In this document: positions 1-64,000 of the stretch, piece after piece | Layout of the letters: each line of letters starts with the position of its first letter | How positions within the stretch are numbered: position 1 is the first letter of the stretch | Origin: Nitrososphaerota archaeon | Lineage (GTDB): Archaea; Thermoproteota; Nitrososphaeria_A; Caldarchaeales; Caldarchaeaceae | Length of the DNA stretch: 64,000 nucleotides | Assembly: GCA_041641305.1 (NCBI GenBank) | Contig: JBEPYN010000001.1 | Coordinates: 736,001 to 800,000 of the forward strand | Direction: 5' to 3' | The notes under the pieces: generated by a model | The model's database searches: none | Told to the model about the DNA's origin: nothing | Seen by the model: only the letters and a program-made list of their open reading frames with translations | Position numbers and translations under genes: made by a program

Positions 1-1344
1 GCCTGCGTAGAACTTGAGGTCGTCTGCAACAGCTTTGACCGATGACCAGAGACCCTTCGTCGTCAAGTCAACAACGGGGTCTCTTATCATCTCTGCGAGT
101 TTGCCGTCCCTGACCCTGTATGCTACGACGCCGACGTAGCGCTGGTTCCACCGCCTGTCGTCGATGTTCCACTCCTGGTAGGATTTGATGTAGACGCCGT
201 TGCGCATGATTTCGAAGAGTTCTTCGAGGCTGTGGTCGCCGGGCTTGAGGTAGGTGTTGGCCATGCGGACGATCGGTTCTTTGCTGTAGCTGTTGGCCCT
301 CGAGGCTCCGTTGCTGTGTGTCCCCAGCTCCGCAGCGGTTTCACGGTTGTGAAGCAACCCGCTCAAAACACCCTTGTCAATCAAGACCCGTTCAGACGTG
401 GCGACGCATTCGTCGTCGTAGAGATAGTAGCCGAAGGAGCGTGGAAGACGCGGGTCATCCACGACCGTGACATGTTCACTGCCTATCCTCGTGCCTAAAA
501 GCTCAGGCTTGACATAGGTTTCACCGGCCTGCGCAGCTTCTCTGCCCAACATCCTATCCGCCTCACCGGGGTGGCCGCATGACTCGTGGCAGACAAGGCC
601 CACAATCTCCGAGCCGAGAACAACGTCCACGGGCTCCCGCGGCGGCTCAACACCCCGCAGCAACGCCTTGCATATGTCACGAGCCTCCTCGGCTAGTCTA
701 CCGGGCAGGTCCCATCTCTCCACCGCCTCCCAGCCAGCTGATTCGCCGAGGTTCTCAAACCGCTGGACAACGCCGCGCTGAGGATGATAGGCTGTGATTA
801 TGTAGTTGGCTGTGGCGCGTTCAACAGCGAACCTGACATCGCCGCCGTCGCTGTTGACCACGTGCTTCTCAGTGCTCCATTTCCCCAACTCGATGAAACG
901 TGAGACAAGCTTGACGCCGAGCTTATCAGCGGCCTCGACACCCGCGGCATCAGCCTCCTTCAACAGCTCAATCTTATCCCTGTTATCCACGTCATCGTAT
1001 CTTATCCTCGGCTTCTTTATGTCAGAGGCCTTTACAAGCTTCTCCTCCGACATCCTGACATCCTGCGACCCTGCTGCGGCGGCCCTCGCCATGCCGAAAG
1101 CCGCGGCAACAGCCTTCCTCAGAGACGCTCTGTCAAGCTGGTTAACGTATGCGAAGCCCAAGCTCCCGCGGTAGAGAAGACGAATACCCACACCCTTCTC
1201 GACAACATCCGCCGACACCTCTGGTACACCGTTCTTCAAAACAACCTGCGACTGATGATCCCGCTGAAACCGTGCCTCGACATAGGAAGCCCCCAGCTCA
1301 CCGCCCCTCTTCAAAACAAACTCCAAAAGATCCTCAACATCCAT
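1..1344 (-). CDS. tldD: TldD/PmbA family metalloprotease (runs off the window edge; not in the ORF track)
   Basis: Manual translation: starts MDVEDLLEFVLKRGGELGASYVEARFQ; near position 1 reads EPIVRMANTYLKPGDHSLEELFEIMRNGVYIKSYQEWNIDDRRWNQRY, typical of the TldD C-terminus. Confidence 0.85.
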   Translation of the reverse strand, partial: MDVEDLLEFVLKRGGELGASYVEARFQRDHQSQVVLKNGVPEVSADVVEKGVGIRLLYRGSLGFAYVNQLDRASLRKAVAAAFGMARAAAAGSQDVRMSEEKLVKASDIKKPRIRYDDVDNRDKIELLKEADAAGVEAADKLGVKLVSRFIELGKWSTEKHVVNSDGGDVRFAVERATANYIITAYHPQRGVVQRFENLGESAGWEAVERWDLPGRLAEEARDICKALLRGVEPPREPVDVVLGSEIVGLVCHESCGHPGEADRMLGREAAQAGETYVKPELLGTRIGSEHVTVVDDPRLPRSFGYYLYDDECVATSERVLIDKGVLSGLLHNRETAAELGTHSNGASRANSYSKEPIVRMANTYLKPGDHSLEELFEIMRNGVYIKSYQEWNIDDRRWNQRYVGVVAYRVRDGKLAEMIRDPVVDLTTKGLWSSVKAVADDLKFYAG

Positions 1345-1450
1345 CGGCCCTGACACCACATTCAACTGGGCCGAGAAATATATAAACGGTTAACACAAGG
1401 AACAAGTGTGTAAGCTCTTATAGAGGAGTAGGCCAAGCATATCCCGGGTC

Positions 1451-1954
1451 ATGAAGGCGAAGAACTACCGCAGGCCTGAGGGCATGACATACGCCAGGGT
1501 GGAATATATCCATGGCCCGCCGCAGTCCCGCATAACCAAGTACAACGCCGGCGTCTACCGCAGCGATTACACTCATGAGCTGCTGCTCGTGCCTGAGACG
1601 GATTTGCAGATACGTGATGTCGCAATCGAGTCGGCCCGCATAGCCATCAACAAGTATTTGACGGAGAAGCTTAACGACAGGTTCTATCTCGAGGTTACGG
1701 CGCATCCTCACCATGTTCTGCGGGAGAACAAGATGATTTTCGGGGCGCATGCCGACAGGCTGCAGGAGGGTATGAGGAGAGCTTTCGGAAAACCGATTGG
1801 AAGAGCTGCACGCGTGGAGATGGGTGAGCCGGTTTTCAGGCTTCTCACCTACGCCGACGGAGTGAGAACGGCCCGTGAGGCCCTAGAGCTTGCGGCGAAG
1901 AAACTGCCCAAGAAATACTACATCGTCGAGAAGGTTCTCGCCCAGAGTGCCTAA
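1451..1954 (+). CDS. rpl10e: 50S ribosomal protein L10e (uL16)
   Basis: AIESARIAINKYL, HPHHVLRENKM, GAHADRLQEGMRRAFGKPIGRAARV. Confidence 0.97.
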   Translation: MKAKNYRRPEGMTYARVEYIHGPPQSRITKYNAGVYRSDYTHELLLVPETDLQIRDVAIESARIAINKYLTEKLNDRFYLEVTAHPHHVLRENKMIFGAHADRLQEGMRRAFGKPIGRAARVEMGEPVFRLLTYADGVRTAREALELAAKKLPKKYYIVEKVLAQSA

Positions 1955-1957
1955 CCC

Positions 1958-2362
1958 TTGTCCCATGAAGCAGAAATCTATGTCGACGGCGCCTCAAGAG
2001 GCAACCCAGGGCCCGCGGGCATCGGCTACATAATCAAAATCGGAACACAATCATACAAGCACCGGGAATACATCGGCGTCGCAACCAACAACCAAGCAGA
2101 ATACCGTGCCTTGATAACTGCTCTGGAAAAAGCTCTCCAGCTCGGTGTAAAGAAAGCATATGTTTACAGCGACAGCGAGCTCCTCGTCAAACAGGTCACC
2201 GGCACATACAGAATACGAAACACCACGCTCTCATCCCTGCATCAGAAGCTTCAGCAACTTTTACCGAGTTTTGAAGAGCTCAAGATAACGCATGTCGATA
2301 GAGAAAAAAATAGGGAGGCCGACCGCTTGGCCAACCAAGCCATAGACGAAGCTACGCCTTGA
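1958..2362 (+). CDS. rnhA: Ribonuclease HI
   Basis: YVDGASRGNPGPAGIG, TNNQAEY, YSDSEL, NREADRLAN give the D-E-D-D catalytic set. Confidence 0.93.
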   Translation: MSHEAEIYVDGASRGNPGPAGIGYIIKIGTQSYKHREYIGVATNNQAEYRALITALEKALQLGVKKAYVYSDSELLVKQVTGTYRIRNTTLSSLHQKLQQLLPSFEELKITHVDREKNREADRLANQAIDEATP

Positions 2363-2459
2363 CGGTTACGACCGCCGGCTCCTGAACAGTCTTCTTCGAG
2401 GCCTCCCTTATCCGCTTCAACATCGCCTCATACTCTTCCTCACTCATGCAGTGGCACAT
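2352..2459 (-). CDS. Putative 35-aa small protein MCHCMSEEEYEAMLKRIREASKKTVQEPAVVTVKA
   Basis: ATG at 2459 to TAG at 2352; fills the intergenic gap; GAAAAAA-TG-TTATAA (BRE/TATA-like) about 27-40 nt upstream on the minus strand. Confidence 0.5.
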   Translation of the reverse strand: MCHCMSEEEYEAMLKRIREASKKTVQEPAVVTVKA

Positions 2460-2617
2460 TGCAGCAAAAACGCGATCACGCCGAGTTATAACATTTTTTC
2501 AGCTACTGACTTCTGGCGAAAATGCCTTCTTTTACATGTTTAAGGTTTTCCAATTTTTCTTGTGCGTGTCCGTCGGCTGGCATCATGCTTTTATTCGCCT
2601 GTTTGCGGCTGGTGGCT

Positions 2618-3268
2618 GTGGCCAGGATTGTTAAGCTCTCTGGGTTGCGGAAAGCTGTTGCGGACAGGCTTGGCTACAGTTTTCGGAACAGCCTGCCCGT
2701 CGCGTTGATGACAGAGTATGATGCGGCCCCTCTCATGGATGTTTACCGCAGAATGCGTGAGAAACATGGTTCAAGCAGCCCGAGCATAACCGCTTACATT
2801 GTTAAACGCGTCGCACACGCCCTCATACTCCACGGCGAGTTCAACGCCAACATCGAGGGCGACGAGATCAAGTTGTTTGATGAGGTGAACATAGCGGTGG
2901 CGGTTGACACGCCGCGTGGCCTCTACGCACCCACCATAAGGAACGTGGACAAAAAGACCGTTTTCGAAATCGAGGCAGAGCTCAGGGCTCTTGCCGAGAA
3001 AGCGGCGAAGGGAACAATTACCATGAATGAGCTCGCGGGCCATGGCTTCACCGTCTCCAACCTCGGACACCTCGACATAACCTACTTCACCCCCATCATC
3101 AACCCACCCGACGTAGCCATCCTCGGCGTCGGAGCCATCAAAAACACGGGGCAGGGATACCTTGGACACCTAACACTTGTCTTTGACCACCGAGCCGTCG
3201 ACGGCGCACCAGCCGCCAAGTTCCTCAAGGAAATTAAGCACCTGCTCGAGACTGTCTCTGAAGAGTGA
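2618..3268 (+). CDS. 2-oxoacid dehydrogenase E2 acyltransferase, catalytic domain only
   Basis: IAVAVDTPRGL, FTVSNLG, FTPIINPPDVAILGVG, DHRAVDGA; probable GTG start at 2618; no lipoyl domain. Confidence 0.9.
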   Translation: MARIVKLSGLRKAVADRLGYSFRNSLPVALMTEYDAAPLMDVYRRMREKHGSSSPSITAYIVKRVAHALILHGEFNANIEGDEIKLFDEVNIAVAVDTPRGLYAPTIRNVDKKTVFEIEAELRALAEKAAKGTITMNELAGHGFTVSNLGHLDITYFTPIINPPDVAILGVGAIKNTGQGYLGHLTLVFDHRAVDGAPAAKFLKEIKHLLETVSEE

Positions 3269-4317
3269 GGGGAATGATTTCCGCGGTCTCTGTTTTGGCG
3301 AGCCACAGCGCTTTGGATGTTTTGGATGGGGCCCGTGAGACTGGGTTTAGGACCGTCGCGGTCGCGAAGAGGGGCCGTGAAAAGGCTTATCGAATGTTTC
3401 CTGTGGTGGATGAGCTTGTGGTGGTTGAAGAGTTCGGCGAAATCGTGTCAGAACATGTTTTGGAGAAGCTTGTTGACAGCGTGTTTGTGCCGAATAGGAG
3501 CTTCGCGGTCTACGTGGGCTATGACACCATCGAGAAAAAATTCAAGATACCTGTTTTCGGTAACAGGTTTCTGCTAAGATGGGAAGAACGTGTCGGCGAA
3601 GCTAGCTACTACAGGTTGTTGGAAGAGGCTGGGATAAGGAGGCCGAAAACCTACAGACTAGATGATGTCGACGGCCCTGTGATTGTGAAGCTGCCCGAAC
3701 ATGGGAGACCCTTTGAACGAGCATTCTTCATAGCAAGGGACCAGGCCGATTTGGAGAAGAAGCTCGGTGAAATGCTTGCGAAGGGAATCGTCGACGAGAG
3801 TGATTTGGAGAAGGCGTCGGTTGAGGAGCTTGTGCTCGGCGCCCATTTCAACGCAAACTTTTTCCACAGCGTGGTCAGAGACAGGCTGGAGCTTCACAGC
3901 ATAGACCGGCGTATACAGAGCAACCTCGACGGCGTCATCAGACTAGGCGCAGCGGACCAGCTGGAGCTCAACCCACTCATCCGCTACATCGAGGTGGGTC
4001 ACGAGTCCGCCACCATCCGCGAAAGCCTCCTCGAAAAAGTCTTCACCATCGGTGAAAAATTTGTGGCGGCATGTAGCCGACTGGTTCCGCCGGGTGTGAT
4101 AGGACCCTTTACTCTACAGTTTCTCGTAACACCCGAGCTCGACCTCGTGGTTTACGATGTTTCGCCGCGTATAGGCGGCGGCACCAACGTCTACATCGGC
4201 CATGGTGGCCAATATAGCAAACTCTATCATGGAAAGCCCGTGACCATGGGGCGTAGGATTGCGATGGAGATAAGAGAAGCCGCTGAACAAAACATGCTGT
4301 CAAGAGTAACCACATGA
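3265..4317 (+). CDS. purP: PurP-like ATP-grasp FAICAR synthetase paralogue
   Basis: ASHSALDV, FVPNRSF, GHESATIRESLL, PPGVIGPFTLQ, DVSPRIGGGTN, MGRRIA. Confidence 0.9.
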   Translation: MRGMISAVSVLASHSALDVLDGARETGFRTVAVAKRGREKAYRMFPVVDELVVVEEFGEIVSEHVLEKLVDSVFVPNRSFAVYVGYDTIEKKFKIPVFGNRFLLRWEERVGEASYYRLLEEAGIRRPKTYRLDDVDGPVIVKLPEHGRPFERAFFIARDQADLEKKLGEMLAKGIVDESDLEKASVEELVLGAHFNANFFHSVVRDRLELHSIDRRIQSNLDGVIRLGAADQLELNPLIRYIEVGHESATIRESLLEKVFTIGEKFVAACSRLVPPGVIGPFTLQFLVTPELDLVVYDVSPRIGGGTNVYIGHGGQYSKLYHGKPVTMGRRIAMEIREAAEQNMLSRVTT

Positions 4318-5315
4318 AGCGTTTAGCCGATTACGATGTGGATAAGCTCACCGTCGCGACTGTTGCGAGCCACACAGCCCTCCAGCTACTCCGCGCAGCC
4401 AAGAAAACAGGCTTCAAAACAGCCGCCATCTACCTAACAGACAACAAAACATTCTATCAAAAATTCGGCTTCATCGACAAAATCTTCACAGCATCAGTCG
4501 ACACGTTGGATAAACTCGCACCTTACCTGGCTGAACGCAACACCATCTTCATACCTCATGGCAGCTTCGTTGAATACTGCGGCCCCGAGAAAGCCCAATC
4601 ATTCCAGGTGCCGTTTTTCGGCACTCGGCAGCTCATCGAGGTTGAGGCGGACCAAAGAAAGAAGATGACGCTCCTGCGTGAAGCAGAGATACCCACCCCA
4701 GCCGAGTACGGATCCGTTGAGGAGGCTGAGTCCCCTGTAATCGTCAAACTGGGAGGAGCCAAGGGCGGGGCAGGCTATTTCCTCGCCTTCTCAAAACAGG
4801 AGCTTCTGGAGAAAACGCAAAAAATCAGCCAATCTTACATCATCCAGCAATATGTCATAGGCGTCGGCGTCTACATGCACTATTTTGCGTCACCCATGTA
4901 TGGAAGGGTCGAGGTCTTCGGCGCCGATACACGGTATGAGGCGAATGTCGACGGCCGCGTCTTCGGATTGGCCGAGCCCAGCTTCGTCGTCGTCGGAAAC
5001 AGGCCCCTAGTAGTCAGAGAATCACTCCTGCCACGCTACATGCTCTACGGCGAAAAATTCGCAGCCGCCGTCGAGAAAACTCTCGGCACACCCATGATAG
5101 GCCCCTTCTGCCTCGAAACCATCATCACAGACACATTAGAAATCAAGTGCTTCGAGTTCTCCGGAAGAATTGTGGCGGGCACAAACGTTTACATGGGCAC
5201 AGGCTCACCATATTCCGTCCTCTACTTCGACAAAGCCATAGACATGGGTGAGAGGATAGCCCATGAGCTGAAGAATGCTGCTGAGAAAAACTGTCTCGAG
5301 AAGGTTACGAGTTAA
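4314..5315 (+). CDS. purP: PurP formate-phosphoribosylaminoimidazolecarboxamide ligase
   Basis: ASHTALQ, FIPHGSFVEY, GAKGGAGYF, VVGNRPLVVRESLL, FEFSGRIVAGTN; ATGA overlap with the upstream gene. Confidence 0.92.
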   Translation: MKRLADYDVDKLTVATVASHTALQLLRAAKKTGFKTAAIYLTDNKTFYQKFGFIDKIFTASVDTLDKLAPYLAERNTIFIPHGSFVEYCGPEKAQSFQVPFFGTRQLIEVEADQRKKMTLLREAEIPTPAEYGSVEEAESPVIVKLGGAKGGAGYFLAFSKQELLEKTQKISQSYIIQQYVIGVGVYMHYFASPMYGRVEVFGADTRYEANVDGRVFGLAEPSFVVVGNRPLVVRESLLPRYMLYGEKFAAAVEKTLGTPMIGPFCLETIITDTLEIKCFEFSGRIVAGTNVYMGTGSPYSVLYFDKAIDMGERIAHELKNAAEKNCLEKVTS

Positions 5316-5341
5316 ACCTTATAGGCTGTGTTGGGAGAAGA

Positions 5342-6832
5342 TTGGCTGGAGTGGACTGGAACGGTGTGAAGCTGGAGCAGATTGGGTTGGTGGCGAGCCC
5401 GAGTGGAGAGAACGGCGCGATGTGTATTCTCCAGGATGGTATGGAGACGAAGGTCACGACCGAGACGCTTGTCCTCATCGAGAACAGAAACGGAAACAAA
5501 ATTCTCGCGATCTGCCGCAGCGGAATAGGCAGCAACGACTCCCTCAAGACAAACGTCTACAACCCGGGTGTGGCGTATGCGAAGACGGGGAAGGGCCCGA
5601 GCACCGCGAAAGAATTCTTCGGCTACCATCTAGTCGTCATCGGCGACGTGACTGATGGCACGATAAAGCCTAACAGGCTGATCATAGCGCCTGCGTCAAA
5701 GGTGTACAGGTTTGACGAGGGCTTCAACCCTATGGAGCTAATGGGTGGAACCGGGCTCACCCTCGGCTACTATGCGACAGGCACACCCGAGTGGAAAATC
5801 CCCGTGCTCAAGGAATACATCACCCACCACATCGGCGTATTCGGCGTAACCGGCTCAGGCAAATCCTACCTCACCCGATACCAGCTCATCCCCCACCTCA
5901 GACAAGCAGGCTTCGACGTCCTAATCTTCGACTGGAAAGGCAGCGACTACGCACCATACTACAGCGACGTCATCAACATGGGCGACATACTGCTCGACGA
6001 CGAATCCACACTCTCGTTTCTACTGGAGCGGGTCAACTACTTCGGCGGAGGCAGTACCGGGCAAAAGCTCGCCGAATATTTGGAACAGGTCATCGCAGAA
6101 GGTAAATGGAGAGGAAAAACAGCCGACGAGGCCCTCGAAACCATAACAAACGAGCTATACAGGATAATTACGGAGGACAATCCAGGTAAATCTCCTAATC
6201 AACCCAGTCACTGGGCCAACATATATCTGCGGAAAGCCCAACGCTACATGAACAGGCTCGACGAGGAAGATATCAAGCCGCTGCTGGGCACACTCACCGC
6301 CGAGGAGATTGTCGCAAAGCTTCGTGAAAAACATCTTGTCACAATCGATTTGAGCTACGGCTCCAAGGAGCAGAAGCTAAGCATCTTCCTATCTATCGTG
6401 GGTTATCTGAAGAGGTTGATGGAGGAGAAAAACAGGTTGAACATAGCCTTGGTTGTGGACGAGGCTCCTCAATACTGTCCATGGAACCCGAAAGGCATAG
6501 AGGAGGAGGCCACACGCGCCATAATGAGCATAGCTGCTCTCGGCAGATCCTACGGCCTATCCATCACCTTGATTTCGCAGGGGATTGCGGGTGAGATAGG
6601 TGTAAACGCCGCCGTCAGAAGAAACCTCAACACACTTTTCATAGGAAAAATCCATCCACTCGACGTGCCGGAGGCAGAGAGATTCTTCGCCACGACTCTG
6701 GTGGATTCTTCCAGTCTTCTAAGGCTGCCCGAAGGCCATTTCTACATGATCGGGAAGATGAACCCTTCGCCTGTGCCGCTGCTGCTGACGTTTGAGATAC
6801 CTGAAGAGGAGAAAACAGTTGGCAGGCGCTGA
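5342..6832 (+). CDS. herA: HerA/FtsK-family ATPase with N-terminal HAS-barrel-like region
   Basis: HIGVFGVTGSGKS (Walker A), VLIFDWKG, VVDEAP (Walker B), LGRSYGL, ISQ. Confidence 0.85.
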   Translation: MAGVDWNGVKLEQIGLVASPSGENGAMCILQDGMETKVTTETLVLIENRNGNKILAICRSGIGSNDSLKTNVYNPGVAYAKTGKGPSTAKEFFGYHLVVIGDVTDGTIKPNRLIIAPASKVYRFDEGFNPMELMGGTGLTLGYYATGTPEWKIPVLKEYITHHIGVFGVTGSGKSYLTRYQLIPHLRQAGFDVLIFDWKGSDYAPYYSDVINMGDILLDDESTLSFLLERVNYFGGGSTGQKLAEYLEQVIAEGKWRGKTADEALETITNELYRIITEDNPGKSPNQPSHWANIYLRKAQRYMNRLDEEDIKPLLGTLTAEEIVAKLREKHLVTIDLSYGSKEQKLSIFLSIVGYLKRLMEEKNRLNIALVVDEAPQYCPWNPKGIEEEATRAIMSIAALGRSYGLSITLISQGIAGEIGVNAAVRRNLNTLFIGKIHPLDVPEAERFFATTLVDSSSLLRLPEGHFYMIGKMNPSPVPLLLTFEIPEEEKTVGRR

Positions 6833-8099
6833 AGAGTTACCCGACTTCCTCAAGATACCTAAGCCGCTTCAGGAAAAATTCTTCACCGCCGTCGAGGAGG
6901 AGGTCAACAACCTCATCCCCCAGATTAAAAGATTCTCCGAAGCCGTGGCCCGTGTCAGGAAAGAATTGTCAAAGGGAATCAGTAGGATACGTGACTCCGG
7001 CCGCTGGCGCGACATGCTGGTCTGTGCGGTGGATGGCTCCGATGTCCCCGCCCTCGACGATAGAATAGGTGTGAGATACGGGTTATACGCCGTCGCATAC
7101 AAAATGTTCAGGGGAATTGATGCTCTCGACGGTGGTGAGGGATATTTCGGCGACAAGCTTCCAGGAAAAATAAGCATGCGTCGCGAAACTTTTCTCAAGC
7201 TTCTCGACCTCCTCACCACCTACTATGAGAGGCTTACGGCGAAAACCCTGCTAGACATCAGGAAACCTGACCTGATAATTGTGGACGGCAGCTTCTTCGG
7301 CTACAGAGCAGGATGCAGCATAGTGAAGAAAGATCCTCTCAACTGGCGTGACCCGGTGACGGGGAAAAGGTTTGACACCGTGTTCGACCTCATAAGCGAG
7401 ATCAACAGTTTGACCGTGGCGCTTCTCGAAAGCGGGAGAGCTGCAGGCGTGATTAAGAGGGTGCCTACTGCGGCGATAGACGGCTACCTATGCTACCGCT
7501 ATGGCCTCGAGATGGGGCTGGATATGAGCGACAGATCCATCCTCTCGCATCTGATGAAACGGGGCGAGGTCTTTGATTACGAGGAGATTTTCGGACCTGA
7601 TGTGAGATACGATGTCTTCACATGGTTTAGGACCGCGGCACTCGAGAAATCCCTTGCAAAAAAAGGTGCAGACGCTGTGTTGAAAAAAGCCGAGCAAAGA
7701 GTAAAGGTGCAGCTCGTCGCGGACTTGACCAACTGGCCGGGAGGCAGAAGCCCAAGCTGGACACAGTATGCGCAAGACCCCGTAGTCAAGGCTGTGAGAA
7801 GCACTCGGCGAGTCTTCATAAAAACTGTGGATGATATTCCGCCTATTTGTGTCGAGTTCTCTGAGAGGACTTCGCGGGAGATGGCTGAGGATGTGCTGGC
7901 CTACATCTATGCCACGGCCAACCCTGCGACGGGGCTGCCGATTGTACTCGACCTTGTGGATGATCTTGTCTCTCTTCCGCGTGGAATTGGCCGAGAGTTT
8001 GTGAACGAGATTGAGGCGGAGCTTCTCCGCCGGGGGATGAGTAAGGAGAGCCTTACCGCCATCTTCAGCCGCTACAACCCGCAGAAAGACGAGCCCTAG
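6819..8099 (+). CDS. nurA: NurA-family nuclease (RNase H-like fold)
   Basis: CAVDGS and IIVDGS motifs, GVIKR, D-x-x-IL, C-terminal GLPIVLDLVD; overlaps the HerA stop; probable TTG start at 6819. Confidence 0.78.
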   Translation: MAGAEELPDFLKIPKPLQEKFFTAVEEEVNNLIPQIKRFSEAVARVRKELSKGISRIRDSGRWRDMLVCAVDGSDVPALDDRIGVRYGLYAVAYKMFRGIDALDGGEGYFGDKLPGKISMRRETFLKLLDLLTTYYERLTAKTLLDIRKPDLIIVDGSFFGYRAGCSIVKKDPLNWRDPVTGKRFDTVFDLISEINSLTVALLESGRAAGVIKRVPTAAIDGYLCYRYGLEMGLDMSDRSILSHLMKRGEVFDYEEIFGPDVRYDVFTWFRTAALEKSLAKKGADAVLKKAEQRVKVQLVADLTNWPGGRSPSWTQYAQDPVVKAVRSTRRVFIKTVDDIPPICVEFSERTSREMAEDVLAYIYATANPATGLPIVLDLVDDLVSLPRGIGREFVNEIEAELLRRGMSKESLTAIFSRYNPQKDEP

Positions 8100-8111
8100 G
8101 GGTGTTGAGCC

Positions 8112-9026
8112 ATGTCGGTCACAAATCTCGGCCTAAGCGTCTTACTGCTTTTTATCTCTACATGGTTATTTGTCGACGGGGTTGAGGTTTTAGCCGCCAG
8201 GCTCAGGCTTACCAGGTTTGCTGCAGGAGCGTTGTTGGCCGCCATGTTGACAGCTATACCCGAGACGTTAATAGCAATGATATCTTATTTTCAACAAAAT
8301 TCTTCATCAGAGCTTGTTGGTGCTGGAAGTGTTATAGCAGCTCCCTCGATCACCCTTCTAATTGGGGCGCCTTTAGTAGCACTCTTTGTAAAGAATATCT
8401 CGGTCAGCAACGGTGTCGCGAAAAACTATGTCTACTTCATTGTATTTTTCACTTTGGCTATACTTCTTTCACAGTTTAACTTAGGCTCTTCCAGATACCT
8501 ATTCGGCTTGGTGTTTTTCCTCGTCTTTATTTATCTCGCTCGCTCTATATATGTTGAAGAGGGTGAGGAATTCGAGGTTGAAAGAATTGCGCTTGTTGAG
8601 AAGATTATTCAGAAAAACACTTGGCTTGTTGCTTCTCAGACTGGGTTGGCGGCGGCTGGGCTCTTCTATGGTTCAGATTTGTTCATAGATGCAGTTGCAA
8701 TGGCCGCACACCCGTTTGCGCTTACTTTGTTGGTTTCACCACTGGCAACATGTTTAGGGGAGATATTGTTGTCTTTCTATTGGCTGTTAAAAAATAGGGC
8801 CGACATCGCTTTAAGCCTTCTTTCGGGGGAAAACGCTATCCAGTCAACTTTTGTAATGAGTGTTGGGCTGGTTTTTACCAGATGGAGTTTTCCGCCGTCG
8901 GTGTTCAGCATCACCTTAGTTTATTTGACAGGGGCTGCTATCCTCTCGCTTCTTGTTTACAAAAAGAGGTTCAAGTTTGCTGCTGTGGTTCTACTGCTTT
9001 ATCCGTTTTACTTGCTTGCGGCATAG
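8112..9026 (+). CDS. Sodium/calcium exchanger (CaCA) family membrane protein
   Basis: About 10 hydrophobic segments; alpha-repeats LAAMLTAIPE and SPLATCLGE...GEN. Confidence 0.8.
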   Translation: MSVTNLGLSVLLLFISTWLFVDGVEVLAARLRLTRFAAGALLAAMLTAIPETLIAMISYFQQNSSSELVGAGSVIAAPSITLLIGAPLVALFVKNISVSNGVAKNYVYFIVFFTLAILLSQFNLGSSRYLFGLVFFLVFIYLARSIYVEEGEEFEVERIALVEKIIQKNTWLVASQTGLAAAGLFYGSDLFIDAVAMAAHPFALTLLVSPLATCLGEILLSFYWLLKNRADIALSLLSGENAIQSTFVMSVGLVFTRWSFPPSVFSITLVYLTGAAILSLLVYKKRFKFAAVVLLLYPFYLLAA

Positions 9027-10921
9027 TGTTTCTTTGCTCTCTCTATAGTGTTTACTACCAGGCTGTGGAGCTGTTTACCGTCTATTTTTCCGCGGTATTT
9101 CTTCATCAGGTCGCCCATAAGTTTGTTGACGAGCCTTGGGTCACCTGCTTCGGCGGCATGTTTTTGGACAAGCTCCTCAACCTCCCTCTCAAGCTCCCTC
9201 GACGAAACAGGTGCGAGACCGAGGCTTTTCACAGCCTCCTCGACAGATGCCTCGAGGTTCTTTGACATCCAGCCAAGTATTTCCAGTAAAGCCTCTTTCG
9301 AGAAAAGGCCCGCGGCAAGTGAGTGGAATATTTCGGAGAGCTTCTGGTCTGATAGGTTTTGGACGGGATAGCCTTCGCGGCGGAGGTTTCTCATTGATTC
9401 GGTGAGGGCTGCGGCGACGACCGTGGCTGGGAGACCGGTTGCATGGACAATTTGCTCAAAGAGTTCCTCTTTTTCCTCATCTATCAGGGCTTGGACAAGC
9501 TGGCTGCTTAGGCTGTATGTTTTTGCGAGTCTCTCCGCTGTTTGCTCAAGTGTTTCGGGGAGGCTGCTGAGGATTTTCTCCAGGTGTTGGCGGGTTACTG
9601 GGAGAGGCGGTATGTCTGTCTCGGGATACATCCGTGCGGAGCCGGGCCGCGGCCTCATGTAAACCGTCAACCCATCAGGCCTGGCTGCACGCGTCTCACC
9701 GGGAACACCCTCAACCGCCTGCACAGCCCTCTCATAAACCGCTCTCAAAGCCTCCAACGCCCTGGCCTCTTCGTCGACAACCATGACCACGGCGTCCTGC
9801 TCATCGGCCTGTACAGCCTCTCTTAGCAGCTTAACCTCCTCCTCTGTGATGCCGTAGGCGGGCAGCTCATCTGTATGCAGTATTCCCTCTACCTCGGCCC
9901 ATGCCTTCGCATGTCCTGCGAGCTCGGCTCCCAGCCTAATGCCTTTCACAGGCTCCTTGGATAACAGGCCCGCGAACTTCACCAGCTTTACCGCGTATGC
10001 TTTACCGCCCGCCTCCAGCTTCTTCCTCAACATCGAGGATTTGGTGTTTTGGAAAATGTGTGTCACATCGATGAATTTTGGAGGTGGTAGCGGCTGGCCT
10101 CCGAGACGTCTCCTCAGCTCCTCGGCGGCCTCGAGCAGATGTAGCTGCCTCTTCACCTCGAGCTCCACAACAAGAGGTATCAGCTCAAGCTCCTGAACAC
10201 CCTTGATCTCGGTAACAGCGCCTCCCGATATCGAGACGTTAAGGTCCTGCCTAACAGTCCCGATCCCGCGCTTCACCCGCCGCGTGGCGCGCAGAACCCT
10301 GCCAATCGCCTGAGCAACCCTCGCAGCCTCCTGAGGAGAGCTAATCACAGGAGCGGTCGCAATCTCAATCAAGGGAATGCCCAGCCGCGACAAATCATAC
10401 TCGACAACTCCTCTACTCGTGGAAACTATCTTGGCCGCATCCTCCTCAAGCGTCACGGTCTGTATCGGGATTTTCTTCCCGTCGACAACAAGCTCGCCGC
10501 CCAGAGCCACGATGCATGTCCTCTGAAAACCGGAGGTGTTGGAGCCGTCTATCACTATTTTCCGCATAACATGGATTTCGTCGACCGGTGTTGCTTTGAG
10601 AAGCGCGGCCACCCTGAGAGCTGTTTCGACTGCTTCGGGGTTAAGCTCATGCGGCGGCTCCTCATCCATCTCGACCAGGCAGACATTTGCCGGGTTGATG
10701 TGATAGATTATTTTCTTCCTTTTCTTTGATTCGAATAGTGCCGCGGGGTCGATTTCGCCCAGCTCGCTCTGAGCTTCTCTGAGGTAACGTGTTATCTTGA
10801 TTACGGAGCCTTCGACGGGTTCTGTTGGGCAGTCGCAGAAGAGCTTCCGCGCTGTGTCGAGCTGTCTGTGAACCTCGAGACCGACTTTCAGCCCAAGCTT
10901 GTCATACAAATTCTGTCTCAC
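9008..10921 (-). CDS. gatE: Glu-tRNA(Gln) amidotransferase subunit E
   Basis: GLKVGLEVHRQL, MRKIVIDGSNTSGFQRT, RPRPGSARMYPETD; real start may be the TTG at 10909. Confidence 0.97.
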   Translation of the reverse strand: MRQNLYDKLGLKVGLEVHRQLDTARKLFCDCPTEPVEGSVIKITRYLREAQSELGEIDPAALFESKKRKKIIYHINPANVCLVEMDEEPPHELNPEAVETALRVAALLKATPVDEIHVMRKIVIDGSNTSGFQRTCIVALGGELVVDGKKIPIQTVTLEEDAAKIVSTSRGVVEYDLSRLGIPLIEIATAPVISSPQEAARVAQAIGRVLRATRRVKRGIGTVRQDLNVSISGGAVTEIKGVQELELIPLVVELEVKRQLHLLEAAEELRRRLGGQPLPPPKFIDVTHIFQNTKSSMLRKKLEAGGKAYAVKLVKFAGLLSKEPVKGIRLGAELAGHAKAWAEVEGILHTDELPAYGITEEEVKLLREAVQADEQDAVVMVVDEEARALEALRAVYERAVQAVEGVPGETRAARPDGLTVYMRPRPGSARMYPETDIPPLPVTRQHLEKILSSLPETLEQTAERLAKTYSLSSQLVQALIDEEKEELFEQIVHATGLPATVVAAALTESMRNLRREGYPVQNLSDQKLSEIFHSLAAGLFSKEALLEILGWMSKNLEASVEEAVKSLGLAPVSSRELEREVEELVQKHAAEAGDPRLVNKLMGDLMKKYRGKIDGKQLHSLVVNTIERAKKHYAASK

Positions 10922-12257
10922 CTGTGAAAACCGGCTGTGGCCCTGTTCTTCCCCCGATTTCGCCGCAGATGTCGCGTAGCATGAGGCTTTTCACTTCTTC
11001 ATACGTGGCTTTCTCGCCCAGTTTTCCGAGAACCCACATCAGCTTAACCAACGCGGTCTCGGGCAGCATGTTGTCCAGAGGGATAACACCCGCTCTCATC
11101 AGGTCTCTCCCGTTCTCGTAAACGTTCATGTTCACGCGTCCAAACCTGCACTGACTCGTCATCCCCACGAAAACACCCTTTTCCCTCAGCTTCTTCAACA
11201 CCGGCACGAAGCTTGTGGCCACGTGGCCCAACCCCGTCCCCTCGAGAATCACGCCACGCAAACCCATCCTCTCAACCAAAAGCTCCAACGCCTCCGGCTT
11301 CATGCCCGGGAAAAACTTCACAAGCATAACCCTCTCGTCGAACACGGGCTGGAACACGTATCCATGCTCTCCTCTCTTGTGGAACCTGGTGGTGAGGAGT
11401 TTGAGGCCCTGGGGTGTTTTGGCGGCGATTGGGCCTGCGTTGATAGACTGAAACGCTCCTCTGCTGCTTGTGTGGAGCTTGGCCACACGTGTCCCCCTAT
11501 GTATCAGGATGGTGTCATCACCGTGCCACGCATGCATGGCGACAACAACTTCAGCGAAGGGCGCCCACGCGGCAACCTCAACAGCCGTCAAAAGGTTCAG
11601 CGCCGCGTCGCTCGAAGGCCTGTCGGAGGAGCGCTGTGCACCGACGAGAACAACGGGCCCTGGCGGGTTCTGTAAAGCGAAGCTCAGGGCTGCGGCTGTG
11701 TAGCCCATGGTGTCGGTGCCGTGAGTTATGACGACGCCGTCAAAGCCTCTGCGGAAAAGCTCATCCACTTTCCGAGCAATCTCTGTCCAGTGGGCGGACG
11801 TCATGTTCTCGCTTACAACCTGCATCAGTATCTCCGTCGAGACGTTAGCCTTCTCAGCGATTTCGGGAACTATGCTGACGAGGTCGGATGCTGTGAGAGC
11901 GGGCTTTACTCCCCCTGTGCGGTAGTCTATTCTGCTGGCTATGGTTCCGCCTGTGTTGACGACCATGACGCGTGGCAGGTTTTCCCGGGGTGGGGCTGGC
12001 GGAGGTGGGTTGAAGGTGGGCGCGACGGCTGAAGAGAGTTTGCGTATCTGTGTAGAAGCGTCAACACGCACACCCATGTTGTAGCCGTTTGGAAGCTTCA
12101 AAACCAGAACATCCGGTTCCCCAAACTCGTAACGAGCCATCACAAACCCACGAAGCCTCAGCCCATTTCTAACAACCTCAACCTCGTCACCCAACCCCAC
12201 ACCAAGCCCTCTCAACACATCCGCAACAAACCCGCCGTAACCAAGTTCAGAAACCAT
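10902..12257 (-). CDS. gatD: Glu-tRNA(Gln) amidotransferase subunit D
   Basis: LKLPNGYNMG, TGGTIASRIDY, HGTDTM, GAQRSSDRPSSD; ATG at 12257 follows GAGGTG. Confidence 0.97.
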   Translation of the reverse strand: MVSELGYGGFVADVLRGLGVGLGDEVEVVRNGLRLRGFVMARYEFGEPDVLVLKLPNGYNMGVRVDASTQIRKLSSAVAPTFNPPPPAPPRENLPRVMVVNTGGTIASRIDYRTGGVKPALTASDLVSIVPEIAEKANVSTEILMQVVSENMTSAHWTEIARKVDELFRRGFDGVVITHGTDTMGYTAAALSFALQNPPGPVVLVGAQRSSDRPSSDAALNLLTAVEVAAWAPFAEVVVAMHAWHGDDTILIHRGTRVAKLHTSSRGAFQSINAGPIAAKTPQGLKLLTTRFHKRGEHGYVFQPVFDERVMLVKFFPGMKPEALELLVERMGLRGVILEGTGLGHVATSFVPVLKKLREKGVFVGMTSQCRFGRVNMNVYENGRDLMRAGVIPLDNMLPETALVKLMWVLGKLGEKATYEEVKSLMLRDICGEIGGRTGPQPVFTGETEFV

Positions 12258-12292
12258 GCTGTCAAAACACCTCTCACCCATGATATAAATCG

Positions 12293-12574
12293 TCAAGAAT
12301 TAGGCTCATATCCCCTCAACAGCTCGACAAGCTGCACCAAGCTCCCGGCAACAGGGTTCTCTGGGTTGAGCATAATCATCTTCACGCTCCTAAGCTTCCT
12401 CTGATACACTATTCCCAGCTTCTCAAAATTGTTCACCACTATGATGACGGTTGAAGGGGCCAAGCCCGTGGCCCGTGCAAGGTACCGTAGGCTGAAGGCC
12501 TTTCCCGGGTTTTCGAGGAGAAACTGCAGTATCTTTGAGTGTGCTTTTGATGCGAAGAGGTCGTGTAGCTTCAA
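12293..12574 (-). CDS. Small winged-helix DNA-binding protein
   Basis: KILQFLLENPGKAFSLRYLARATGLAPSTV helix-turn-helix pattern followed by a beta wing. Confidence 0.75.
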   Translation of the reverse strand: MKLHDLFASKAHSKILQFLLENPGKAFSLRYLARATGLAPSTVIIVVNNFEKLGIVYQRKLRSVKMIMLNPENPVAGSLVQLVELLRGYEPNS

Positions 12575-12604
12575 CCCCGCGGGGGTAGGGCTGTCGGCAG
12601 CCTA

Positions 12605-13294
12605 TTAATCTGCTACTATTGTTCCCGCCTGCTTGCCTATGAGGGCTTGGCGGACGGCTTCGAGGTTGTTTCCGTTGACATAGTAGAGTGGTATGCGTGT
12701 CCGGAGGGCCATGGCGAGGCCTACTGCGTCGATAAGCTGGTAGTCGCCGGCGCGCTGCGAAACTTTTTGGCTGATTTCGGCGAGCTGTGCGAAGCTTATC
12801 CGAGGCAGAAGCTTTGCGTCGGGGTTTTTCTTCGGGTCATCGGTGTATACACCGTCCACGTCGCTTGCTACGACGACTCTCTCAGCCCCTATAACAGAGG
12901 CCGCGTGTATGCTGACGGCCATCGTCGACTGCCCCGCCTGCATACCTCCCGAGACAACAATCTTCCCAAACCCCGTCAAGTAACGTATCTCGTCAACCGT
13001 CGTCGGCACAGCTTGGACAGCGAGGTCTCCGAGAGCTCTCGCAAAGAAATAGGCATGCAGCCGCGTTACCTTGATCGCCGCCTCGTCACAAGTCGCCTCA
13101 TCTAGGCCGATTTTCCTCGCGGCCGCAATATAACGGCGTGCCTGTTCACCGCCGCCCACCACCACAACCCAGCGCCCACCATCAAACAACTCCCCCAGAA
13201 GCCTCACATACCCCATCAACAACTCCACATCAACACCCTCACCAAAAACAACATGCCCACCAAGCTTCAACACAACATTAACCACGCCAACCAC
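12605..13294 (-). CDS. pyrH: Uridylate kinase
   Basis: VLKLGG, VVVGGGEQARRYI, GQST, DVDGVYTDDPKKNPDAK. Confidence 0.93.
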   Translation of the reverse strand: MVGVVNVVLKLGGHVVFGEGVDVELLMGYVRLLGELFDGGRWVVVVGGGEQARRYIAAARKIGLDEATCDEAAIKVTRLHAYFFARALGDLAVQAVPTTVDEIRYLTGFGKIVVSGGMQAGQSTMAVSIHAASVIGAERVVVASDVDGVYTDDPKKNPDAKLLPRISFAQLAEISQKVSQRAGDYQLIDAVGLAMALRTRIPLYYVNGNNLEAVRQALIGKQAGTIVAD

Positions 13295-13460
13295 TCACGA
13301 AAAAGAAACAAGACTGCCATAAAAACACAAGCTGATTAAAATACTGATTGAAGTAGAGCTGCGGGGAAGGGTTTTATCGATGGGAAAAGTTGACGGCTTA
13401 GCGTGGAAGCCGTTAGAGAATTTGCTGAGAAAATACATGAACTGAATCTCGTGGGCTTGG

Positions 13461-16196
13461 TTAGGGTGAATTTTTAGAGATTTTTCGTCTGATTATTTTT
13501 GATGTTTCGACGGCGGTGTAGGTGAATAGTGCGCCTCCGATTATCCATGTTAGGTCTGCTGTGGTGGGTGTTGTGAGGCTTAGGAGCTGTGCGGCTCCGG
13601 GGATTGTGAGGATGGCTGTTATAAGCGCTATTTCCCATGCGATTGCTATGAGCAGCCATTTGTGGGGTTTTGCCTCGAGGTTTGTGTACACGAGGGAGCG
13701 GCAGTTGAGGGCCAGCACAAGCTCGTTGGCGATGAACATGAGGAAAAGCCGTGTCCGCGCATGCTCTATCCCCTCGGGCAACGCTGTCAAATAGCCTATG
13801 AGGTAGAGAGGGGTGGTGACAACCAATATTGTGGCGAGCATGCCGAGCACCTCTCTGTTGAACACGGGCTCGTTTCGCGGGATTGGCTTCCGCTTCATGA
13901 TGTCGGGGTCGGGGGGCGCGAAGCCCAGCGCTATAGCGGGCAACCCGTCGGTCGCGAGGTTGATGTAGAGGATATGGACGGGGAGAAGAGGCAGCGAATC
14001 CTCGCCCCTAAGCCCAAGCAACTCAGCGAAGATAAGCGCAACAGAGGAAATCACGATTATCTCGACGAGGTTCGCCTCGAGCAGATAGGTTAGATATTTT
14101 CGCACGTTCCCATATATCCATCGCCCCAGCTCCACGGCTTTGACGATTGTCGCGAAGTTGTCGTCGGCGAGCATCATGTCCGAAGCCTCTTTCGCAACAT
14201 CTGTCCCCGTTATGCCCATCGAGACACCTATGTCCGCTCTCTTCAGAGCCGGTGCATCGTTTACACCGTCCCCGGTCATGGCGACAACGTATCCCTTTCT
14301 TTTCCAAGCCTCGACGATACGCAGCTTATGCAACGGAGATATTCTGGCGTAGACGACTACTTGTTCGACGATTTTGTCCAGCTCCTCGTCCGAGAGCCTG
14401 TCAAGCTCCTCGCCTGTTAGAACCATGTCTCCTTCCTTCATTATGCCGACTTCGCGGGCGACAGCCACCGCTGTGAGCTTGTGGTCGCCTGTCACCATCA
14501 CTGTCCTGATGCCTGCTTCATGTGCTTTCTTCACCGCGTCGTAGACCTCGGGCCTCGGCGGATCCATCATCCCAACCAACCCAAGAAAAACAAACCCGCT
14601 CTCCTCAAAACCGTCACCAGAATCAGGTTTATGGGCCACAGCCAACACCCTTAAACCCGCGGAGGCCATCTGCTCAGCAACGGAGAGAACCCTGGCCCTC
14701 TCCTGCTTATCAAGCACATGCATCTCCCCTTGCTTGTAAACTGCGTCGCACTTGGTTAAGACAACCTCGACCGCGCCCTTCATGTATCCAGCGACTCCAC
14801 CTCCCTCCACCTTGTGAAACGTTGTCATCATTTTCCTCTCCGAAGTGAACGGAATCTCATACACGCGTGGATGTGTCTTCCTAAGCGCCTCAACATCCCA
14901 GCCCAGCTTCCTCGCAAACAGAATCAAAGCACCCTCTGTCGTATCCCCTCTAACAGTCTCCCGTCCATCGACATCCTCGATTATGGCGTCGTTGCAGAGG
15001 ATGCTTGCCTTCAGTAGATGCTCGAAGGCCGGTGACTGTTTTTCTAAGCTGTCTACGTCGATGAGCTGGTCGTCTACGTAGACTTTTCTGACGGTCATTT
15101 GGTTAGTTGTGAGTGTTCCTGTTTTGTCGAAGCAGATGACCTGTGTGGAGCCGAGTGTCTCTACTGCGGGGAGTCTTCTGACGAGGGCGTTTCTCCGAGC
15201 CATTATGCCTGTTCCGATGGCGAGTGTGCCGGTCACGATGCCGGGAAGTGCTTCGGGAACAACCGCGACAGCAAGCGCGACGGCAAAGAGCAAAACCTCA
15301 ACTATGAAGCTCAGCGAAAAATCTCCCCCGGCCAGCTCGCGGAAAAGCTCCACCGCGAAGATAGCCACTATCACGACCGCGGCTATCACCGCGAACTTTT
15401 TCCCAATCTCATCCATCCTCCTCTCAAGAGGTGTTTTCTCCTCCTCTATCGCAGTGGTTGCCGCCGCTATTTTCCCGAACTCTGTCCTCTGACCCGTGGC
15501 CACGACGACGCCTTTCCCACGTCCATAGGTTACGATTGTTCCTGCGAAGGCCATGTTTACTCTGTCGCCCAGCGGCAGGTTCACTGGGAGAGGCTCAACC
15601 TTTTTCTGCACAGGCGTCGATTCACCCGTCAACGCCGCCTCGTTTGTCTGAAGGTTGATTGACTCAACCAAGCGGAGGTCTGCTGCAACTTTTGTTCCAG
15701 TTGTGAGGATGACGAGGTCTCCGGGGACAAGCTCCTTGTAAGAAATCTCACGTTCTCTCCCATCTCTGACAACCATGACCGACTGTGTGAGCATCTTCTT
15801 GAGAGCCTCTAGTGTTTTCTCGGCACGATATTCCTGCACAAACCCGACGACCGCGACGAAGAAGACGATGACAGCTATTACCAGTGAGTCAACCCATTCG
15901 CCGAAAAAAGCCGATATAACGATGGCTATGAGCAGTATCCCGATGAGTATGTTGGCGAATTGTTTTAGGAAGATTTTGATGGGCGAGGTTTTCTTCGGCG
16001 GCTCGAGCTCGTTAGGGCCGTATGTCTTAAGCCGGCTCGCTGCTTCTTCGCTCGATAACCCGTTTACAGAGTCTGTGCCAAGCCTCGCAACAACCTCCTC
16101 CACCGGCAAACTATGCCAACCCACTTCTTCGGCGATTGCTTGAGACAAGGGCTTCTGAAAGGGCGCTTTCACCCCTCTATAAAATGCTATTACCAA
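13461..16196 (-). CDS. Cation-transporting P-type ATPase (type II, Ca2+-like)
   Basis: TGES, VPEALP, DKTGTLT, DPPR, MVTGD, TGDGVNDAPAL, INLATDGLP; real start possibly the TTG near 16148. Confidence 0.95.
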   Translation of the reverse strand: MVIAFYRGVKAPFQKPLSQAIAEEVGWHSLPVEEVVARLGTDSVNGLSSEEAASRLKTYGPNELEPPKKTSPIKIFLKQFANILIGILLIAIVISAFFGEWVDSLVIAVIVFFVAVVGFVQEYRAEKTLEALKKMLTQSVMVVRDGREREISYKELVPGDLVILTTGTKVAADLRLVESINLQTNEAALTGESTPVQKKVEPLPVNLPLGDRVNMAFAGTIVTYGRGKGVVVATGQRTEFGKIAAATTAIEEEKTPLERRMDEIGKKFAVIAAVVIVAIFAVELFRELAGGDFSLSFIVEVLLFAVALAVAVVPEALPGIVTGTLAIGTGIMARRNALVRRLPAVETLGSTQVICFDKTGTLTTNQMTVRKVYVDDQLIDVDSLEKQSPAFEHLLKASILCNDAIIEDVDGRETVRGDTTEGALILFARKLGWDVEALRKTHPRVYEIPFTSERKMMTTFHKVEGGGVAGYMKGAVEVVLTKCDAVYKQGEMHVLDKQERARVLSVAEQMASAGLRVLAVAHKPDSGDGFEESGFVFLGLVGMMDPPRPEVYDAVKKAHEAGIRTVMVTGDHKLTAVAVAREVGIMKEGDMVLTGEELDRLSDEELDKIVEQVVVYARISPLHKLRIVEAWKRKGYVVAMTGDGVNDAPALKRADIGVSMGITGTDVAKEASDMMLADDNFATIVKAVELGRWIYGNVRKYLTYLLEANLVEIIVISSVALIFAELLGLRGEDSLPLLPVHILYINLATDGLPAIALGFAPPDPDIMKRKPIPRNEPVFNREVLGMLATILVVTTPLYLIGYLTALPEGIEHARTRLFLMFIANELVLALNCRSLVYTNLEAKPHKWLLIAIAWEIALITAILTIPGAAQLLSLTTPTTADLTWIIGGALFTYTAVETSKIIRRKISKNSP

Positions 16197-16285
16197 ATTA
16201 AGCTATTTAACATGGCTCAACGGATTTATTGCTGGTTAGCTTGGCTGTTTGTCTTTCGTAGCTGGTTGGTTGGCTGGTGTCGTTT

Positions 16286-17542
16286 ATGTCTCTGAGACGG
16301 GATTCTGTTTCACTGTATCAGTTTAGGCGTTTGCTAGAGACTATTGAGAGGCTTGAGGGCCGGGGCACGGAGCTTGTCACCCTCTATGTCCCTCCTGACA
16401 AATCCATATCCGATGTCATCAACTATCTCAGGCAGGAGTATGCCACCGCCTCTAACATCAAGTCGAAGCAGACGCGGAAAAATGTCCAAGACGCTATCGA
16501 GAGCGCTATTCAGCGGCTTAAGCTCTTCGACAGCCCGGGGCCAACCGGCCTCGTCATATTCAGCGGAGCCATTCCCCAGAACAGCGGCCAGACAAGCAAG
16601 ATAGAGGTTTACCATGTGATACCGCCGGAGCCGATAACCACTTTCCTCTACAGATGCGACAGCCGGTTTCACACCGAGCCGCTCAAAGAGCTCCTTCGCG
16701 AAAAAGCTGTCTACGGGGTGATTGTGATAGATAACGAGGAGGCCGCTGTAGCGGTGGTTAAGGGCCGCAGCATCTCCGAGCTGAAGACATACACCTCAGG
16801 CGTGCCTGGTAAACATCATGCAGGCGGACAGTCCGCGAGAAGGTTCGAGAGACTCCGGGAAATGACGCTCAACGAATTCTATAAACGCGTCGCCGAAAAA
16901 GCCAACGAAACCTTCCTACAGTACCCAGAGCTGAAAGGGGTGATTTTAGCGGGCCCGGGGCCCACCAAAGAGGTTTTCGCACAGGGCGATTATCTTCACT
17001 ACTCGCTCCGCGACAAAATCCACATCGTCGACACCTCCTACTCCGGGGAAAGCGGTGTAAGAGAGGCGGTGGCCAAGTCGGCTGATTTCTTGAAGGAGGT
17101 GAGGATGGTTGAGGAGCAGCGGCTTATTCAGCGGCTGATGTCGGAGGCGACACGGGCCGATGGCTTGGCGGTGTATGGTGAGAAGCAGGTCCGCGAAGCC
17201 CTCCGCAAAAACATGGTTGAGCTTCTACTCATCTCAGAGGACCTTGACAGGCTTGAGGTTAAGATAAGGTGTCAAAACTGCGGCTACGAAACAGTCTTCA
17301 CAATAGACTCGGGGGAGCTTTCGACAGAGGTGCCTAAGAAGCTCGCCGAGAAATGTCCCAGCTGCCAGAACCAGACTCTCACCCTCGCCGAAACCACTCC
17401 GCTGATAGATAAGCTGATTGCGGAGGCGGAGAACGTGAATGCCAAGGTTGAGCTGATCTCGTCGGAGCACGAGGAGGGGGAGATGTTCAAGAAAGCCTTC
17501 AGCGGGGTGGCAGGTTTTCTGCGACACCGTGGAGGCTACTGA
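16286..17542 (+). CDS. prf1: Peptide chain release factor aRF1 (eRF1)
   Basis: TASNIKS, YRCDSRF, GGQS; CxxC...CxxC insert in domain 3. Confidence 0.97.
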   Translation: MSLRRDSVSLYQFRRLLETIERLEGRGTELVTLYVPPDKSISDVINYLRQEYATASNIKSKQTRKNVQDAIESAIQRLKLFDSPGPTGLVIFSGAIPQNSGQTSKIEVYHVIPPEPITTFLYRCDSRFHTEPLKELLREKAVYGVIVIDNEEAAVAVVKGRSISELKTYTSGVPGKHHAGGQSARRFERLREMTLNEFYKRVAEKANETFLQYPELKGVILAGPGPTKEVFAQGDYLHYSLRDKIHIVDTSYSGESGVREAVAKSADFLKEVRMVEEQRLIQRLMSEATRADGLAVYGEKQVREALRKNMVELLLISEDLDRLEVKIRCQNCGYETVFTIDSGELSTEVPKKLAEKCPSCQNQTLTLAETTPLIDKLIAEAENVNAKVELISSEHEEGEMFKKAFSGVAGFLRHRGGY

Positions 17543-17891
17543 GTTGGATGAGAAGAGCTACATCGCGGTAGCCGACACCGTGCGGCTCAAGCTGGTTCAC
17601 GTCACAAAAGCTGAGCCGGAAGCATCTATTGGAAAGGATGAGCTTGAGAGATTCCCCCAGCTTCTCGACGCTCTGCAAAAAGCCAAAAACACTGCGTCGA
17701 CGACAATTTACCCAGGTGAGTTCGAGGCCCTCAACCCCGCACCCGTCGTCGTCACACTCTCGAAACAGGATGCGGAAAAATTCGTTGAACTTGTTAAACG
17801 TAAAACCAGCGTCAGCCTCTACAAACGGGCTGTGAAAATAGGGGTTGACGGCGATGTCTTCATCGTAGCGGTTGAGCATCACTGCGGCTAA
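17529..17891 (+). CDS. Hypothetical protein
   Basis: 120-aa ORF overlapping the aRF1 stop and filling the gap to a convergent gene. Confidence 0.65.
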   Translation: MEATELDEKSYIAVADTVRLKLVHVTKAEPEASIGKDELERFPQLLDALQKAKNTASTTIYPGEFEALNPAPVVVTLSKQDAEKFVELVKRKTSVSLYKRAVKIGVDGDVFIVAVEHHCG

Positions 17892-18646
17892 GGTTTTCCA
17901 TGGATGATTTCCAGCAGGTCCTTGGTTATTCGGCCGGGGTCGGGGTGCTGGAAAATGTTTCGGCCCATGGCTGCACCAGCTCCTCCGACGGATACGCTTT
18001 CTCGAACCATTTGAAGAACCTGCTGCTCCGACTCTATTTTCTCGCCGCCTAGAACCACGACGGGGACGGGGCATGTCTCGACAACATGTCTGAAGCTCGC
18101 GGGGTCTCCGGTGTAAACAGTTTTAACAAAATCACCGCCATATTCGGCACCTATCCGCGCCATCTTAGCCACCTCCTCGGGCGAGGGCCTTGACACAGGA
18201 TACATTTCGGCGAGAACAGGCAACCCGTATTCGCGGCAAGCCATGTTAACCGCCCAGAGGATATCCAAGTCCCGTTTCATGTTCTCGGAGCCGTAGCTGA
18301 TGTAGACTTTGACGGCGTCCGCGGCAACAGCAACAGCCGATGCGACACTCCTCTCAACGGTGTATGGGGATGTGTCCAGAAGAGTGAGTATCCACCCCAA
18401 GTTTTTGCGGGAAACAGAGGCCGCGTAGTTCTTCATTATGCCGTAGGTTGCCATCACGGCGTCAACACCTGCGCCAACGACCTTCTCCAAAACCTCGAGA
18501 GGCTTCTCGACACCTTTTACAGGGCCCATGAAAAACCCGTGGTCTATAGCAAAAATCAACGCGCGGCCATCTTCGCGGAAAACCCGGCCCAACCGTAGCC
18601 TCACACCCGTGTAATCCATGGCTGTTGGATATGTTCGCCTGGTCAT
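17888..18646 (-). CDS. Class I (DhnA/LsrF-type) aldolase
   Basis: AIDHG, PVLAEMYP, ARIGAEYGGDFVKT (Schiff-base Lys), VVVLGG, MGRNIFQ. Confidence 0.9.
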   Translation of the reverse strand: MTRRTYPTAMDYTGVRLRLGRVFREDGRALIFAIDHGFFMGPVKGVEKPLEVLEKVVGAGVDAVMATYGIMKNYAASVSRKNLGWILTLLDTSPYTVERSVASAVAVAADAVKVYISYGSENMKRDLDILWAVNMACREYGLPVLAEMYPVSRPSPEEVAKMARIGAEYGGDFVKTVYTGDPASFRHVVETCPVPVVVLGGEKIESEQQVLQMVRESVSVGGAGAAMGRNIFQHPDPGRITKDLLEIIHGKP

Positions 18647-18748
18647 ATGTTTTCCACGTCACATCTCTGCCTCACCGTGTTTAGAAAAGGCCTCTGTTGT
18701 CGGCATCGTGGTAAAATTGTGGTTGTTGGATGCTTTTTGAAGGGCTAG

Positions 18749-19441
18749 ATGTTGAAAGCGGTTTTGTTCGATTTCGATAACACGTTGGTGGATTCGGCTG
18801 CGGTCCTTCCTGTGGCGCAGAGGCGTGTCGCAGAGGAGATTGTCGCCTATTATGGTGGCTCTCTTGATGTTGAGGAGGTTGCACGTGTTGTTGCATGGGT
18901 TGAGCATGTGGTTGAGCGGCAGGGGCTTCTGAACAGGGACCTCATATGGGAGCATGTGTTTCAAAGCCTCGGGCTAAACAATTCACCTCCCGAGGATCAG
19001 CTACGCAGATGGAGCAGCATATACTGGACCGAATACATGAAGGGCCCTCTTTTCCCCGACGCCGTCGCTGTCTTGGAGAAGCTGCAAAACAGGTATGTGT
19101 TGGGTATGGTGACGAACACGGATGGTTTGCCTGGGATGAAGATGCACAGGCTTATGAGAAGCGGGGTTTTCAGGTTCTTCAAGGCCGTGGTAGTGGCCGG
19201 TGAAGATGTTCCCGAAATCAAGCCAAGCCCGAGGCCTTTTCTGCATGCCGCCCAGCTCCTCGGCGCAAAACCTCAGGAATGTATCATGGTTGGAGACGAC
19301 CCCGTCAACGACGTGCTCGGCGCAAAATCCGCCGGAATGGCCGCGGTCCTCCTCGACAGACACGGCGACAAACCCTGCCCAGTCAAACCAGACTACGTCG
19401 TGAAAAGTCTCACAGAGCTTCTGGAATTGCTGGATGCATGA
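18749..19441 (+). CDS. HAD-superfamily hydrolase
   Basis: FDFDNTL, VTN, KPSP, VGDDPVNDVLGA. Confidence 0.92.
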   Translation: MLKAVLFDFDNTLVDSAAVLPVAQRRVAEEIVAYYGGSLDVEEVARVVAWVEHVVERQGLLNRDLIWEHVFQSLGLNNSPPEDQLRRWSSIYWTEYMKGPLFPDAVAVLEKLQNRYVLGMVTNTDGLPGMKMHRLMRSGVFRFFKAVVVAGEDVPEIKPSPRPFLHAAQLLGAKPQECIMVGDDPVNDVLGAKSAGMAAVLLDRHGDKPCPVKPDYVVKSLTELLELLDA

Positions 19442-19490
19442 GTTGTGGAAAACTTTTTACCCCGGCTGAATCCGTTGTCTCAACGGGTGA

Positions 19491-21170
19491 GCTAAGCTAC
19501 AGAAGTGGGTTGTCTGCGGGGCCTGGCCCTATATCAACACAGTTCCACACCTCGGCACACTCATAGGCTCCGAGCTTTCAGCCGACGTTTTCGCACGCTA
19601 CCTCAGGGCCAAGGGCTACAGAGTTGTCTTTGTCAGCGGCTCTGACGAGCATGGCACACCCATCGAGGTTGAGGCGGCCAAGAGAGGAGTAGACCCACGC
19701 GAAATAACCGACAAAAACCACGCCATCGTCGTCGACCTCTTCAACAAGTTCCACATCTCCTTCGACAACTACACCCGGACACACAACCCAACACACATAA
19801 CCTTCTGCCAAAAATTCTTCAGGAAAATATACGAAAACGGATACATCTACGAGGAGGATGTCAGCCAGCTCTACTGCAGAAACTGTGGAAGGTTTCTGCC
19901 CGACAGGTTTGTTACAGGTGTTTGCCCTTCATGCGGCTACCAACGTGCACGCGGCGACCAGTGCGAGTCATGCGGAAAAGTCCTCGACCCACTTGACCTA
20001 CTCGAGCCACGGTGCAGCATCTGCGGCGAAAAACCCGTCGTAGAATCGAGCAGGCACTGGTTCTTCGACTTGCCCCGGTTTAGCGAAAGGTTGAGAGAAT
20101 GGCTGAACACAAACACTTTTTTGTCTGAGAAGGTGCGGAACTTCAGCCTCAGCTGGATAAGGGAGGGCCTTAAGCCAAGGGCCGTTACACGTGACAACCT
20201 CTGGGGCATTCCCGCACCTTTCCCAGGCGCGGGCAACAAAACCATCTACGTATGGTTTGAGGCGGTGCTAGGCTACGTGAGCGCAACGGTTGAATGGGCG
20301 GAGAAGAGGGGGGAGCCCGAGCTCTGGAGAGAGTTCTGGCTAAGCCCAGACACGAGGTCAGCCTATTTCATCGGCAAAGACAACATACCCTTCCACACAG
20401 TCATCCTCCCCGCCCTCCTCCTCGCAACACATGAGCCATACATCCTCCCACACATAGTCTCGGCCACAGAATACCTCACTTTCGAGGGCAAAAAATTCTC
20501 CAAAAGCCTCGGCGTAGGAATATGGCTCGACCAAGCCATCGCCATGCTCGAAGCCGACATCTGGCGATACTACCTCATCAAGATAAGGCCCGAAACAGGT
20601 GACACAAACTTCAGCTACGATGGGCTGCAGGCGGTTGTCAACTCCGACCTCAACAACGACCTCGGCAACTTCGTCCACCGCGTCCTCACATTCATAAACA
20701 ACAACTTCGACGGAAAAATCCCCGAAGCAACAGATTTGACAGAAGAAGACAAGGCGATGCTGACGGCGATAGAGAAGACATTCAACGAGGTGGATAGCCT
20801 TCTCTCTGAAGCGAGGGAGAAACAGGCCCTCGAAACAGTCATCCAACTCGCCCGCGAAGGAAACGTCTACTTCAACAGGCGGGAGCCATGGCGGCTCGTC
20901 AAGACGAGGAAAGAAGAGGCCGCAACGGTTCTTCACGTGGCTGCACAAGTTTTGAAAGCTCTCGCCCTGCTCCTGTCACCTTTCACACCCGCCACCACGC
21001 ACAGGATACTCGAGCTAATAGGCCAGCGCGAAACAGCTCTAACATGGCTTGGTGAAAAACCATGGCACCTCCCAGCGGGCACACCCATAGCCAAGCCTGT
21101 CCCCCTATTCGAGAAACTCAGCGAAGAGAAGCTCAACGCAATACGTGCAGGCGCTTCATCCGCTCACTGA
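19491..21170 (+). CDS. metG: Methionine--tRNA ligase (5' end lacks a canonical in-frame start)
   Basis: Frame open from 19491: KWVVCGAWPYINTVPHLGT (HIGH), SGSDEHGTPI, Zn-knuckle CxxC pairs, IYVWFEA, GKDNIPFH, KFSKS; continuous with ORF 20070..21170. Confidence 0.93.
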   Translation, partial: AKLQKWVVCGAWPYINTVPHLGTLIGSELSADVFARYLRAKGYRVVFVSGSDEHGTPIEVEAAKRGVDPREITDKNHAIVVDLFNKFHISFDNYTRTHNPTHITFCQKFFRKIYENGYIYEEDVSQLYCRNCGRFLPDRFVTGVCPSCGYQRARGDQCESCGKVLDPLDLLEPRCSICGEKPVVESSRHWFFDLPRFSERLREWLNTNTFLSEKVRNFSLSWIREGLKPRAVTRDNLWGIPAPFPGAGNKTIYVWFEAVLGYVSATVEWAEKRGEPELWREFWLSPDTRSAYFIGKDNIPFHTVILPALLLATHEPYILPHIVSATEYLTFEGKKFSKSLGVGIWLDQAIAMLEADIWRYYLIKIRPETGDTNFSYDGLQAVVNSDLNNDLGNFVHRVLTFINNNFDGKIPEATDLTEEDKAMLTAIEKTFNEVDSLLSEAREKQALETVIQLAREGNVYFNRREPWRLVKTRKEEAATVLHVAAQVLKALALLLSPFTPATTHRILELIGQRETALTWLGEKPWHLPAGTPIAKPVPLFEKLSEEKLNAIRAGASSAH

Positions 21171-21427
21171 AAAGCGAGCGTTACCTCCCCGTCTCTCATC
21201 TCGATAACGAGTTTGGCCTTGCCGCGGCTCTCAGCCGCTATGCTTGAGGGAAGCGTTGCACGGCCGTAGCGGTCCAGCTTAAGAGAATGCTTGCCTCCGC
21301 CGTAGCTGACCTTTATTGTCTTGCCTTTCCCCGCCAACAACGGGATAACCGCCTGAGGCAGCCTTATTTTTCCATACTTTGTCAGGGTCGGCGGAATTTC
21401 TGACTCAAGCCGCAGGAAAACCTTCAC
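21164..21427 (-). CDS. Small protein with two AbrB/MazE-like motifs
   Basis: Internal repeat LTKYGKIRLP / LDRYGRATLP. Confidence 0.6.
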   Translation of the reverse strand: MKVFLRLESEIPPTLTKYGKIRLPQAVIPLLAGKGKTIKVSYGGGKHSLKLDRYGRATLPSSIAAESRGKAKLVIEMRDGEVTLAFQ

Positions 21428-21616
21428 AAGAGGAGAAACGTGTAGGAGGGTAATTAAAGGTTACTGATGCGTCTAAAAGCCTGTCGAGGAAAATTTTACC
21501 ATAATACATCAAGACCCGATACGGCAAAGCAGGAGCAACGATTCATCGATGGGAAAGTAGGCTGAGGGGATGTGGTTATGCATTTTTATGTTTATTTGTT
21601 GGTGATGTGTGCTGGG

Positions 21617-22339
21617 ATGTGGTTGAGCTCCGTTTCAGCTAATGTGAAAGAGGTTTCTGAGGCTGTCTCCATCTTTGATGAGGTGAGAAACGTGGGAGCC
21701 GTTGATGAGGGTTTCACGGTTTTCACGTGCAGCAATAAGGCGGCGGTCGGTCGTCTGAAGCCGGTGAAAGAGGGCGGCCTCTGGTTTGCTGTGCTTGTTT
21801 ATCCGAGGCAGAGTGCGACGACGTCTCCCCTGCTAATCCTGACCACTGCGTTATCGGTTGTGGAAGGCGTGGCCAAGACGACCGGGCTTCAACCTCTTCT
21901 CAGATGGCCCAACGAAGTCTCCCTACATGGCTCGGTTGTCGCAGCTGCCTCTGTTGAGATGGAGGTTGTCAACGACACGATAGCAAGAGCTTTCGCCGGC
22001 GCAGGCATTTACGTCAACTCAAAACCCACGGAGCATGAAACCTCGATAGCCGAGCAGGCCGGCGGAGAAATCGACCACATGCTTCTCCTCGAGAACATTC
22101 TCCAATCTTTCACGAGGAATTATCATCTCTATAAGGAGGGATGGCGCGTTGAGCTGCTGGACAAGATAAGGGACATGCTGGAGTATGTGCGGACGGTTGT
22201 GTCAGTCAACCTGTCACAGGGCACCCAGCTCATCGGGTTTCTCGAAGGCCTCGACGAGCTAGGACGCCTAATCCTCCGCGTCGACCAGGAAAGAATACCA
22301 CTGGCCCCCGCCGACGTCGAATCCGTTACCTTGTTTTAG
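21617..22339 (+). CDS. Degenerate biotin/lipoate ligase (BirA-like)
   Basis: GGLWFAV, LRWPNEV, GAGIYVN, C-terminal GLDELGRLIL; start uncertain (21572/21605/21617). Confidence 0.75.
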   Translation: MWLSSVSANVKEVSEAVSIFDEVRNVGAVDEGFTVFTCSNKAAVGRLKPVKEGGLWFAVLVYPRQSATTSPLLILTTALSVVEGVAKTTGLQPLLRWPNEVSLHGSVVAAASVEMEVVNDTIARAFAGAGIYVNSKPTEHETSIAEQAGGEIDHMLLLENILQSFTRNYHLYKEGWRVELLDKIRDMLEYVRTVVSVNLSQGTQLIGFLEGLDELGRLILRVDQERIPLAPADVESVTLF

Positions 22340-22373
22340 AAACGTTTTTCAACAGCTTTACCAAGGCTTTTGC

Positions 22374-23087
22374 ATGGTTCAGCCACAGCATTTGAAGACC
22401 CGTGAAATTGCTAAACGTGTCGTCGCAGCCGGCGACCCAGCACGTGTTGTCCAGCTCTCGAAGATGCTTGAGAACCCGCGTCTCGTCAACGAGAACAGAG
22501 GCTTCATAGCCTATACCGGAAAGTATGAGGGCGAGGATGTTACCGTCATCTGCCATGGGGTCGGCGGCCCCTCTTCAGCGATTGTTTTCGAGGAAGCAGT
22601 TATGCTCGGCGCGAGGCTGATCATCAGACTCGGCTCATGCGGCGCATTTCTCAAAGGTATGCAAATCGGTGAAGCAGTCATCCCCACAGCAGCATCCTAC
22701 ATAGGTGGAACACTTCAGCAATACATTCCAGACACACACATCACACCCGTGCCAAACTATGATGTCCTCACCACATTGGTTGACGAGTTTAGGCGAAGCG
22801 GGCTCAAGACATACATCGGCCCCGTTTTCTCCAGCGACGCCTTCTACGCCGAAGACCCCAACTTCGTCGCAAGATGGAGCGGCCTCGGGTACATAGCTGT
22901 TGAGATGGAGTGTGCAACGCTCTTCGGCCTCGGAATGCTCCGAAAATTCAAAACAGGCTCAGCTCTACTGATAAGCGATAACCTAGCAGAAATGACGCCC
23001 ATGGTCGACGCAGAACAGCTAAAAACCTATGTAGAGAAAGCGGGACGCGCCACATTATCAGCGGCCGTGAAAATTCCATTAGAATGA
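22374..23087 (+). CDS. deoD: Purine-nucleoside phosphorylase (DeoD type)
   Basis: GDPARV, HGVGGPS, IIRLGSCGA, SSDAFY, VEMECATL. Confidence 0.9.
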   Translation: MVQPQHLKTREIAKRVVAAGDPARVVQLSKMLENPRLVNENRGFIAYTGKYEGEDVTVICHGVGGPSSAIVFEEAVMLGARLIIRLGSCGAFLKGMQIGEAVIPTAASYIGGTLQQYIPDTHITPVPNYDVLTTLVDEFRRSGLKTYIGPVFSSDAFYAEDPNFVARWSGLGYIAVEMECATLFGLGMLRKFKTGSALLISDNLAEMTPMVDAEQLKTYVEKAGRATLSAAVKIPLE

Positions 23088-23188
23088 TTGTTCTAAACAG
23101 GCGCCGCCGATTTTAGAACCATTTCTCGGTTTATTCCGAACATCATGCGGTAGAGATGCCTTATTAGGTCCTGTGCGGCGGAGCCTTC

Positions 23189-24010
23189 ATGCGTGCACAG
23201 CTCGCGGTCTCCAGCCTGATCATCTTCGGCATAATTCTTGTTGGGCTGGGGTTCGCGGGGCTGCCCACCGTAATCACCTATGAAGAGACCGTGGCTTTAC
23301 AGACATCGAGCGCGACCAATGTGGTCGAGACAGAGGCCATAGCATGGACAACAACGCTGGAGCTTGCGGAGACTTTTGAGACCACTTTGGTGTCGACCAC
23401 GTTGTCCACGGTGACAGATGTGACAACAAGCACCTTGAAACGTGTGGCCGCCGAGGCCGTCAACCAAACAGTCTCACCCGAAGCCGCCTTAGTAACTGGC
23501 CCCATCACGATACAGCGGATGAGAAGCCTTGAGCTGTCGTGGAAGTCCAATAAAACCGTGGACATATACATCGCGGTCGGCGACTATCTAAACGCGTCCA
23601 GTTGGACACTGGTTGGCAGAGGCGTCGTCGGAAGCGCCGTCATCCCATTCACCGAAGAGGCAGAGGTTTACGTCATAACCGGTTCAGCTGGAGCTCATGC
23701 CTCTGTCTCGGTCACGGTTCTTGAGACATGGTCCGAGACCATCGCCGAAACCCGAACAAGCACATTGTCAACAACATTAACAACCACCATGACCTCGACA
23801 CGCTATCTCACAAGCGAGACAACCTACACCACCAGCTACACCACCGAGAAACAGGTCTACTATGTGACGACGCTGGTGACCACAGTAACCGAGACCCGCT
23901 ACCCCGACCTAACCTTCATGACCCTAATGGGGAGCTTCATAATCTTCGTAGGCATCCTGTTCATGATTCTTCTGCTGCGTACACTGGGAAAACCCGTGGA
24001 AAAAACATAG
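23189..24010 (+). CDS. Thr-rich membrane protein with N- and C-terminal TM helices
   Basis: Hydrophobic ends; two long Thr/Ser-rich tracts flank a central ~90-aa domain. Confidence 0.75.
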   Translation: MRAQLAVSSLIIFGIILVGLGFAGLPTVITYEETVALQTSSATNVVETEAIAWTTTLELAETFETTLVSTTLSTVTDVTTSTLKRVAAEAVNQTVSPEAALVTGPITIQRMRSLELSWKSNKTVDIYIAVGDYLNASSWTLVGRGVVGSAVIPFTEEAEVYVITGSAGAHASVSVTVLETWSETIAETRTSTLSTTLTTTMTSTRYLTSETTYTTSYTTEKQVYYVTTLVTTVTETRYPDLTFMTLMGSFIIFVGILFMILLLRTLGKPVEKT

Positions 24011-24023
24011 CGGCAACGGGTGC

Positions 24024-25019
24024 TTACTCTCTTACATAGGGTTTTCCAAGAGCTTTGGGGAATCGTCGGGTGGATGGAAAGAGGGCTAGGACGGCCACGG
24101 TCACTATGTATGGAAGCATCATGATGAAATGGAACGGGACGGCTTCTTTCACTGAAGGCGTCACAACCACGGCGAACGCGAGGCCCTCCGCGAACCCGAA
24201 GATGAATGTGGCCGCGAGGGCAGTCAACGGGTTAAGTCCTGAGAAAACCACGGCGGCCAAGGCTATGAACCCGCGGCCGGCCGTTATCTCCTTCACAAGT
24301 CCTCCGAACCATCCCAGAGGCATGAAGGCCCCGCCCACACCCGCGAGAAAACCGCCGACAATGCTTGCGAAAAGCCTCACTCTGTAGACGCTGAGGCCAG
24401 CCACGTCGACGGACTCTGGTTTCTCGCCCGCGGCTCTCAGCCTGATTCCGAGAAGAGTTTTGTTTAGGAGGAGGTATGCCGCGAAGGCGGCTGCTATTGC
24501 TGTAAGCGATATGGGGCTGACAGCCAGTTCTCCTCCGAGAAGCGGTATGGATATGCGTGGCACGACGAGTATCCTTGGAAAGATGTGGATACCGGGGAAA
24601 GCCCATATCGCCATGAGAAGATACTGGAAAAGGCCGATGGCTAAGATGTTGAGGCCCATTCCGGCGACGACCTGCTCAGCTCTTCCGTAGACGTTTAGAA
24701 TCCCCAGCACACCGCCTATCAACGCGCCAAAAACCCCACCCATTAAAAGCCCCATCAACCCTGACTCAAACACCTCGGCCCAGAAAACACCCGCCACAGC
24801 CGAAATCAGAAATATCCCCTCGATGCCTATGTTGATTTGCCCAGATTTCTCGTTGATACATTCGCCGACGGCTGCGAAGGCGAGAGGTGTCAGGGCGAGC
24901 AGCGCAAACTCTATCAACCTTGTGGGCCTGAGGCCGAAAAAGGACAGCGCATACATCGTCGCTGCGGCGGCTGCAAATCCTATCAATAGCCAGAAAACCC
25001 TAAGACGACGTGGCTTCAC
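24024..25019 (-). CDS. Nucleoside ABC transporter permease
   Basis: EKSGQINIGIEG, LRAAGEKPESVDVAG, AGRGFIALAAV. Confidence 0.93.
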   Translation of the reverse strand: MKPRRLRVFWLLIGFAAAAATMYALSFFGLRPTRLIEFALLALTPLAFAAVGECINEKSGQINIGIEGIFLISAVAGVFWAEVFESGLMGLLMGGVFGALIGGVLGILNVYGRAEQVVAGMGLNILAIGLFQYLLMAIWAFPGIHIFPRILVVPRISIPLLGGELAVSPISLTAIAAAFAAYLLLNKTLLGIRLRAAGEKPESVDVAGLSVYRVRLFASIVGGFLAGVGGAFMPLGWFGGLVKEITAGRGFIALAAVVFSGLNPLTALAATFIFGFAEGLAFAVVVTPSVKEAVPFHFIMMLPYIVTVAVLALFPSTRRFPKALGKPYVRE

Positions 25020-26089
25020 CGTGTCTCACCCCTAATTCTTGGGAAAAATTTCTTGATTAAATCAAGGGCCGCGGGGACTGCCAGCGCCAGTATGATTATG
25101 CCGTTTATGGCTCTGACGATTTCCGAGGCTACTCCGGCCTCGAACTCCATGAACCGTCCTCCGTGTAGTAGGCCACCGTAGAAGATGCTTGCGAAGATTA
25201 TTCCTACTGGGTGGTTGCGGCCTACTAGGGCTACTCCTATTCCTTCGAACCCGAGGTTGATGAGGTTGCCCATGGTCGCGAAAACTGTCCAATGAGGAGG
25301 CCTGCCCAGCACCTGCGAAACTCCTGCAAGACCCGCGGCCAGCCCGCCGATGAAGAAACTCATTATCATCGTCTTTGAAATGTTTATTCCAGCGTATCGT
25401 GCTACTTCTTGGTTATGGCCCACAACCCGCAGCTCGTAGCCGACAGTTGTTCGCCATAGCAGGAAATAGATCATGAGCGAAAAAGCTATCACAACTATGA
25501 AGACAGTGGTCAGAGACGAGCCTAGGACAATGTAACGTGCTGTTTCCTGTGCGGGAATCGCTCTCTCAGCTCTCGCCGGATCGGCTAAGTGGTAGGTTAT
25601 CAGGTATGTGACAAGCCAGAAGGCAATCCAGTTCAGCATTATCGTGGAAACAACTTCATGTACTCCTCTGCTGATTTTTAGAAGGGCCGCGGGCATACTC
25701 CAAACCGCTGCAGCAACCATACCGAAAATTGTGGCGAAGACCAGATGTATGATAGGGGGTAGGTTTAACGCTCCTCCGACGAAGGCCGCTCCTATGGCTC
25801 CTATGTACATCTGGCCCTCTGCACCTATGTTAAACAAGCCTGAGCGGATGCCTATGGCGAAGGTAAGGCCCGTCATTATAAGTGGTGTGGCGAAAGCGAG
25901 GGTTTCGAGGAAACCCGAGAAGTCTCCGAATGCTCCGAGAAAAAGCGCTCGATAGGCTTTGACGAAATCGTAGCCGTAGACCGCCATGAGGGCTGCGCCG
26001 CCCACGAGGCCCACGGCCACGGCGAGCATGGATTCAGCTAACTTCTTTAAGGTTTTACGGACTTTTCTGGATAAATTTTGTTGCATCAT
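25016..26089 (-). CDS. Nucleoside ABC transporter permease
   Basis: GLFNIGAEGQ, HEVVSTIMLN, VGHNQEVARYAGI, GIGVALVGRNHPVG. Confidence 0.93.
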   Translation of the reverse strand: MMQQNLSRKVRKTLKKLAESMLAVAVGLVGGAALMAVYGYDFVKAYRALFLGAFGDFSGFLETLAFATPLIMTGLTFAIGIRSGLFNIGAEGQMYIGAIGAAFVGGALNLPPIIHLVFATIFGMVAAAVWSMPAALLKISRGVHEVVSTIMLNWIAFWLVTYLITYHLADPARAERAIPAQETARYIVLGSSLTTVFIVVIAFSLMIYFLLWRTTVGYELRVVGHNQEVARYAGINISKTMIMSFFIGGLAAGLAGVSQVLGRPPHWTVFATMGNLINLGFEGIGVALVGRNHPVGIIFASIFYGGLLHGGRFMEFEAGVASEIVRAINGIIILALAVPAALDLIKKFFPRIRGETR

Positions 26090-26113
26090 GATGAAAAAAT
26101 GAGGTAGGGTTGT

Positions 26114-27607
26114 TTAGCCGAGAAGTTCACGCCATCTATCGACTTCTTCCTTGGTCAGCACCATGGGTACCTGGACTTGCCCGCTTCTTATCTTGCTCTC
26201 CAGCTCTGTCAAAGCGTCCCAAATCCATGTCGGCAGATTGTTCCGCATCTCCGTTACCTTCCGACGGATTTCTTCAGGAGCCATGGGTAGAACCTTCTTT
26301 CCGGTCAGCTGCTCCGCGTTGACACCCATTCTGATGAATTCATCCAAGTCTGCGAGGGTGCTCACCGAGATTCCCTCCATAGCGAGGTTGCCTACCTTAG
26401 TGCCGATGCCGAGAACCAGCACACCGTTCGTCTCAGCCACTACTTCCTTGAATTTCCCAATCACCGTGAGAAGCGCAGCATAGTATACACCTCTGTCCAC
26501 ACGCTTCATCATGCTGGCGATGACGAAGCCGGGGTTAATCCAGTCCTGGTTAGCGTCTACACCTATCCAGTATGGCGGCCCGTTTGTGAGCCCTTTCTCG
26601 GTCGCTATTTCCTGGATAGCCTGATTAATTCCTAGACCAAGCGGCCCGGCGATGTTGTACACCGCTATCGCCTGCTGCTCATACATGGATTTAGCGGCTG
26701 CGTATCCCTTGGTTATGTCGCTGAAAGTGCCCGTGTATGTCCAGAGCACGCGGCCCTTGTACCAGCACTGGCCTGCCTGTGGGCAGTATAGGCCGTTGTT
26801 CCAGTTAGGTCCGGAGCCGTATATCCCGTCCTCGCCTATGATGGGAGCCCGTCTTCCGAAACGCTGTTCATACCACTTCAGGCCCCAGTCGCATCCCCAC
26901 TTGTAGCCTATCTCGAATTTCCATAGAACAGGTATCTCTATCCCGAAGACTCCGCCGATGTATGGATAGTTTCCTCCCTGTTCATTGTAGTATGCTGCGA
27001 GTAGACAGCCGAGCGCGCCGACCATGGCGCTGCCTTTATGCTCCTCGTAAACGATGTCAAGCATGTTTGGCAGTGGCTTGCCGTTTTGTTGAACCGCGAG
27101 CGCTTGTGTGAACGTGTCTATTCCGGCGAAGTTTTTGTCCGGATATTTGCTGGCGACTTCTAGAAGTGCTTCGCTGAGGAGGAAGCCTACTCCTACGATG
27201 AGTTTGACGTCGGGGTCACGGGCGGCTGTCTCGAGGTTGGGGACGTAGTCGGCCTCCGTTTTGCTAATCAACTCAACCATTTGGACCCCTAAATCTTTCT
27301 CGGCCTCGTCCCCGCCTTTGAACGCCATGTCGTTGAAGGAGAGGTCTCCGCGGCCACCTACGTCGGAGATGACGGCTATCTTGATGGTTCCGGGTGAAAT
27401 GGGACGCTCTACCGTAACCGTTGATGTTACAACACGAGTGGTGGTGATTGTTTGCGCCGAGCCTCCGACGGTGGTGGTTGTCGTGACAGTTTCAACGATT
27501 CTTTGCCCCGACTGTGTCCAACCAACTGCTCCGGCAATAATCGCGACAACAAGCAGGACAGCGAGGATAGATTCGGTTCTCGTCAAGGCTTTCCGACTCA
27601 TACGCAT
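26114..27607 (-). CDS. BMP-family (nucleoside) ABC substrate-binding protein
   Basis: N-terminal TM plus Thr linker; DVGGRGDLSFND, IGVDANQD, SMMKRVD. Confidence 0.92.
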   Translation of the reverse strand: MRMSRKALTRTESILAVLLVVAIIAGAVGWTQSGQRIVETVTTTTTVGGSAQTITTTRVVTSTVTVERPISPGTIKIAVISDVGGRGDLSFNDMAFKGGDEAEKDLGVQMVELISKTEADYVPNLETAARDPDVKLIVGVGFLLSEALLEVASKYPDKNFAGIDTFTQALAVQQNGKPLPNMLDIVYEEHKGSAMVGALGCLLAAYYNEQGGNYPYIGGVFGIEIPVLWKFEIGYKWGCDWGLKWYEQRFGRRAPIIGEDGIYGSGPNWNNGLYCPQAGQCWYKGRVLWTYTGTFSDITKGYAAAKSMYEQQAIAVYNIAGPLGLGINQAIQEIATEKGLTNGPPYWIGVDANQDWINPGFVIASMMKRVDRGVYYAALLTVIGKFKEVVAETNGVLVLGIGTKVGNLAMEGISVSTLADLDEFIRMGVNAEQLTGKKVLPMAPEEIRRKVTEMRNNLPTWIWDALTELESKIRSGQVQVPMVLTKEEVDRWRELLG

Positions 27608-27646
27608 TTTCCAACCCTTGAGGTTATATAAACTTTCTTGAAAATT

Positions 27647-28486
27647 TTATCTCAGTTTCTTCACAATGTTCATCAGCTTCTTTACTCTTTCGGGTTCGAC
27701 GGGGTTCCAGAATTTTCCGTCTCGTCTCAAGTATGAGCCTACGATGGCGCCGTCGGCTACTTTCAGCAGGGTTTCGGCGTTGTCCGCGTTTAGGCCGCTG
27801 CCTATCAAAACAGGTAACGAGGTTGCTTGTTTAGCTCTCACCACTTTTTCCAACGGTGTCTCGGCACCTGTCCTCGTTCCCGAAACTATGATGGCGTCGG
27901 CGTCGAAGAACTCTGCATCAGCCACCTGCTCCTCGAAAGGTCTATCACTTATGATGAAGTGGCTCCCATGCTTCACGTTAACATCCGCGAAAACCCTCAC
28001 ATCATAAGCTCTGAGGTTCGCTCTGTATCTGAGCGCGTGATGAGCTATGGCTTCCACGAAGCCTTCGTCTGCTATGTATGCGTTGGCCCACTCGGCCGCC
28101 CGCACCCACTTACCTCCAGAGGCGACGCATGCGGCGATGGCTGGGATAACGCCGTTGGCTAAGCAGCATATACCCACAGGAAGCCCTGTGGATTTTCTCA
28201 CCTCACGGGCCACCACAGCCAGGATGGAGCTGGTCTCATGCCCGATATCATCCGGCTTCAAGTATGGATAGTCACCGATGTTCTCAACCTGGAGACCGTC
28301 AACATCGTTGCTTTTCAGAACCTCGGCGTCACGCAGTCCATATTCGATAATGTCTTCAACAGACATTCCCATGTAACGTGGCGCGCCAGGTAGAGGCGGG
28401 AGATGAATCATCGCGATGATAGGCTTCGGGTTCTTGAAAATTTCTTTCAAAGCATCTGGTTTCATGGGCAAAAGAGGTGAGGACAT
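27647..28486 (-). CDS. BtpA/SgcQ family protein
   Basis: MIHLPPLPGAP, ENIGDYPY, FADVNVKHG, IVSGTRTG, GSG, ADGAIVGS. Confidence 0.92.
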   Translation of the reverse strand: MSSPLLPMKPDALKEIFKNPKPIIAMIHLPPLPGAPRYMGMSVEDIIEYGLRDAEVLKSNDVDGLQVENIGDYPYLKPDDIGHETSSILAVVAREVRKSTGLPVGICCLANGVIPAIAACVASGGKWVRAAEWANAYIADEGFVEAIAHHALRYRANLRAYDVRVFADVNVKHGSHFIISDRPFEEQVADAEFFDADAIIVSGTRTGAETPLEKVVRAKQATSLPVLIGSGLNADNAETLLKVADGAIVGSYLRRDGKFWNPVEPERVKKLMNIVKKLR

Positions 28487-28517
28487 GCGGGAACATGGCT
28501 GTCTTGGTTTAAAAACT

Positions 28518-29402
28518 TTATAGATGCTCCAGTCTGCCGCCGATGGTTTTTACTGCAAGGGCTCCTAAACGTGTTGCGAGAAGGCCGCATTCGGTAACCG
28601 GCGACCCTTTCAGCATCTCGTGGAGAAAACCTGCGATGAATGCGTCCCCCGCACCTGTTCCGTCTACGCTTTCCACGGGTTGAGCAGGGAGTTTCAGGAC
28701 TTCGCCATCGGTCACGGCGATTTCACATCCTTCACCTCCTTTCTTATAGACAATCATGCAGCCCCATAGCCTTGACAAATCAGAGACAGAACCTACACCA
28801 AAATACCTCGCAACTACACGGTATTCCGCCGCGTTTAGAAAGACGCAGTCAACATGTCTAACGATATTTTTCAGAAGATATGGTTGGCTGGCTAGTGGTA
28901 TACACATGTCCAGCGTGATGGTGTTGTCTGCTTTTCCGAGAATTTTCAAGGCTGCTTCTCTCTGCGGGCCTTCGAGGAAGCTGTAGCCGGAGATATGTAG
29001 TAGAGATGCGTTTGTTAAAGCTTCGGCGGAGAGGTATTCATAGCTGAAGTGCTTATTTGCACCCCGGTACGCGAACATCGTGCGTTCTCCGTTTCTGCTC
29101 ACAATTATGTAGGTGATGCCTGTCATGTCAGCTGAGGTTTTCTGCACATGTGCTGTGTCCACTCCCACATCCTCCAGCCCCTTCACCAGCATATCGCCCA
29201 CAGGATCCTTTCCCACACAGCCCAACATCACCGCATCTGTTCCAAGCAAAACAAGTGTGTGCGCAACGTTTGCGGCTGAGCCACCGTGTCGGATGAATGC
29301 TTTCTCAGCCATGTCTTCATGCCCTTCCTCAGGAAACTTTTGATGAAACGCTATTATGTCGAGGTTGATATCACCGAGGACCGCGACCCTCCGCCGTTTC
29401 AA
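28518..29402 (-). CDS. PfkB-family carbohydrate/nucleoside kinase
   Basis: GGSAANVA, GERTM, DGTGAGDAFIAG. Confidence 0.92.
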   Translation of the reverse strand: MKRRRVAVLGDINLDIIAFHQKFPEEGHEDMAEKAFIRHGGSAANVAHTLVLLGTDAVMLGCVGKDPVGDMLVKGLEDVGVDTAHVQKTSADMTGITYIIVSRNGERTMFAYRGANKHFSYEYLSAEALTNASLLHISGYSFLEGPQREAALKILGKADNTITLDMCIPLASQPYLLKNIVRHVDCVFLNAAEYRVVARYFGVGSVSDLSRLWGCMIVYKKGGEGCEIAVTDGEVLKLPAQPVESVDGTGAGDAFIAGFLHEMLKGSPVTECGLLATRLGALAVKTIGGRLEHL

Positions 29403-29479
29403 TTTTTACACCTAGAGTGTCAGGAGGTTTTTTAAACTTACCGTAACTGATATAATCATCGTCTCCGAGAAGCTGGGAT

Positions 29480-29878
29480 GTGAAGTATGCCACGCTTTTG
29501 GACTATGCGTTTCAGGCTCTGAAGAACTCGTATGCACCGTATTCCCGGTTTAGCGTCGGCGCGGCTTTGTTGTCGGCTGATGGAGAGGTCGTGACAGGAT
29601 GCAACGTTGAAAACGCTAGCTACGGTCTCTCGATGTGCGCGGAAAGAACGGCTGTCTTCAAAGCTGTGTCCGAGGGGTTGAGGGAATTTGAAGCCATAGC
29701 CGTGGTCTCCAGCAAAGTAAACCCAGTTTATCCATGCGGCGCCTGTAGACAGGTTCTCCGAGAATTTAACCCACGTCTTAAAGTGCTCGTCGCGGGCCCG
29801 GGTAAGAAACCAATAGCCACATCGCTGGATAAACTTTTGCCGAAAAGTTTTGGAAAAGAAAGCTTAAGGCGGAGATGA
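29480..29878 (+). CDS. cdd: Cytidine deaminase
   Basis: YAPYSRFSVGAA, NVENASYGLSMCAE, PCGACRQ. Confidence 0.95.
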   Translation: MKYATLLDYAFQALKNSYAPYSRFSVGAALLSADGEVVTGCNVENASYGLSMCAERTAVFKAVSEGLREFEAIAVVSSKVNPVYPCGACRQVLREFNPRLKVLVAGPGKKPIATSLDKLLPKSFGKESLRRR

Positions 29879-29891
29879 AGGTGGCTTTGCT

Positions 29892-30827
29892 ATGCTGCGT
29901 CTGATAATAGACACGGATACAGCGGGTGATGACACGATTTCGCTGTTGCTAGCCTTGAAATGGCCCGGGGTGCGGCTTGAGGCGGTCACCGTTGTCTGTG
30001 GAAACGTCGAGTTCTCCCAGCAAGTTGAAAACGCACTCTACACCGTTGAAAGCTTCGCCGACCACTATGTGCCTGTTTACCCTGGATGCGACAAGCCGTT
30101 TCTAAGAAGCTGGAAATACGCCGACTATGTCCACGGAAAAGACGGCATGGGCGAGAACTACTTCCCCAAAGCTCGTCAAAGACCAGAGAACAAGCACGCG
30201 GTGCAAGCCTTGCTGGAGCTGGTTAACTCAAGACCAGGCGAATACACCATCATAGCACAAGGCCCCCTCACAAACATAGCCACCGCCATCATGCTGGACA
30301 AAAACTTCGTGAAGAACGTGAAAAGGCTCTACATAATGGGCGGCTACGCGGATGGATACGGCAACGTCACCCCCGCGGCCGAGTACAACTTCTGGGTCGA
30401 CCCCGAAGCCGCCAAAATAGTTCTCCACTCTGGAATAAACCCGTTCATCGTCGGATGGGACATAGCAGTCAAGTATAGTGTAGTAGAGGAGGATATGCAT
30501 CGAGAGATTGCTAAATGGGGGACACGGGAGGCTGATTTCTTCGTCAAAGTGAATAGGAAAGTGGTGGAGTTTGAGAAGAAGGTGATGGGTATCCCTGGTA
30601 GCACACATCCCGACACGATAACCACGGCGATAGCGATAGAGCCTAAAATCGCGAGAAAAGTTGAGCGACGGTATGTAGATGTAGAGACCCAGAGTGAGCT
30701 GACGCGAGGCATGTCCGTGGTCGACCACAGAGGAGTGCTGGGAAAGGAGCCGAACGCAGACATATGCTACGAAGCTGATGCCCAGATTTTCAGACAAATG
30801 CTCTTCAAAATCCTGCGAGGCCAATAA
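29892..30827 (+). CDS. Inosine-uridine preferring nucleoside hydrolase
   Basis: DTDTAGDD, VHGKDGMG, GPLTN, AEYNFWVDPEAA, HPD. Confidence 0.94.
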   Translation: MLRLIIDTDTAGDDTISLLLALKWPGVRLEAVTVVCGNVEFSQQVENALYTVESFADHYVPVYPGCDKPFLRSWKYADYVHGKDGMGENYFPKARQRPENKHAVQALLELVNSRPGEYTIIAQGPLTNIATAIMLDKNFVKNVKRLYIMGGYADGYGNVTPAAEYNFWVDPEAAKIVLHSGINPFIVGWDIAVKYSVVEEDMHREIAKWGTREADFFVKVNRKVVEFEKKVMGIPGSTHPDTITTAIAIEPKIARKVERRYVDVETQSELTRGMSVVDHRGVLGKEPNADICYEADAQIFRQMLFKILRGQ

Positions 30828-30883
30828 CAGTCTCTAACCTAATCCGGCAATCAATTTATTAAACATGGACATAGACATTTACC

Positions 30884-31573
30884 ATGTCCAACATATCTGT
30901 GAGAGATATCGCTTCTCGGATACAGCACACCAACGTCTCCCCCGATGCTACGGCGAAAGACATTGAGAAGCTCTGCAGCGAGGCGGTGAAGTATAGGTTT
31001 AGCGCCGTCGTCATCAATCCCATCTGGGTTAAACACGCTGCCGAACTCCTGAGAGGAACAGATGTCAAGGTTTGCGTCGCCATAAACTATCCCATGGCAG
31101 GCTCCAAGCCAATCACAAAAGCCGTGGAGATACGTGATGCAATAGCTGATGGATGCGAGGAAATAGACTTCATGATTAACGTGGGGTACCTCAAGTCTGG
31201 GATGATTGAAAAGTTTCGGAGAGACGTGGAGACTGTTGTGGAGGCGGCTGACGGTAGAATAGTTAAGGCGATTCTCGAGACAGCTATTCTCACCGAGGAT
31301 GAGGTTAGGCTTGCTGCGAAGATTTGCGAGGAGGCGGGTGTCAACTATGTCAAGAACTCGAGCGGGTGGGGCAAGGGAGGGCCTGCGACGGTCGAGGTGG
31401 TCAAGCTTCTCCGCAGCTCCGTAAGCAAGAAGGTTGGGGTGAAAGCCTCGGGCGGCATAAGAGATTTCGCCACAGCGGTGAAGCTGGTCGAAGCCGGTGC
31501 AGACCTGTTGGGAACCAGCAGAGGTGTCCAGATAGTGACTGGTGAGACAGGCTCGGGCGAGGTATCCTACTGA
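30884..31573 (+). CDS. deoC: Deoxyribose-phosphate aldolase
   Basis: EIDFMIN, VKAILET, YVKNSSG, VKASGGIR, GTS. Confidence 0.92.
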   Translation: MSNISVRDIASRIQHTNVSPDATAKDIEKLCSEAVKYRFSAVVINPIWVKHAAELLRGTDVKVCVAINYPMAGSKPITKAVEIRDAIADGCEEIDFMINVGYLKSGMIEKFRRDVETVVEAADGRIVKAILETAILTEDEVRLAAKICEEAGVNYVKNSSGWGKGGPATVEVVKLLRSSVSKKVGVKASGGIRDFATAVKLVEAGADLLGTSRGVQIVTGETGSGEVSY

Positions 31574-31574
31574 G

Positions 31575-32498
31575 ATGAGCGGGAAAGTAGGAGCCATAGG
31601 CAGCTATAACACCGGTTTTGTCGTCTACGTCGAGCGACTGCCAATCGAAGGCGAAACCCTCAAGGGCCGAGGGTTCCGGATAGAGCATGGCGGCAAAGGC
31701 TCCAACCAAGCTATACAAGCCGCACGCCTCGGCTGCGACACATTCATCGTCGCCCGCGTCGGAGCCGACATTTTCGGCGAAAGAGCCCTGAGCAAATGGA
31801 GTGCAGAAAAAATCGACACAGAATATGTTGTCGTTGACAGGGACAACCCTACTGGCGCCGGCTTGGTGATAGTGGGGCCTGCGGGCAAAAACATTATAAT
31901 CGTTGACCTCGGAGCAAACATGCATCTGACAAAAAATGATGTTACACACGCGGGTGAGAGAATAAGGTCGGCGGACGTGGTCCTCGCACAGCTTGAAATA
32001 CCTCTGGAAACATCTCTTCACGCGCTCAAAACCGCGGAAGGCGTCAAGATACTCAATCCCGCACCGGCCTCCCCTATACAGCCCGAGACGCTCAAGGGAA
32101 TAAACATCATAACACCGAACGAAGTGGAGATAGCTGCTATGGCTGGCTACACGCCCGGAGAAGACATCGACTTGGTGGCTGCGGCTAAAAAATATGCCAA
32201 GTACGTGGACAATGTTGTCGTGACGCTTGGGGAGAAGGGGGCCATGGTGGTTAGCGGAGATGATGTGAAACACGTTAAGGCGCCTCATGTAAAAGCTGTG
32301 GACAGCACCGGCGCCGGCGACGCGTTCAACGGCGCCCTCGCCACAGCCCTTGCACGTGGATACAGTGTTCTCGAAGCAGTTGAATATGCTTGTCACGCGG
32401 GAGCCTTTTTGGCTGCGAGGATAAGAGGAGGAGAGCTTGTAGAAGCTCTTCCCGAGGAGAAGGAGCTGGAGAAGTTTATTTCCGAGCACAGGACTTAG
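31575..32498 (+). CDS. rbsK: Ribokinase
   Basis: GGKGSNQA, AQLEIP, LNPAPA, TPNEVE, DSTGAGDAF. Confidence 0.93.
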   Translation: MSGKVGAIGSYNTGFVVYVERLPIEGETLKGRGFRIEHGGKGSNQAIQAARLGCDTFIVARVGADIFGERALSKWSAEKIDTEYVVVDRDNPTGAGLVIVGPAGKNIIIVDLGANMHLTKNDVTHAGERIRSADVVLAQLEIPLETSLHALKTAEGVKILNPAPASPIQPETLKGINIITPNEVEIAAMAGYTPGEDIDLVAAAKKYAKYVDNVVVTLGEKGAMVVSGDDVKHVKAPHVKAVDSTGAGDAFNGALATALARGYSVLEAVEYACHAGAFLAARIRGGELVEALPEEKELEKFISEHRT

Positions 32499-32506
32499 TC
32501 ATATGC

Positions 32507-33325
32507 ATGTCGGCTAAGGAGCCTCAGGTCGGTGACGAGTTTTACCATGTCAGAGTGCGGAGAGGTGAGATTGCGCCATATGTTTTGATGCCCGGAGACC
32601 CGGACCGTGTTCTGAAGATTGCCAAGTTCTGGGATGAGGGGCAGGAGATATCTTTTCATAGGGAGTATAGGGTTTGGGATGGTAGGGTTGGAGAGGTTGG
32701 GATAGCCGCTTGTTCGACAGGTATTGGCGCGCCTTCGACGGCGATAGCTGTTGAGGAGCTTGCGAGAGCAGGGTGCCACACATTCATCAGAGTTGGAAGC
32801 TGCGGAGCCATTCAGCCCGGCATAGAGATAGGGGACCAGATAATCTCGGTCGCGGCCGTCAGACTCGAGGGTACATCACATCAATATGCTTCACCCAGCT
32901 ACCCCGCATATGCACACTATGAAGTTGTGCTTGCGTTGATAGAGGCCGCGGAAACACTCGGCGCGAGATATCATCTGGGTGTGACGGCGTCGACAGATAG
33001 CTTCTACCCCGGACAGGGCAGGCCCGGCTACCGCGGATACTGGTGGAGCTATTCAAAAAACATCATAGATGATTTAAGGGCGATGAATGTTATCAACATC
33101 GAGATGGAGGCCTCTGCACTGTTCGTCATCGCGGCTCTATATGGTTTGAGAAGCGGCGCAGTCTGCTCAGTGTTCGCAAACAGAGTGGATGACAAATTCG
33201 GTGTAAAGGGGGAGGAAACAACTTCGAAGATAGCCACCGAGGCTGTGAAGATTCTCGCCGAGTGGGATGAGCGGAAAAAGCGGCACGGGAAAAATTATCT
33301 CTCGCCCTCGCTACTCAAGCTGTGA
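32507..33325 (+). CDS. udp: Uridine phosphorylase
   Basis: MPGDPDRV, STGIGAPSTAIAVEEL, RVGSCG, DSFYPGQ, NIEME. Confidence 0.92.
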   Translation: MSAKEPQVGDEFYHVRVRRGEIAPYVLMPGDPDRVLKIAKFWDEGQEISFHREYRVWDGRVGEVGIAACSTGIGAPSTAIAVEELARAGCHTFIRVGSCGAIQPGIEIGDQIISVAAVRLEGTSHQYASPSYPAYAHYEVVLALIEAAETLGARYHLGVTASTDSFYPGQGRPGYRGYWWSYSKNIIDDLRAMNVINIEMEASALFVIAALYGLRSGAVCSVFANRVDDKFGVKGEETTSKIATEAVKILAEWDERKKRHGKNYLSPSLLKL

Positions 33326-34123
33326 CCTCAATCTCTTCACAACGTCCATAAATCGTTTCACCCGCTCCACATCCACTGGGTTAAGCGTCTCACCCTGTTT
33401 CTTAAAGTATGTTCCAACGATTGCTCCGTCAGCCACAGCAAGAAGCTTTCCAACATTCTCCAGATTTAGGCCGCTGCCTATAAAGACGGGTTTAGAAGCA
33501 ACCTGCTTAACCTCCAAAACCCTTTCCAATGGAGTTTCACCACCGGTCCTAAAACCGGAAACAACTATCGCGTCCGCACCAATTTCCTCAAGTCTGGCAA
33601 CCTGGTAGGAAACAGGGACATCTGAGACGAGAAAATGGCTTCCATGCTTAACCAAAACATCAGCGAAAACCTTGACACCAGAAGCCAGCTTATTCCTCAA
33701 CCTCTCCGAAACAGGTGCCGCAGACTCTACACATCCTTCGTCAGCCACGTATGCAAGGTTGTGCATGTTTGCTCTGACCCAGCTTGCTCCACAGGCAGCG
33801 GCCGCGGTGAGGGACTCTGACACCCCGTTAGCCAACACGAAAACCCCCACAGGCAGACCCACCTCTTTTCGGACCTCTCTCGCTACAACAGAGACAAGTG
33901 AAACAGTCTCAGGCCCAATCTCGCCAGGCTTCATGAAAGGCTTGTCACCCAAGTTCTCCACCTGAATACCGTCTACGCCACCATCCCTGAGAGCAACAGC
34001 GTCTCTAAGAGCCAGCTCTACAACATCCTCGACACTCCATCCTCCATAACCCGGCGAACCCGGCAAAGGCCGTAGATGAACCATGCCAATAACTGGCTTA
34101 AGACAGCCAAACACCCCCATCAT
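33311..34123 (-). CDS. BtpA/SgcQ family protein (second paralogue)
   Basis: MVHLRPLPGSP, ENLGDKPF, FADVLVKHG, VSGFRTG, ADGAIVGT. Confidence 0.92.
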   Translation of the reverse strand: MMGVFGCLKPVIGMVHLRPLPGSPGYGGWSVEDVVELALRDAVALRDGGVDGIQVENLGDKPFMKPGEIGPETVSLVSVVAREVRKEVGLPVGVFVLANGVSESLTAAAACGASWVRANMHNLAYVADEGCVESAAPVSERLRNKLASGVKVFADVLVKHGSHFLVSDVPVSYQVARLEEIGADAIVVSGFRTGGETPLERVLEVKQVASKPVFIGSGLNLENVGKLLAVADGAIVGTYFKKQGETLNPVDVERVKRFMDVVKRLRSQLE

Positions 34124-34185
34124 ACATTACACTGCTCAGTTTGTCGCCATTGTTTATAAGCAAGCTGTCCGAAACGATTGGAGAA

Positions 34186-35715
34186 ATGGCGGGAGAAGTT
34201 GTCCTCGAAGCGAGGAAAGTGGTAAAAGGTTTTCCAGGTGTTTGGGAGCATTTGATTCTCGACCACATAGATTTTGATGTGCGGGCGGGAGAGGTTCACG
34301 CCCTGCTGGGAGAAAACGGAGCTGGAAAAACCGTTTTGGCAAACATTCTCTCAGGGTTCTACACACTGTCTTCGGGCGAGATAATTGTTAAAGGAAGGAG
34401 TGTGAAGTTCAAGTCGCCAGCCGACGCTATACGGCACGGCATCGGCATGGTTCATCAAGAATTCACACTCGCCACACCTCTAACAGTTGTGGAAAATGTC
34501 GCACTCACCCTGCGACGCAACAATCCATTATCCTATCCACTGAAAAAAGTCGAGGAAAAAATCCGAGAGCTATCGGAGAGATACGGGCTGAAAATAGACC
34601 CCGGCGAAACAGTAGAAAACCTATCCCTCGGCGAGAGACAAAGAGTAGAAATCATCAAAGTCCTATACTGGGAGCCGAGCATCCTGATACTCGATGAACC
34701 AACCTCTGTGCTAACATTAGAAGAGTCGAAGGAGCTTTTTCAAATACTGAGAAAAATGGCCGATGAAGGAAAAGGCGTCGTCTTCATAACGCATAGAATC
34801 GAGGAAATTATGGAGGTGGCCGACCGGGTCACTGTTCTCAGGTTGGGTAAGAAAATGGGAACCCTGAACGTGGCTGAAACGAATCGCTCCGAGCTGCTCA
34901 GGCTGATGCTCGGAGAAATGACCTCGGTCAGTTACCAGCGAGTATCCGCGAAAGAAGCGCATAAACCTGTTCTGCAGGTTGAAAACCTTACTGTCTTTGA
35001 CGACGATGGCCGTGAAGCGGTGAAAAACGTAAATCTAGAGGTTAGAGAGGGTGAGATACTTGGTATAGCGGGTGTTTCGGGCAACGGTCAGAAAGAGCTG
35101 GTGGAGGCTTTGACGGGTCTCAGAAAAGTTGCGCGCGGAAAAATAGTGATAAACGGAGTAGACCTGACCAACAGTAGTCCCCGCCGCTTTGCTCAAAAAG
35201 GTGTAAGACACATCCCAGAAGACCGGAGAAGAACAGGGGTCGTGGAGGAGATGGTCACAGCCGAGAACATAATGTTGAGAGAATACCGTGAAAAACCCTT
35301 CTCAGTCCTTGGGATAATAAACAAACGAGCCGTCACAGAGTTGGCCCAAAAACTCGTAAAATCATTTGGGGTATTGACGCCCGACCTCTGGGACACAGAG
35401 GTGAGAATACTTTCGGGAGGAAATATACAGCGCCTCATACTCGCGAGAGAACTATGGAAGGAGCCGAAGCTACTCGTCGCATTTCACCCAACATATGGTC
35501 TGGACCTGAAAGCGGTTAGTCAAACTCATCGACTTTTCATGAGCCTTAGGGAAAAGGGCTCCGCTATACTTCTTGTCTCAGAGGATTTGGAGGAGATTTT
35601 CCTGCTCAGCGACAGGATTGCGGTGATGTATGACGGGCAGCTGGTGGGTGTATTGAAATCTGAGGAGGCAACAGTTGAAAAGGTTGGAAAAATGATGACC
35701 GGCTTAAAATCTTAG
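34186..35715 (+). CDS. Nucleoside/sugar ABC transporter ATP-binding protein (two ABC domains)
   Basis: GENGAGKT, LSLGERQRVE, LDEPT, GVSGNGQ, LSGGNIQ. Confidence 0.95.
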   Translation: MAGEVVLEARKVVKGFPGVWEHLILDHIDFDVRAGEVHALLGENGAGKTVLANILSGFYTLSSGEIIVKGRSVKFKSPADAIRHGIGMVHQEFTLATPLTVVENVALTLRRNNPLSYPLKKVEEKIRELSERYGLKIDPGETVENLSLGERQRVEIIKVLYWEPSILILDEPTSVLTLEESKELFQILRKMADEGKGVVFITHRIEEIMEVADRVTVLRLGKKMGTLNVAETNRSELLRLMLGEMTSVSYQRVSAKEAHKPVLQVENLTVFDDDGREAVKNVNLEVREGEILGIAGVSGNGQKELVEALTGLRKVARGKIVINGVDLTNSSPRRFAQKGVRHIPEDRRRTGVVEEMVTAENIMLREYREKPFSVLGIINKRAVTELAQKLVKSFGVLTPDLWDTEVRILSGGNIQRLILARELWKEPKLLVAFHPTYGLDLKAVSQTHRLFMSLREKGSAILLVSEDLEEIFLLSDRIAVMYDGQLVGVLKSEEATVEKVGKMMTGLKS

Positions 35716-35756
35716 AAAAATATATTCAACCTTGAAGAATGGTTTTCTGAACGGGT

Positions 35757-37121
35757 ATGTTTGACGCGGTTACGCGTGAGGTTGCTGAGTTTGTTCAGCT
35801 GGATGTTGAATTGGATGTTGATGTTTTGGCTGAGGCTAAGCGGCGTGTTCTCGATAGCTTGGGATGTTTCTTTGGGGCGTGGAGTGAGGGGGCCTTGGTT
35901 GCTGCGCGGAGGGCTGTTGAACGATTTGCGCGCGGCGGTATGGGGGCCTCTGTCTGGGGCACAGCGGTAAAGGCTTCTCCTGAGTGGGCGGCTTTCGTCA
36001 ACGGGGTTGGTGTAAGGGCCCTTGACTTCAACGACACCTATCTCTCTAAGGAGCCTCTGCATCCGAGCGACATGATACCGGCTGTGTTGGCGGCGGGTGA
36101 GGTTGTGGGGGCCAGTGGACTGGATGTGCTCAAAGGTGTTGTGATGGGGTATGAGGTGGGGTGTAGGCTGTGTGATGCGGCGACGTTGCGGAAACGGGGC
36201 TGGGACCATGTCAACTTCACGATGATAGGGGCTGTGGCAGGTGTTGCGAAGGTGATGAGGCTGAGCTTTGAGGAGACCGCCAACGCTGTTTCGCTTGCGG
36301 TAGTTCCCCATGCGGCTATGAGGCAGACAAGGGCTGGCGAGCTCTCGATGTGGAAAGGCGCCGCAGCCGCAAACGCCTGCAGAAACGCGGTCTTCGCATG
36401 CATGCTTGCTTCATGCGGCATGACGGGGCCCTCGCAGCCATTCGACGGAGAGATGGGGTTCTTCAAACAGGTCGCGGGCATATCCTTCAACCTCAATAGC
36501 CTCTCCGCGACGAAGCGGCCGCGTAAAATCCTCGAGACATACATCAAGTTCCATCCCGTCGAGTACCATGCCATGACAGCCGTTGACGCGGCTCTGAAAG
36601 CGCTTCAGAAAGCCGGCTCAGCCAAAAACATAGAGAAAGTCACGGTCGAAACATTTGAGGCATCCTACACGATTCTGGCCAAAGACCCTGAGAAGTGGAG
36701 GCCGTCTACACGGGAGACGGCTGACCACAGCCTCCCCTACATCGTCGCAGCAACTCTCCTCGACGGCGGAATATGGCTCAACAGCTTCACCAAAAAGAGG
36801 ATTACGGCGTCTGATGTAGCGGATTTGATGAACAGGGTCGAGGTTGTGGAAAACCCCGAGCTGACAAAAAGGTATCCGGAGGAGCTGCCCAACCGCATTA
36901 CCCTCATACTACGCAACGGTGAAAAAATCGTCGTCGAAGAATCCATCCCACGCGGACACTACAAAAACCCGATGACCGACGAAGAGGTTGAGAACAAGTT
37001 TCACAAGCTTGCATCACCATTGCTGGATGAGGGGCGGAGACGTGAAATTGTCTCAAAGGTATGGAGCATGGAAAACCATAAACACATCTCTGAACTTGTA
37101 GAGAGTGTGATTACTGTATGA
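35757..37121 (+). CDS. prpD: 2-methylcitrate dehydratase (MmgE/PrpD)
   Basis: LDFNDTYLSKEPLHPSD, RGWDH, GELSMWKG, RETADHSLPY. Confidence 0.92.
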   Translation: MFDAVTREVAEFVQLDVELDVDVLAEAKRRVLDSLGCFFGAWSEGALVAARRAVERFARGGMGASVWGTAVKASPEWAAFVNGVGVRALDFNDTYLSKEPLHPSDMIPAVLAAGEVVGASGLDVLKGVVMGYEVGCRLCDAATLRKRGWDHVNFTMIGAVAGVAKVMRLSFEETANAVSLAVVPHAAMRQTRAGELSMWKGAAAANACRNAVFACMLASCGMTGPSQPFDGEMGFFKQVAGISFNLNSLSATKRPRKILETYIKFHPVEYHAMTAVDAALKALQKAGSAKNIEKVTVETFEASYTILAKDPEKWRPSTRETADHSLPYIVAATLLDGGIWLNSFTKKRITASDVADLMNRVEVVENPELTKRYPEELPNRITLILRNGEKIVVEESIPRGHYKNPMTDEEVENKFHKLASPLLDEGRRREIVSKVWSMENHKHISELVESVITV

Positions 37122-38212
37122 TGCAGTATATCCCAGGTCTTGAAGGTGTTCCCGCGGTAGAGTCGCGTATATGCACGATAGATGTCGAGAACAGGCGGAT
37201 AATTATCCGTGGAAAGAGTTTGGAGAAGATTGCGCAGGAGCATAGTTTCGAGGAGGTGGCTCATCTACTCATCCATGGACATTTACCTGACGCTGATGAG
37301 GCAAGGCAGTTCACGAGGTTAATGGCTGTCGAGAGACGTGTGCCAGCCGCTGTCGTAGATGTTGTGAAAAGCCTTCCAGCCGAAACACATCCCATGGACG
37401 CTCTGCGGACAGGGGTGTCAGCTCTTGCACCCTTCGACCCCGACCTCGACGACACATCGCTTGAAGCAAACAAGAGAAAAGCCGCGAGGCTTGTCGCGAA
37501 AACGGGCCTCCTCGTCGCCAACCTCGACAACCTGCTGACATGGAGAACCTTCGCCGAAGCCGATGAGAAACGAGGACATGCCGAGAACATTCTACGATTG
37601 ATTAGAGATGGCGGGGTTGAAGACTGGATGATTAAGCCGTTCGAGATACTTTTCATCCTCTATGTTGAGCATGAGCTCGCCGCGTCTACTTTCACGGCTC
37701 GTGTGATAGCCTCCACCTTGGCTGACATGTATGGCGCGGTGGTCGGTGGTTTAGCGGCGTTAAAGGGCCCGCTGCACGGCGGCGCTAACGAGAAGTCGAC
37801 TGAGATTTTCGAATATGATGTCGCGGGTGCCGAGAAATATGTGCGGGAGAAGCTTGAGCGGAAGGAGCGGATTATGGGTTTCGGACATAGAGTGTATAGG
37901 CGCGGCATCGACCCGAGGGCCGAGCTGACCAAGCGTCTACTGGAGGAGGCGTGTGCAAGAGTTGGCGACGACCGTCTATACCGTGTGGCGGACCATGTTG
38001 AACGGTTGATGGAGAAAGAGAAGGGCCTCTACCCGAACCTTGACTTCTACGCCGCTGCACTCTACAAGCTCATGAAGATACCGCCGCGGTTTTACACTCC
38101 GATTTTTGCGGCGTCGAGGGTTGCAGGCTGGGCCGCACACGTTATCGAGCAGCAGGCTGAGAACAGGCTGTTCAGACCCCGGGCCATCTACAAGGGCCCG
38201 GTAGAGGATTAG
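37118..38212 (+). CDS. prpC: Citrate/2-methylcitrate synthase
   Basis: EHELAASTF, GPLHGGAN, GFGHRVY, PNLDFY; coupled to prpD. Confidence 0.88.
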   Translation: MMQYIPGLEGVPAVESRICTIDVENRRIIIRGKSLEKIAQEHSFEEVAHLLIHGHLPDADEARQFTRLMAVERRVPAAVVDVVKSLPAETHPMDALRTGVSALAPFDPDLDDTSLEANKRKAARLVAKTGLLVANLDNLLTWRTFAEADEKRGHAENILRLIRDGGVEDWMIKPFEILFILYVEHELAASTFTARVIASTLADMYGAVVGGLAALKGPLHGGANEKSTEIFEYDVAGAEKYVREKLERKERIMGFGHRVYRRGIDPRAELTKRLLEEACARVGDDRLYRVADHVERLMEKEKGLYPNLDFYAAALYKLMKIPPRFYTPIFAASRVAGWAAHVIEQQAENRLFRPRAIYKGPVED

Positions 38213-39366
38213 CCGTCCTCGGGCCAGCTCTCCCACATCCTAGAGGCCAAACGCCCCTCATGAGTGAATAGCCGCAGCTTATCCTTAGCCTTCTCACGCG
38301 CCTCACGGAACCGGGCCAAGAAACTCTGCACCTTCTCGATCAAAATCTCCTTCATCTCCCCCGTCAACATCCTCCCCGAGACATATTCCTCGCGCAGCTT
38401 GTTGACTTTGGCGTCATCCTCCTCGAAGAAGTAGTAGAGCCACTGGAAGGCTACGTCTACGTCGGGGTTTCCGCCATGTTTTCGATGCAGCTCAACGGTT
38501 GGCTGGCCTCCTGAATAGGCTTGCCAGATTTTTCTGCGGACTGTTTTGTCGTCGTCGGTGAGGAAGACTGCGGCGTCGGGCTGTGAGGCGCTCATCTTGC
38601 CTGTGGGCCCTGTCAAAGGCATGAGAAACCTGCTGTGTATCGCAGCCGCCTTGTAGAAGCCGAGGCTCTCCGCTATGTCTCTCTGAATCCTCCAGTAGGG
38701 GTCTTGGTCGATTGCCGCAGGGATTAGGCATCTCCTCTTCTCGAACATGGTTGGCACTATTTGGATGGCGGGGAAAAACACCATCCCGATGTTTGTCTGC
38801 TCGTTGAAGCCGAATACCGCGCGGACCCAGCTGAAGTTAACCTTACGCGCCACCCTCAAAACAGGTCGATACATCCGTGCCATGAACTCGGTGTTTCGGA
38901 AAATGAATGTCTTATCAGGGTCGAACCCGACCGCCGCGATGTTTAACATGTTGTCGACAGACCAGTAAGCCGTGTCCTCGAGCGTCAGACCACGCGACTC
39001 CTCGAGAAACTTCTCATCATCGGTTAACTGTATGTAGACGTTTGCATCAAACCTTTCCTGCAGCCATTTCGTGAAGTAGAAGGGGATGATGTGGCCTATG
39101 TGCATGGGGCCGCTGGGGCCTCTGCCCGTGTATAGGAAGAAGCCTCGCCCCGCCTCGTGGTCATCGAGGACATGGTTGAGGTCTCTATGCGAGAAGAAGA
39201 CCCTTCGCCGAAGCATGTGGTTGCTTCCGCCAGCGGCTTTCTCAAGCCGTTTCATCAACTCGTCCGTGATGAGCTCCGTGCCAAACTCTTTGACGAGCCT
39301 TTCGTAGTTGACCGATCCCTCGACCTCCCATGGCGTGACACGGAAACTCTCTCCACTATTCGCCAT
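38209..39366 (-). CDS. trpS: Tryptophan--tRNA ligase
   Basis: VTPWEV, GRGPSGPMHIGH, AIDQDPY, KMSAS; ATG at 39366 follows GGAGGTG. Confidence 0.97.
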   Translation of the reverse strand: MANSGESFRVTPWEVEGSVNYERLVKEFGTELITDELMKRLEKAAGGSNHMLRRRVFFSHRDLNHVLDDHEAGRGFFLYTGRGPSGPMHIGHIIPFYFTKWLQERFDANVYIQLTDDEKFLEESRGLTLEDTAYWSVDNMLNIAAVGFDPDKTFIFRNTEFMARMYRPVLRVARKVNFSWVRAVFGFNEQTNIGMVFFPAIQIVPTMFEKRRCLIPAAIDQDPYWRIQRDIAESLGFYKAAAIHSRFLMPLTGPTGKMSASQPDAAVFLTDDDKTVRRKIWQAYSGGQPTVELHRKHGGNPDVDVAFQWLYYFFEEDDAKVNKLREEYVSGRMLTGEMKEILIEKVQSFLARFREAREKAKDKLRLFTHEGRLASRMWESWPEDG

Positions 39367-39636
39367 CGGCCAACACCTCCTGAGAAAATATCGGCTCATC
39401 CAAGCAAAGGTTTGCAGAACTCAGGCCAAAGATAACCACCATCAGCCGCCAACATTCAAGACATCGATAAACAGCGTGTATAAAACTGTTTCTGGACGCC
39501 GTCCATGCACCTCATTTGAAGAAGTTGTTGAACGGCTATGTTTCTACAGCCGGGGCTCGGTTCCCATTACTACCAATTCGTGGGCCTCATTTGGGCAGAA
39601 AAAAGTAATAAGCCGAGAAATTCGCTTTTCCGAGGC

Positions 39637-40689
39637 ATGAAAACCTACAGAGTAGCGATACTCGGGGCCACGGGAATGGTTGGGCAGCACTACATCAAGA
39701 TGCTGCACCGCCACCCATGGTTTAGGATAACGGCTTTGACTGGGAAGGAATCGGTGGGGAAAAAATATGTTGAGGCTGTTAGGGGGGAGGCGCCTGAGCC
39801 TCCTAGGGAGATTGCGGAGATGGAGGTTTTGCCCACGGACCCGAAGAAGGTTGACGCCGACTTTGTCTTCAGCTGTCTGCCCACAGAGGCCGCGAGAGAG
39901 GCTGAGCCACGTTTCGCTGAAGCAGGGTTCCCCGTCTTCAGCGACGCGGCAGCCTATCGAATGGAGGAGGATGTTCCCCTGATAGTTCCGGAAATCAACC
40001 CCGACCACCTCAACATAGTTCACACCCAGAAGAAAAAACGTGGCTGGGACGGCTACATCGTGACCACACCTAACTGCACAACGGTCGGGTTGGTGCTTCC
40101 GCTCCAGCCGCTGAAGCAAAGCCTCGGCATCAGGAGAGTGATTGTCACAACTATGCAGGCTGTTTCGGGAGCCGGCTACCCAGGCGTCGCATCCCTCTCC
40201 ATACTGGGAAACGTCATCCCCTACATCTCCGGGGAGGAGCGTAAAGTCGAGACAGAGACGGCGAAGATTCTCGGCCGCCTCGGCGACGGCCGCTTTATGC
40301 ACGACAGCGTCGAAGTCCACGCCACATGCACACGTGTACCCACAATCGATGGACACATGGAGTCAATTTATGTCGAGACGGAGAAGCCCGCCGACGAGGA
40401 AACGGTGGCAGAATTGTTGGCTGAGTATGTTTCTCTTCCGCAGGAGCTTAACCTTCCTACCGCGCCTGCGCGGCCCGTCGTGGTGCGGAGAGAGCCTGAC
40501 AGGCCTCAGCCGAGGATTGATGTGGATGCTGGCACGGTTCCGGGCATGAGTGTTTCTGTTGGGAGAATTCGTGTGAACGGTGAGAAGGTGAGGTTCATTT
40601 CGCTGAGCCACAACCTTATCCGCGGCGCCGCGGGTGGCACGATTTTGACGGCTGAGCTGGCTCGTCACATGGGTTTGCTGGGTGAATAG
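39637..40689 (+). CDS. asd: Aspartate-semialdehyde dehydrogenase
   Basis: GATGMVG, PNCTT, QAVSGAG, CTRVP, HNLIRGAAG. Confidence 0.95.
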   Translation: MKTYRVAILGATGMVGQHYIKMLHRHPWFRITALTGKESVGKKYVEAVRGEAPEPPREIAEMEVLPTDPKKVDADFVFSCLPTEAAREAEPRFAEAGFPVFSDAAAYRMEEDVPLIVPEINPDHLNIVHTQKKKRGWDGYIVTTPNCTTVGLVLPLQPLKQSLGIRRVIVTTMQAVSGAGYPGVASLSILGNVIPYISGEERKVETETAKILGRLGDGRFMHDSVEVHATCTRVPTIDGHMESIYVETEKPADEETVAELLAEYVSLPQELNLPTAPARPVVVRREPDRPQPRIDVDAGTVPGMSVSVGRIRVNGEKVRFISLSHNLIRGAAGGTILTAELARHMGLLGE

Positions 40690-41482
40690 CTGCATGGTGT
40701 TCGGCAAGCAGGCCCGGTTGAGCAGATTGTTGGAGAACGGGCGAATGCTCTGCATACCCCTCGACCATGGAACATCCCTGGGCCCCGTCAAAGGCCTCGA
40801 AAACATCGAGGACCTCATCTACAGGCTTGAATCAGCCGGCGTGACAGCGGTTCTTGCACATAAGGGAGTTTTCCGCTCCCTCAAAAGACCTCTGAAAACC
40901 GGGGCCATCATGCACATGTCGGCCAGTACCCAGCTCAGCACACACTACAACAGAAAGATATTGGTCGCGTCCGTTGAGGAGGCGTTACGCCTCGGCGTCG
41001 ACGCGGTCTCGGTTCACATAAACATAGGCGGTGTGGATGATGACATTATGCTCGAGCAGCTGGGCCTTGTTGCCGACGCGTGCGATGAGTGGCAACTCCC
41101 CCTCATAGCGATGATGTATCCACGTGGTGAAAACATCAAAAACCCAAGCGACCCAGAGGTCATAAGCCACGTCTCAAGAGTTGGCGCCGAGCTTGGGGCA
41201 GACATAGTCAAGACACCGATGCCGTCAGCCAACATTCAGGAGATTGAGCTTGTTACGAAGAGATGCCCGGTGCCCGTAGTCGCCGCGGGTGGGCCGAAAA
41301 TGGAGAGGGATGAGGATGTGCTTCGGCTCGCCTATGCTTCGGTGGCGGGGGGATGCATAGGCATAACCTTCGGGAGAAACGTTTTCCAGCACAAGTCGCC
41401 GGAGAGCATAGTCAAGGCTTTGCGCCGCATAGTCATCGAAGGCCTCAGTGTAGAAGAGGCCTTGCCGGTTCTCACACCATGA
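40682..41482 (+). CDS. 2-amino-3,7-dideoxy-D-threo-hept-6-ulosonate synthase (AroA')
   Basis: Class I aldolase with PLDHG, AMMYPRG, AELGADIVKT, GRNVFQ; sits between asd and DHQ synthase II. Confidence 0.88.
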   Translation: MNSCMVFGKQARLSRLLENGRMLCIPLDHGTSLGPVKGLENIEDLIYRLESAGVTAVLAHKGVFRSLKRPLKTGAIMHMSASTQLSTHYNRKILVASVEEALRLGVDAVSVHINIGGVDDDIMLEQLGLVADACDEWQLPLIAMMYPRGENIKNPSDPEVISHVSRVGAELGADIVKTPMPSANIQEIELVTKRCPVPVVAAGGPKMERDEDVLRLAYASVAGGCIGITFGRNVFQHKSPESIVKALRRIVIEGLSVEEALPVLTP

Positions 41483-42480
41483 AAAAAGTAGTTGTCAACG
41501 TAGAGGGCGGAGACGAGATTTTCAGAAAAGCCCTCGCACAAGGTGTTCAGAGCTTTTTGTCGCATTCGCCGCTGCAGGGCGTGGAAACCTACGTTCCCAC
41601 ACAAGACGGCTACATTAGACATGGTGAAAAGAAGGCGACGGTTCCACGTGTGGTCATCAGGTCTCCGAGGGATTTGGAGCGTGTGGCGGAGCTGGCGCGG
41701 TCCGGCGCCGACGAGGTTGTAATCGCCACGGGTGACTGGAAAATCATCCCCGTAGAGAACCTTCTCGCGATGCTCGAGGGCACGGGCTGCAGGGTTTTGG
41801 CAGAGGTCTCCAACGTCTCCGAAGCCGAGCTCTTCATCAACATCCTCGAAAAAGGTGTTGACGGCGTCATCGCAAAGCCCGCCAACGAGCAGGAGCTTCG
41901 GATACTACTTGAGCTGGTGAAGAAGCCCGCGGAGCTGCAGCTTGTTGAAGCAGTTGTGGAGGAGGTGCGGCCGGTCGGGGTGGGTGACAGGGCGTGCGTC
42001 GACACGGTGACGATGATGGAGCTGGGTGAGGGTATGCTTGTCGGCAGCAAAGCCTCCATGTTCTTCCTCATACACAACGAGGCTGTTGGCTCAAGCTTCA
42101 CAAGCCCAAGGCCTTTCAGAGTAAACGCCGGCGCAGTCCACAGCTATGTCCTCATGCCCGACGGAAACACAAAATATCTCTCAGAACTCGAGGCAGGTGA
42201 CCGTGTTCTCATCGTCTCAAGAACAGGCCGTACAAGGATAGCGTCGATCGGCCGCGTAAAGATTGAGAGAAGGCCTCTTCGCCTCGTCAAAGCACGATAC
42301 AACGACTCGGTGGGCGTGGTCACGGTCCAAGACGCTGAGACAATCCGCTTCATCACATCCGGCGGCGAACTCATACCCGTGACAGAGCTAAAGAAAAACG
42401 ACAAAATCCTCTGCCACGTCTCCCAAACACGTGGACGACATTTTGGAATGGCTGTCGAGGAGACTGTTGTGGAGAAATGA
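41479..42480 (+). CDS. 3-dehydroquinate synthase II (AroB')
   Basis: DWKIIPVENL, GDRACVDT, RPFRVNAG, GRVKIERRP, QDAETIR, GRHFG. Confidence 0.94.
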   Translation: MKKVVVNVEGGDEIFRKALAQGVQSFLSHSPLQGVETYVPTQDGYIRHGEKKATVPRVVIRSPRDLERVAELARSGADEVVIATGDWKIIPVENLLAMLEGTGCRVLAEVSNVSEAELFINILEKGVDGVIAKPANEQELRILLELVKKPAELQLVEAVVEEVRPVGVGDRACVDTVTMMELGEGMLVGSKASMFFLIHNEAVGSSFTSPRPFRVNAGAVHSYVLMPDGNTKYLSELEAGDRVLIVSRTGRTRIASIGRVKIERRPLRLVKARYNDSVGVVTVQDAETIRFITSGGELIPVTELKKNDKILCHVSQTRGRHFGMAVEETVVEK

Positions 42481-43169
42481 GCAAAACAAAGGTCTGTGTC
42501 TCCGTCTACGGCGAGAGCGAGGAAAATCTCGCGGAGAATATTCGCCGCGGGTTTGAGAGGGGGGCGGACCTTGCAGAAGTGCGTCTCGACCTCTCAAGCT
42601 ACAGTAGTGTGGAGAGCCTCGCCGAAAAGCTGCGGCCTTTCGCCGATAGGCTTGTGCTAACCCTGAGGCCCGTGGATGAAGGCGGCAGATCCTCTCTCCC
42701 GGTTGAGGAACGTGTCAAGCTTCTCAGACGCCTTATGGATGTTGGGCCCGCGTATGTTGACCTTGAGCTGTCGACGTTGAAGCAGCATCCAGCAGACGAC
42801 TTCCGCGGATCAGGCGTTAAGGTGATAGCTTCTTGGCACAACTTTGAGACAACCCCTGACGATGATTCGCTCACCTATGTGTGCGAAGAATGTCTAAACC
42901 ATGGAGACATAGCAAAGGTAGTGACATTATCCAGGGGAGCCGGCGACAACATCCGCGTCATCGGCCTCTACACCAAGTATCCCTCAAGCCGTCTAATCGC
43001 CTTCTGCATGGGTGAAGAAGGATGGATAACCCGTATTCTCTCGATGGCGGCGGGGGCTCCGATAGCCTATGCCGCGCTCGGCGAAGCAAAGACCGCGCCG
43101 GGGCAGCTGACCCTAGAAGAGATGCTTGAGGCACGTGCAAACATCTGCGGAGGAGGAGGCGGAAGCTGA
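42477..43169 (+). CDS. aroD: Type I 3-dehydroquinate dehydratase
   Basis: EVRLD, LTLRPVDEGG, SWHNFETTP, AFCMG, APGQ. Confidence 0.93.
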   Translation: MSKTKVCVSVYGESEENLAENIRRGFERGADLAEVRLDLSSYSSVESLAEKLRPFADRLVLTLRPVDEGGRSSLPVEERVKLLRRLMDVGPAYVDLELSTLKQHPADDFRGSGVKVIASWHNFETTPDDDSLTYVCEECLNHGDIAKVVTLSRGAGDNIRVIGLYTKYPSSRLIAFCMGEEGWITRILSMAAGAPIAYAALGEAKTAPGQLTLEEMLEARANICGGGGGS

Positions 43170-44008
43170 GAGCAGGTCTCCTGGGCGTTGTAGGACACCC
43201 CATCGGCCACAGCGTTTCGCCGGCGATGATTAACGCTGCTCTCCAGAAACAGGGCATCGAAAACATCCTCTACATAGCCCTAGATGTGCATCCCCGCGAC
43301 CTCCGCGGCTTCGTCTCCTCCGCCCATCTCATGAACTTCATAGGCTTCAACGTCACCATTCCACACAAGGTATCCATCATCAGGCATCTCGACCGGCTGG
43401 ACAAGTCTGCGGAGCTTGTCGAGGCTGTGAACGTGGTGAAGGTTATGGATGAGAGGCGGATGGGCTATAACACGGATGTTGCGGGTGTGTTGGCCTGTGT
43501 TCCCGAGCCCGCGAACGGTAAAGCGGTTGTGCTCGGCGTAGGAGGCGCCGCGAGAGCCGCTGCCGTTGCATTAAGCCGTAAAGGATACGATGAACTTGTT
43601 TTCGCGGGCCGGAGAAAATCCACCATGGATGAGTTTCTAAGGTTTGCGCGGAGGAAGGGTTTACCGGCAAAAATTGTGAAACTCGGGTCCAAGCAGTTTG
43701 TTGAAGCGGTTGAGGAGGCTGAGCTGCTTGTCAACGCCACACCCGTCGGCATGGCGCCAAAAACCAACGCGTCACCCGTCCCAGCCACGCTGCTGCACAA
43801 AGGGTTGACGGTCTTCGACATGGTTTACAACCCTGTTGAAACAAAGCTCCTCAAGATGGCACGGGCCCGTGGAGCAAAAACCATCGGCGGCTTAGACATG
43901 CTTGTGAAACAGGGAGCAGAAGCCCTCAGGATATGGCTCGGCATAGAAGCTGACACAAAAACCATGAAGAAAGCGGCGCTCAGAGCTCTGCAGAGGCGGA
44001 AAAGTTGA
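43166..44008 (+). CDS. aroE: Shikimate dehydrogenase (probable CTG start)
   Basis: Conserved LLGVVGHPIGHSVSPAM lies upstream of the first ATG (43226); NVTIPHK, GYNTD, GVGGAARA, NATPVGM, DMVYNP. Confidence 0.93.
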   Translation: MRAGLLGVVGHPIGHSVSPAMINAALQKQGIENILYIALDVHPRDLRGFVSSAHLMNFIGFNVTIPHKVSIIRHLDRLDKSAELVEAVNVVKVMDERRMGYNTDVAGVLACVPEPANGKAVVLGVGGAARAAAVALSRKGYDELVFAGRRKSTMDEFLRFARRKGLPAKIVKLGSKQFVEAVEEAELLVNATPVGMAPKTNASPVPATLLHKGLTVFDMVYNPVETKLLKMARARGAKTIGGLDMLVKQGAEALRIWLGIEADTKTMKKAALRALQRRKS

Positions 44009-44868
44009 AGGGCAGGGGAAGAGCCGGCGGAGCGGTCTCAATCGTCAACGCCATCTCAACAGGCTTCGGCGCAGCCATCGGCATAAACCTTGAGACAGAA
44101 GCCGAGATCGAAACAACCGATAAACCACAGATAACGCTCAGCATAAACGGTGAGGAGGCAGACCACGTGCTCGCAAAGGCTGTCGTCAAAGTTTTTTCAC
44201 AGGCCCTCGGCGTCGAAATATACGGCGCAGAGATACGCACCCACTCGAACATACCTGTGGCAGTTGGTTTGAAGAGCTCCAGCTCAGCGGCCGTTGCGAT
44301 TGCAAACGCTTTTCTCGACGCTGTGGGGAAAAAGATGTCGGCGGAGGAGCTTCTGCGAAACGTTGCGGAGGCATCTGTTTTGTCGGGGACATCGGTGACA
44401 GGTGCGTTGGACGATGCTGCTGCCTGCTTGCTCGGAGGCATAGTAGCCACAGACAACTATGGCAGAAAAATTCTCAAACACGTTCTGGTTGAAGAGAGGC
44501 TTTTCGCCGTCATCTATGTCCCGCCGGGAAAAACCTACACATCAAGCTTCAGAAAAGAGCTGCTCACACCCATCAGAAACATAGCGGCCACAGCCTTCAA
44601 CCTCGTCCTCGAGGGCAAATACTGGGAAGCGATGACCATAAACGGGCTCGCGCACTCGGCGGCACTCGGCCATCCCACACAGCCTGCGATAGATGCGTTG
44701 AGGGCTGGGGCTTATGCTGCTGGGCTGTCGGGAACGGGGCCGGCGGTGGCGGCGATTGTTTCCGAGGAGAGGGTTGAAGAAGTCGCGGATGCCTTCTCAG
44801 CCTACGAGGGAGAGATAATTAAAGCATCGGTGAACAGGGGAAGGATGGTTGACGTCTGTCCATGTTGA
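44005..44868 (+). CDS. aroK: Archaeal shikimate kinase (GHMP family)
   Basis: AVSIVNAI, GLKSSSSAA, VTGALDDA, GLSGTGP. Confidence 0.94.
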   Translation: MKGRGRAGGAVSIVNAISTGFGAAIGINLETEAEIETTDKPQITLSINGEEADHVLAKAVVKVFSQALGVEIYGAEIRTHSNIPVAVGLKSSSSAAVAIANAFLDAVGKKMSAEELLRNVAEASVLSGTSVTGALDDAAACLLGGIVATDNYGRKILKHVLVEERLFAVIYVPPGKTYTSSFRKELLTPIRNIAATAFNLVLEGKYWEAMTINGLAHSAALGHPTQPAIDALRAGAYAAGLSGTGPAVAAIVSEERVEEVADAFSAYEGEIIKASVNRGRMVDVCPC

Positions 44869-46138
44869 GCCTTCGAGGCTCACGGGAGTAGTCGAGGCTC
44901 CGCCGAGCAAAAGCTACACACACCGCGTCTTCAGCCTCGCATCCCTCTGCACAGAACAAACCATAATCCACAACCCGCTCATCTCCCGCGACACACAAGC
45001 AACCATAAACGCGGCAAAAATGCTCGGCGCAGAAATCCTCGAAAAACATGGTGTCTACAAGGTCGTGGGACGCAGACGCTTCAAGACACCCGACAACATC
45101 ATCGACGTTATGAACTCGGGGACCACCCTCCGCATATACACGGGCCTCGCAACCCTCGTAGAGAAAGGCTACACAGTCTTGACAGGTGACGAAAGCATAC
45201 GTAGAAGACCGATGGCTCAGCTGCTGGAAGCGCTGCATCAGATCGGTGCAGAATGCTGGTCGACACGGGAAAACGGGGCAGCGCCCGTCATAGTCAAGGG
45301 CGGAAACAGGATAATGGGCACGGCTAAGATCAAGGGCGACCAATCATCCCAATACGTCACCTCACTCCTTCTCACAGGCCTCGCAGCACACGGCGACATC
45401 GAGATCAAGGTGATGGAGGAGCTTGTCTCCAAACCATATGTCGACGCCACAGTTAAGATGGTTGAGCTCTTCGGCGGCGAAATACGTCGCAGAGGCTATG
45501 AGTGGTTCAGGGTTTCTCCGCAGGAGCTGCATAGCGTCGAGTTCACCGTCCCAGGCGACTTTAGCTCAGCGGCCTTCATAGCCGCAGCCGCGCACCTGAC
45601 CCAAGGACGCGTAACCATCAAAAACCTCTCGAAACACTATCCACAGGCCGATGAAAAAATCGTCGAAATAATCAAGCTATACGGCTCTGAGACAACATAT
45701 ACTCCGGATGGGCTTGTGGTGGAGGGTGGCAGGAACCATGCTGATGCGGAGGTTGTGTTGAGAGATGCGCCTGACCTTTTGCCTGTCACGGCTGTTATCG
45801 CCGCCGTAAACGATGGCCAAACACGGATACACGGGGTCGCCCATGCACGGTTGAAGGAGAGCGACAGGATTGCGTTGACGGCGGCTGAGCTGCGGAAGCT
45901 GGGTGTGAAGGTTGAGGAGTTGGTTGACGGGCTTCTTATCCACGGCAATCCACGCATCAAGGGGGGCGTCGCGGTCGACGGCCATGGCGACCATAGACTG
46001 TTCATGGCTTTCACAGTCCTAGGCCTCGCCCTCGAAAAAGGCCTCATCGTCAAAGACGCCGAATCAGCCGATGTCTCCTACCCATCGTTCTTAACGGACC
46101 TCACAAAACTCGGGGCAAGGATAAAGAAGACCGAGTAA
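44849..46138 (+). CDS. aroA: EPSP synthase
   Basis: PPSKSYTHR, NSGTTLR, SSQY, PGDFSSA, RLKESDR, DHR. Confidence 0.96.
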   Translation: MTSVHVEPSRLTGVVEAPPSKSYTHRVFSLASLCTEQTIIHNPLISRDTQATINAAKMLGAEILEKHGVYKVVGRRRFKTPDNIIDVMNSGTTLRIYTGLATLVEKGYTVLTGDESIRRRPMAQLLEALHQIGAECWSTRENGAAPVIVKGGNRIMGTAKIKGDQSSQYVTSLLLTGLAAHGDIEIKVMEELVSKPYVDATVKMVELFGGEIRRRGYEWFRVSPQELHSVEFTVPGDFSSAAFIAAAAHLTQGRVTIKNLSKHYPQADEKIVEIIKLYGSETTYTPDGLVVEGGRNHADAEVVLRDAPDLLPVTAVIAAVNDGQTRIHGVAHARLKESDRIALTAAELRKLGVKVEELVDGLLIHGNPRIKGGVAVDGHGDHRLFMAFTVLGLALEKGLIVKDAESADVSYPSFLTDLTKLGARIKKTE

Positions 46139-46153
46139 GCTGTAGATAGAGGG

Positions 46154-46390
46154 GTGGTTATGCGGTTCAGGCTCTCGAGACAGACCCGGTTCATGCTCGA
46201 GTCGCTCGCACTCGCAATCCTCTACACAGCCCTCCCCATCCTGCTACTCATCATACTCCAAACCCTCCGAAGCCTAACACCACCGAACATCATCCTTTGG
46301 CTCCTCTTCACACTCGGCTGGACAGCCCTAATCACCTACATCTATGTAAAGAAAATCTCGAAACGAGGAGGTCTGACGTTTCGGGGATAA
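46154..46390 (+). CDS. Small two-TM membrane protein
   Basis: Two hydrophobic helices with basic ends. Confidence 0.6.
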   Translation: MVMRFRLSRQTRFMLESLALAILYTALPILLLIILQTLRSLTPPNIILWLLFTLGWTALITYIYVKKISKRGGLTFRG

Positions 46391-46423
46391 GCTTTTTTCC
46401 AGCCATGCATCACTCAAACGTGC

Positions 46424-46906
46424 ATGAGGCCTACTTTCGCGGTGAGTTTTGAGAGCAGGCTTCAACGAGACAAAATGGCTTTCTTGCTTAAGCTGGAGCT
46501 TCTCGTCATCTCGGCTGCAGTGTTGTTTGTGCTTTTCCTCACCAACCAGAGCCCGTGGCTGAGGCTGTTGTTCACCGTGTTCACCTGTGTGGCGCTGCTC
46601 GTTGTTCTCAGGGACCGTTTGGAGAGAGCTGGGCGGAAGCTCCGCCGCGCCGTAGTCCGCTCCGTTAAGAGCCGAGGCGGAGAATGGTTCTTCTTCCTGC
46701 CCATGGGCTCACCCTTCTCCTTTAACGTAGAAGGCTACGAGGTCGTCGCCATCTCAGAAGATCTCAGAGTCGTACGGTTCATGGACTGGAGGCCATGGAA
46801 AATAGGGCAGCAGATTCTCATCCTCTCCGACATACGTGGCCGGGTTCTGGCGGTGCGTGACATCCGGAAGCCTGTCAAGCTCGAGCTGGTTAAGCGGCTG
46901 GCCTGA
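46424..46906 (+). CDS. Hypothetical membrane protein
   Basis: Two TM helices followed by a beta-rich soluble domain. Confidence 0.6.
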   Translation: MRPTFAVSFESRLQRDKMAFLLKLELLVISAAVLFVLFLTNQSPWLRLLFTVFTCVALLVVLRDRLERAGRKLRRAVVRSVKSRGGEWFFFLPMGSPFSFNVEGYEVVAISEDLRVVRFMDWRPWKIGQQILILSDIRGRVLAVRDIRKPVKLELVKRLA

Positions 46907-46967
46907 TCTGGTGTCTATGTAGGCTATATAGGTAAAGCCTTTCAACCAGTAAACTATGTAGAACCCC

Positions 46968-47708
46968 ATGCCGCAGAAAACATCCACCCTCGAGCTGGTG
47001 CTCATAGCCGCCAACGCAGCACTCTACGCAGGAGTAGGCTACCTAACCTTTCTAGGCATCTTCGCACCGGTTGTGGGAACGGTCAGGTTCTGGCCCGCCG
47101 TGGTCATCCCAGCGGTCTTCGCCGTCCTATACTCGCCGAAAATAGGTGCCCTGGGCGCGGGCATCGGAATATTCATCAGCGACATGCTGATACACGGTGA
47201 TCCTCTTCTCAGCATATCGGTGGGCGTAACATCCAACGTGGCAGGGTTCTACATACTGGGGATCTTAGCCCGCAGGCTCTCATCCAGCGAGAAGGTTTCT
47301 GTGCTTCCGGTGTTGCTGCAGGCGGCGCCTCTTGCGGCTGCTTTGGCCGGTTCCTGGGCGGATATCTTCGGTGGCTGGGAGACGGCAGTCGTCTTTATCG
47401 GCGCCGGTGTGTTATCCCTTGTGATAAGCGTAGCTTACAGCTTTTACAGGCCTCGGTATGCTGGGCTTGTGGCCGCGTCGTCGACTGGACTTTTCGTGGG
47501 AGCTGCGATGATTGGGCTGGGTGTGTGGCTCTACAGCCAGTTCTTCTCGCTGCCCGCCGCCGCTGGTGGTGGACATGGGCTTCCGCTCTACGCCGCCGCC
47601 ATATGGTTTCTCTGGACATACTTGACCGAGATACCGTTTCTGATGATATTGCTGCCGCCGCTCGTGGCCGCTGTCAAGAAAGCTGTTCCATCGATCGCCC
47701 GTGAATAA
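46968..47708 (+). CDS. ECF-type S-component-like membrane protein
   Basis: AxxAALY start, VRFWPAVV, GALGAGIGIFISD; about 7-8 TM segments. Confidence 0.75.
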   Translation: MPQKTSTLELVLIAANAALYAGVGYLTFLGIFAPVVGTVRFWPAVVIPAVFAVLYSPKIGALGAGIGIFISDMLIHGDPLLSISVGVTSNVAGFYILGILARRLSSSEKVSVLPVLLQAAPLAAALAGSWADIFGGWETAVVFIGAGVLSLVISVAYSFYRPRYAGLVAASSTGLFVGAAMIGLGVWLYSQFFSLPAAAGGGHGLPLYAAAIWFLWTYLTEIPFLMILLPPLVAAVKKAVPSIARE

Positions 47709-47710
47709 CG

Positions 47711-48628
47711 TTGCTGAAAGCCGTCTTCGAGGGCCCCACACCGTTATCCAGCATCTTCTCACCCAAGGTTCTCGACGGCGACAAGGTCCGCGGCGACCCT
47801 GACACAGTGGGGGCCCTTGGCGGAGGCTTCTCCTTCTTCCCCGGCGTCAAAACCGTTGTCGAGATTAGGGAGGGTGATGGGCTGAGCATCAAGATAAACG
47901 GTGAGCCCGCGAGGTTCCCGCCCTCGGAGAAAGCCGTCGAGGTTATGCGGGAGCTGGCGGGGGTTGAGGGCCATGTCAGGATAAGCCATAGCATTCATGT
48001 GCCTATTGCGATGGGGTTTGGAACAAGCGCTGCGGCGGCCCTGGGGGTGTTGATGTCGCTCTCACGCCTCGTCGGCAGACCATTCACTCTTCGCGAAGCC
48101 CTGAAACACACTCACCGCGTCGAAGTCCTCTGCAAAACAGGGCTAAACAGCGAAGCGGGATTCGGCCACACAGGCCTCGTCCTCGTGCTGAAGGAAGGCT
48201 CACCGGACCGCACAGTCGTCGACGAAATCCCGCTCCCACCGAAAACCAAGCTAATCGCAGTCGCAGCGAAGAAAACCGAGACACCCGACGCCATCTCCTC
48301 GGTGGAGAGGCTGCGGCAACTCGAGACAATCGGTGACAGATACATGGACAAAATACTCCGCAACCCTACACCGGAAAACTTTCTCAAACAAGCCCGAGCA
48401 TTCGCATACGAGGCCGGCTTCGTCGACGACACCGTCCACCAGCTCTTCAACACATTCGACAAACTCCCCACAATAGGATACGCCCAGAACATGGTCGGCA
48501 AAGCGGTCCACGCCATCGTCTACGAAGAAGACGTCGAAAAAATCGTCGAAACACTCAAGAAAACATTTCCCAACTACCCCGTGTACGTGGGAGTGGCCGG
48601 GGCCTCCCTCCTCCTCAAAACAGAATAA
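47711..48628 (+). CDS. Pantoate kinase (PoK, GHMP family)
   Basis: GALGGGF, VPIAMGFGTSAA, HRVEVLCKTGL, AQNMVG; archaeal PoK pattern. Confidence 0.75.
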   Translation: MLKAVFEGPTPLSSIFSPKVLDGDKVRGDPDTVGALGGGFSFFPGVKTVVEIREGDGLSIKINGEPARFPPSEKAVEVMRELAGVEGHVRISHSIHVPIAMGFGTSAAAALGVLMSLSRLVGRPFTLREALKHTHRVEVLCKTGLNSEAGFGHTGLVLVLKEGSPDRTVVDEIPLPPKTKLIAVAAKKTETPDAISSVERLRQLETIGDRYMDKILRNPTPENFLKQARAFAYEAGFVDDTVHQLFNTFDKLPTIGYAQNMVGKAVHAIVYEEDVEKIVETLKKTFPNYPVYVGVAGASLLLKTE

Positions 48629-48633
48629 AACAT

Positions 48634-49410
48634 CTACTCCAGCATTTGAGCCAGCTCTCTCCACGTGATTTTTCTGAATCCCTTGATTTGGGAGGATGTG
48701 TTCGAGGTGTCGAGGAGGGTTGCAGATGATTGGGCCGCGAGTGTTTCGAGAAGTGTTTTCCCTATCTCGAGTTTGAGCTTTTTACGTCTCTGTTCCTCTA
48801 CGGTTAGGGGCCGCGGCTTCGAGTATGCTCCTATTTCGCCGTCGAAATCCATGCCCGCGACAACTATCTTCTCCACACCCAGCTCCTCGCACATGTAAAC
48901 TGCGCGGTCGCCGTCTGTAAATCCGCCGAAGTTCTCCAAACCCGTGACGGGCTCTGTCTGAGTTGTGCCGAGAACCCTGCCACGCATCAGTGGAACCAGC
49001 TTCTCTACCTTCTCCATGTTGTCACCATGTGCATGAACAACCATTAAGCAGCCTTTCTCCGCGGCCCTCAACAGGATATCGTCTCCGCCGTCAAGATCCG
49101 TAACCACTATGTCGGGAACTATTCCACGTGCCAGGAAAAACCGGGTCGCGCCGTCCACGGCTATGATAGCCGCCGCCTCAGACTCAAACACATGGAGATA
49201 TTGTTGGAGGTCTGTTTCCAGAGAGGGACCCGCGCCGAATACCGCGGCAAACATTTTGCTGTGGAGGATGCTTGAAAGCTCTTGTCTCGATGCACCGTGG
49301 CCGCTCAACAGTTTGGAGAGAGTTTCGGCGGCGAGCCTGTCTCTTTCCTCGTCGATGCCGAGTTTTCTACATATTTCGTGATAATGTTTAAGCCATTCCG
49401 TTGTTTTCAA
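48634..49410 (-). CDS. mptE: 6-hydroxymethyl-7,8-dihydropterin pyrophosphokinase MptE-like
   Basis: GAGPSL, IVVTDLDG, VHAHGDN, NFGGFTDGDRA, GMDF. Confidence 0.88.
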   Translation of the reverse strand: MKTTEWLKHYHEICRKLGIDEERDRLAAETLSKLLSGHGASRQELSSILHSKMFAAVFGAGPSLETDLQQYLHVFESEAAAIIAVDGATRFFLARGIVPDIVVTDLDGGDDILLRAAEKGCLMVVHAHGDNMEKVEKLVPLMRGRVLGTTQTEPVTGLENFGGFTDGDRAVYMCEELGVEKIVVAGMDFDGEIGAYSKPRPLTVEEQRRKKLKLEIGKTLLETLAAQSSATLLDTSNTSSQIKGFRKITWRELAQMLE

Positions 49411-50281
49411 CTTGGCGTCTTATCTCGCCGAAAGTGGTTCGCAGATGCGACTCCATGTTGTGGCGATGGATGCTCTCGAGGGATTTTACCCTGATGTATA
49501 CGTGGTGGTTGTCGGGTAGAGTTGGAAACTGTTTGGCAACGAGGTATGCCGCTGTTCTCGCCACGTCTTCGACAAACCTCGGCCTCTGGATTGCGGATAC
49601 AACGACCTCAGCCTCGTCCAGACGCTTGAGCAGTTCGACGGTTCGGCTGCTGAAAGACTCTTTCAAAATGTTTAGCAGCTGATTTAGGGTGATTTTTCCA
49701 TCGGTTTCCACGACGACTTCGGCGTAGGCCCTCTGCATGTGGGTTGGTATCGGGCCTCCACGGCCGTCTCCGTTGAGATAAACCTCGCGTATCACCTCCT
49801 TGGCGCATGGACAGGCAGTTATACCCGCGCCCCTCACTCCGACAAAGTTACGCAAAGTATAGCCGCCGTTAACCCTGTGCGCATAGGACTTGAACACCGC
49901 CTCAAAATGCTCCAGCGACTCGGATTTTGTCACCGGGCTCTTCTCCACCTCAAAAAGACTCAGCCTGAGAACGGCTCGTGCACGCGTTGAGTAGACATGT
50001 TTTTCGAGAAGCGTTTTAACTATCTGTGAAGTTATCCCGTAAACATTTTTGTTCTGCAGCCCCGATATAGCCTGTTTCACCGCTTCATATGTTCTGGACG
50101 CGTGTATGCCCCTCTGTGTATGGGGGAGGTTGACAGCGGCCTCCACGACAGGTGTCGACGCTAGTCGAAAACCCTCAAGAGCCTCCTCATCCAACGGAAA
50201 AAGAACATCCGAAACAGCCACCCAATCAATCTCGATAGGGGTTGTCGCCGGCTCTGATTGAACATCACGGCTCAGTGTCAA
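49388..50281 (-). CDS. mptA: GTP cyclohydrolase MptA/FolE2 family
   Basis: RGIHASR, TACPC, THMQR, LLKRLDE, PRFVED, ESIH. Confidence 0.9.
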   Translation of the reverse strand: MTLSRDVQSEPATTPIEIDWVAVSDVLFPLDEEALEGFRLASTPVVEAAVNLPHTQRGIHASRTYEAVKQAISGLQNKNVYGITSQIVKTLLEKHVYSTRARAVLRLSLFEVEKSPVTKSESLEHFEAVFKSYAHRVNGGYTLRNFVGVRGAGITACPCAKEVIREVYLNGDGRGGPIPTHMQRAYAEVVVETDGKITLNQLLNILKESFSSRTVELLKRLDEAEVVVSAIQRPRFVEDVARTAAYLVAKQFPTLPDNHHVYIRVKSLESIHRHNMESHLRTTFGEIRRQVENNGMA

Positions 50282-50377
50282 TTCAAACCGCTCTCCTTTT
50301 TTGAGGTATTTAAAGGCGGCGTAAAAACAAATGATCCTAACAACGTTTTATATTTGGTTGGTCGATGGGTTGTTGGG

Positions 50378-52132
50378 ATGCTTTTCCGAGAGTTAGTGGA
50401 CTTCTATGAGCGGCTTGAGGCTACGACGAAGAGACTTGAGATGACGGATATTTTGGCTGAGCTTTTGTCCAAGACGCCGCCGGAGAGCATAGACAAGGTT
50501 GTTTACATGACTTTGGGTGAGATTTACCCGGCTTATCGTGGGTTGGAGCTGGGTGTGGCGGAGAAGCTTGCTCTGAGGGTTGTTAAGCAGGTTGCGGGGG
50601 TTTCCGAGAAAGAGGTTGAGGAGGCTTACTCGAGGCACGGGGATGTGGGAAACGCGGCGATGGTTCTTCTCAGGAGGAAGCCGCAGATGACGCTTTTCAC
50701 GCAGGAGCTGACGGTTCAGGATGTTTACGCTGCGTTGGAGAAGATTGCGCGTGTTACGGGGTCGGGGGCCATGGAGATGAAGATGACGATTTTAGCTGGT
50801 TTGCTTGCGCAGGCCTCGCCCGTAGAGGCCAAGCACATCCTCCGCATTGTGACTGGAACTATGCGGCTGGGTGTCGCTGACATGACTATTCTCGACGCCT
50901 TGGCCAAGGCGTTTGGCGGCGAGCGCGAGATATACGAGCGAGCCTACAACCTGAGCAGCGACATCGGCCTCGTCGCCTTGACCGCGGCAAAGGAGGGGCC
51001 CGAGGGGGTTAAACGATTCAGCGTAAGGACAGGCATACCGGTCAGATGCATGCTAGCCGAGAGACTCGCCAGCGCCGAGGAGATTCTCGAGAAAATCGGT
51101 GGACGCGGGTTCGCCGAATACAAGTATGACGGGGAGCGGATGCAGATACACAAGTCAGGCGACGTGGTTGAAATCTTTTCAAGGCGTCAGGAGAACATCA
51201 CCAGCCAGTATCCCGACGTGGTCGACATGGTGCGGAAAGGTGTTTTGGCCCGTGAAGCGATACTCGAATGTGAAGCTGTTCCCGTAGACCCCGAGACAGG
51301 TGAGACACTGCCTTTCCAAGAGCTTATGCACCGCAAGAGAAAGAAGGAGATTGAGAAGGCCGCGGAAGAGTATCCGGTCAACCTCTATTTCTTCGACCTC
51401 CTCTACGTCGACGGCGAAGACCTCACCACCAAGCCTCTTCCCATACGCAGGAAAAAGCTTGAGGGAATTATTGTGGAGAGCGAGAGGATGAGGCTTAGCA
51501 CAGGTAAAATGGTTGAGACGCCTGAAGAGATTGAGAAGTTTTTCGCCGAAGCCGTCGAAGCAGGCTGTGAGGGGTTGATGATAAAGTCGGTTGACGAGGA
51601 CAGTGTTTACAGGGCTGGGGCCCGGGGCTGGCAGTGGATTAAGCTGAAACGGGATTACCGAAGCGAGATGATTGACACCGTCGACCTCGTCGTGGTCGGC
51701 GCATTCCATGGACGGGGGAGGAGAAAGGGCCGCTACGGCGCCCTGCTGATGGCTGTCTACAACCCTGAGAAGGATGTGTTCCAGACAGTTTGTAAAGTTG
51801 GCTCAGGGTTCAAGGACGTGGACCTCGAGATGTTGACGGAACGTGTTAACAGGCTTCGGCTCGACGCCAAACATCCACGCGTGGAGGCTTTGATGGAGCC
51901 GGATGTCTGGGTTCAGCCGAGCCTCGTTCTCGAGATAATCGGTGCAGAGGTAACGCTCAGCCCCGTGCACACATGTGCATGGGATGTGGTTAAGCAGGGC
52001 TATGGGCTGGGGATAAGGTTTCCACGCTTCACCGGCAGGGTCCGCGACGACAAGAAGCCCGAGGACGCTACAACAGACAACGAAATCGTGGAGATGTATC
52101 GGAGCCAGCTGAAGAAGGTTGAGGCAGAGTGA
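50378..52132 (+). CDS. lig: ATP-dependent DNA ligase
   Basis: EYKYDGER, EGLMIK, WIKLKRDY, RFPRF; ATG at 50378. Confidence 0.97.
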   Translation: MLFRELVDFYERLEATTKRLEMTDILAELLSKTPPESIDKVVYMTLGEIYPAYRGLELGVAEKLALRVVKQVAGVSEKEVEEAYSRHGDVGNAAMVLLRRKPQMTLFTQELTVQDVYAALEKIARVTGSGAMEMKMTILAGLLAQASPVEAKHILRIVTGTMRLGVADMTILDALAKAFGGEREIYERAYNLSSDIGLVALTAAKEGPEGVKRFSVRTGIPVRCMLAERLASAEEILEKIGGRGFAEYKYDGERMQIHKSGDVVEIFSRRQENITSQYPDVVDMVRKGVLAREAILECEAVPVDPETGETLPFQELMHRKRKKEIEKAAEEYPVNLYFFDLLYVDGEDLTTKPLPIRRKKLEGIIVESERMRLSTGKMVETPEEIEKFFAEAVEAGCEGLMIKSVDEDSVYRAGARGWQWIKLKRDYRSEMIDTVDLVVVGAFHGRGRRKGRYGALLMAVYNPEKDVFQTVCKVGSGFKDVDLEMLTERVNRLRLDAKHPRVEALMEPDVWVQPSLVLEIIGAEVTLSPVHTCAWDVVKQGYGLGIRFPRFTGRVRDDKKPEDATTDNEIVEMYRSQLKKVEAE

Positions 52133-52142
52133 GGTGAGCGAC

Positions 52143-52367
52143 ATGGTTTTGGACGCGGTTACGCTGCTTATCCTCTTCATGGTGTTTGTATTGGCTGCGT
52201 TTATGCTTCTCGCTGCAGCCGCTGCACAGAGTGAGAAGACAAGGGGAGAAGGGTTCGCATTCATCCTCATCGGGCCCCTGCCGATCATTCTGCGTGGAAG
52301 GCCTTGGATAGCTCTGGCCGTGGGAGCCGCGTTGATAGCCCTTCTTCTAATGGTGATGCTGAGGTGA
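52143..52367 (+). CDS. DUF131/TIGR00304-like small membrane protein
   Basis: GFAFILIGPLPII motif between two TM helices; ATG follows GAGGTGA. Confidence 0.7.
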   Translation: MVLDAVTLLILFMVFVLAAFMLLAAAAAQSEKTRGEGFAFILIGPLPIILRGRPWIALAVGAALIALLLMVMLR

Positions 52368-52597
52368 GAGCTTTTCTCATACTGGCTTTTCTTCTGTTCG
52401 CGGCAGCTCTCATCCTCCCCTTTGCCTTGGTCTATGCGGTTGGTGATGCAGCCCAGTTCAGGGGAATCGGGGTCTTCTTCATCGGCCCCATACCCATCTT
52501 TCTCGACGTCACGGACCCACGCGGCATCTTCACACTCCTGCTACCCTTTCTACTCATCTTCATCCTGCTTTTTCTCGCCAAGACGTTGAAGCGTTAG
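52364..52597 (+). CDS. DUF131-like small membrane protein (second copy)
   Basis: GVFFIGPIPIF motif; GTGA overlap with the upstream gene. Confidence 0.7.
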   Translation: MRAFLILAFLLFAAALILPFALVYAVGDAAQFRGIGVFFIGPIPIFLDVTDPRGIFTLLLPFLLIFILLFLAKTLKR

Positions 52598-53385
52598 TTT
52601 TTTGATTGACGTGGTTTGAATGGTGTGCTTTCTCTCCAGAGGTATTCGAAGTAGTTTTTCGCAAACTTTGCTAAGCCTATGTGGTCTGACCATATGGCTA
52701 TCATCGATTCATCGTCTTCGGCGAATACGATTACGACTTCTCTGTTGTCGGAGATTATGCCTCCGCCGAACATCTGCTCTCTAACCCTGACCTCAGCAAC
52801 CTCGGCCAAAAGCTTGAGGAGAGATGGGTTGACGCTGTTTGACGCCATGACCTGCACTTTTCCATCACGGGCTCTGACTGAGAGGATGAGTTTGCGCAGG
52901 TTTTCCGCTGTTTCCTTGTTGAGGGTGGGGGCGGCGACAAGCAGCTCTGCCTCACATCGCAGCACCACTTCACGTATCTTCTCCGCTATGCTTTCGCTTC
53001 CTCGCAGTATCCAGATGTCGGGCTTCTCCCGCACACCACGTTTCTCGTAAACGGGCATAAGCTCGCGGACAACCGCCTCCGAGAGCTGCCTAACGTTTCT
53101 CTCGATGTTTTTGACAAGGTTCTCGACCGCTGTGTCAGGCGGCTTCGGGACATAGCGGGCCGGCCTACCCGCCTGAGCCTCTATGAAGCCCTTCTCCTCC
53201 AGCGAGCCCAGAACCTCGTAGATTTTGGAGTAAGGTATCATCTTGAGGTCGCTTATCTCGCTCGCCGTCATGGGGCCATGTTCAACCAAGGCTACGTAGG
53301 CCCTGATCTCGTAGTCCGTCAATCCAAGCTCTTGGAGAGACCGTCTAACCCTCTCGCTTACGGGGAAAACCTGTTCATCGGACAT
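52594..53385 (-). CDS. TrmB-family transcriptional regulator
   Basis: LGLTDYEIRAYVAL, IPYSKIYEVLGSLEEKG, GRPARY; C-terminal effector domain. Confidence 0.92.
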   Translation of the reverse strand: MSDEQVFPVSERVRRSLQELGLTDYEIRAYVALVEHGPMTASEISDLKMIPYSKIYEVLGSLEEKGFIEAQAGRPARYVPKPPDTAVENLVKNIERNVRQLSEAVVRELMPVYEKRGVREKPDIWILRGSESIAEKIREVVLRCEAELLVAAPTLNKETAENLRKLILSVRARDGKVQVMASNSVNPSLLKLLAEVAEVRVREQMFGGGIISDNREVVIVFAEDDESMIAIWSDHIGLAKFAKNYFEYLWRESTPFKPRQSKN

Positions 53386-53914
53386 ACCGAGCCTCAGCCG
53401 CGAGATATCTTGCAACCGCTTTTGTCAAAGGATAGCCGATGACGAGAATGCTGATAACCGAGCCGCCTAAGACGCCTATCCATGAGAAGACTATGCCTGG
53501 GACGACCACCCCAAGCACAGGTGTTGGCGGCACACCGATCAAAACGTAGAGGTAGGAGCCTACAATGAATGTTACCAGAAGGGTTTGGAAAACCGCGACA
53601 AACATCCAGGAGCCGCGGAAGACAAAGTTGCGGGCCATTTTCCAGCCGAAATAGGTTGCGACAAGGTTTGTTAAAGTGCCTCCGAGAAGGTCCACGGGGC
53701 CGAATGGGCTGAATAGGTTGGCGATGAAAGTGCCCACGGTGACGCCGACCACGGCGGGCATCCCAAACACCATAGCCAACGGAAGAAGAGCATCAGAAAC
53801 TCTCACCTGAATAATCTCGAAGCTAAGCCCCGGCAAAGCTATGACACCCGCGGCATAAAGCCCCGCGAAAACAATAGCCGCCGCCAAATCCCTCGGCTTC
53901 ATACTCCACATCAT
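53375..53914 (-). CDS. QueT-family transporter
   Basis: IQVRVSDAL, GVTVGTFIANLFSPFGPVD. Confidence 0.85.
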   Translation of the reverse strand: MMWSMKPRDLAAAIVFAGLYAAGVIALPGLSFEIIQVRVSDALLPLAMVFGMPAVVGVTVGTFIANLFSPFGPVDLLGGTLTNLVATYFGWKMARNFVFRGSWMFVAVFQTLLVTFIVGSYLYVLIGVPPTPVLGVVVPGIVFSWIGVLGGSVISILVIGYPLTKAVARYLAAEARYVR

Positions 53915-53955
53915 TCGTTACCCTTGGTTAAAATATGTTTATTCCACACAATTTG

Positions 53956-55296
53956 TCATAGTTTGTACCATCTCCCGGAGACTTTGACATCCTTCATATT
54001 GAACACCCGAACCATCCTGCTCAGCCGACCGTTTTCCTCCTTCAGCATAGTCTCCACAACCCCGTCCACACTATCCATTACAAGAGCGGTGACATTCTGC
54101 GGGAACGCCGAATTGTTGTAGGCTACCCAGAAGCTCACACCAGCGGCCTTCGACTTGGCCACGAGAAGGTTAAGCAGCTTCAACCCCGCCTCTACACCAT
54201 GGTTCTCCATCACAGGTGTTATAGAGTCGAGGATAAACCACTTGCGGGCTGTGGCCAACCTGGACAATACACGTGTGAAGGTTATGTTGATTTCATTAGG
54301 CTCCGGTGCGACATAGTGTTGGCCGTTAGCCGCTGGCGCAAGAGATGTCAATAAAATCAACCTCCCCTCCTTCTCGAATCGGTCGACATCGCATCCAAGG
54401 CCAGCAAGCCTGCTCCGCAGCTCATCCAACGTGTCGTGAAGCGAGAGTATCACAACACCATCCCCCGCAGAAAGACACTGAGCGGCAAGCCGCGCCAAAA
54501 GCGTCGACCTCCCACTCCCCGTCGGGCCGACAACCGCCACAACACTCGGAACACTCAACCCAATTTCTCTGTCGATGCCTTCCACACCCGTCAAAACAGT
54601 TTCACCCTCTGGCCTCGTTCTCAGACCAGATATTCGTGTAACACCATAGACGCCGGCAACTGTTCCAACAAGGCTCATCACCATCTCCAGCTCGAAATAG
54701 GTCCAGTAAACCCCTCGGCCAAACAACCCGGACAACACACCACCTACAACATACAGAAACAAGGCGCCAACCCCGGCAAATAAGAGGCCCGCTGCCCAGA
54801 GAGGCACCGCGCTCCACATCCCCCAACCAAGCTCAAAACGTCCAACTACACCATAGACATATGAGCAGAACATCCAGAACATGAAGCCCGCCACCATCAC
54901 ATGATAAGCAAGAAACATGTCAACCACCGCACCCGACCTGAAAAACACCATAGAAGCAACAAGAGGAACAGCAAAGAGTATCGACACACTGACCCATGTC
55001 AGGCGAAAGTAAACCTTGCCAACAAGGGATAAAACATGGAGAACAAAAGCAAGGGTTACACCCATGATGGCAGAGCCTAAGAGGCTCGAAACATAGAGGA
55101 ACACTTCAAAACCAGCGCCCAAAAAATACGTCATCGCGGTAAAAAGATACAGCACAAACCCGAAATAAACAAACCAAGTTAAGTAAACCAGCAAGCCTCT
55201 AACATTAAACAACCTGCGAATAACTCCAACAACAACCAACATGCCAGCCAACACGATGAGTCGCGAAGCAAAAGGAAAAAGAACGTCCATAACCAC
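53956..55296 (-). CDS. Multi-TM membrane protein fused to a KaiC/RecA-like ATPase domain
   Basis: About 7 TM helices, then TGVEGID, GPTGSGRST, FILDS, DGVVE, RMVRVFNMK. Confidence 0.8.
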   Translation of the reverse strand: MVMDVLFPFASRLIVLAGMLVVVGVIRRLFNVRGLLVYLTWFVYFGFVLYLFTAMTYFLGAGFEVFLYVSSLLGSAIMGVTLAFVLHVLSLVGKVYFRLTWVSVSILFAVPLVASMVFFRSGAVVDMFLAYHVMVAGFMFWMFCSYVYGVVGRFELGWGMWSAVPLWAAGLLFAGVGALFLYVVGGVLSGLFGRGVYWTYFELEMVMSLVGTVAGVYGVTRISGLRTRPEGETVLTGVEGIDREIGLSVPSVVAVVGPTGSGRSTLLARLAAQCLSAGDGVVILSLHDTLDELRSRLAGLGCDVDRFEKEGRLILLTSLAPAANGQHYVAPEPNEINITFTRVLSRLATARKWFILDSITPVMENHGVEAGLKLLNLLVAKSKAAGVSFWVAYNNSAFPQNVTALVMDSVDGVVETMLKEENGRLSRMVRVFNMKDVKVSGRWYKL

Positions 55297-55397
55297 TACT
55301 CCATTGACCTATCATATATGTCTTGAAAAAGTGTATTACGTCTAAACAGCCGTAAAACAATTCAGCAACACAAAACACCGCTAAACATCTAAACACC

Positions 55398-55802
55398 GTG
55401 CATAGAGCCGAGGCCGAAAAACTGCTCAGCAGGTCCAGAAAATTCGCCGACGCTGCAGACTTCCACTTCTCGAGAGGCGTCTACGACCTCGCCGTCTTCA
55501 AAATTGAACAAGACCTACAACTTTCTCTAAAAGCCATGCTCCTAAAAAATAGAGTAGACTTCCCATAAACCCATAGCGTAAGAAAACTATTCATCATCTT
55601 GGGCGAGTGTATGGGCAAAGAACAACGATTCACAGAGTTCGCTGAAAAACGTGCGCTCGAGTTCGCAAACCTCGAGGACGCCTACATATCTTCGTAATCC
55701 TTTCCACGAGAGTTCACCAGAGGAGAGGCTGAGAGCCTCGGCAACTTTTTCTCTGAGGTGAGGAAGTTTGTGCTGCAGCATATTGGTGAGGGAGGCGCGT
55801 AG
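55398..55802 (+). pseudogene. HEPN-domain toxin pseudogene
   Basis: MHRAEAEKLLSRSRKFADAA...YDLAVFKIEQDLQLSLKA...FP*THSVRKL...LEDAYISS*SFP; in-frame TAA at 55566 and 55695. Confidence 0.8.
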
Positions 55803-56030
55803 ACGTCGGGAGATATTCCAAAACCTATCACACTATCTCCAGAAGAGGCCGTGAAACAGCTGGATAACGATGCTAAGCTGTCTCTTTTCGGCTCAGCGGC
55901 CCGCGGAGACCACGTAATCGCAAGGGCGTCGACATCCTCATCATCACAAGGCTCCGCCCAGCACAGGTAATAGCGCATCAAGGAAACTGGGGTTTGACGA
56001 GCCCTTCGATTTTCATGTCGCAATAAGCGG
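55783..56030 (+). pseudogene. Minimal nucleotidyltransferase (MNT) pseudogene
   Basis: Fragments in shifting frames: LSLFGSAARGDH, VDILIIT, GFDEPFDFHV; end approximate. Confidence 0.7.
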
Positions 56031-56158
56031 AAATGTACCTGCAAACAGCGGACAAGAAGGTGGAGCTTTAACCCGAATAGCCTCCTCCTCTTTCTACCCT
56101 TTCACCCGAAGTATCGTGAGGAAACGGTTAAAAGCTCAGCCGAAGCCGAGACGCCGGT

Positions 56159-57853
56159 ATGGCGGTAATCCTCGAAACAACCAACCTCGAAACCAAACGC
56201 AAACTCGTAACAAAGACAAGAAGTATCTGCCCCGAATGCAACAGAATACTCGAAGCAGACGTCGTCGAGGAGGAGGGTAAGATAAAGATCTACAAGACAT
56301 GTCCCAAACACGGCGAGTTCGACGACCTCTACTTCGGCGACGCCGAGATGTACTACCGCTTCGCAAGATGGCTCCACGACGGAAAAGGCACAGGAAACCC
56401 CAACGTCGAGATGCCACGCTGCGCATGCCCAGCCAACTGCGGCCTCTGCAGCAGCCACCTAAGCCACACAGGCCTCTCCAACCTCGTCATCACAAACAGA
56501 TGTGACCTACACTGCTGGTACTGCTTCTTCTACGCCGAAAAAGCAGGATACATCTACGAGCCAACCCTCGACCAGATACGTGAAATGGTCAAGCAGCTCA
56601 AAGCAGAGCGGCCCGTGCCCGGCAACTCTGTCCAGATAACTGGCGGAGAACCATGCCTCAGAGACGACCTGCCCGAAATAATCAAAATTCTGAAGGAAGA
56701 GGGAGTGGACCACATCCAGCTCAACACAAACGGCATCCGCCTCGCCCATGACTTCGAGTTCTTCAAACGAGTAAAGGAAGCGGGCGTAAGCAACCTCTAC
56801 ATGAGCTTCGACGGCGTCACACCACGGACAAACCCGAAAAACCACTGGGAAGTGCCCAAGACGCTCGAAAACGCCCGCAAACTCGGAGTAGGAGTTGTCC
56901 TCGTCCCAACAGTGATCAAATCGGTCAACGACCACGAGCTCGGCGACATCATCCGCTTCGGGTTCCAAAACATCGAGGTCGTGAGAGCTGTCAACTTCCA
57001 GCCCGTAAGCCTCACGGGCAGAATGCCCAAGAAAGAGCGTGAAAAATACCGCATCACAATACCGGACTGCATCCACAGAATAGAGGAGCAGACAAACGGC
57101 GAAATCCCCCGCGAAGCATGGTTCCCCGTACCAGCCTGCACACCCCTAACAAACTTTATCGAAGCACTCACACGCAAAGCACAGTACGAGCTAAGCATAC
57201 ACTTCGCATGCGGCGCAGGAACCTACGTCTTCAAAGACCACGACAAACTCGTCCCCATAACAGAATTCGTCGACGTCGAAGGCCTCATCAAATACCTACA
57301 AGACAAAACAGAAGAAATCGAAGCAGGCAAAAACCGCTTCTACATAGCCCTCAAAGTCCTCGCCAACATCAGCAAATACATCAACACCAAAAAACAACCA
57401 ACAGGCCTCAACCTCAAACAAATGCTATACAACATCATAGTCAAACACGACTACCACAGCGTAGGCGACTGGCACCGCAGATCACTCTTCCTAGGAATGA
57501 TGCATTTTATGGACCCCTACAACCATGACGAGGAACGATTACGCCGCTGCGACATCCACTACCTAACCCCCGACATGCGAATAATCCCGTTCTGCGCCTT
57601 CAACGTAATACCACACTGGTACAGGGACAGGATTCAGGCGATGTACGGGATTCCTATCGCTGAGTGGGAGAGGAGGACGGGCCGTAAGCTCAAGGACGAC
57701 TTCTACAAGCGCCAGCTACCATCAAAGCAGCAGACGATTCCATTGGCATCCACTAAAACAGCAGGCTTCGGTGGACTCAAAGAGGTACCTGTCATCCAAG
57801 GAGGTTCAGGCAAAGAAGAAAACTGCGGCTCCAGCTGCGGCTGCAGCCACTGA
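56159..57853 (+). CDS. tes: Tetraether lipid synthase (Tes/GDGT-MAS), radical SAM
   Basis: N-terminal SICPEC...KTCPKHG rubredoxin-like region, CPANCGLCSSH, CDLHCWYC SAM motif, TGGEP, C-terminal RCDIHY...RIIPFCAFN. Confidence 0.88.
   Translation: MAVILETTNLETKRKLVTKTRSICPECNRILEADVVEEEGKIKIYKTCPKHGEFDDLYFGDAEMYYRFARWLHDGKGTGNPNVEMPRCACPANCGLCSSHLSHTGLSNLVITNRCDLHCWYCFFYAEKAGYIYEPTLDQIREMVKQLKAERPVPGNSVQITGGEPCLRDDLPEIIKILKEEGVDHIQLNTNGIRLAHDFEFFKRVKEAGVSNLYMSFDGVTPRTNPKNHWEVPKTLENARKLGVGVVLVPTVIKSVNDHELGDIIRFGFQNIEVVRAVNFQPVSLTGRMPKKEREKYRITIPDCIHRIEEQTNGEIPREAWFPVPACTPLTNFIEALTRKAQYELSIHFACGAGTYVFKDHDKLVPITEFVDVEGLIKYLQDKTEEIEAGKNRFYIALKVLANISKYINTKKQPTGLNLKQMLYNIIVKHDYHSVGDWHRRSLFLGMMHFMDPYNHDEERLRRCDIHYLTPDMRIIPFCAFNVIPHWYRDRIQAMYGIPIAEWERRTGRKLKDDFYKRQLPSKQQTIPLASTKTAGFGGLKEVPVIQGGSGKEENCGSSCGCSH
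57588..57853 (+). repeat. Direct repeat copy 1 (3' end of intact tes); 35-bp identical core at 57680-57714
   Basis: Aligns codon-for-codon with 59706-59972; core GGCCGTAAGCTCAAGGACGACTTCTACAAGCGCCA. Confidence 0.95.
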
Positions 57854-58377
57854 ACACCCGTTTCTTAAATCCGATGATATCTGGAAGGAGACAATCCTAA
57901 CTTTTTTCTTTCTTCTGTATGAAGATTTTGACTTGTGTGTCTGTTAACGTCATACTTTTTACTGCGTAATAGTTTCTGCCACTTCCCAATGCTATCCTAG
58001 TTTTTCCATAGTTATGATATACTCGTAGTGTTTATGTCATCTAACTTGAACTGGACATAAGGTAACCAAGTATACCTACCCTCCGTAAACTTCACACTTC
58101 TTGGATCAAACCTCACGACAGGGCTGCGGTCTTCAAATAGCCGAAAGACCAGCCCCTACTTGATGATGAGCTTCAAAAAACTTTCTCCAATGCAGGCTTC
58201 TCTACAACCAGCAGTGTTTTTGTCATGCCGCCATCAACCACTAAAGCATGGGAATTATTTGGCCGCAGTCGACCTCTTCATATAATTGCTAAATGTGTAA
58301 TGTTCCGATGCTAGCCGATTAGTACAGCATCTTCAGATGAAGAGTTATAAATCTCTTTAACGTACAAATAGAACATG

Positions 58378-58393
58378 TTTATATATAATTATA
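58378..58393 (+). promoter_or_regulatory. TATA-box-like element upstream of the cargo gene
   Basis: TTTATATATAATTATA begins about 30 nt before ATG 58408. Confidence 0.5.
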
Positions 58394-58407
58394 CATCCCC
58401 ATAGTTT

Positions 58408-59517
58408 ATGAGAGGTAGCTTTGTACTTGGAATATTGGGCGGGGTTTTCGGCATTTTAGTCGGACTTGTGGTACTGGTCCTCGCGGGAACCAGTGAAGCT
58501 TTATCACCGTGGTTGGGTGAGGATACCAGACGCATAGTAGGGCAGCTATATGTTCAGACATTTGTAGCATTACTAGGTGGCGTACTAGGAATAATTGGAG
58601 GTGCAATAGGTAGAAAAATTGGCGGCGTAATACTGATGCTTGCTTCTCTATTTGTTCTTGTGGGAGGGGGGTTATTCGGAATATTGCCATTTATATTGTT
58701 GCTAGTCGGCGGAGTATTAAGTTTCAGAGAGGCCAAACACGAAATCGCCTTATCTAATGCTGAAGGGTACGGGACTGTGGGGAGGGGCAAGTCGAATACT
58801 CACGGATTGAGTTGTCCCCGATGTAGCAGCACTGATATGATTAAGTTGGATGATGAAGTCTACGAGTGCTGGAATTGCGGTTTACGATTCAAGAACGTTC
58901 GAGAACCATCGAGAGGTATATTCAAGTGGATAGCTGTAAGTGTCATGTTCTTTATGTTGGGGGCGATTTTAGGATATGGGGCTGGAAGCGCTGCTACGAC
59001 AAAAACTATCACGAATACTGTAACAGTGGACGTCGGCGTTATGAATACTCAAACCATTAGAGATCAGACTCCGGGTGGGGGACTGAGAACTGTCGGACTT
59101 ACTGAGTCTTGTCAGGTAAGTTTTAGTTCCCGTAAATTTGAGTTTTCTATTCTCCAATATATTCGTGGAAAAGAGGCTGACGATGAAATACAAAATGCTA
59201 ATCCTTTTAATCCTAAACCAGAAACAGGTTTTGAATACGTATTGATCAAGATAAGGCTCTCACATTTATCAGTCCAAGGATCCTCAGATACAATATCGAT
59301 CGGGCCTTACGATTTTATATTGTATGCAGATGGTGTAGGATACAAAGCAGAAATATTTTTAGTATATCCCGAAGATAAAAAAATGTTAGAATTTGTCGAT
59401 TTATTTCCAGGAGGTAGAGTTGAAGGATGGATCCTGTTTGAAGTGCCAGAAAAAACTTCTCTAATGCTAACTTTCACTCCTCTTAGTATCAAACCTCAAT
59501 GTTTTATCAGACTTTAA
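58408..59517 (+). CDS. Membrane protein: Gly-rich TM bundle, Zn-ribbon, TM, DUF4352-like Ig-fold domain
   Basis: GxxxG-rich helices; CPRC...CWNC; NPFNPKPETGFEYVLIKI...DLFPGGRVEGWILFEVP. Confidence 0.8.
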   Translation: MRGSFVLGILGGVFGILVGLVVLVLAGTSEALSPWLGEDTRRIVGQLYVQTFVALLGGVLGIIGGAIGRKIGGVILMLASLFVLVGGGLFGILPFILLLVGGVLSFREAKHEIALSNAEGYGTVGRGKSNTHGLSCPRCSSTDMIKLDDEVYECWNCGLRFKNVREPSRGIFKWIAVSVMFFMLGAILGYGAGSAATTKTITNTVTVDVGVMNTQTIRDQTPGGGLRTVGLTESCQVSFSSRKFEFSILQYIRGKEADDEIQNANPFNPKPETGFEYVLIKIRLSHLSVQGSSDTISIGPYDFILYADGVGYKAEIFLVYPEDKKMLEFVDLFPGGRVEGWILFEVPEKTSLMLTFTPLSIKPQCFIRL

Positions 59518-59705
59518 GTTACAAAGCGATAACATTGAATTCTTACAAAAAATAAGAAGCACTGTCGGTTGTAATCACGTATCTTAACGTGATTGGCTAG
59601 CACCTCGACCGCTCCGCTCCGGCATCCTCAGGTTCCTTTTGGTCTCCTTCCTGAGGAGATCAAACCATTAGATGATCCAATACTCCCCTTGGAAATGGGT
59701 CATGT

Positions 59706-59972
59706 CGTTCTGCGGCTTTAACGTCATACCCCACTGGTAACGTGACAGGATTCAGGCATAGTATGGTATACCCATATCGGAATGGGAAAAAACGAACCGG
59801 CCGTAAGCTCAAGGACGACTTCTACAAGCGCCAACTACCGACGAAACAACAGCCGATCTCCATGGCCTCTACTAAGACGGCCGGTTTCGGAGGCTTGAGA
59901 GAAGTACCCGTCATTCAGGGCGGCTCTGGAAAAGAAGAAAACCACGGGTCAAGCTGCGGCTGCAGCCACTAG
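59706..59972 (+). pseudogene. Direct repeat copy 2: displaced tes 3' fragment; identical core at 59799-59833
   Basis: FCGFNVIPHW*RDRIQA*YGIPISEWE(+1 A)KRTGRKLKDDFYKRQLPTKQQ...HGSSCGCSH*. Confidence 0.93.
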
Positions 59973-60152
59973 GTGAATAGTGAATCTTCCTCGGCCTTTT
60001 TGGACATAAGCGGGTATATTTTCGGGCTTCTCAGCTCTCCGTAGAAACCTTCCGCCTAGACCTCTAAGAACTGACTCCATCGCATCTCGCAGGATTACTT
60101 CTCGGTTCCTAAGAGTCCTGTCCATGGTCGTCTTAGGTGTTTGTTCGTTCAT
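59949..60152 (-). CDS. Short hypothetical ORF or gene remnant
   Basis: 67-aa ORF with no recognisable motif. Confidence 0.25.
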   Translation of the reverse strand: MNEQTPKTTMDRTLRNREVILRDAMESVLRGLGGRFLRRAEKPENIPAYVQKGRGRFTIHLVAAAAA

Positions 60153-60469
60153 GTCGTCGTGGCTGGCGAATAACTGTCGTCATTTAGCCTCCCTTCGAGT
60201 TCCAAGTATCACCGGACTATCTTGAAGTCGTCCTCGGATGCGTGTAAGAACATCGGCGTTCTTAACTTTTTGGGTGTTAAGCCTGTGATGACAAATAACA
60301 TTCAGCTAGCAGAGGGATGTGTTTTAGGCAAGCCTCCTCCTCACTCAAACCGTCAGCAAGCCCCTCACGATAAAGCCTGTTCAAACTCAACCCTCCACTT
60401 ATCGCTAATCCGCTTATAAAAAAGGCCCGGTTCAGACCCCTGTACTTCCAGAAAGTTGGAGACACTATC

Positions 60470-60937
60470 TTGGTTTACGCACCTCACGTTTTTCCCGGAA
60501 GAGACCCCGTCCTAATCCTAATATCCATAGCCATGATACTGTTACACACGCTCACAGGCTACATATACGCCAATCCGAAACTGATTCTAGAAGCCTTGTT
60601 GGCCTACCTATTTGTATCAACGGTGATCGCTATCAGAATTCTGGCGAGTTACCTCTACCTCCGGCCCTACGGACTCTTCCAGAGCTGGAGGATAAGGGTT
60701 ATCATGAAAGGTAAACCCCAATTAGAGGCAAAATTCGACGGCGATACATCACTAAAACAAATAATGGATTGGGCGTTGGCGAAGGTTTTCACCTCAAGCA
60801 AAAACAGGGTGACCGAAAACTATTCAATTCATTATGGTGATAAACAGTTAGATCCACAACTGCGGCTTTATCAGACAAAACTGCCCACAAAGCTAACACT
60901 TACGATAAGAAGAAAAAGGAGACTCGCCAAACTCTAG
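60470..60937 (+). CDS. Two-TM membrane protein with a possible C-terminal ubiquitin/UBX-like beta-grasp domain
   Basis: Two hydrophobic helices, then RIRVIM..LEAKFDGDTSLKQIMDW...YSIHYGDKQLDPQLRLYQTKL..TLTI. Confidence 0.6.
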   Translation: MVYAPHVFPGRDPVLILISIAMILLHTLTGYIYANPKLILEALLAYLFVSTVIAIRILASYLYLRPYGLFQSWRIRVIMKGKPQLEAKFDGDTSLKQIMDWALAKVFTSSKNRVTENYSIHYGDKQLDPQLRLYQTKLPTKLTLTIRRKRRLAKL

Positions 60938-61042
60938 CACAACTAATTCCAACCATCAATACATGTGAAATTTTTGGCATAAGCAGATATGTCTCTAGGG
61001 CTCTCCCTAATTTTATATACCTAGACTTGCTGTCTTACGTGG

Positions 61043-61435
61043 ATGCGTGAAGAGGCTAGGGATTGGTATGATGGGGCTTTGAATGATTTAAAGATGGCTG
61101 ACAGCGCTTTAGAGGCTGGTCTGAATAACTGGGCCATGTTCGCGGCTCATCAAGCCGTTGAGAAAGCTCTAAAAGCCTTGATAATAGCTAAACAACGTGA
61201 AAGGCCTCCCAAGACCCATGATTTGGTGGAGTTACTGCAACACGCTGGGATTCAGCTGGATAAGCGTATCGAGACAGTGCTTGCAGAGCTATCACCCTAC
61301 TACTCAGTCGCCCGCTATCCCAATGCTGGTTTGAGGCGGCCATGGGAAAGAATTAATAGAGAAACAGCGGTTAGGATGGTGGAAGCCGCTAAGAGCTTGG
61401 TGAAGGCCGTTGGAGAGAAGCTTGGAACTGCCTGA
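61043..61435 (+). CDS. HEPN-domain protein (toxin-type)
   Basis: AHQAVEKALKA, RPPKTHDL (Rx4H), YSVARYP. Confidence 0.9.
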   Translation: MREEARDWYDGALNDLKMADSALEAGLNNWAMFAAHQAVEKALKALIIAKQRERPPKTHDLVELLQHAGIQLDKRIETVLAELSPYYSVARYPNAGLRRPWERINRETAVRMVEAAKSLVKAVGEKLGTA

Positions 61436-61739
61436 GAAAGTCATTAAAGCATTGGAGTGCCTCAGGGCAGAGAAAGATAGCCTCAAGATAGAGGAGGCTT
61501 ATTTAGTTGGGAGCTACGCCAGGGGAGACTGGCTTAGAGACAGCGACTTGGACTTGATAATTGTGTCGCCGATTTTCAGAAACCTAGACGTAGGTGTGAG
61601 GTATAGGGTTGTCAAAGAGGCGATAGGATATGGTGTACCGCTAGAAGCCCTATGCTACACGCCCGAGGAATTCCAAGAAGCTAAGAATAGAAGCATAGTA
61701 GTTCAGGATATGTTGGAGTACGCTGTCAAAGTGATATGA
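61422..61739 (+). CDS. Minimal nucleotidyltransferase (MNT) antitoxin-type protein
   Basis: GSYARGD..DSDLDL motif; overlaps the HEPN gene; probable TTG start at 61422. Confidence 0.9.
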   Translation: MELPEKVIKALECLRAEKDSLKIEEAYLVGSYARGDWLRDSDLDLIIVSPIFRNLDVGVRYRVVKEAIGYGVPLEALCYTPEEFQEAKNRSIVVQDMLEYAVKVI

Positions 61740-62158
61740 AAGCCTTGAACCCGCCCCTCTACTACTGACCGCCAAGAGATCAGTATAGCATTGCCTCGCT
61801 AAATTAATGAATAGACGCTATACCGTTTATGCCTCTAACAATGTAAGACGCTGCACCTCTTGCCTGGACAGTCCCCAAGGTTGTCAGACACGAGGTAGTT
61901 GTTCCGAGGCCTAGACAGCGATAAAGGTGGGGTAGGCATTGGAAGCTTATAGATGAAGACATCTGAAGGAGACGGTAAGCTCAGGAAATCACATTATGGA
62001 TAACTAACAATAAAATTAGCGAAGTTGCTCCTAATCTCGACACCGCCGTCAGACCTAATACGTTTTTATTGGCTTTGATATCTCTCCTCCTCACCCAGTC
62101 AGGGTTTAACTCTTGTTGACCTGTTATACCTAACGACCTGTTGATCGGTCTCTTGATC

Positions 62159-63694
62159 TTACATTTTATAAATTTGTTCTCTTAGTCTATTATCAACGAT
62201 TGCGTTATCCACAACCTCGATAAGTTCGTCCCAATTCTTCAAATTTTCGTGTAGAATAGCCAACATGAACAGCCTTCTGATAATTCTTGCTATTGTTCTA
62301 TCGAAATCTGGGCCTAAGAACCTTTTGGGTTGCATAGCATTTTTAGAAAAGTGCGGTGCGATTTCTTTAATATTTACTTCAGCGTTAGGAAGGTTATCCC
62401 AAAAAAATTTCCCGTCTGTTTTTTCAAAGGGTAAAGAATAAGTTGGTGCATCGGGAAACACCTCTGCACCATGGACTATCTTGCTCCTTGCTCGATATAA
62501 TTCTGTCAGAAATTTACGATGATAGATGGCCTGTTTTTCGTCTCCGCTCGCTAGAAGAGCTCCTCTTAGAGCTAATCTATATGTTATCTCCTCTCTTTCG
62601 CTGTCTTTGGATAGAAGAGTCTCTAGTAGAATGCAGTAGTTTAATATTTCATCCTCAGCATCTCTGGTGGGAACCGATAATCTCTTACCTATGACCTCTA
62701 ACTTTCTCTCCAGCCCTTTCACACGCTTTCTCAGAATCTCTATTTGCCTCCAGACATTCATTAGGTCGGTTACATCTACTGTAATTGTTTTTTTATCAAG
62801 TTTGCTTGGAGGATGAATCGTCAGACCGCTGGCCCACTCATACATTTCTTCCTTTAAATAATCACCAAAATCTAGATTAGGCCATAATATCAGAGAATTT
62901 CCCATCTCATGCAACTCACCTGTGGTAACAATCCGCTTTATATCTATTCCTATCACGTTATGAAAAATTATGCGATGGGATGAATCAGGGAGGGATTCTT
63001 CTTTGTTTTCTCGTATCTTATTGTCCCTCAGCCCAACTAAAAAGACAGAAACCATAAAGTGTCCTAATACTTTTCTTATCATAGAAAAGACATGCTCTAT
63101 GTCAACAGAATCTAGAAATTCAGATACTCTAGCTTTGAAATCCTTTATCTCTAGGATATAAAGGGACCTGCCTTTGTCATCTTTCTGGGAAAAAAGTCTA
63201 AGATTATCATTAAGCCACACTGGTTCTTCATGGATCTCGATCTCGACCGAGGATTCTATGTGGATTTTAATAGGGGTGAGCATGCATCTCTCATCAAAAA
63301 AGGTACAGAGAACGTTCAAAACTTTATCAGGTTTCCCGCTTATCAGTGAATCGTTGATAAAGCTTCTTATAACCTCCACCGCCAACCAGGGTAACTGGCG
63401 CAAATGTGTGGCATTAGATTCTTCCCAATCGTCGGCCTCGACAATTGGCTCGACTTGTTCAAAATATCTTCTGAAGCTCTTGCAGTTAATGAGCTGCTCT
63501 AAGACACGTTGATACTCTGGCAACATTTTCAATGATTCATTGAAAATGGATGCATCGTCGATGTTGAGATTGATATACTTAGGTAAAAGAAGTTCTCCGG
63601 AGACAATCATAGACTTCACCCGCTCGAATAGATATAACATGTCATCACGTAAATCGGAAAACCTCTCGGGCATGATGTTCTTAATTCGTTGCAA
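62159..63694 (-). CDS. Large protein with C-terminal ApeA-like HEPN domain
   Basis: ILLETLL, EITYRLALRGALL, LYRARSKIVHG (Rx4H); AT-rich codon usage. Confidence 0.8.
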   Translation of the reverse strand: MQRIKNIMPERFSDLRDDMLYLFERVKSMIVSGELLLPKYINLNIDDASIFNESLKMLPEYQRVLEQLINCKSFRRYFEQVEPIVEADDWEESNATHLRQLPWLAVEVIRSFINDSLISGKPDKVLNVLCTFFDERCMLTPIKIHIESSVEIEIHEEPVWLNDNLRLFSQKDDKGRSLYILEIKDFKARVSEFLDSVDIEHVFSMIRKVLGHFMVSVFLVGLRDNKIRENKEESLPDSSHRIIFHNVIGIDIKRIVTTGELHEMGNSLILWPNLDFGDYLKEEMYEWASGLTIHPPSKLDKKTITVDVTDLMNVWRQIEILRKRVKGLERKLEVIGKRLSVPTRDAEDEILNYCILLETLLSKDSEREEITYRLALRGALLASGDEKQAIYHRKFLTELYRARSKIVHGAEVFPDAPTYSLPFEKTDGKFFWDNLPNAEVNIKEIAPHFSKNAMQPKRFLGPDFDRTIARIIRRLFMLAILHENLKNWDELIEVVDNAIVDNRLREQIYKM

Positions 63695-63754
63695 CTAGAT
63701 AAGCCTTTTATTATTCGATCTCGACACTGTCACTTTTTAAAGTTTTCCAGCTTA

Positions 63755-64000
63755 TTACCTTGTGGCTTGATTTTTTCTTTCTCTATCGGCTCTTGAATCT
63801 TTGTCTAGGTGTTTCTCTGTCATGTTATCTTCTTTATGGGTTGTTGGTGGGAGGTGGATGAGCGGCTCATCAGGAGGGGCATCCTTGTACCGGGTCTCAC
63901 GTTCGTCAAGCATTATTGTGCTGGGTTTAGGGAGGTAACTGTGGTAAGAGGGTAGGCCCTTCAAGATACCAGCAGCTATGTTATGGTCCATAGCTGTGTG
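63755..64000 (-). CDS. Possible 3' end of a gene truncated by the window edge
   Basis: Frame open to the window end; no motif recognised. Confidence 0.3.
   Translation of the reverse strand, partial: HTAMDHNIAAGILKGLPSYHSYLPKPSTIMLDERETRYKDAPPDEPLIHLPPTTHKEDNMTEKHLDKDSRADRERKNQATR

Follow-up and report, generated by a model that had tools for sequence, protein, structure and literature searches.

How does the last part of a conserved gene come to lie twice in the same genome, with AT-richer DNA and a single gene between the two copies? This question is raised by the tetraether lipid synthase gene (tes) in the window analysed here, a stretch of 64,000 nt from Nitrososphaerota archaeon GCA_041641305.1 (contig JBEPYN010000001.1, positions 736,001-800,000 of the forward strand). 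The source is a hot-spring archaeon of the lineage Candidatus Caldarchaeum, order Caldarchaeales, whose 1.66-Mb genome is 99.3% complete and is labelled G000.

The tes gene and its two tails

The tes gene (56159..57853, plus strand) is intact and encodes a protein of 564 aa of the GDGT-MAS/Tes family. Pfam recognises a Radical_SAM domain (PF04055) and an N-terminal zinc ribbon, Zn_ribbon_HMPTM (PF23545), and phmmer aligns residues 17-506 with the GDGT-MAS of M. jannaschii (PDB 7TOL, E 8e-138). By these sequence criteria the protein is a Tes / GDGT-MAS, with the formation of GDGT from archaeol as its predicted activity. It is 96-97% identical to the tes products of the close relatives G009 and L136, and distant Tes homologues match up to about residue 520 only. 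The C-terminal extension is rich in Cys and His and is under purifying selection, and the tail of the gene is conserved across Caldarchaeales.

The final ~265 nt of tes are present again 2,119 bp downstream, in direct orientation. A repeat search of the window confirmed this second copy, noticed in a preliminary description at 59706-59972, as two blocks (57588-57669 = 59706-59787 at 78% and a spacing of 2118; 57677-57851 = 59796-59970 at 80% and a spacing of 2119), and in the whole genome the tes tail matches at these two places only. Copy 1 (57588..57853, plus strand) is the functional gene end. Copy 2 (59706..59972, plus strand) lies outside any gene, and comprises a pre-core part (59706-59798), a core and a post-core part (59834-59972). 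The core, with the codons GRKLKDDFYKRQ, is a plus-strand block of 35 bp that is identical in both copies (57680-57714 = 59799-59833) and has no third copy within the window. No further conserved block of the Tes catalytic domain follows it, since the alignment with 7TOL ends at residue 506 and distant homologues reach ~520. A terminal block of 19 identical nt covers the last tes codons (57833..57851, plus strand) and is repeated at 59952-59970.

Re-alignment reproduced the 35-bp core and the lesions reported ahead of it: the pre-core part of copy 2 holds two stops (Y->TAA and M->TAG) and one extra base, a +1 frameshift, directly before the core. Its post-core part keeps an open reading frame and finishes with an end of the type found in HR02. 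Nucleotide identity between the copies is 74% before the core and 74% after it. The 45 post-core codons divide into 16 identical, 23 with synonymous and 6 with non-synonymous differences, with no disruption, so that an earlier count (30 of 46 different, 24 of them synonymously) was essentially right; by codon position, these differences are 6/3/27. Before the core they are 3/3/15, that is, mainly at third positions, a point overlooked in the earlier description. This bias indicates that the pre-core part of copy 2 also derives from a working tes and carries only three recent lesions. All three lie in the 92 nt ahead of the core and none in the 174 nt that follow (p about 0.04 under uniform placement).

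How unusual is the identical core? In a set of 156 functional tes-tail pairs with 70-82% identity, the longest exact run has a median of 14 nt and a 95th percentile of 27.5 nt. At least 35 nt are reached by 7 of the 156 pairs, themselves mosaic or truncated, which places the 35-bp identity in the top ~4% of this empirical null. The longest runs of 42 of the 156 pairs end at the stretch of the 35-mer, the best-conserved part of the tail. The core is thus unusual, yet it lies where identity is best conserved, and it could be either a conversion patch or possibly a crossover site.

An empty and an occupied site in a sister lineage

The most direct evidence on the origin of such an arrangement comes from one species of a sister lineage, where two sequences that are 99.8% identical represent the empty (L053) and the occupied (L145) site. 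Positions 1-6344 of the former correspond to 3821-10164 of the latter at 99.8%, and 6059-12375 to 11667-17983, essentially identical after the tail. The insert of 1,788 bp brings a single gene, a new tes tail end (..GGSGKEEACGCGH*) and a decayed piece of tes tail with stops; its cargo is a protein of 429 aa with an Mrr_cat nuclease domain. The original tail end, displaced but intact and still open, is identical to the empty site, as is its flank. Base by base, the occupied site is the empty site plus the insert, with the tail duplicated and both copies hybrid between resident and incoming sequence. This insert therefore arrived by a single crossover inside the tes tail.

The block of identity left by this event measures 41 bp (10106-10146 = 11894-11934) and comprises the codons AGFGGLKTIPTIQG, some 90 nt to the 3' side of the block that the window has at GRKLKDDFYKRQ; up to and including the GRKLKDDFYKRQ motif, copy 1 of the occupied site is the same as the empty site. 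Two SNPs just to the left of the 41-bp block are of the element type in both copies, a signature of gene conversion. The inserts of the window and of the sister lineage are both AT-rich, with 41-42.5% GC against 52-53%, and hence foreign in composition. Hybrid duplicated copies, an exchange position that varies between events and conversion tracts nearby are the marks of Campbell-type integration. The single crossover supposed in the preliminary description fits the window, and is demonstrated in this related lineage. The exchange of the Tes C-terminus, proposed along with it, did occur in the sister lineage, whereas in the window tes keeps a tail of the type of its own genus.

Ancestry of the tails and the search for a recombinase

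Copy 1 is genus-type along its entire length. By segment, its identity to L136 is 0.88, 0.86, 0.77 and 0.90, and its informative sites favour the genus over HR02 by 11:3, 8:0, 13:2 and 14:2; the last 73 nt account for the final ratio (14 sites against 2) and are 90% identical to L136. The end of copy 2 is enriched in HR02-type states (8 of 17), its final 108 nt match the HR02 tail at 85%, and among 185,579 species genomes the ENHGS-type tail end is found in HR02 only. The 388 bp straight after the tes stop are also HR02-like, and in HR02 these two parts, the tail end and the DNA after the stop, are contiguous, as would be expected of DNA that came in as a circle. The earlier view that tes had received a foreign tail and that copy 2 was the original one is thus not supported.

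These data bear on the mechanism first put forward for the locus, in which a tes-targeting element or satellite, with an integrase acting in trans or since lost, would have crossed over in the 35-bp core as an att site and left a foreign tail on tes. Direct repeats with an identical core flank the insert and leave tes intact, as in an integrated element, the lesions of copy 2 are confined to its pre-core part, and identity between G000 and G004 falls at the core. Integration that restores the frame of a protein gene at its 3' end is moreover known from related archaea (PMC6563490) and for e14 in icd (PMC13626634). However, the ancestry of the copies is the reverse of what this model predicts, with copy 1 genus-type after the core and the end of copy 2 HR02-type. 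The supposed att core lies about 90 nt upstream of the proven exchange in L145, so that independent insertions do not share a core (GRKLKDDFYKRQ in one, AGFGGLKTIPTIQG in the other), and an empty site is known for the L145 event only. Nor was any recombinase detected: the G000 genome holds no match to PF00589, PF16795 or PF00239 (tyrosine, SSV-type and serine recombinases), and a PF00589 search of its relatives found none on any contig that bears a tail fragment. Tyrosine recombinases are sporadic in the group (13 of the 40 genomes searched), and Pfam recognises in the genes of both cassettes a weak DUF4352 and Mrr_cat only. No carrier of a tes tail appeared among 2.9 million viral contigs. 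An integrase acting on tes is therefore already weakened as an explanation, and we regard it as unlikely; differing block positions and the lack of a detected recombinase point to homologous recombination. A casposon or an IS-type transposon finds no support, as the repeat search of the window revealed neither TIR nor TSD at the cassette ends and the sole Cas1 of the genome lies 36 kb away (C1:832473).

The cassette and the island downstream

The DNA between the two copies has 41% GC against 53% for tes and a single ORF, which bears out its description as an AT-richer, one-gene cassette without integrase. The cargo gene (58408..59517, plus strand) encodes 369 aa with N-terminal TM helices, a zinc ribbon, a further TM helix and a weak DUF4352 (E 2.5e-5 in Pfam, under the curated cut-off). 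Three matches to this protein were obtained among 5.8 billion proteins; its relatives (32-50%) occur in other families only, with zero homologues in the genus or the family. Two contigs of ~1.7 kb with cargo homologues (P0002 and P0003) were considered as free circles and rejected, being without terminal overlap and without a tes tail.

Between tes and the cargo gene lies a pseudogene remnant (57854..58244, minus strand), the C-terminal ~114 codons, with several stops, of a 263-aa gene that follows tes convergently in relatives. By blastn, positions 57854-58241 are 76% identical to HR02 (L054:6379-6768) and 69% to L143, a member of the genus; tblastn gives 40% over residues 138-251. This HR02-like remnant makes up the left part of the insert. 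Rfam and tRNA scans of 57500-64000 returned no matches, in keeping with the conserved 388 bp after tes being this remnant and not an RNA gene.

The rest of the variable island (59973..64000) extends about 214 bp beyond the window end, to where the core genome restarts (G000:C1:800214). It contains a truncated 155-aa homologue (60410-60937) of a native neighbour of 216-242 aa, a HEPN-MNT pair (61043-61739) and a 511-aa ORF (62159-63694, minus strand). Neither NCBIfam nor PADLOC yielded a significant hit for the proteins of 369, 155 and 511 aa or for the native neighbour module. The suggestion that the DNA beyond 59972 may be an earlier arrival at the same site is not supported: this DNA is accessory and differs among strains (at 60343 and 60421), yet it is not bounded by another remnant of the tes tail.

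Such an island could also have been imported whole, repeat included, by double-crossover allelic replacement from a related strain, with tes and the 155/242-aa gene as arms and the pop-in itself in another lineage. The native genes of 263, 101, 575 and 331 aa are absent from the island, the 155-aa gene is truncated at its homology edge, strains differ at 60343 and 60421, and the zone 3' of tes differs in every lineage examined. Against this, copy 1 keeps the genus type as far as its last codons, and replacement adds a step, as the repeat would still require a single-crossover origin somewhere. We consider this route distinctly improbable.

Tail fragments in relatives and independent samples

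The preliminary description saw the tes 3' end as a recurrent target, and the relatives agree. Of 74 other species genomes in the order, six (G003, G004, G023, G037, G056 and G072) have extra tes-tail fragments, and such fragments are also present on metagenome contigs. G009, similar to C. subterraneum, differs from the near-identical L136 solely by an HR01-like patch of ~230 nt (nt 1350-1577), the left edge of which (residue 451/452) is also that of the free tail fragments. This patch is a third event, with boundaries other than those of the blocks in the window and in L145. Fragments and recombinant patch together single out the tes 3' end as a hot spot. In segment trees, weak for their length of 92-147 nt and without branch supports, fragments cluster before the core and join different hosts after it.

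Two further explanations were considered. An old tandem duplication of the tail in place, followed by gene insertion and occasional conversion, would account for the equal divergence on both sides of the core and, through conversion, for the core itself. It is very hard to reconcile with the HR02-specific states of the copy 2 end, seen in no other of the 185,579 species genomes, with a third-position bias that must have accumulated in working genes of different lineages, and with the single tail of G009 and L136. Programmed, shufflon-like switching, in which silent tails stored downstream are exchanged to vary the Tes C-terminus, recalls the several fragments, some inverted, of G003 and L159, the inversion breakpoint at the tes end between G000 and G009, and the purifying selection on the extension. 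The copies of the window are direct, however, no recombinase was detected in the genome or between the two inverted fragments of the L159 contig, copy 2 is decaying, and fragments are sporadic (6 of 74 other genomes); we give this idea even less credence.

Contigs from four runs, belonging to four different hot-spring metagenome studies, span the cassette junctions (57644-59136 and 59181-60343 in X4; 57679-60343 in both X2 and X6). They cover both junctions at 95-99% identity and even depth, so that, although many short-read MAG contigs of the group end within the tes tail or shortly beyond it, an assembly or strain chimera is refuted at the level of contigs and deserves practically no weight. 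Every run that holds the G000 strain carries the cassette, and in X2 and X6 copy 2 has gained a new lesion, an extra A after 59804. As to excised or circular forms, no contig of the four runs skips 57715-59833 or runs backwards, although contigs hide rare forms. No empty site was found in the G000 lineage, whose closest relatives (G009, L136 and L137) have other DNA after tes.

A proposed mechanism

In our reading, to which we assign a probability of about 0.65, the 2.1-kb segment is a recombinase-free cassette that entered by one homologous, Campbell-type ('pop-in') crossover with a diverged tes tail on circular DNA. As the tail is conserved across Caldarchaeales, it would serve as a portable homology arm, and any circle with such a tail could recombine into the tes of a related host. 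A single exchange between the resident 3' end and the carried tail would duplicate the tail and, according to the exchange point, could replace a part of the Tes C-terminus. In G000 this exchange probably fell within the terminal 19-nt block, a placement suggested by copy 1 being genus-type up to the block and HR02-type sequence following straight after; tes would thus have kept its own tail, with no swap in the window.

Copy 2 would then represent the tail that came in; its mosaic make-up would date from earlier passages, including one in an HR02-like host, and the remnant of the 263-aa gene would have arrived together with it. On this view, the 35-bp block is most readily taken for a short patch of gene conversion where the repeat is most conserved. 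An exchange in the terminal block accounts for the 35-bp identity only through this further conversion step, and a 263-aa gene remnant on the incoming DNA calls for one illegitimate circularisation in a previous host. For this scheme we infer the circular intermediate, the host homologous recombination machinery, the exact crossover interval and the travel between cells; recombination on 19-41 nt of identity inside ~75% identical DNA is assumed from other archaea.

With two complete cassettes known, it is a tentative and still rather doubtful thought that the tes 3' end could be the landing pad of an undescribed archaeal mobilome. This would consist of single-gene, integrase-free circles, often with defence-type cargo such as the Mrr-like nuclease, which would spread among Caldarchaeales, from genus to genus and from family to family, through homologous recombination alone, using the tail arm that they carry. 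Each passage would re-shuffle the arm and sometimes rewrite the C-terminal extension of Tes. A free-standing LAGLIDADG-type protein, the conserved neighbour of tes, might promote such moves by cutting nearby.

Comparison with known systems

The pop-in and pop-out of non-replicating circles is routine in archaeal and bacterial genetics. The homologous segment becomes duplicated as direct repeats around the insert, with a hybrid junction wherever the exchange fell, and pop-out removes the insert but can leave a patch, which the patch of G009 resembles. Campbell-type integration is a laboratory procedure, whereas the tes case is natural; as far as we found, natural, recurrent and inter-genus integration of this type, anchored on one conserved gene end, has not been described in archaea.

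The tycheposons of Prochlorococcus islands are reportedly similar in having small integrase-less cassettes in a hot-spot island, with partial copies of the target gene between them. They are said to rely on recombinases (tyrosine or serine) that full elements supply, and to target tRNA or tmRNA genes; at tes, neither a full element nor a recombinase was found.

Like the tes cassettes, e14 (and phage 21) is inserted into the 3' end of icd, an essential metabolic gene of E. coli. As PMC13626634 relates, citing Hill et al. 1989, e14 supplies a replacement end that differs at many synonymous sites, the C-terminal fragment that it displaces is kept at the far end as the pseudogene icdC, and excision recombines both ends into a chimeric, working gene. 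Unlike the tes inserts of 1.8-2.1 kb, which have one cargo gene, no recombinase and exchange points that vary by event, the 15-kb prophage e14 encodes a site-specific integrase of its own and uses a fixed att site.

Closer to home, in the same phylum-level group, 14 of 68 integrated elements of Thaumarchaeota sit at protein-gene 3' ends, where they restore the reading frame, in a survey that included C. subterraneum and was validated by comparison of empty and occupied sites (Krupovic et al. 2019, PMC6563490). Those elements share 3'-distal sites in protein genes with the tes cassettes, but they are defined by an integrase or casposase and a short att or TSD (of 13 bp in a worked example); their listed targets do not include tes, whose cassettes have a diverged homology repeat of ~265-290 nt and no integrase.

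Implications

The tes cassettes offer a concrete route of gene flow for hot-spring archaea in which tyrosine recombinases are sporadic: small circles would use the end of a conserved essential gene as a universal homology arm. The Tes C-terminal extension is mosaic and has been repeatedly exchanged among lineages, which matters wherever tes sequences serve as phylogenetic or lipid-biomarker markers. The frequent breaks of short-read MAGs at tes in this group are thereby explained, and the natural tail variants are on offer for testing the role of the Cys/His-rich extension of this enzyme.

The tes gene and its second tail

The tes gene of the window is a full-length tetraether synthase ORF (56159-57853) with Radical_SAM and HMPTM zinc-ribbon domains, in a 1.66-Mb assembly of four contigs that is 99.3% complete. 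Its product aligns over residues 17-506 with the solved GDGT-MAS of M. jannaschii (7TOL; E 8e-138), and its similarity to homologues of other phyla stops near residue 520, so residues 520-564, which are encoded 3′ of the core and end in a Cys/His cluster, form a Caldarchaeales-specific extension. A repeat search located a second copy of the last ~265 nt of the gene at 59706-59972 (copy 2, copy 1 being the functional end at 57588-57853), in two blocks at spacings of 2118 and 2119. Both share the core, a 35-mer of 100% identity (57680-57714 = 59799-59833) found only twice in the window, and genome-wide matching of the tail returned just these two copies.

Repeat search and alignment bore out what the preliminary description had seen by eye: the recurrence, the identical block, the two stops and one extra base 5′ of the core in copy 2, and a post-core part that is open and mostly synonymous (16 codons the same, 23 synonymous, 6 non-synonymous). 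By codon position, the differences number 6/3/27 after the core and, with a third-position bias as well, 3/3/15 before it. This bias on both sides indicates that all of copy 2 derives from the working tes of another lineage and has just three recent lesions. In strains of metagenome runs X2 and X6 its core has gained an additional A, which shows copy 2 to be in decay.

The DNA between the copies has 41% GC, against 53% in tes, and its sole ORF (369 aa) encodes TM helices and a zinc ribbon and matches DUF4352 weakly in Pfam. Contigs from four runs, belonging to four different hot-spring metagenome studies, show the same arrangement across both junctions, which excludes the assembly chimera that had been raised as a concern. 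Upstream, synteny with G009, a complete C. subterraneum-like genome of the same genus, holds at 85% over 17.5 kb and ends at the tes stop codon; the core genome restarts at G000:C1:800214 of the source genome, ~214 bp beyond the window end. The G009 counterpart of this post-island DNA lies inverted, 72 kb from tes (G000:C1:800214-800360; G009:C1:939406-948069), and the 148-bp piece at its start recurs in inverted orientation 6.6 kb after tes in L136, a near-identical relative of G009, and in L137.

The native order of genes below tes, as established across Caldarchaeales, comprises a 263-aa gene directly downstream (convergent in L143 and in HR02, another lineage of the order), a 101-aa gene, a 575-aa gene for a free-standing double LAGLIDADG-like protein, a 331-aa gene and a 216-242-aa gene for a divergent membrane protein. 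Only two pieces of this set survive in the window: a remnant of the 263-aa gene, broken by stops and lying immediately 3′ of tes (57854-58244), and a truncated, 155-aa version of the 216-242-aa gene (homology from 60410). In place of the native genes between them stand the cargo gene, copy 2 and 440 bp of DNA that has no match. The LAGLIDADG-like protein (435-590 aa; L054:7798-9525 in HR02, with homologues at L033:2764-4071, L040:1971-3743 and many metagenome loci) is kept as a neighbour of tes throughout Caldarchaeales, at a distance of one or two genes from its recombination-prone 3′ end, and is deleted in the window. The island has a second polymorphic insertion point, since strains from other metagenomes depart from the source genome exactly at 60343 and 60421, where a contig of run X6 holds ~7.3 kb extra. 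Further on, an intact HEPN-MNT pair (61043-61739) and an adjoining 511-aa protein with no family match (62159-63694) are the typical content of a defence or toxin-antitoxin island, within AT-rich DNA.

The exchange point in the window

To place the exchange, we counted informative sites, those at which the genus (L136 = G009) differs from HR02. Genus-type to HR02-type counts in copy 1 and copy 2, respectively, are 11:3 and 9:2 before the core (57588-57679), 8:0 and 8:0 in the core, 13:2 and 11:6 in the first 66 nt after it, and 14:2 and 7:8 in the last 73 nt. These last 73 nt of copy 1 are 90% identical to L136, and copy 2 matches the HR02 tail at 85% over its last 108 nt; the ending ..ENHGS.CGCSH* had no match outside HR02 among 185,579 species genomes. 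The 388 bp directly after the tes stop are also nearest to HR02 (76%, versus 69% to a genus member), where the HR02-like tail end and flank are contiguous. The preliminary description had assigned a foreign post-core part to copy 1 and the native one to copy 2, and the informative sites point the opposite way.

From this distribution, we infer that tes retained its own tail and that copy 2 is the incoming one, the 35-bp identity being a conversion patch; the enzyme's tail has probably not changed in the window. The copies also share a terminal 19-nt block in their last codons (57833-57851 = 59952-59970). On a circle, the HR02-type tail end and flank would be contiguous, and opening within this block would separate them exactly as seen. 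This reading would also need one illegitimate circularisation, to account for the 263-gene remnant in the DNA that came in, and the mosaic of copy 2, family-type and then HR02-type at its end, suggests that it had previously passed through an HR02-like host.

An exchange at the 35-bp core instead of the 19-nt block has perhaps one chance in four. Among 156 pairs of functional tes tails that are overall about as diverged, the longest run of identity had a median of 14 nt and a 95th percentile of 27.5 nt, and the few pairs reaching 35 nt were all mosaics or truncated. The commonest site of the longest run was the very stretch of the 35-mer, encoding GRKLKDDFYKRQ, where the conserved enzyme part of Tes ends.

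Recurrent recombination at the tes 3′ end

The empty site that the preliminary description had proposed to look for was found for a second event, in a sister lineage. The MAG contig JAUQPZ010000030.1 (L053) and the 125-kb metagenome contig Ga0209289_100017 (L145) belong to one species: positions 1-6344 of the former equal 3821-10164 of the latter at 99.8%, and 6059-12375 equal 11667-17983 with essentially zero mismatches past the tail, so that L145 is L053 plus 1,788 bp. This insert (42.5% GC versus 52%, AT-rich like the window's cassette) brings a new tes tail end, ..GGSGKEEACGCGH*. Its single gene encodes 429 aa that include zinc ribbons and a nuclease domain of the Mrr type, and the insert also contains a degraded piece of tes tail in which three stops have arisen and cysteines are missing; the original end, ..NCAHSYGCKQ*, and its flank stand unaltered 3′ of the insert. 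In L145, the Tes C-terminus was really swapped.

The two copies in L145 share a 41-bp identical block with codons AGFGGLKTIPTIQG (10106-10146 and 11894-11934), ~90 nt downstream of the block position in the window. L145 copy 1 equals the L053 empty site through all GRKLSDDFYKRK codons, so the exchange did not occur at the window's core. Immediately to the left of this block, both copies carry the element-type state at two SNPs, which read as a conversion tract and argue that L053 is ancestral and not the product of an excision.

Recombination recurs at the tes tail. Additional pieces of the tail occur in six genomes (five in G003, two in G004, and others in G023, G037, G056 and G072) and on the metagenome contigs L142, L159, L161 and L145, and several free fragments start at residue 452. 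Along tes, G009 and L136 are 91-99% identical except for a ~230-nt patch (nt 1350-1577; G009:C1, L004/L033) that is ~91% identical to HR01, a member of another genus, and shares its left edge with the free fragments. Such a patch is what would be left by the Campbell-type insertion of a circle (pop-in) followed by its loss at another position (pop-out). A stand-alone ORF of 105-109 aa with its own ATG corresponds to tes residues 452-553 (L039:4387-4704, L042:8422-8751); its protein, 100% identical between the species-level MAGs G003 and G004, may represent a Tes C-terminal domain that is expressed, or may have been transferred very recently. In some Caldarchaeum relatives tes also harbours a ~455-aa intein (Intein_splicing, LAGLIDADG_3 and Hom_end domains; L143:1554-4616, G003:C13, G008:C31) at ~residue 123, within the radical-SAM CxxxCxxC motif; the tes of the window is intein-free.

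Mechanism and known systems

Searches of the whole source genome for tyrosine (PF00589), SSV-type (PF16795) and serine (PF00239) recombinases gave no match, XerA-type tyrosine recombinases included, while control genomes did. Tyrosine recombinases are sporadic among relatives (13/40 genomes), with none on contigs bearing a tes-tail fragment. The repeat search found no inverted repeats at the cassette ends, the sole Cas1 gene lies 36 kb away, and 2.9 million viral contigs contained no tes tail. The proposed att core and satellite cassette were not upheld, given the differing exchange points and the lack of a recombinase.

The two independent inserts differ in cargo and in exchange point, have 265-290 nt of diverged homology, show conversion tracts and lack a recombinase; this combination favours homologous single-crossover insertion of small circles over site-specific integration. 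Among textbook cases, the closest parallel is that of e14 in the icd gene of E. coli, with the icdC pseudogene, as mentioned in PMC13626634, and the closest archaeal ones are thaumarchaeal elements in 3′ ends of protein genes (PMC6563490). Both rely on an integrase together with a short att site that is fixed, whereas the tes-tail system behaves as laboratory pop-in/pop-out; we found no published description of a natural, recurrent, inter-genus form anchored on tes. Repeated pop-in and pop-out would also yield the asymmetry of lesions, before the core and not after it: at every integration, the carried tail would contribute its distal part to the working gene, where this part would stay selected, and the proximal edge of the tail would never lie within a working gene.
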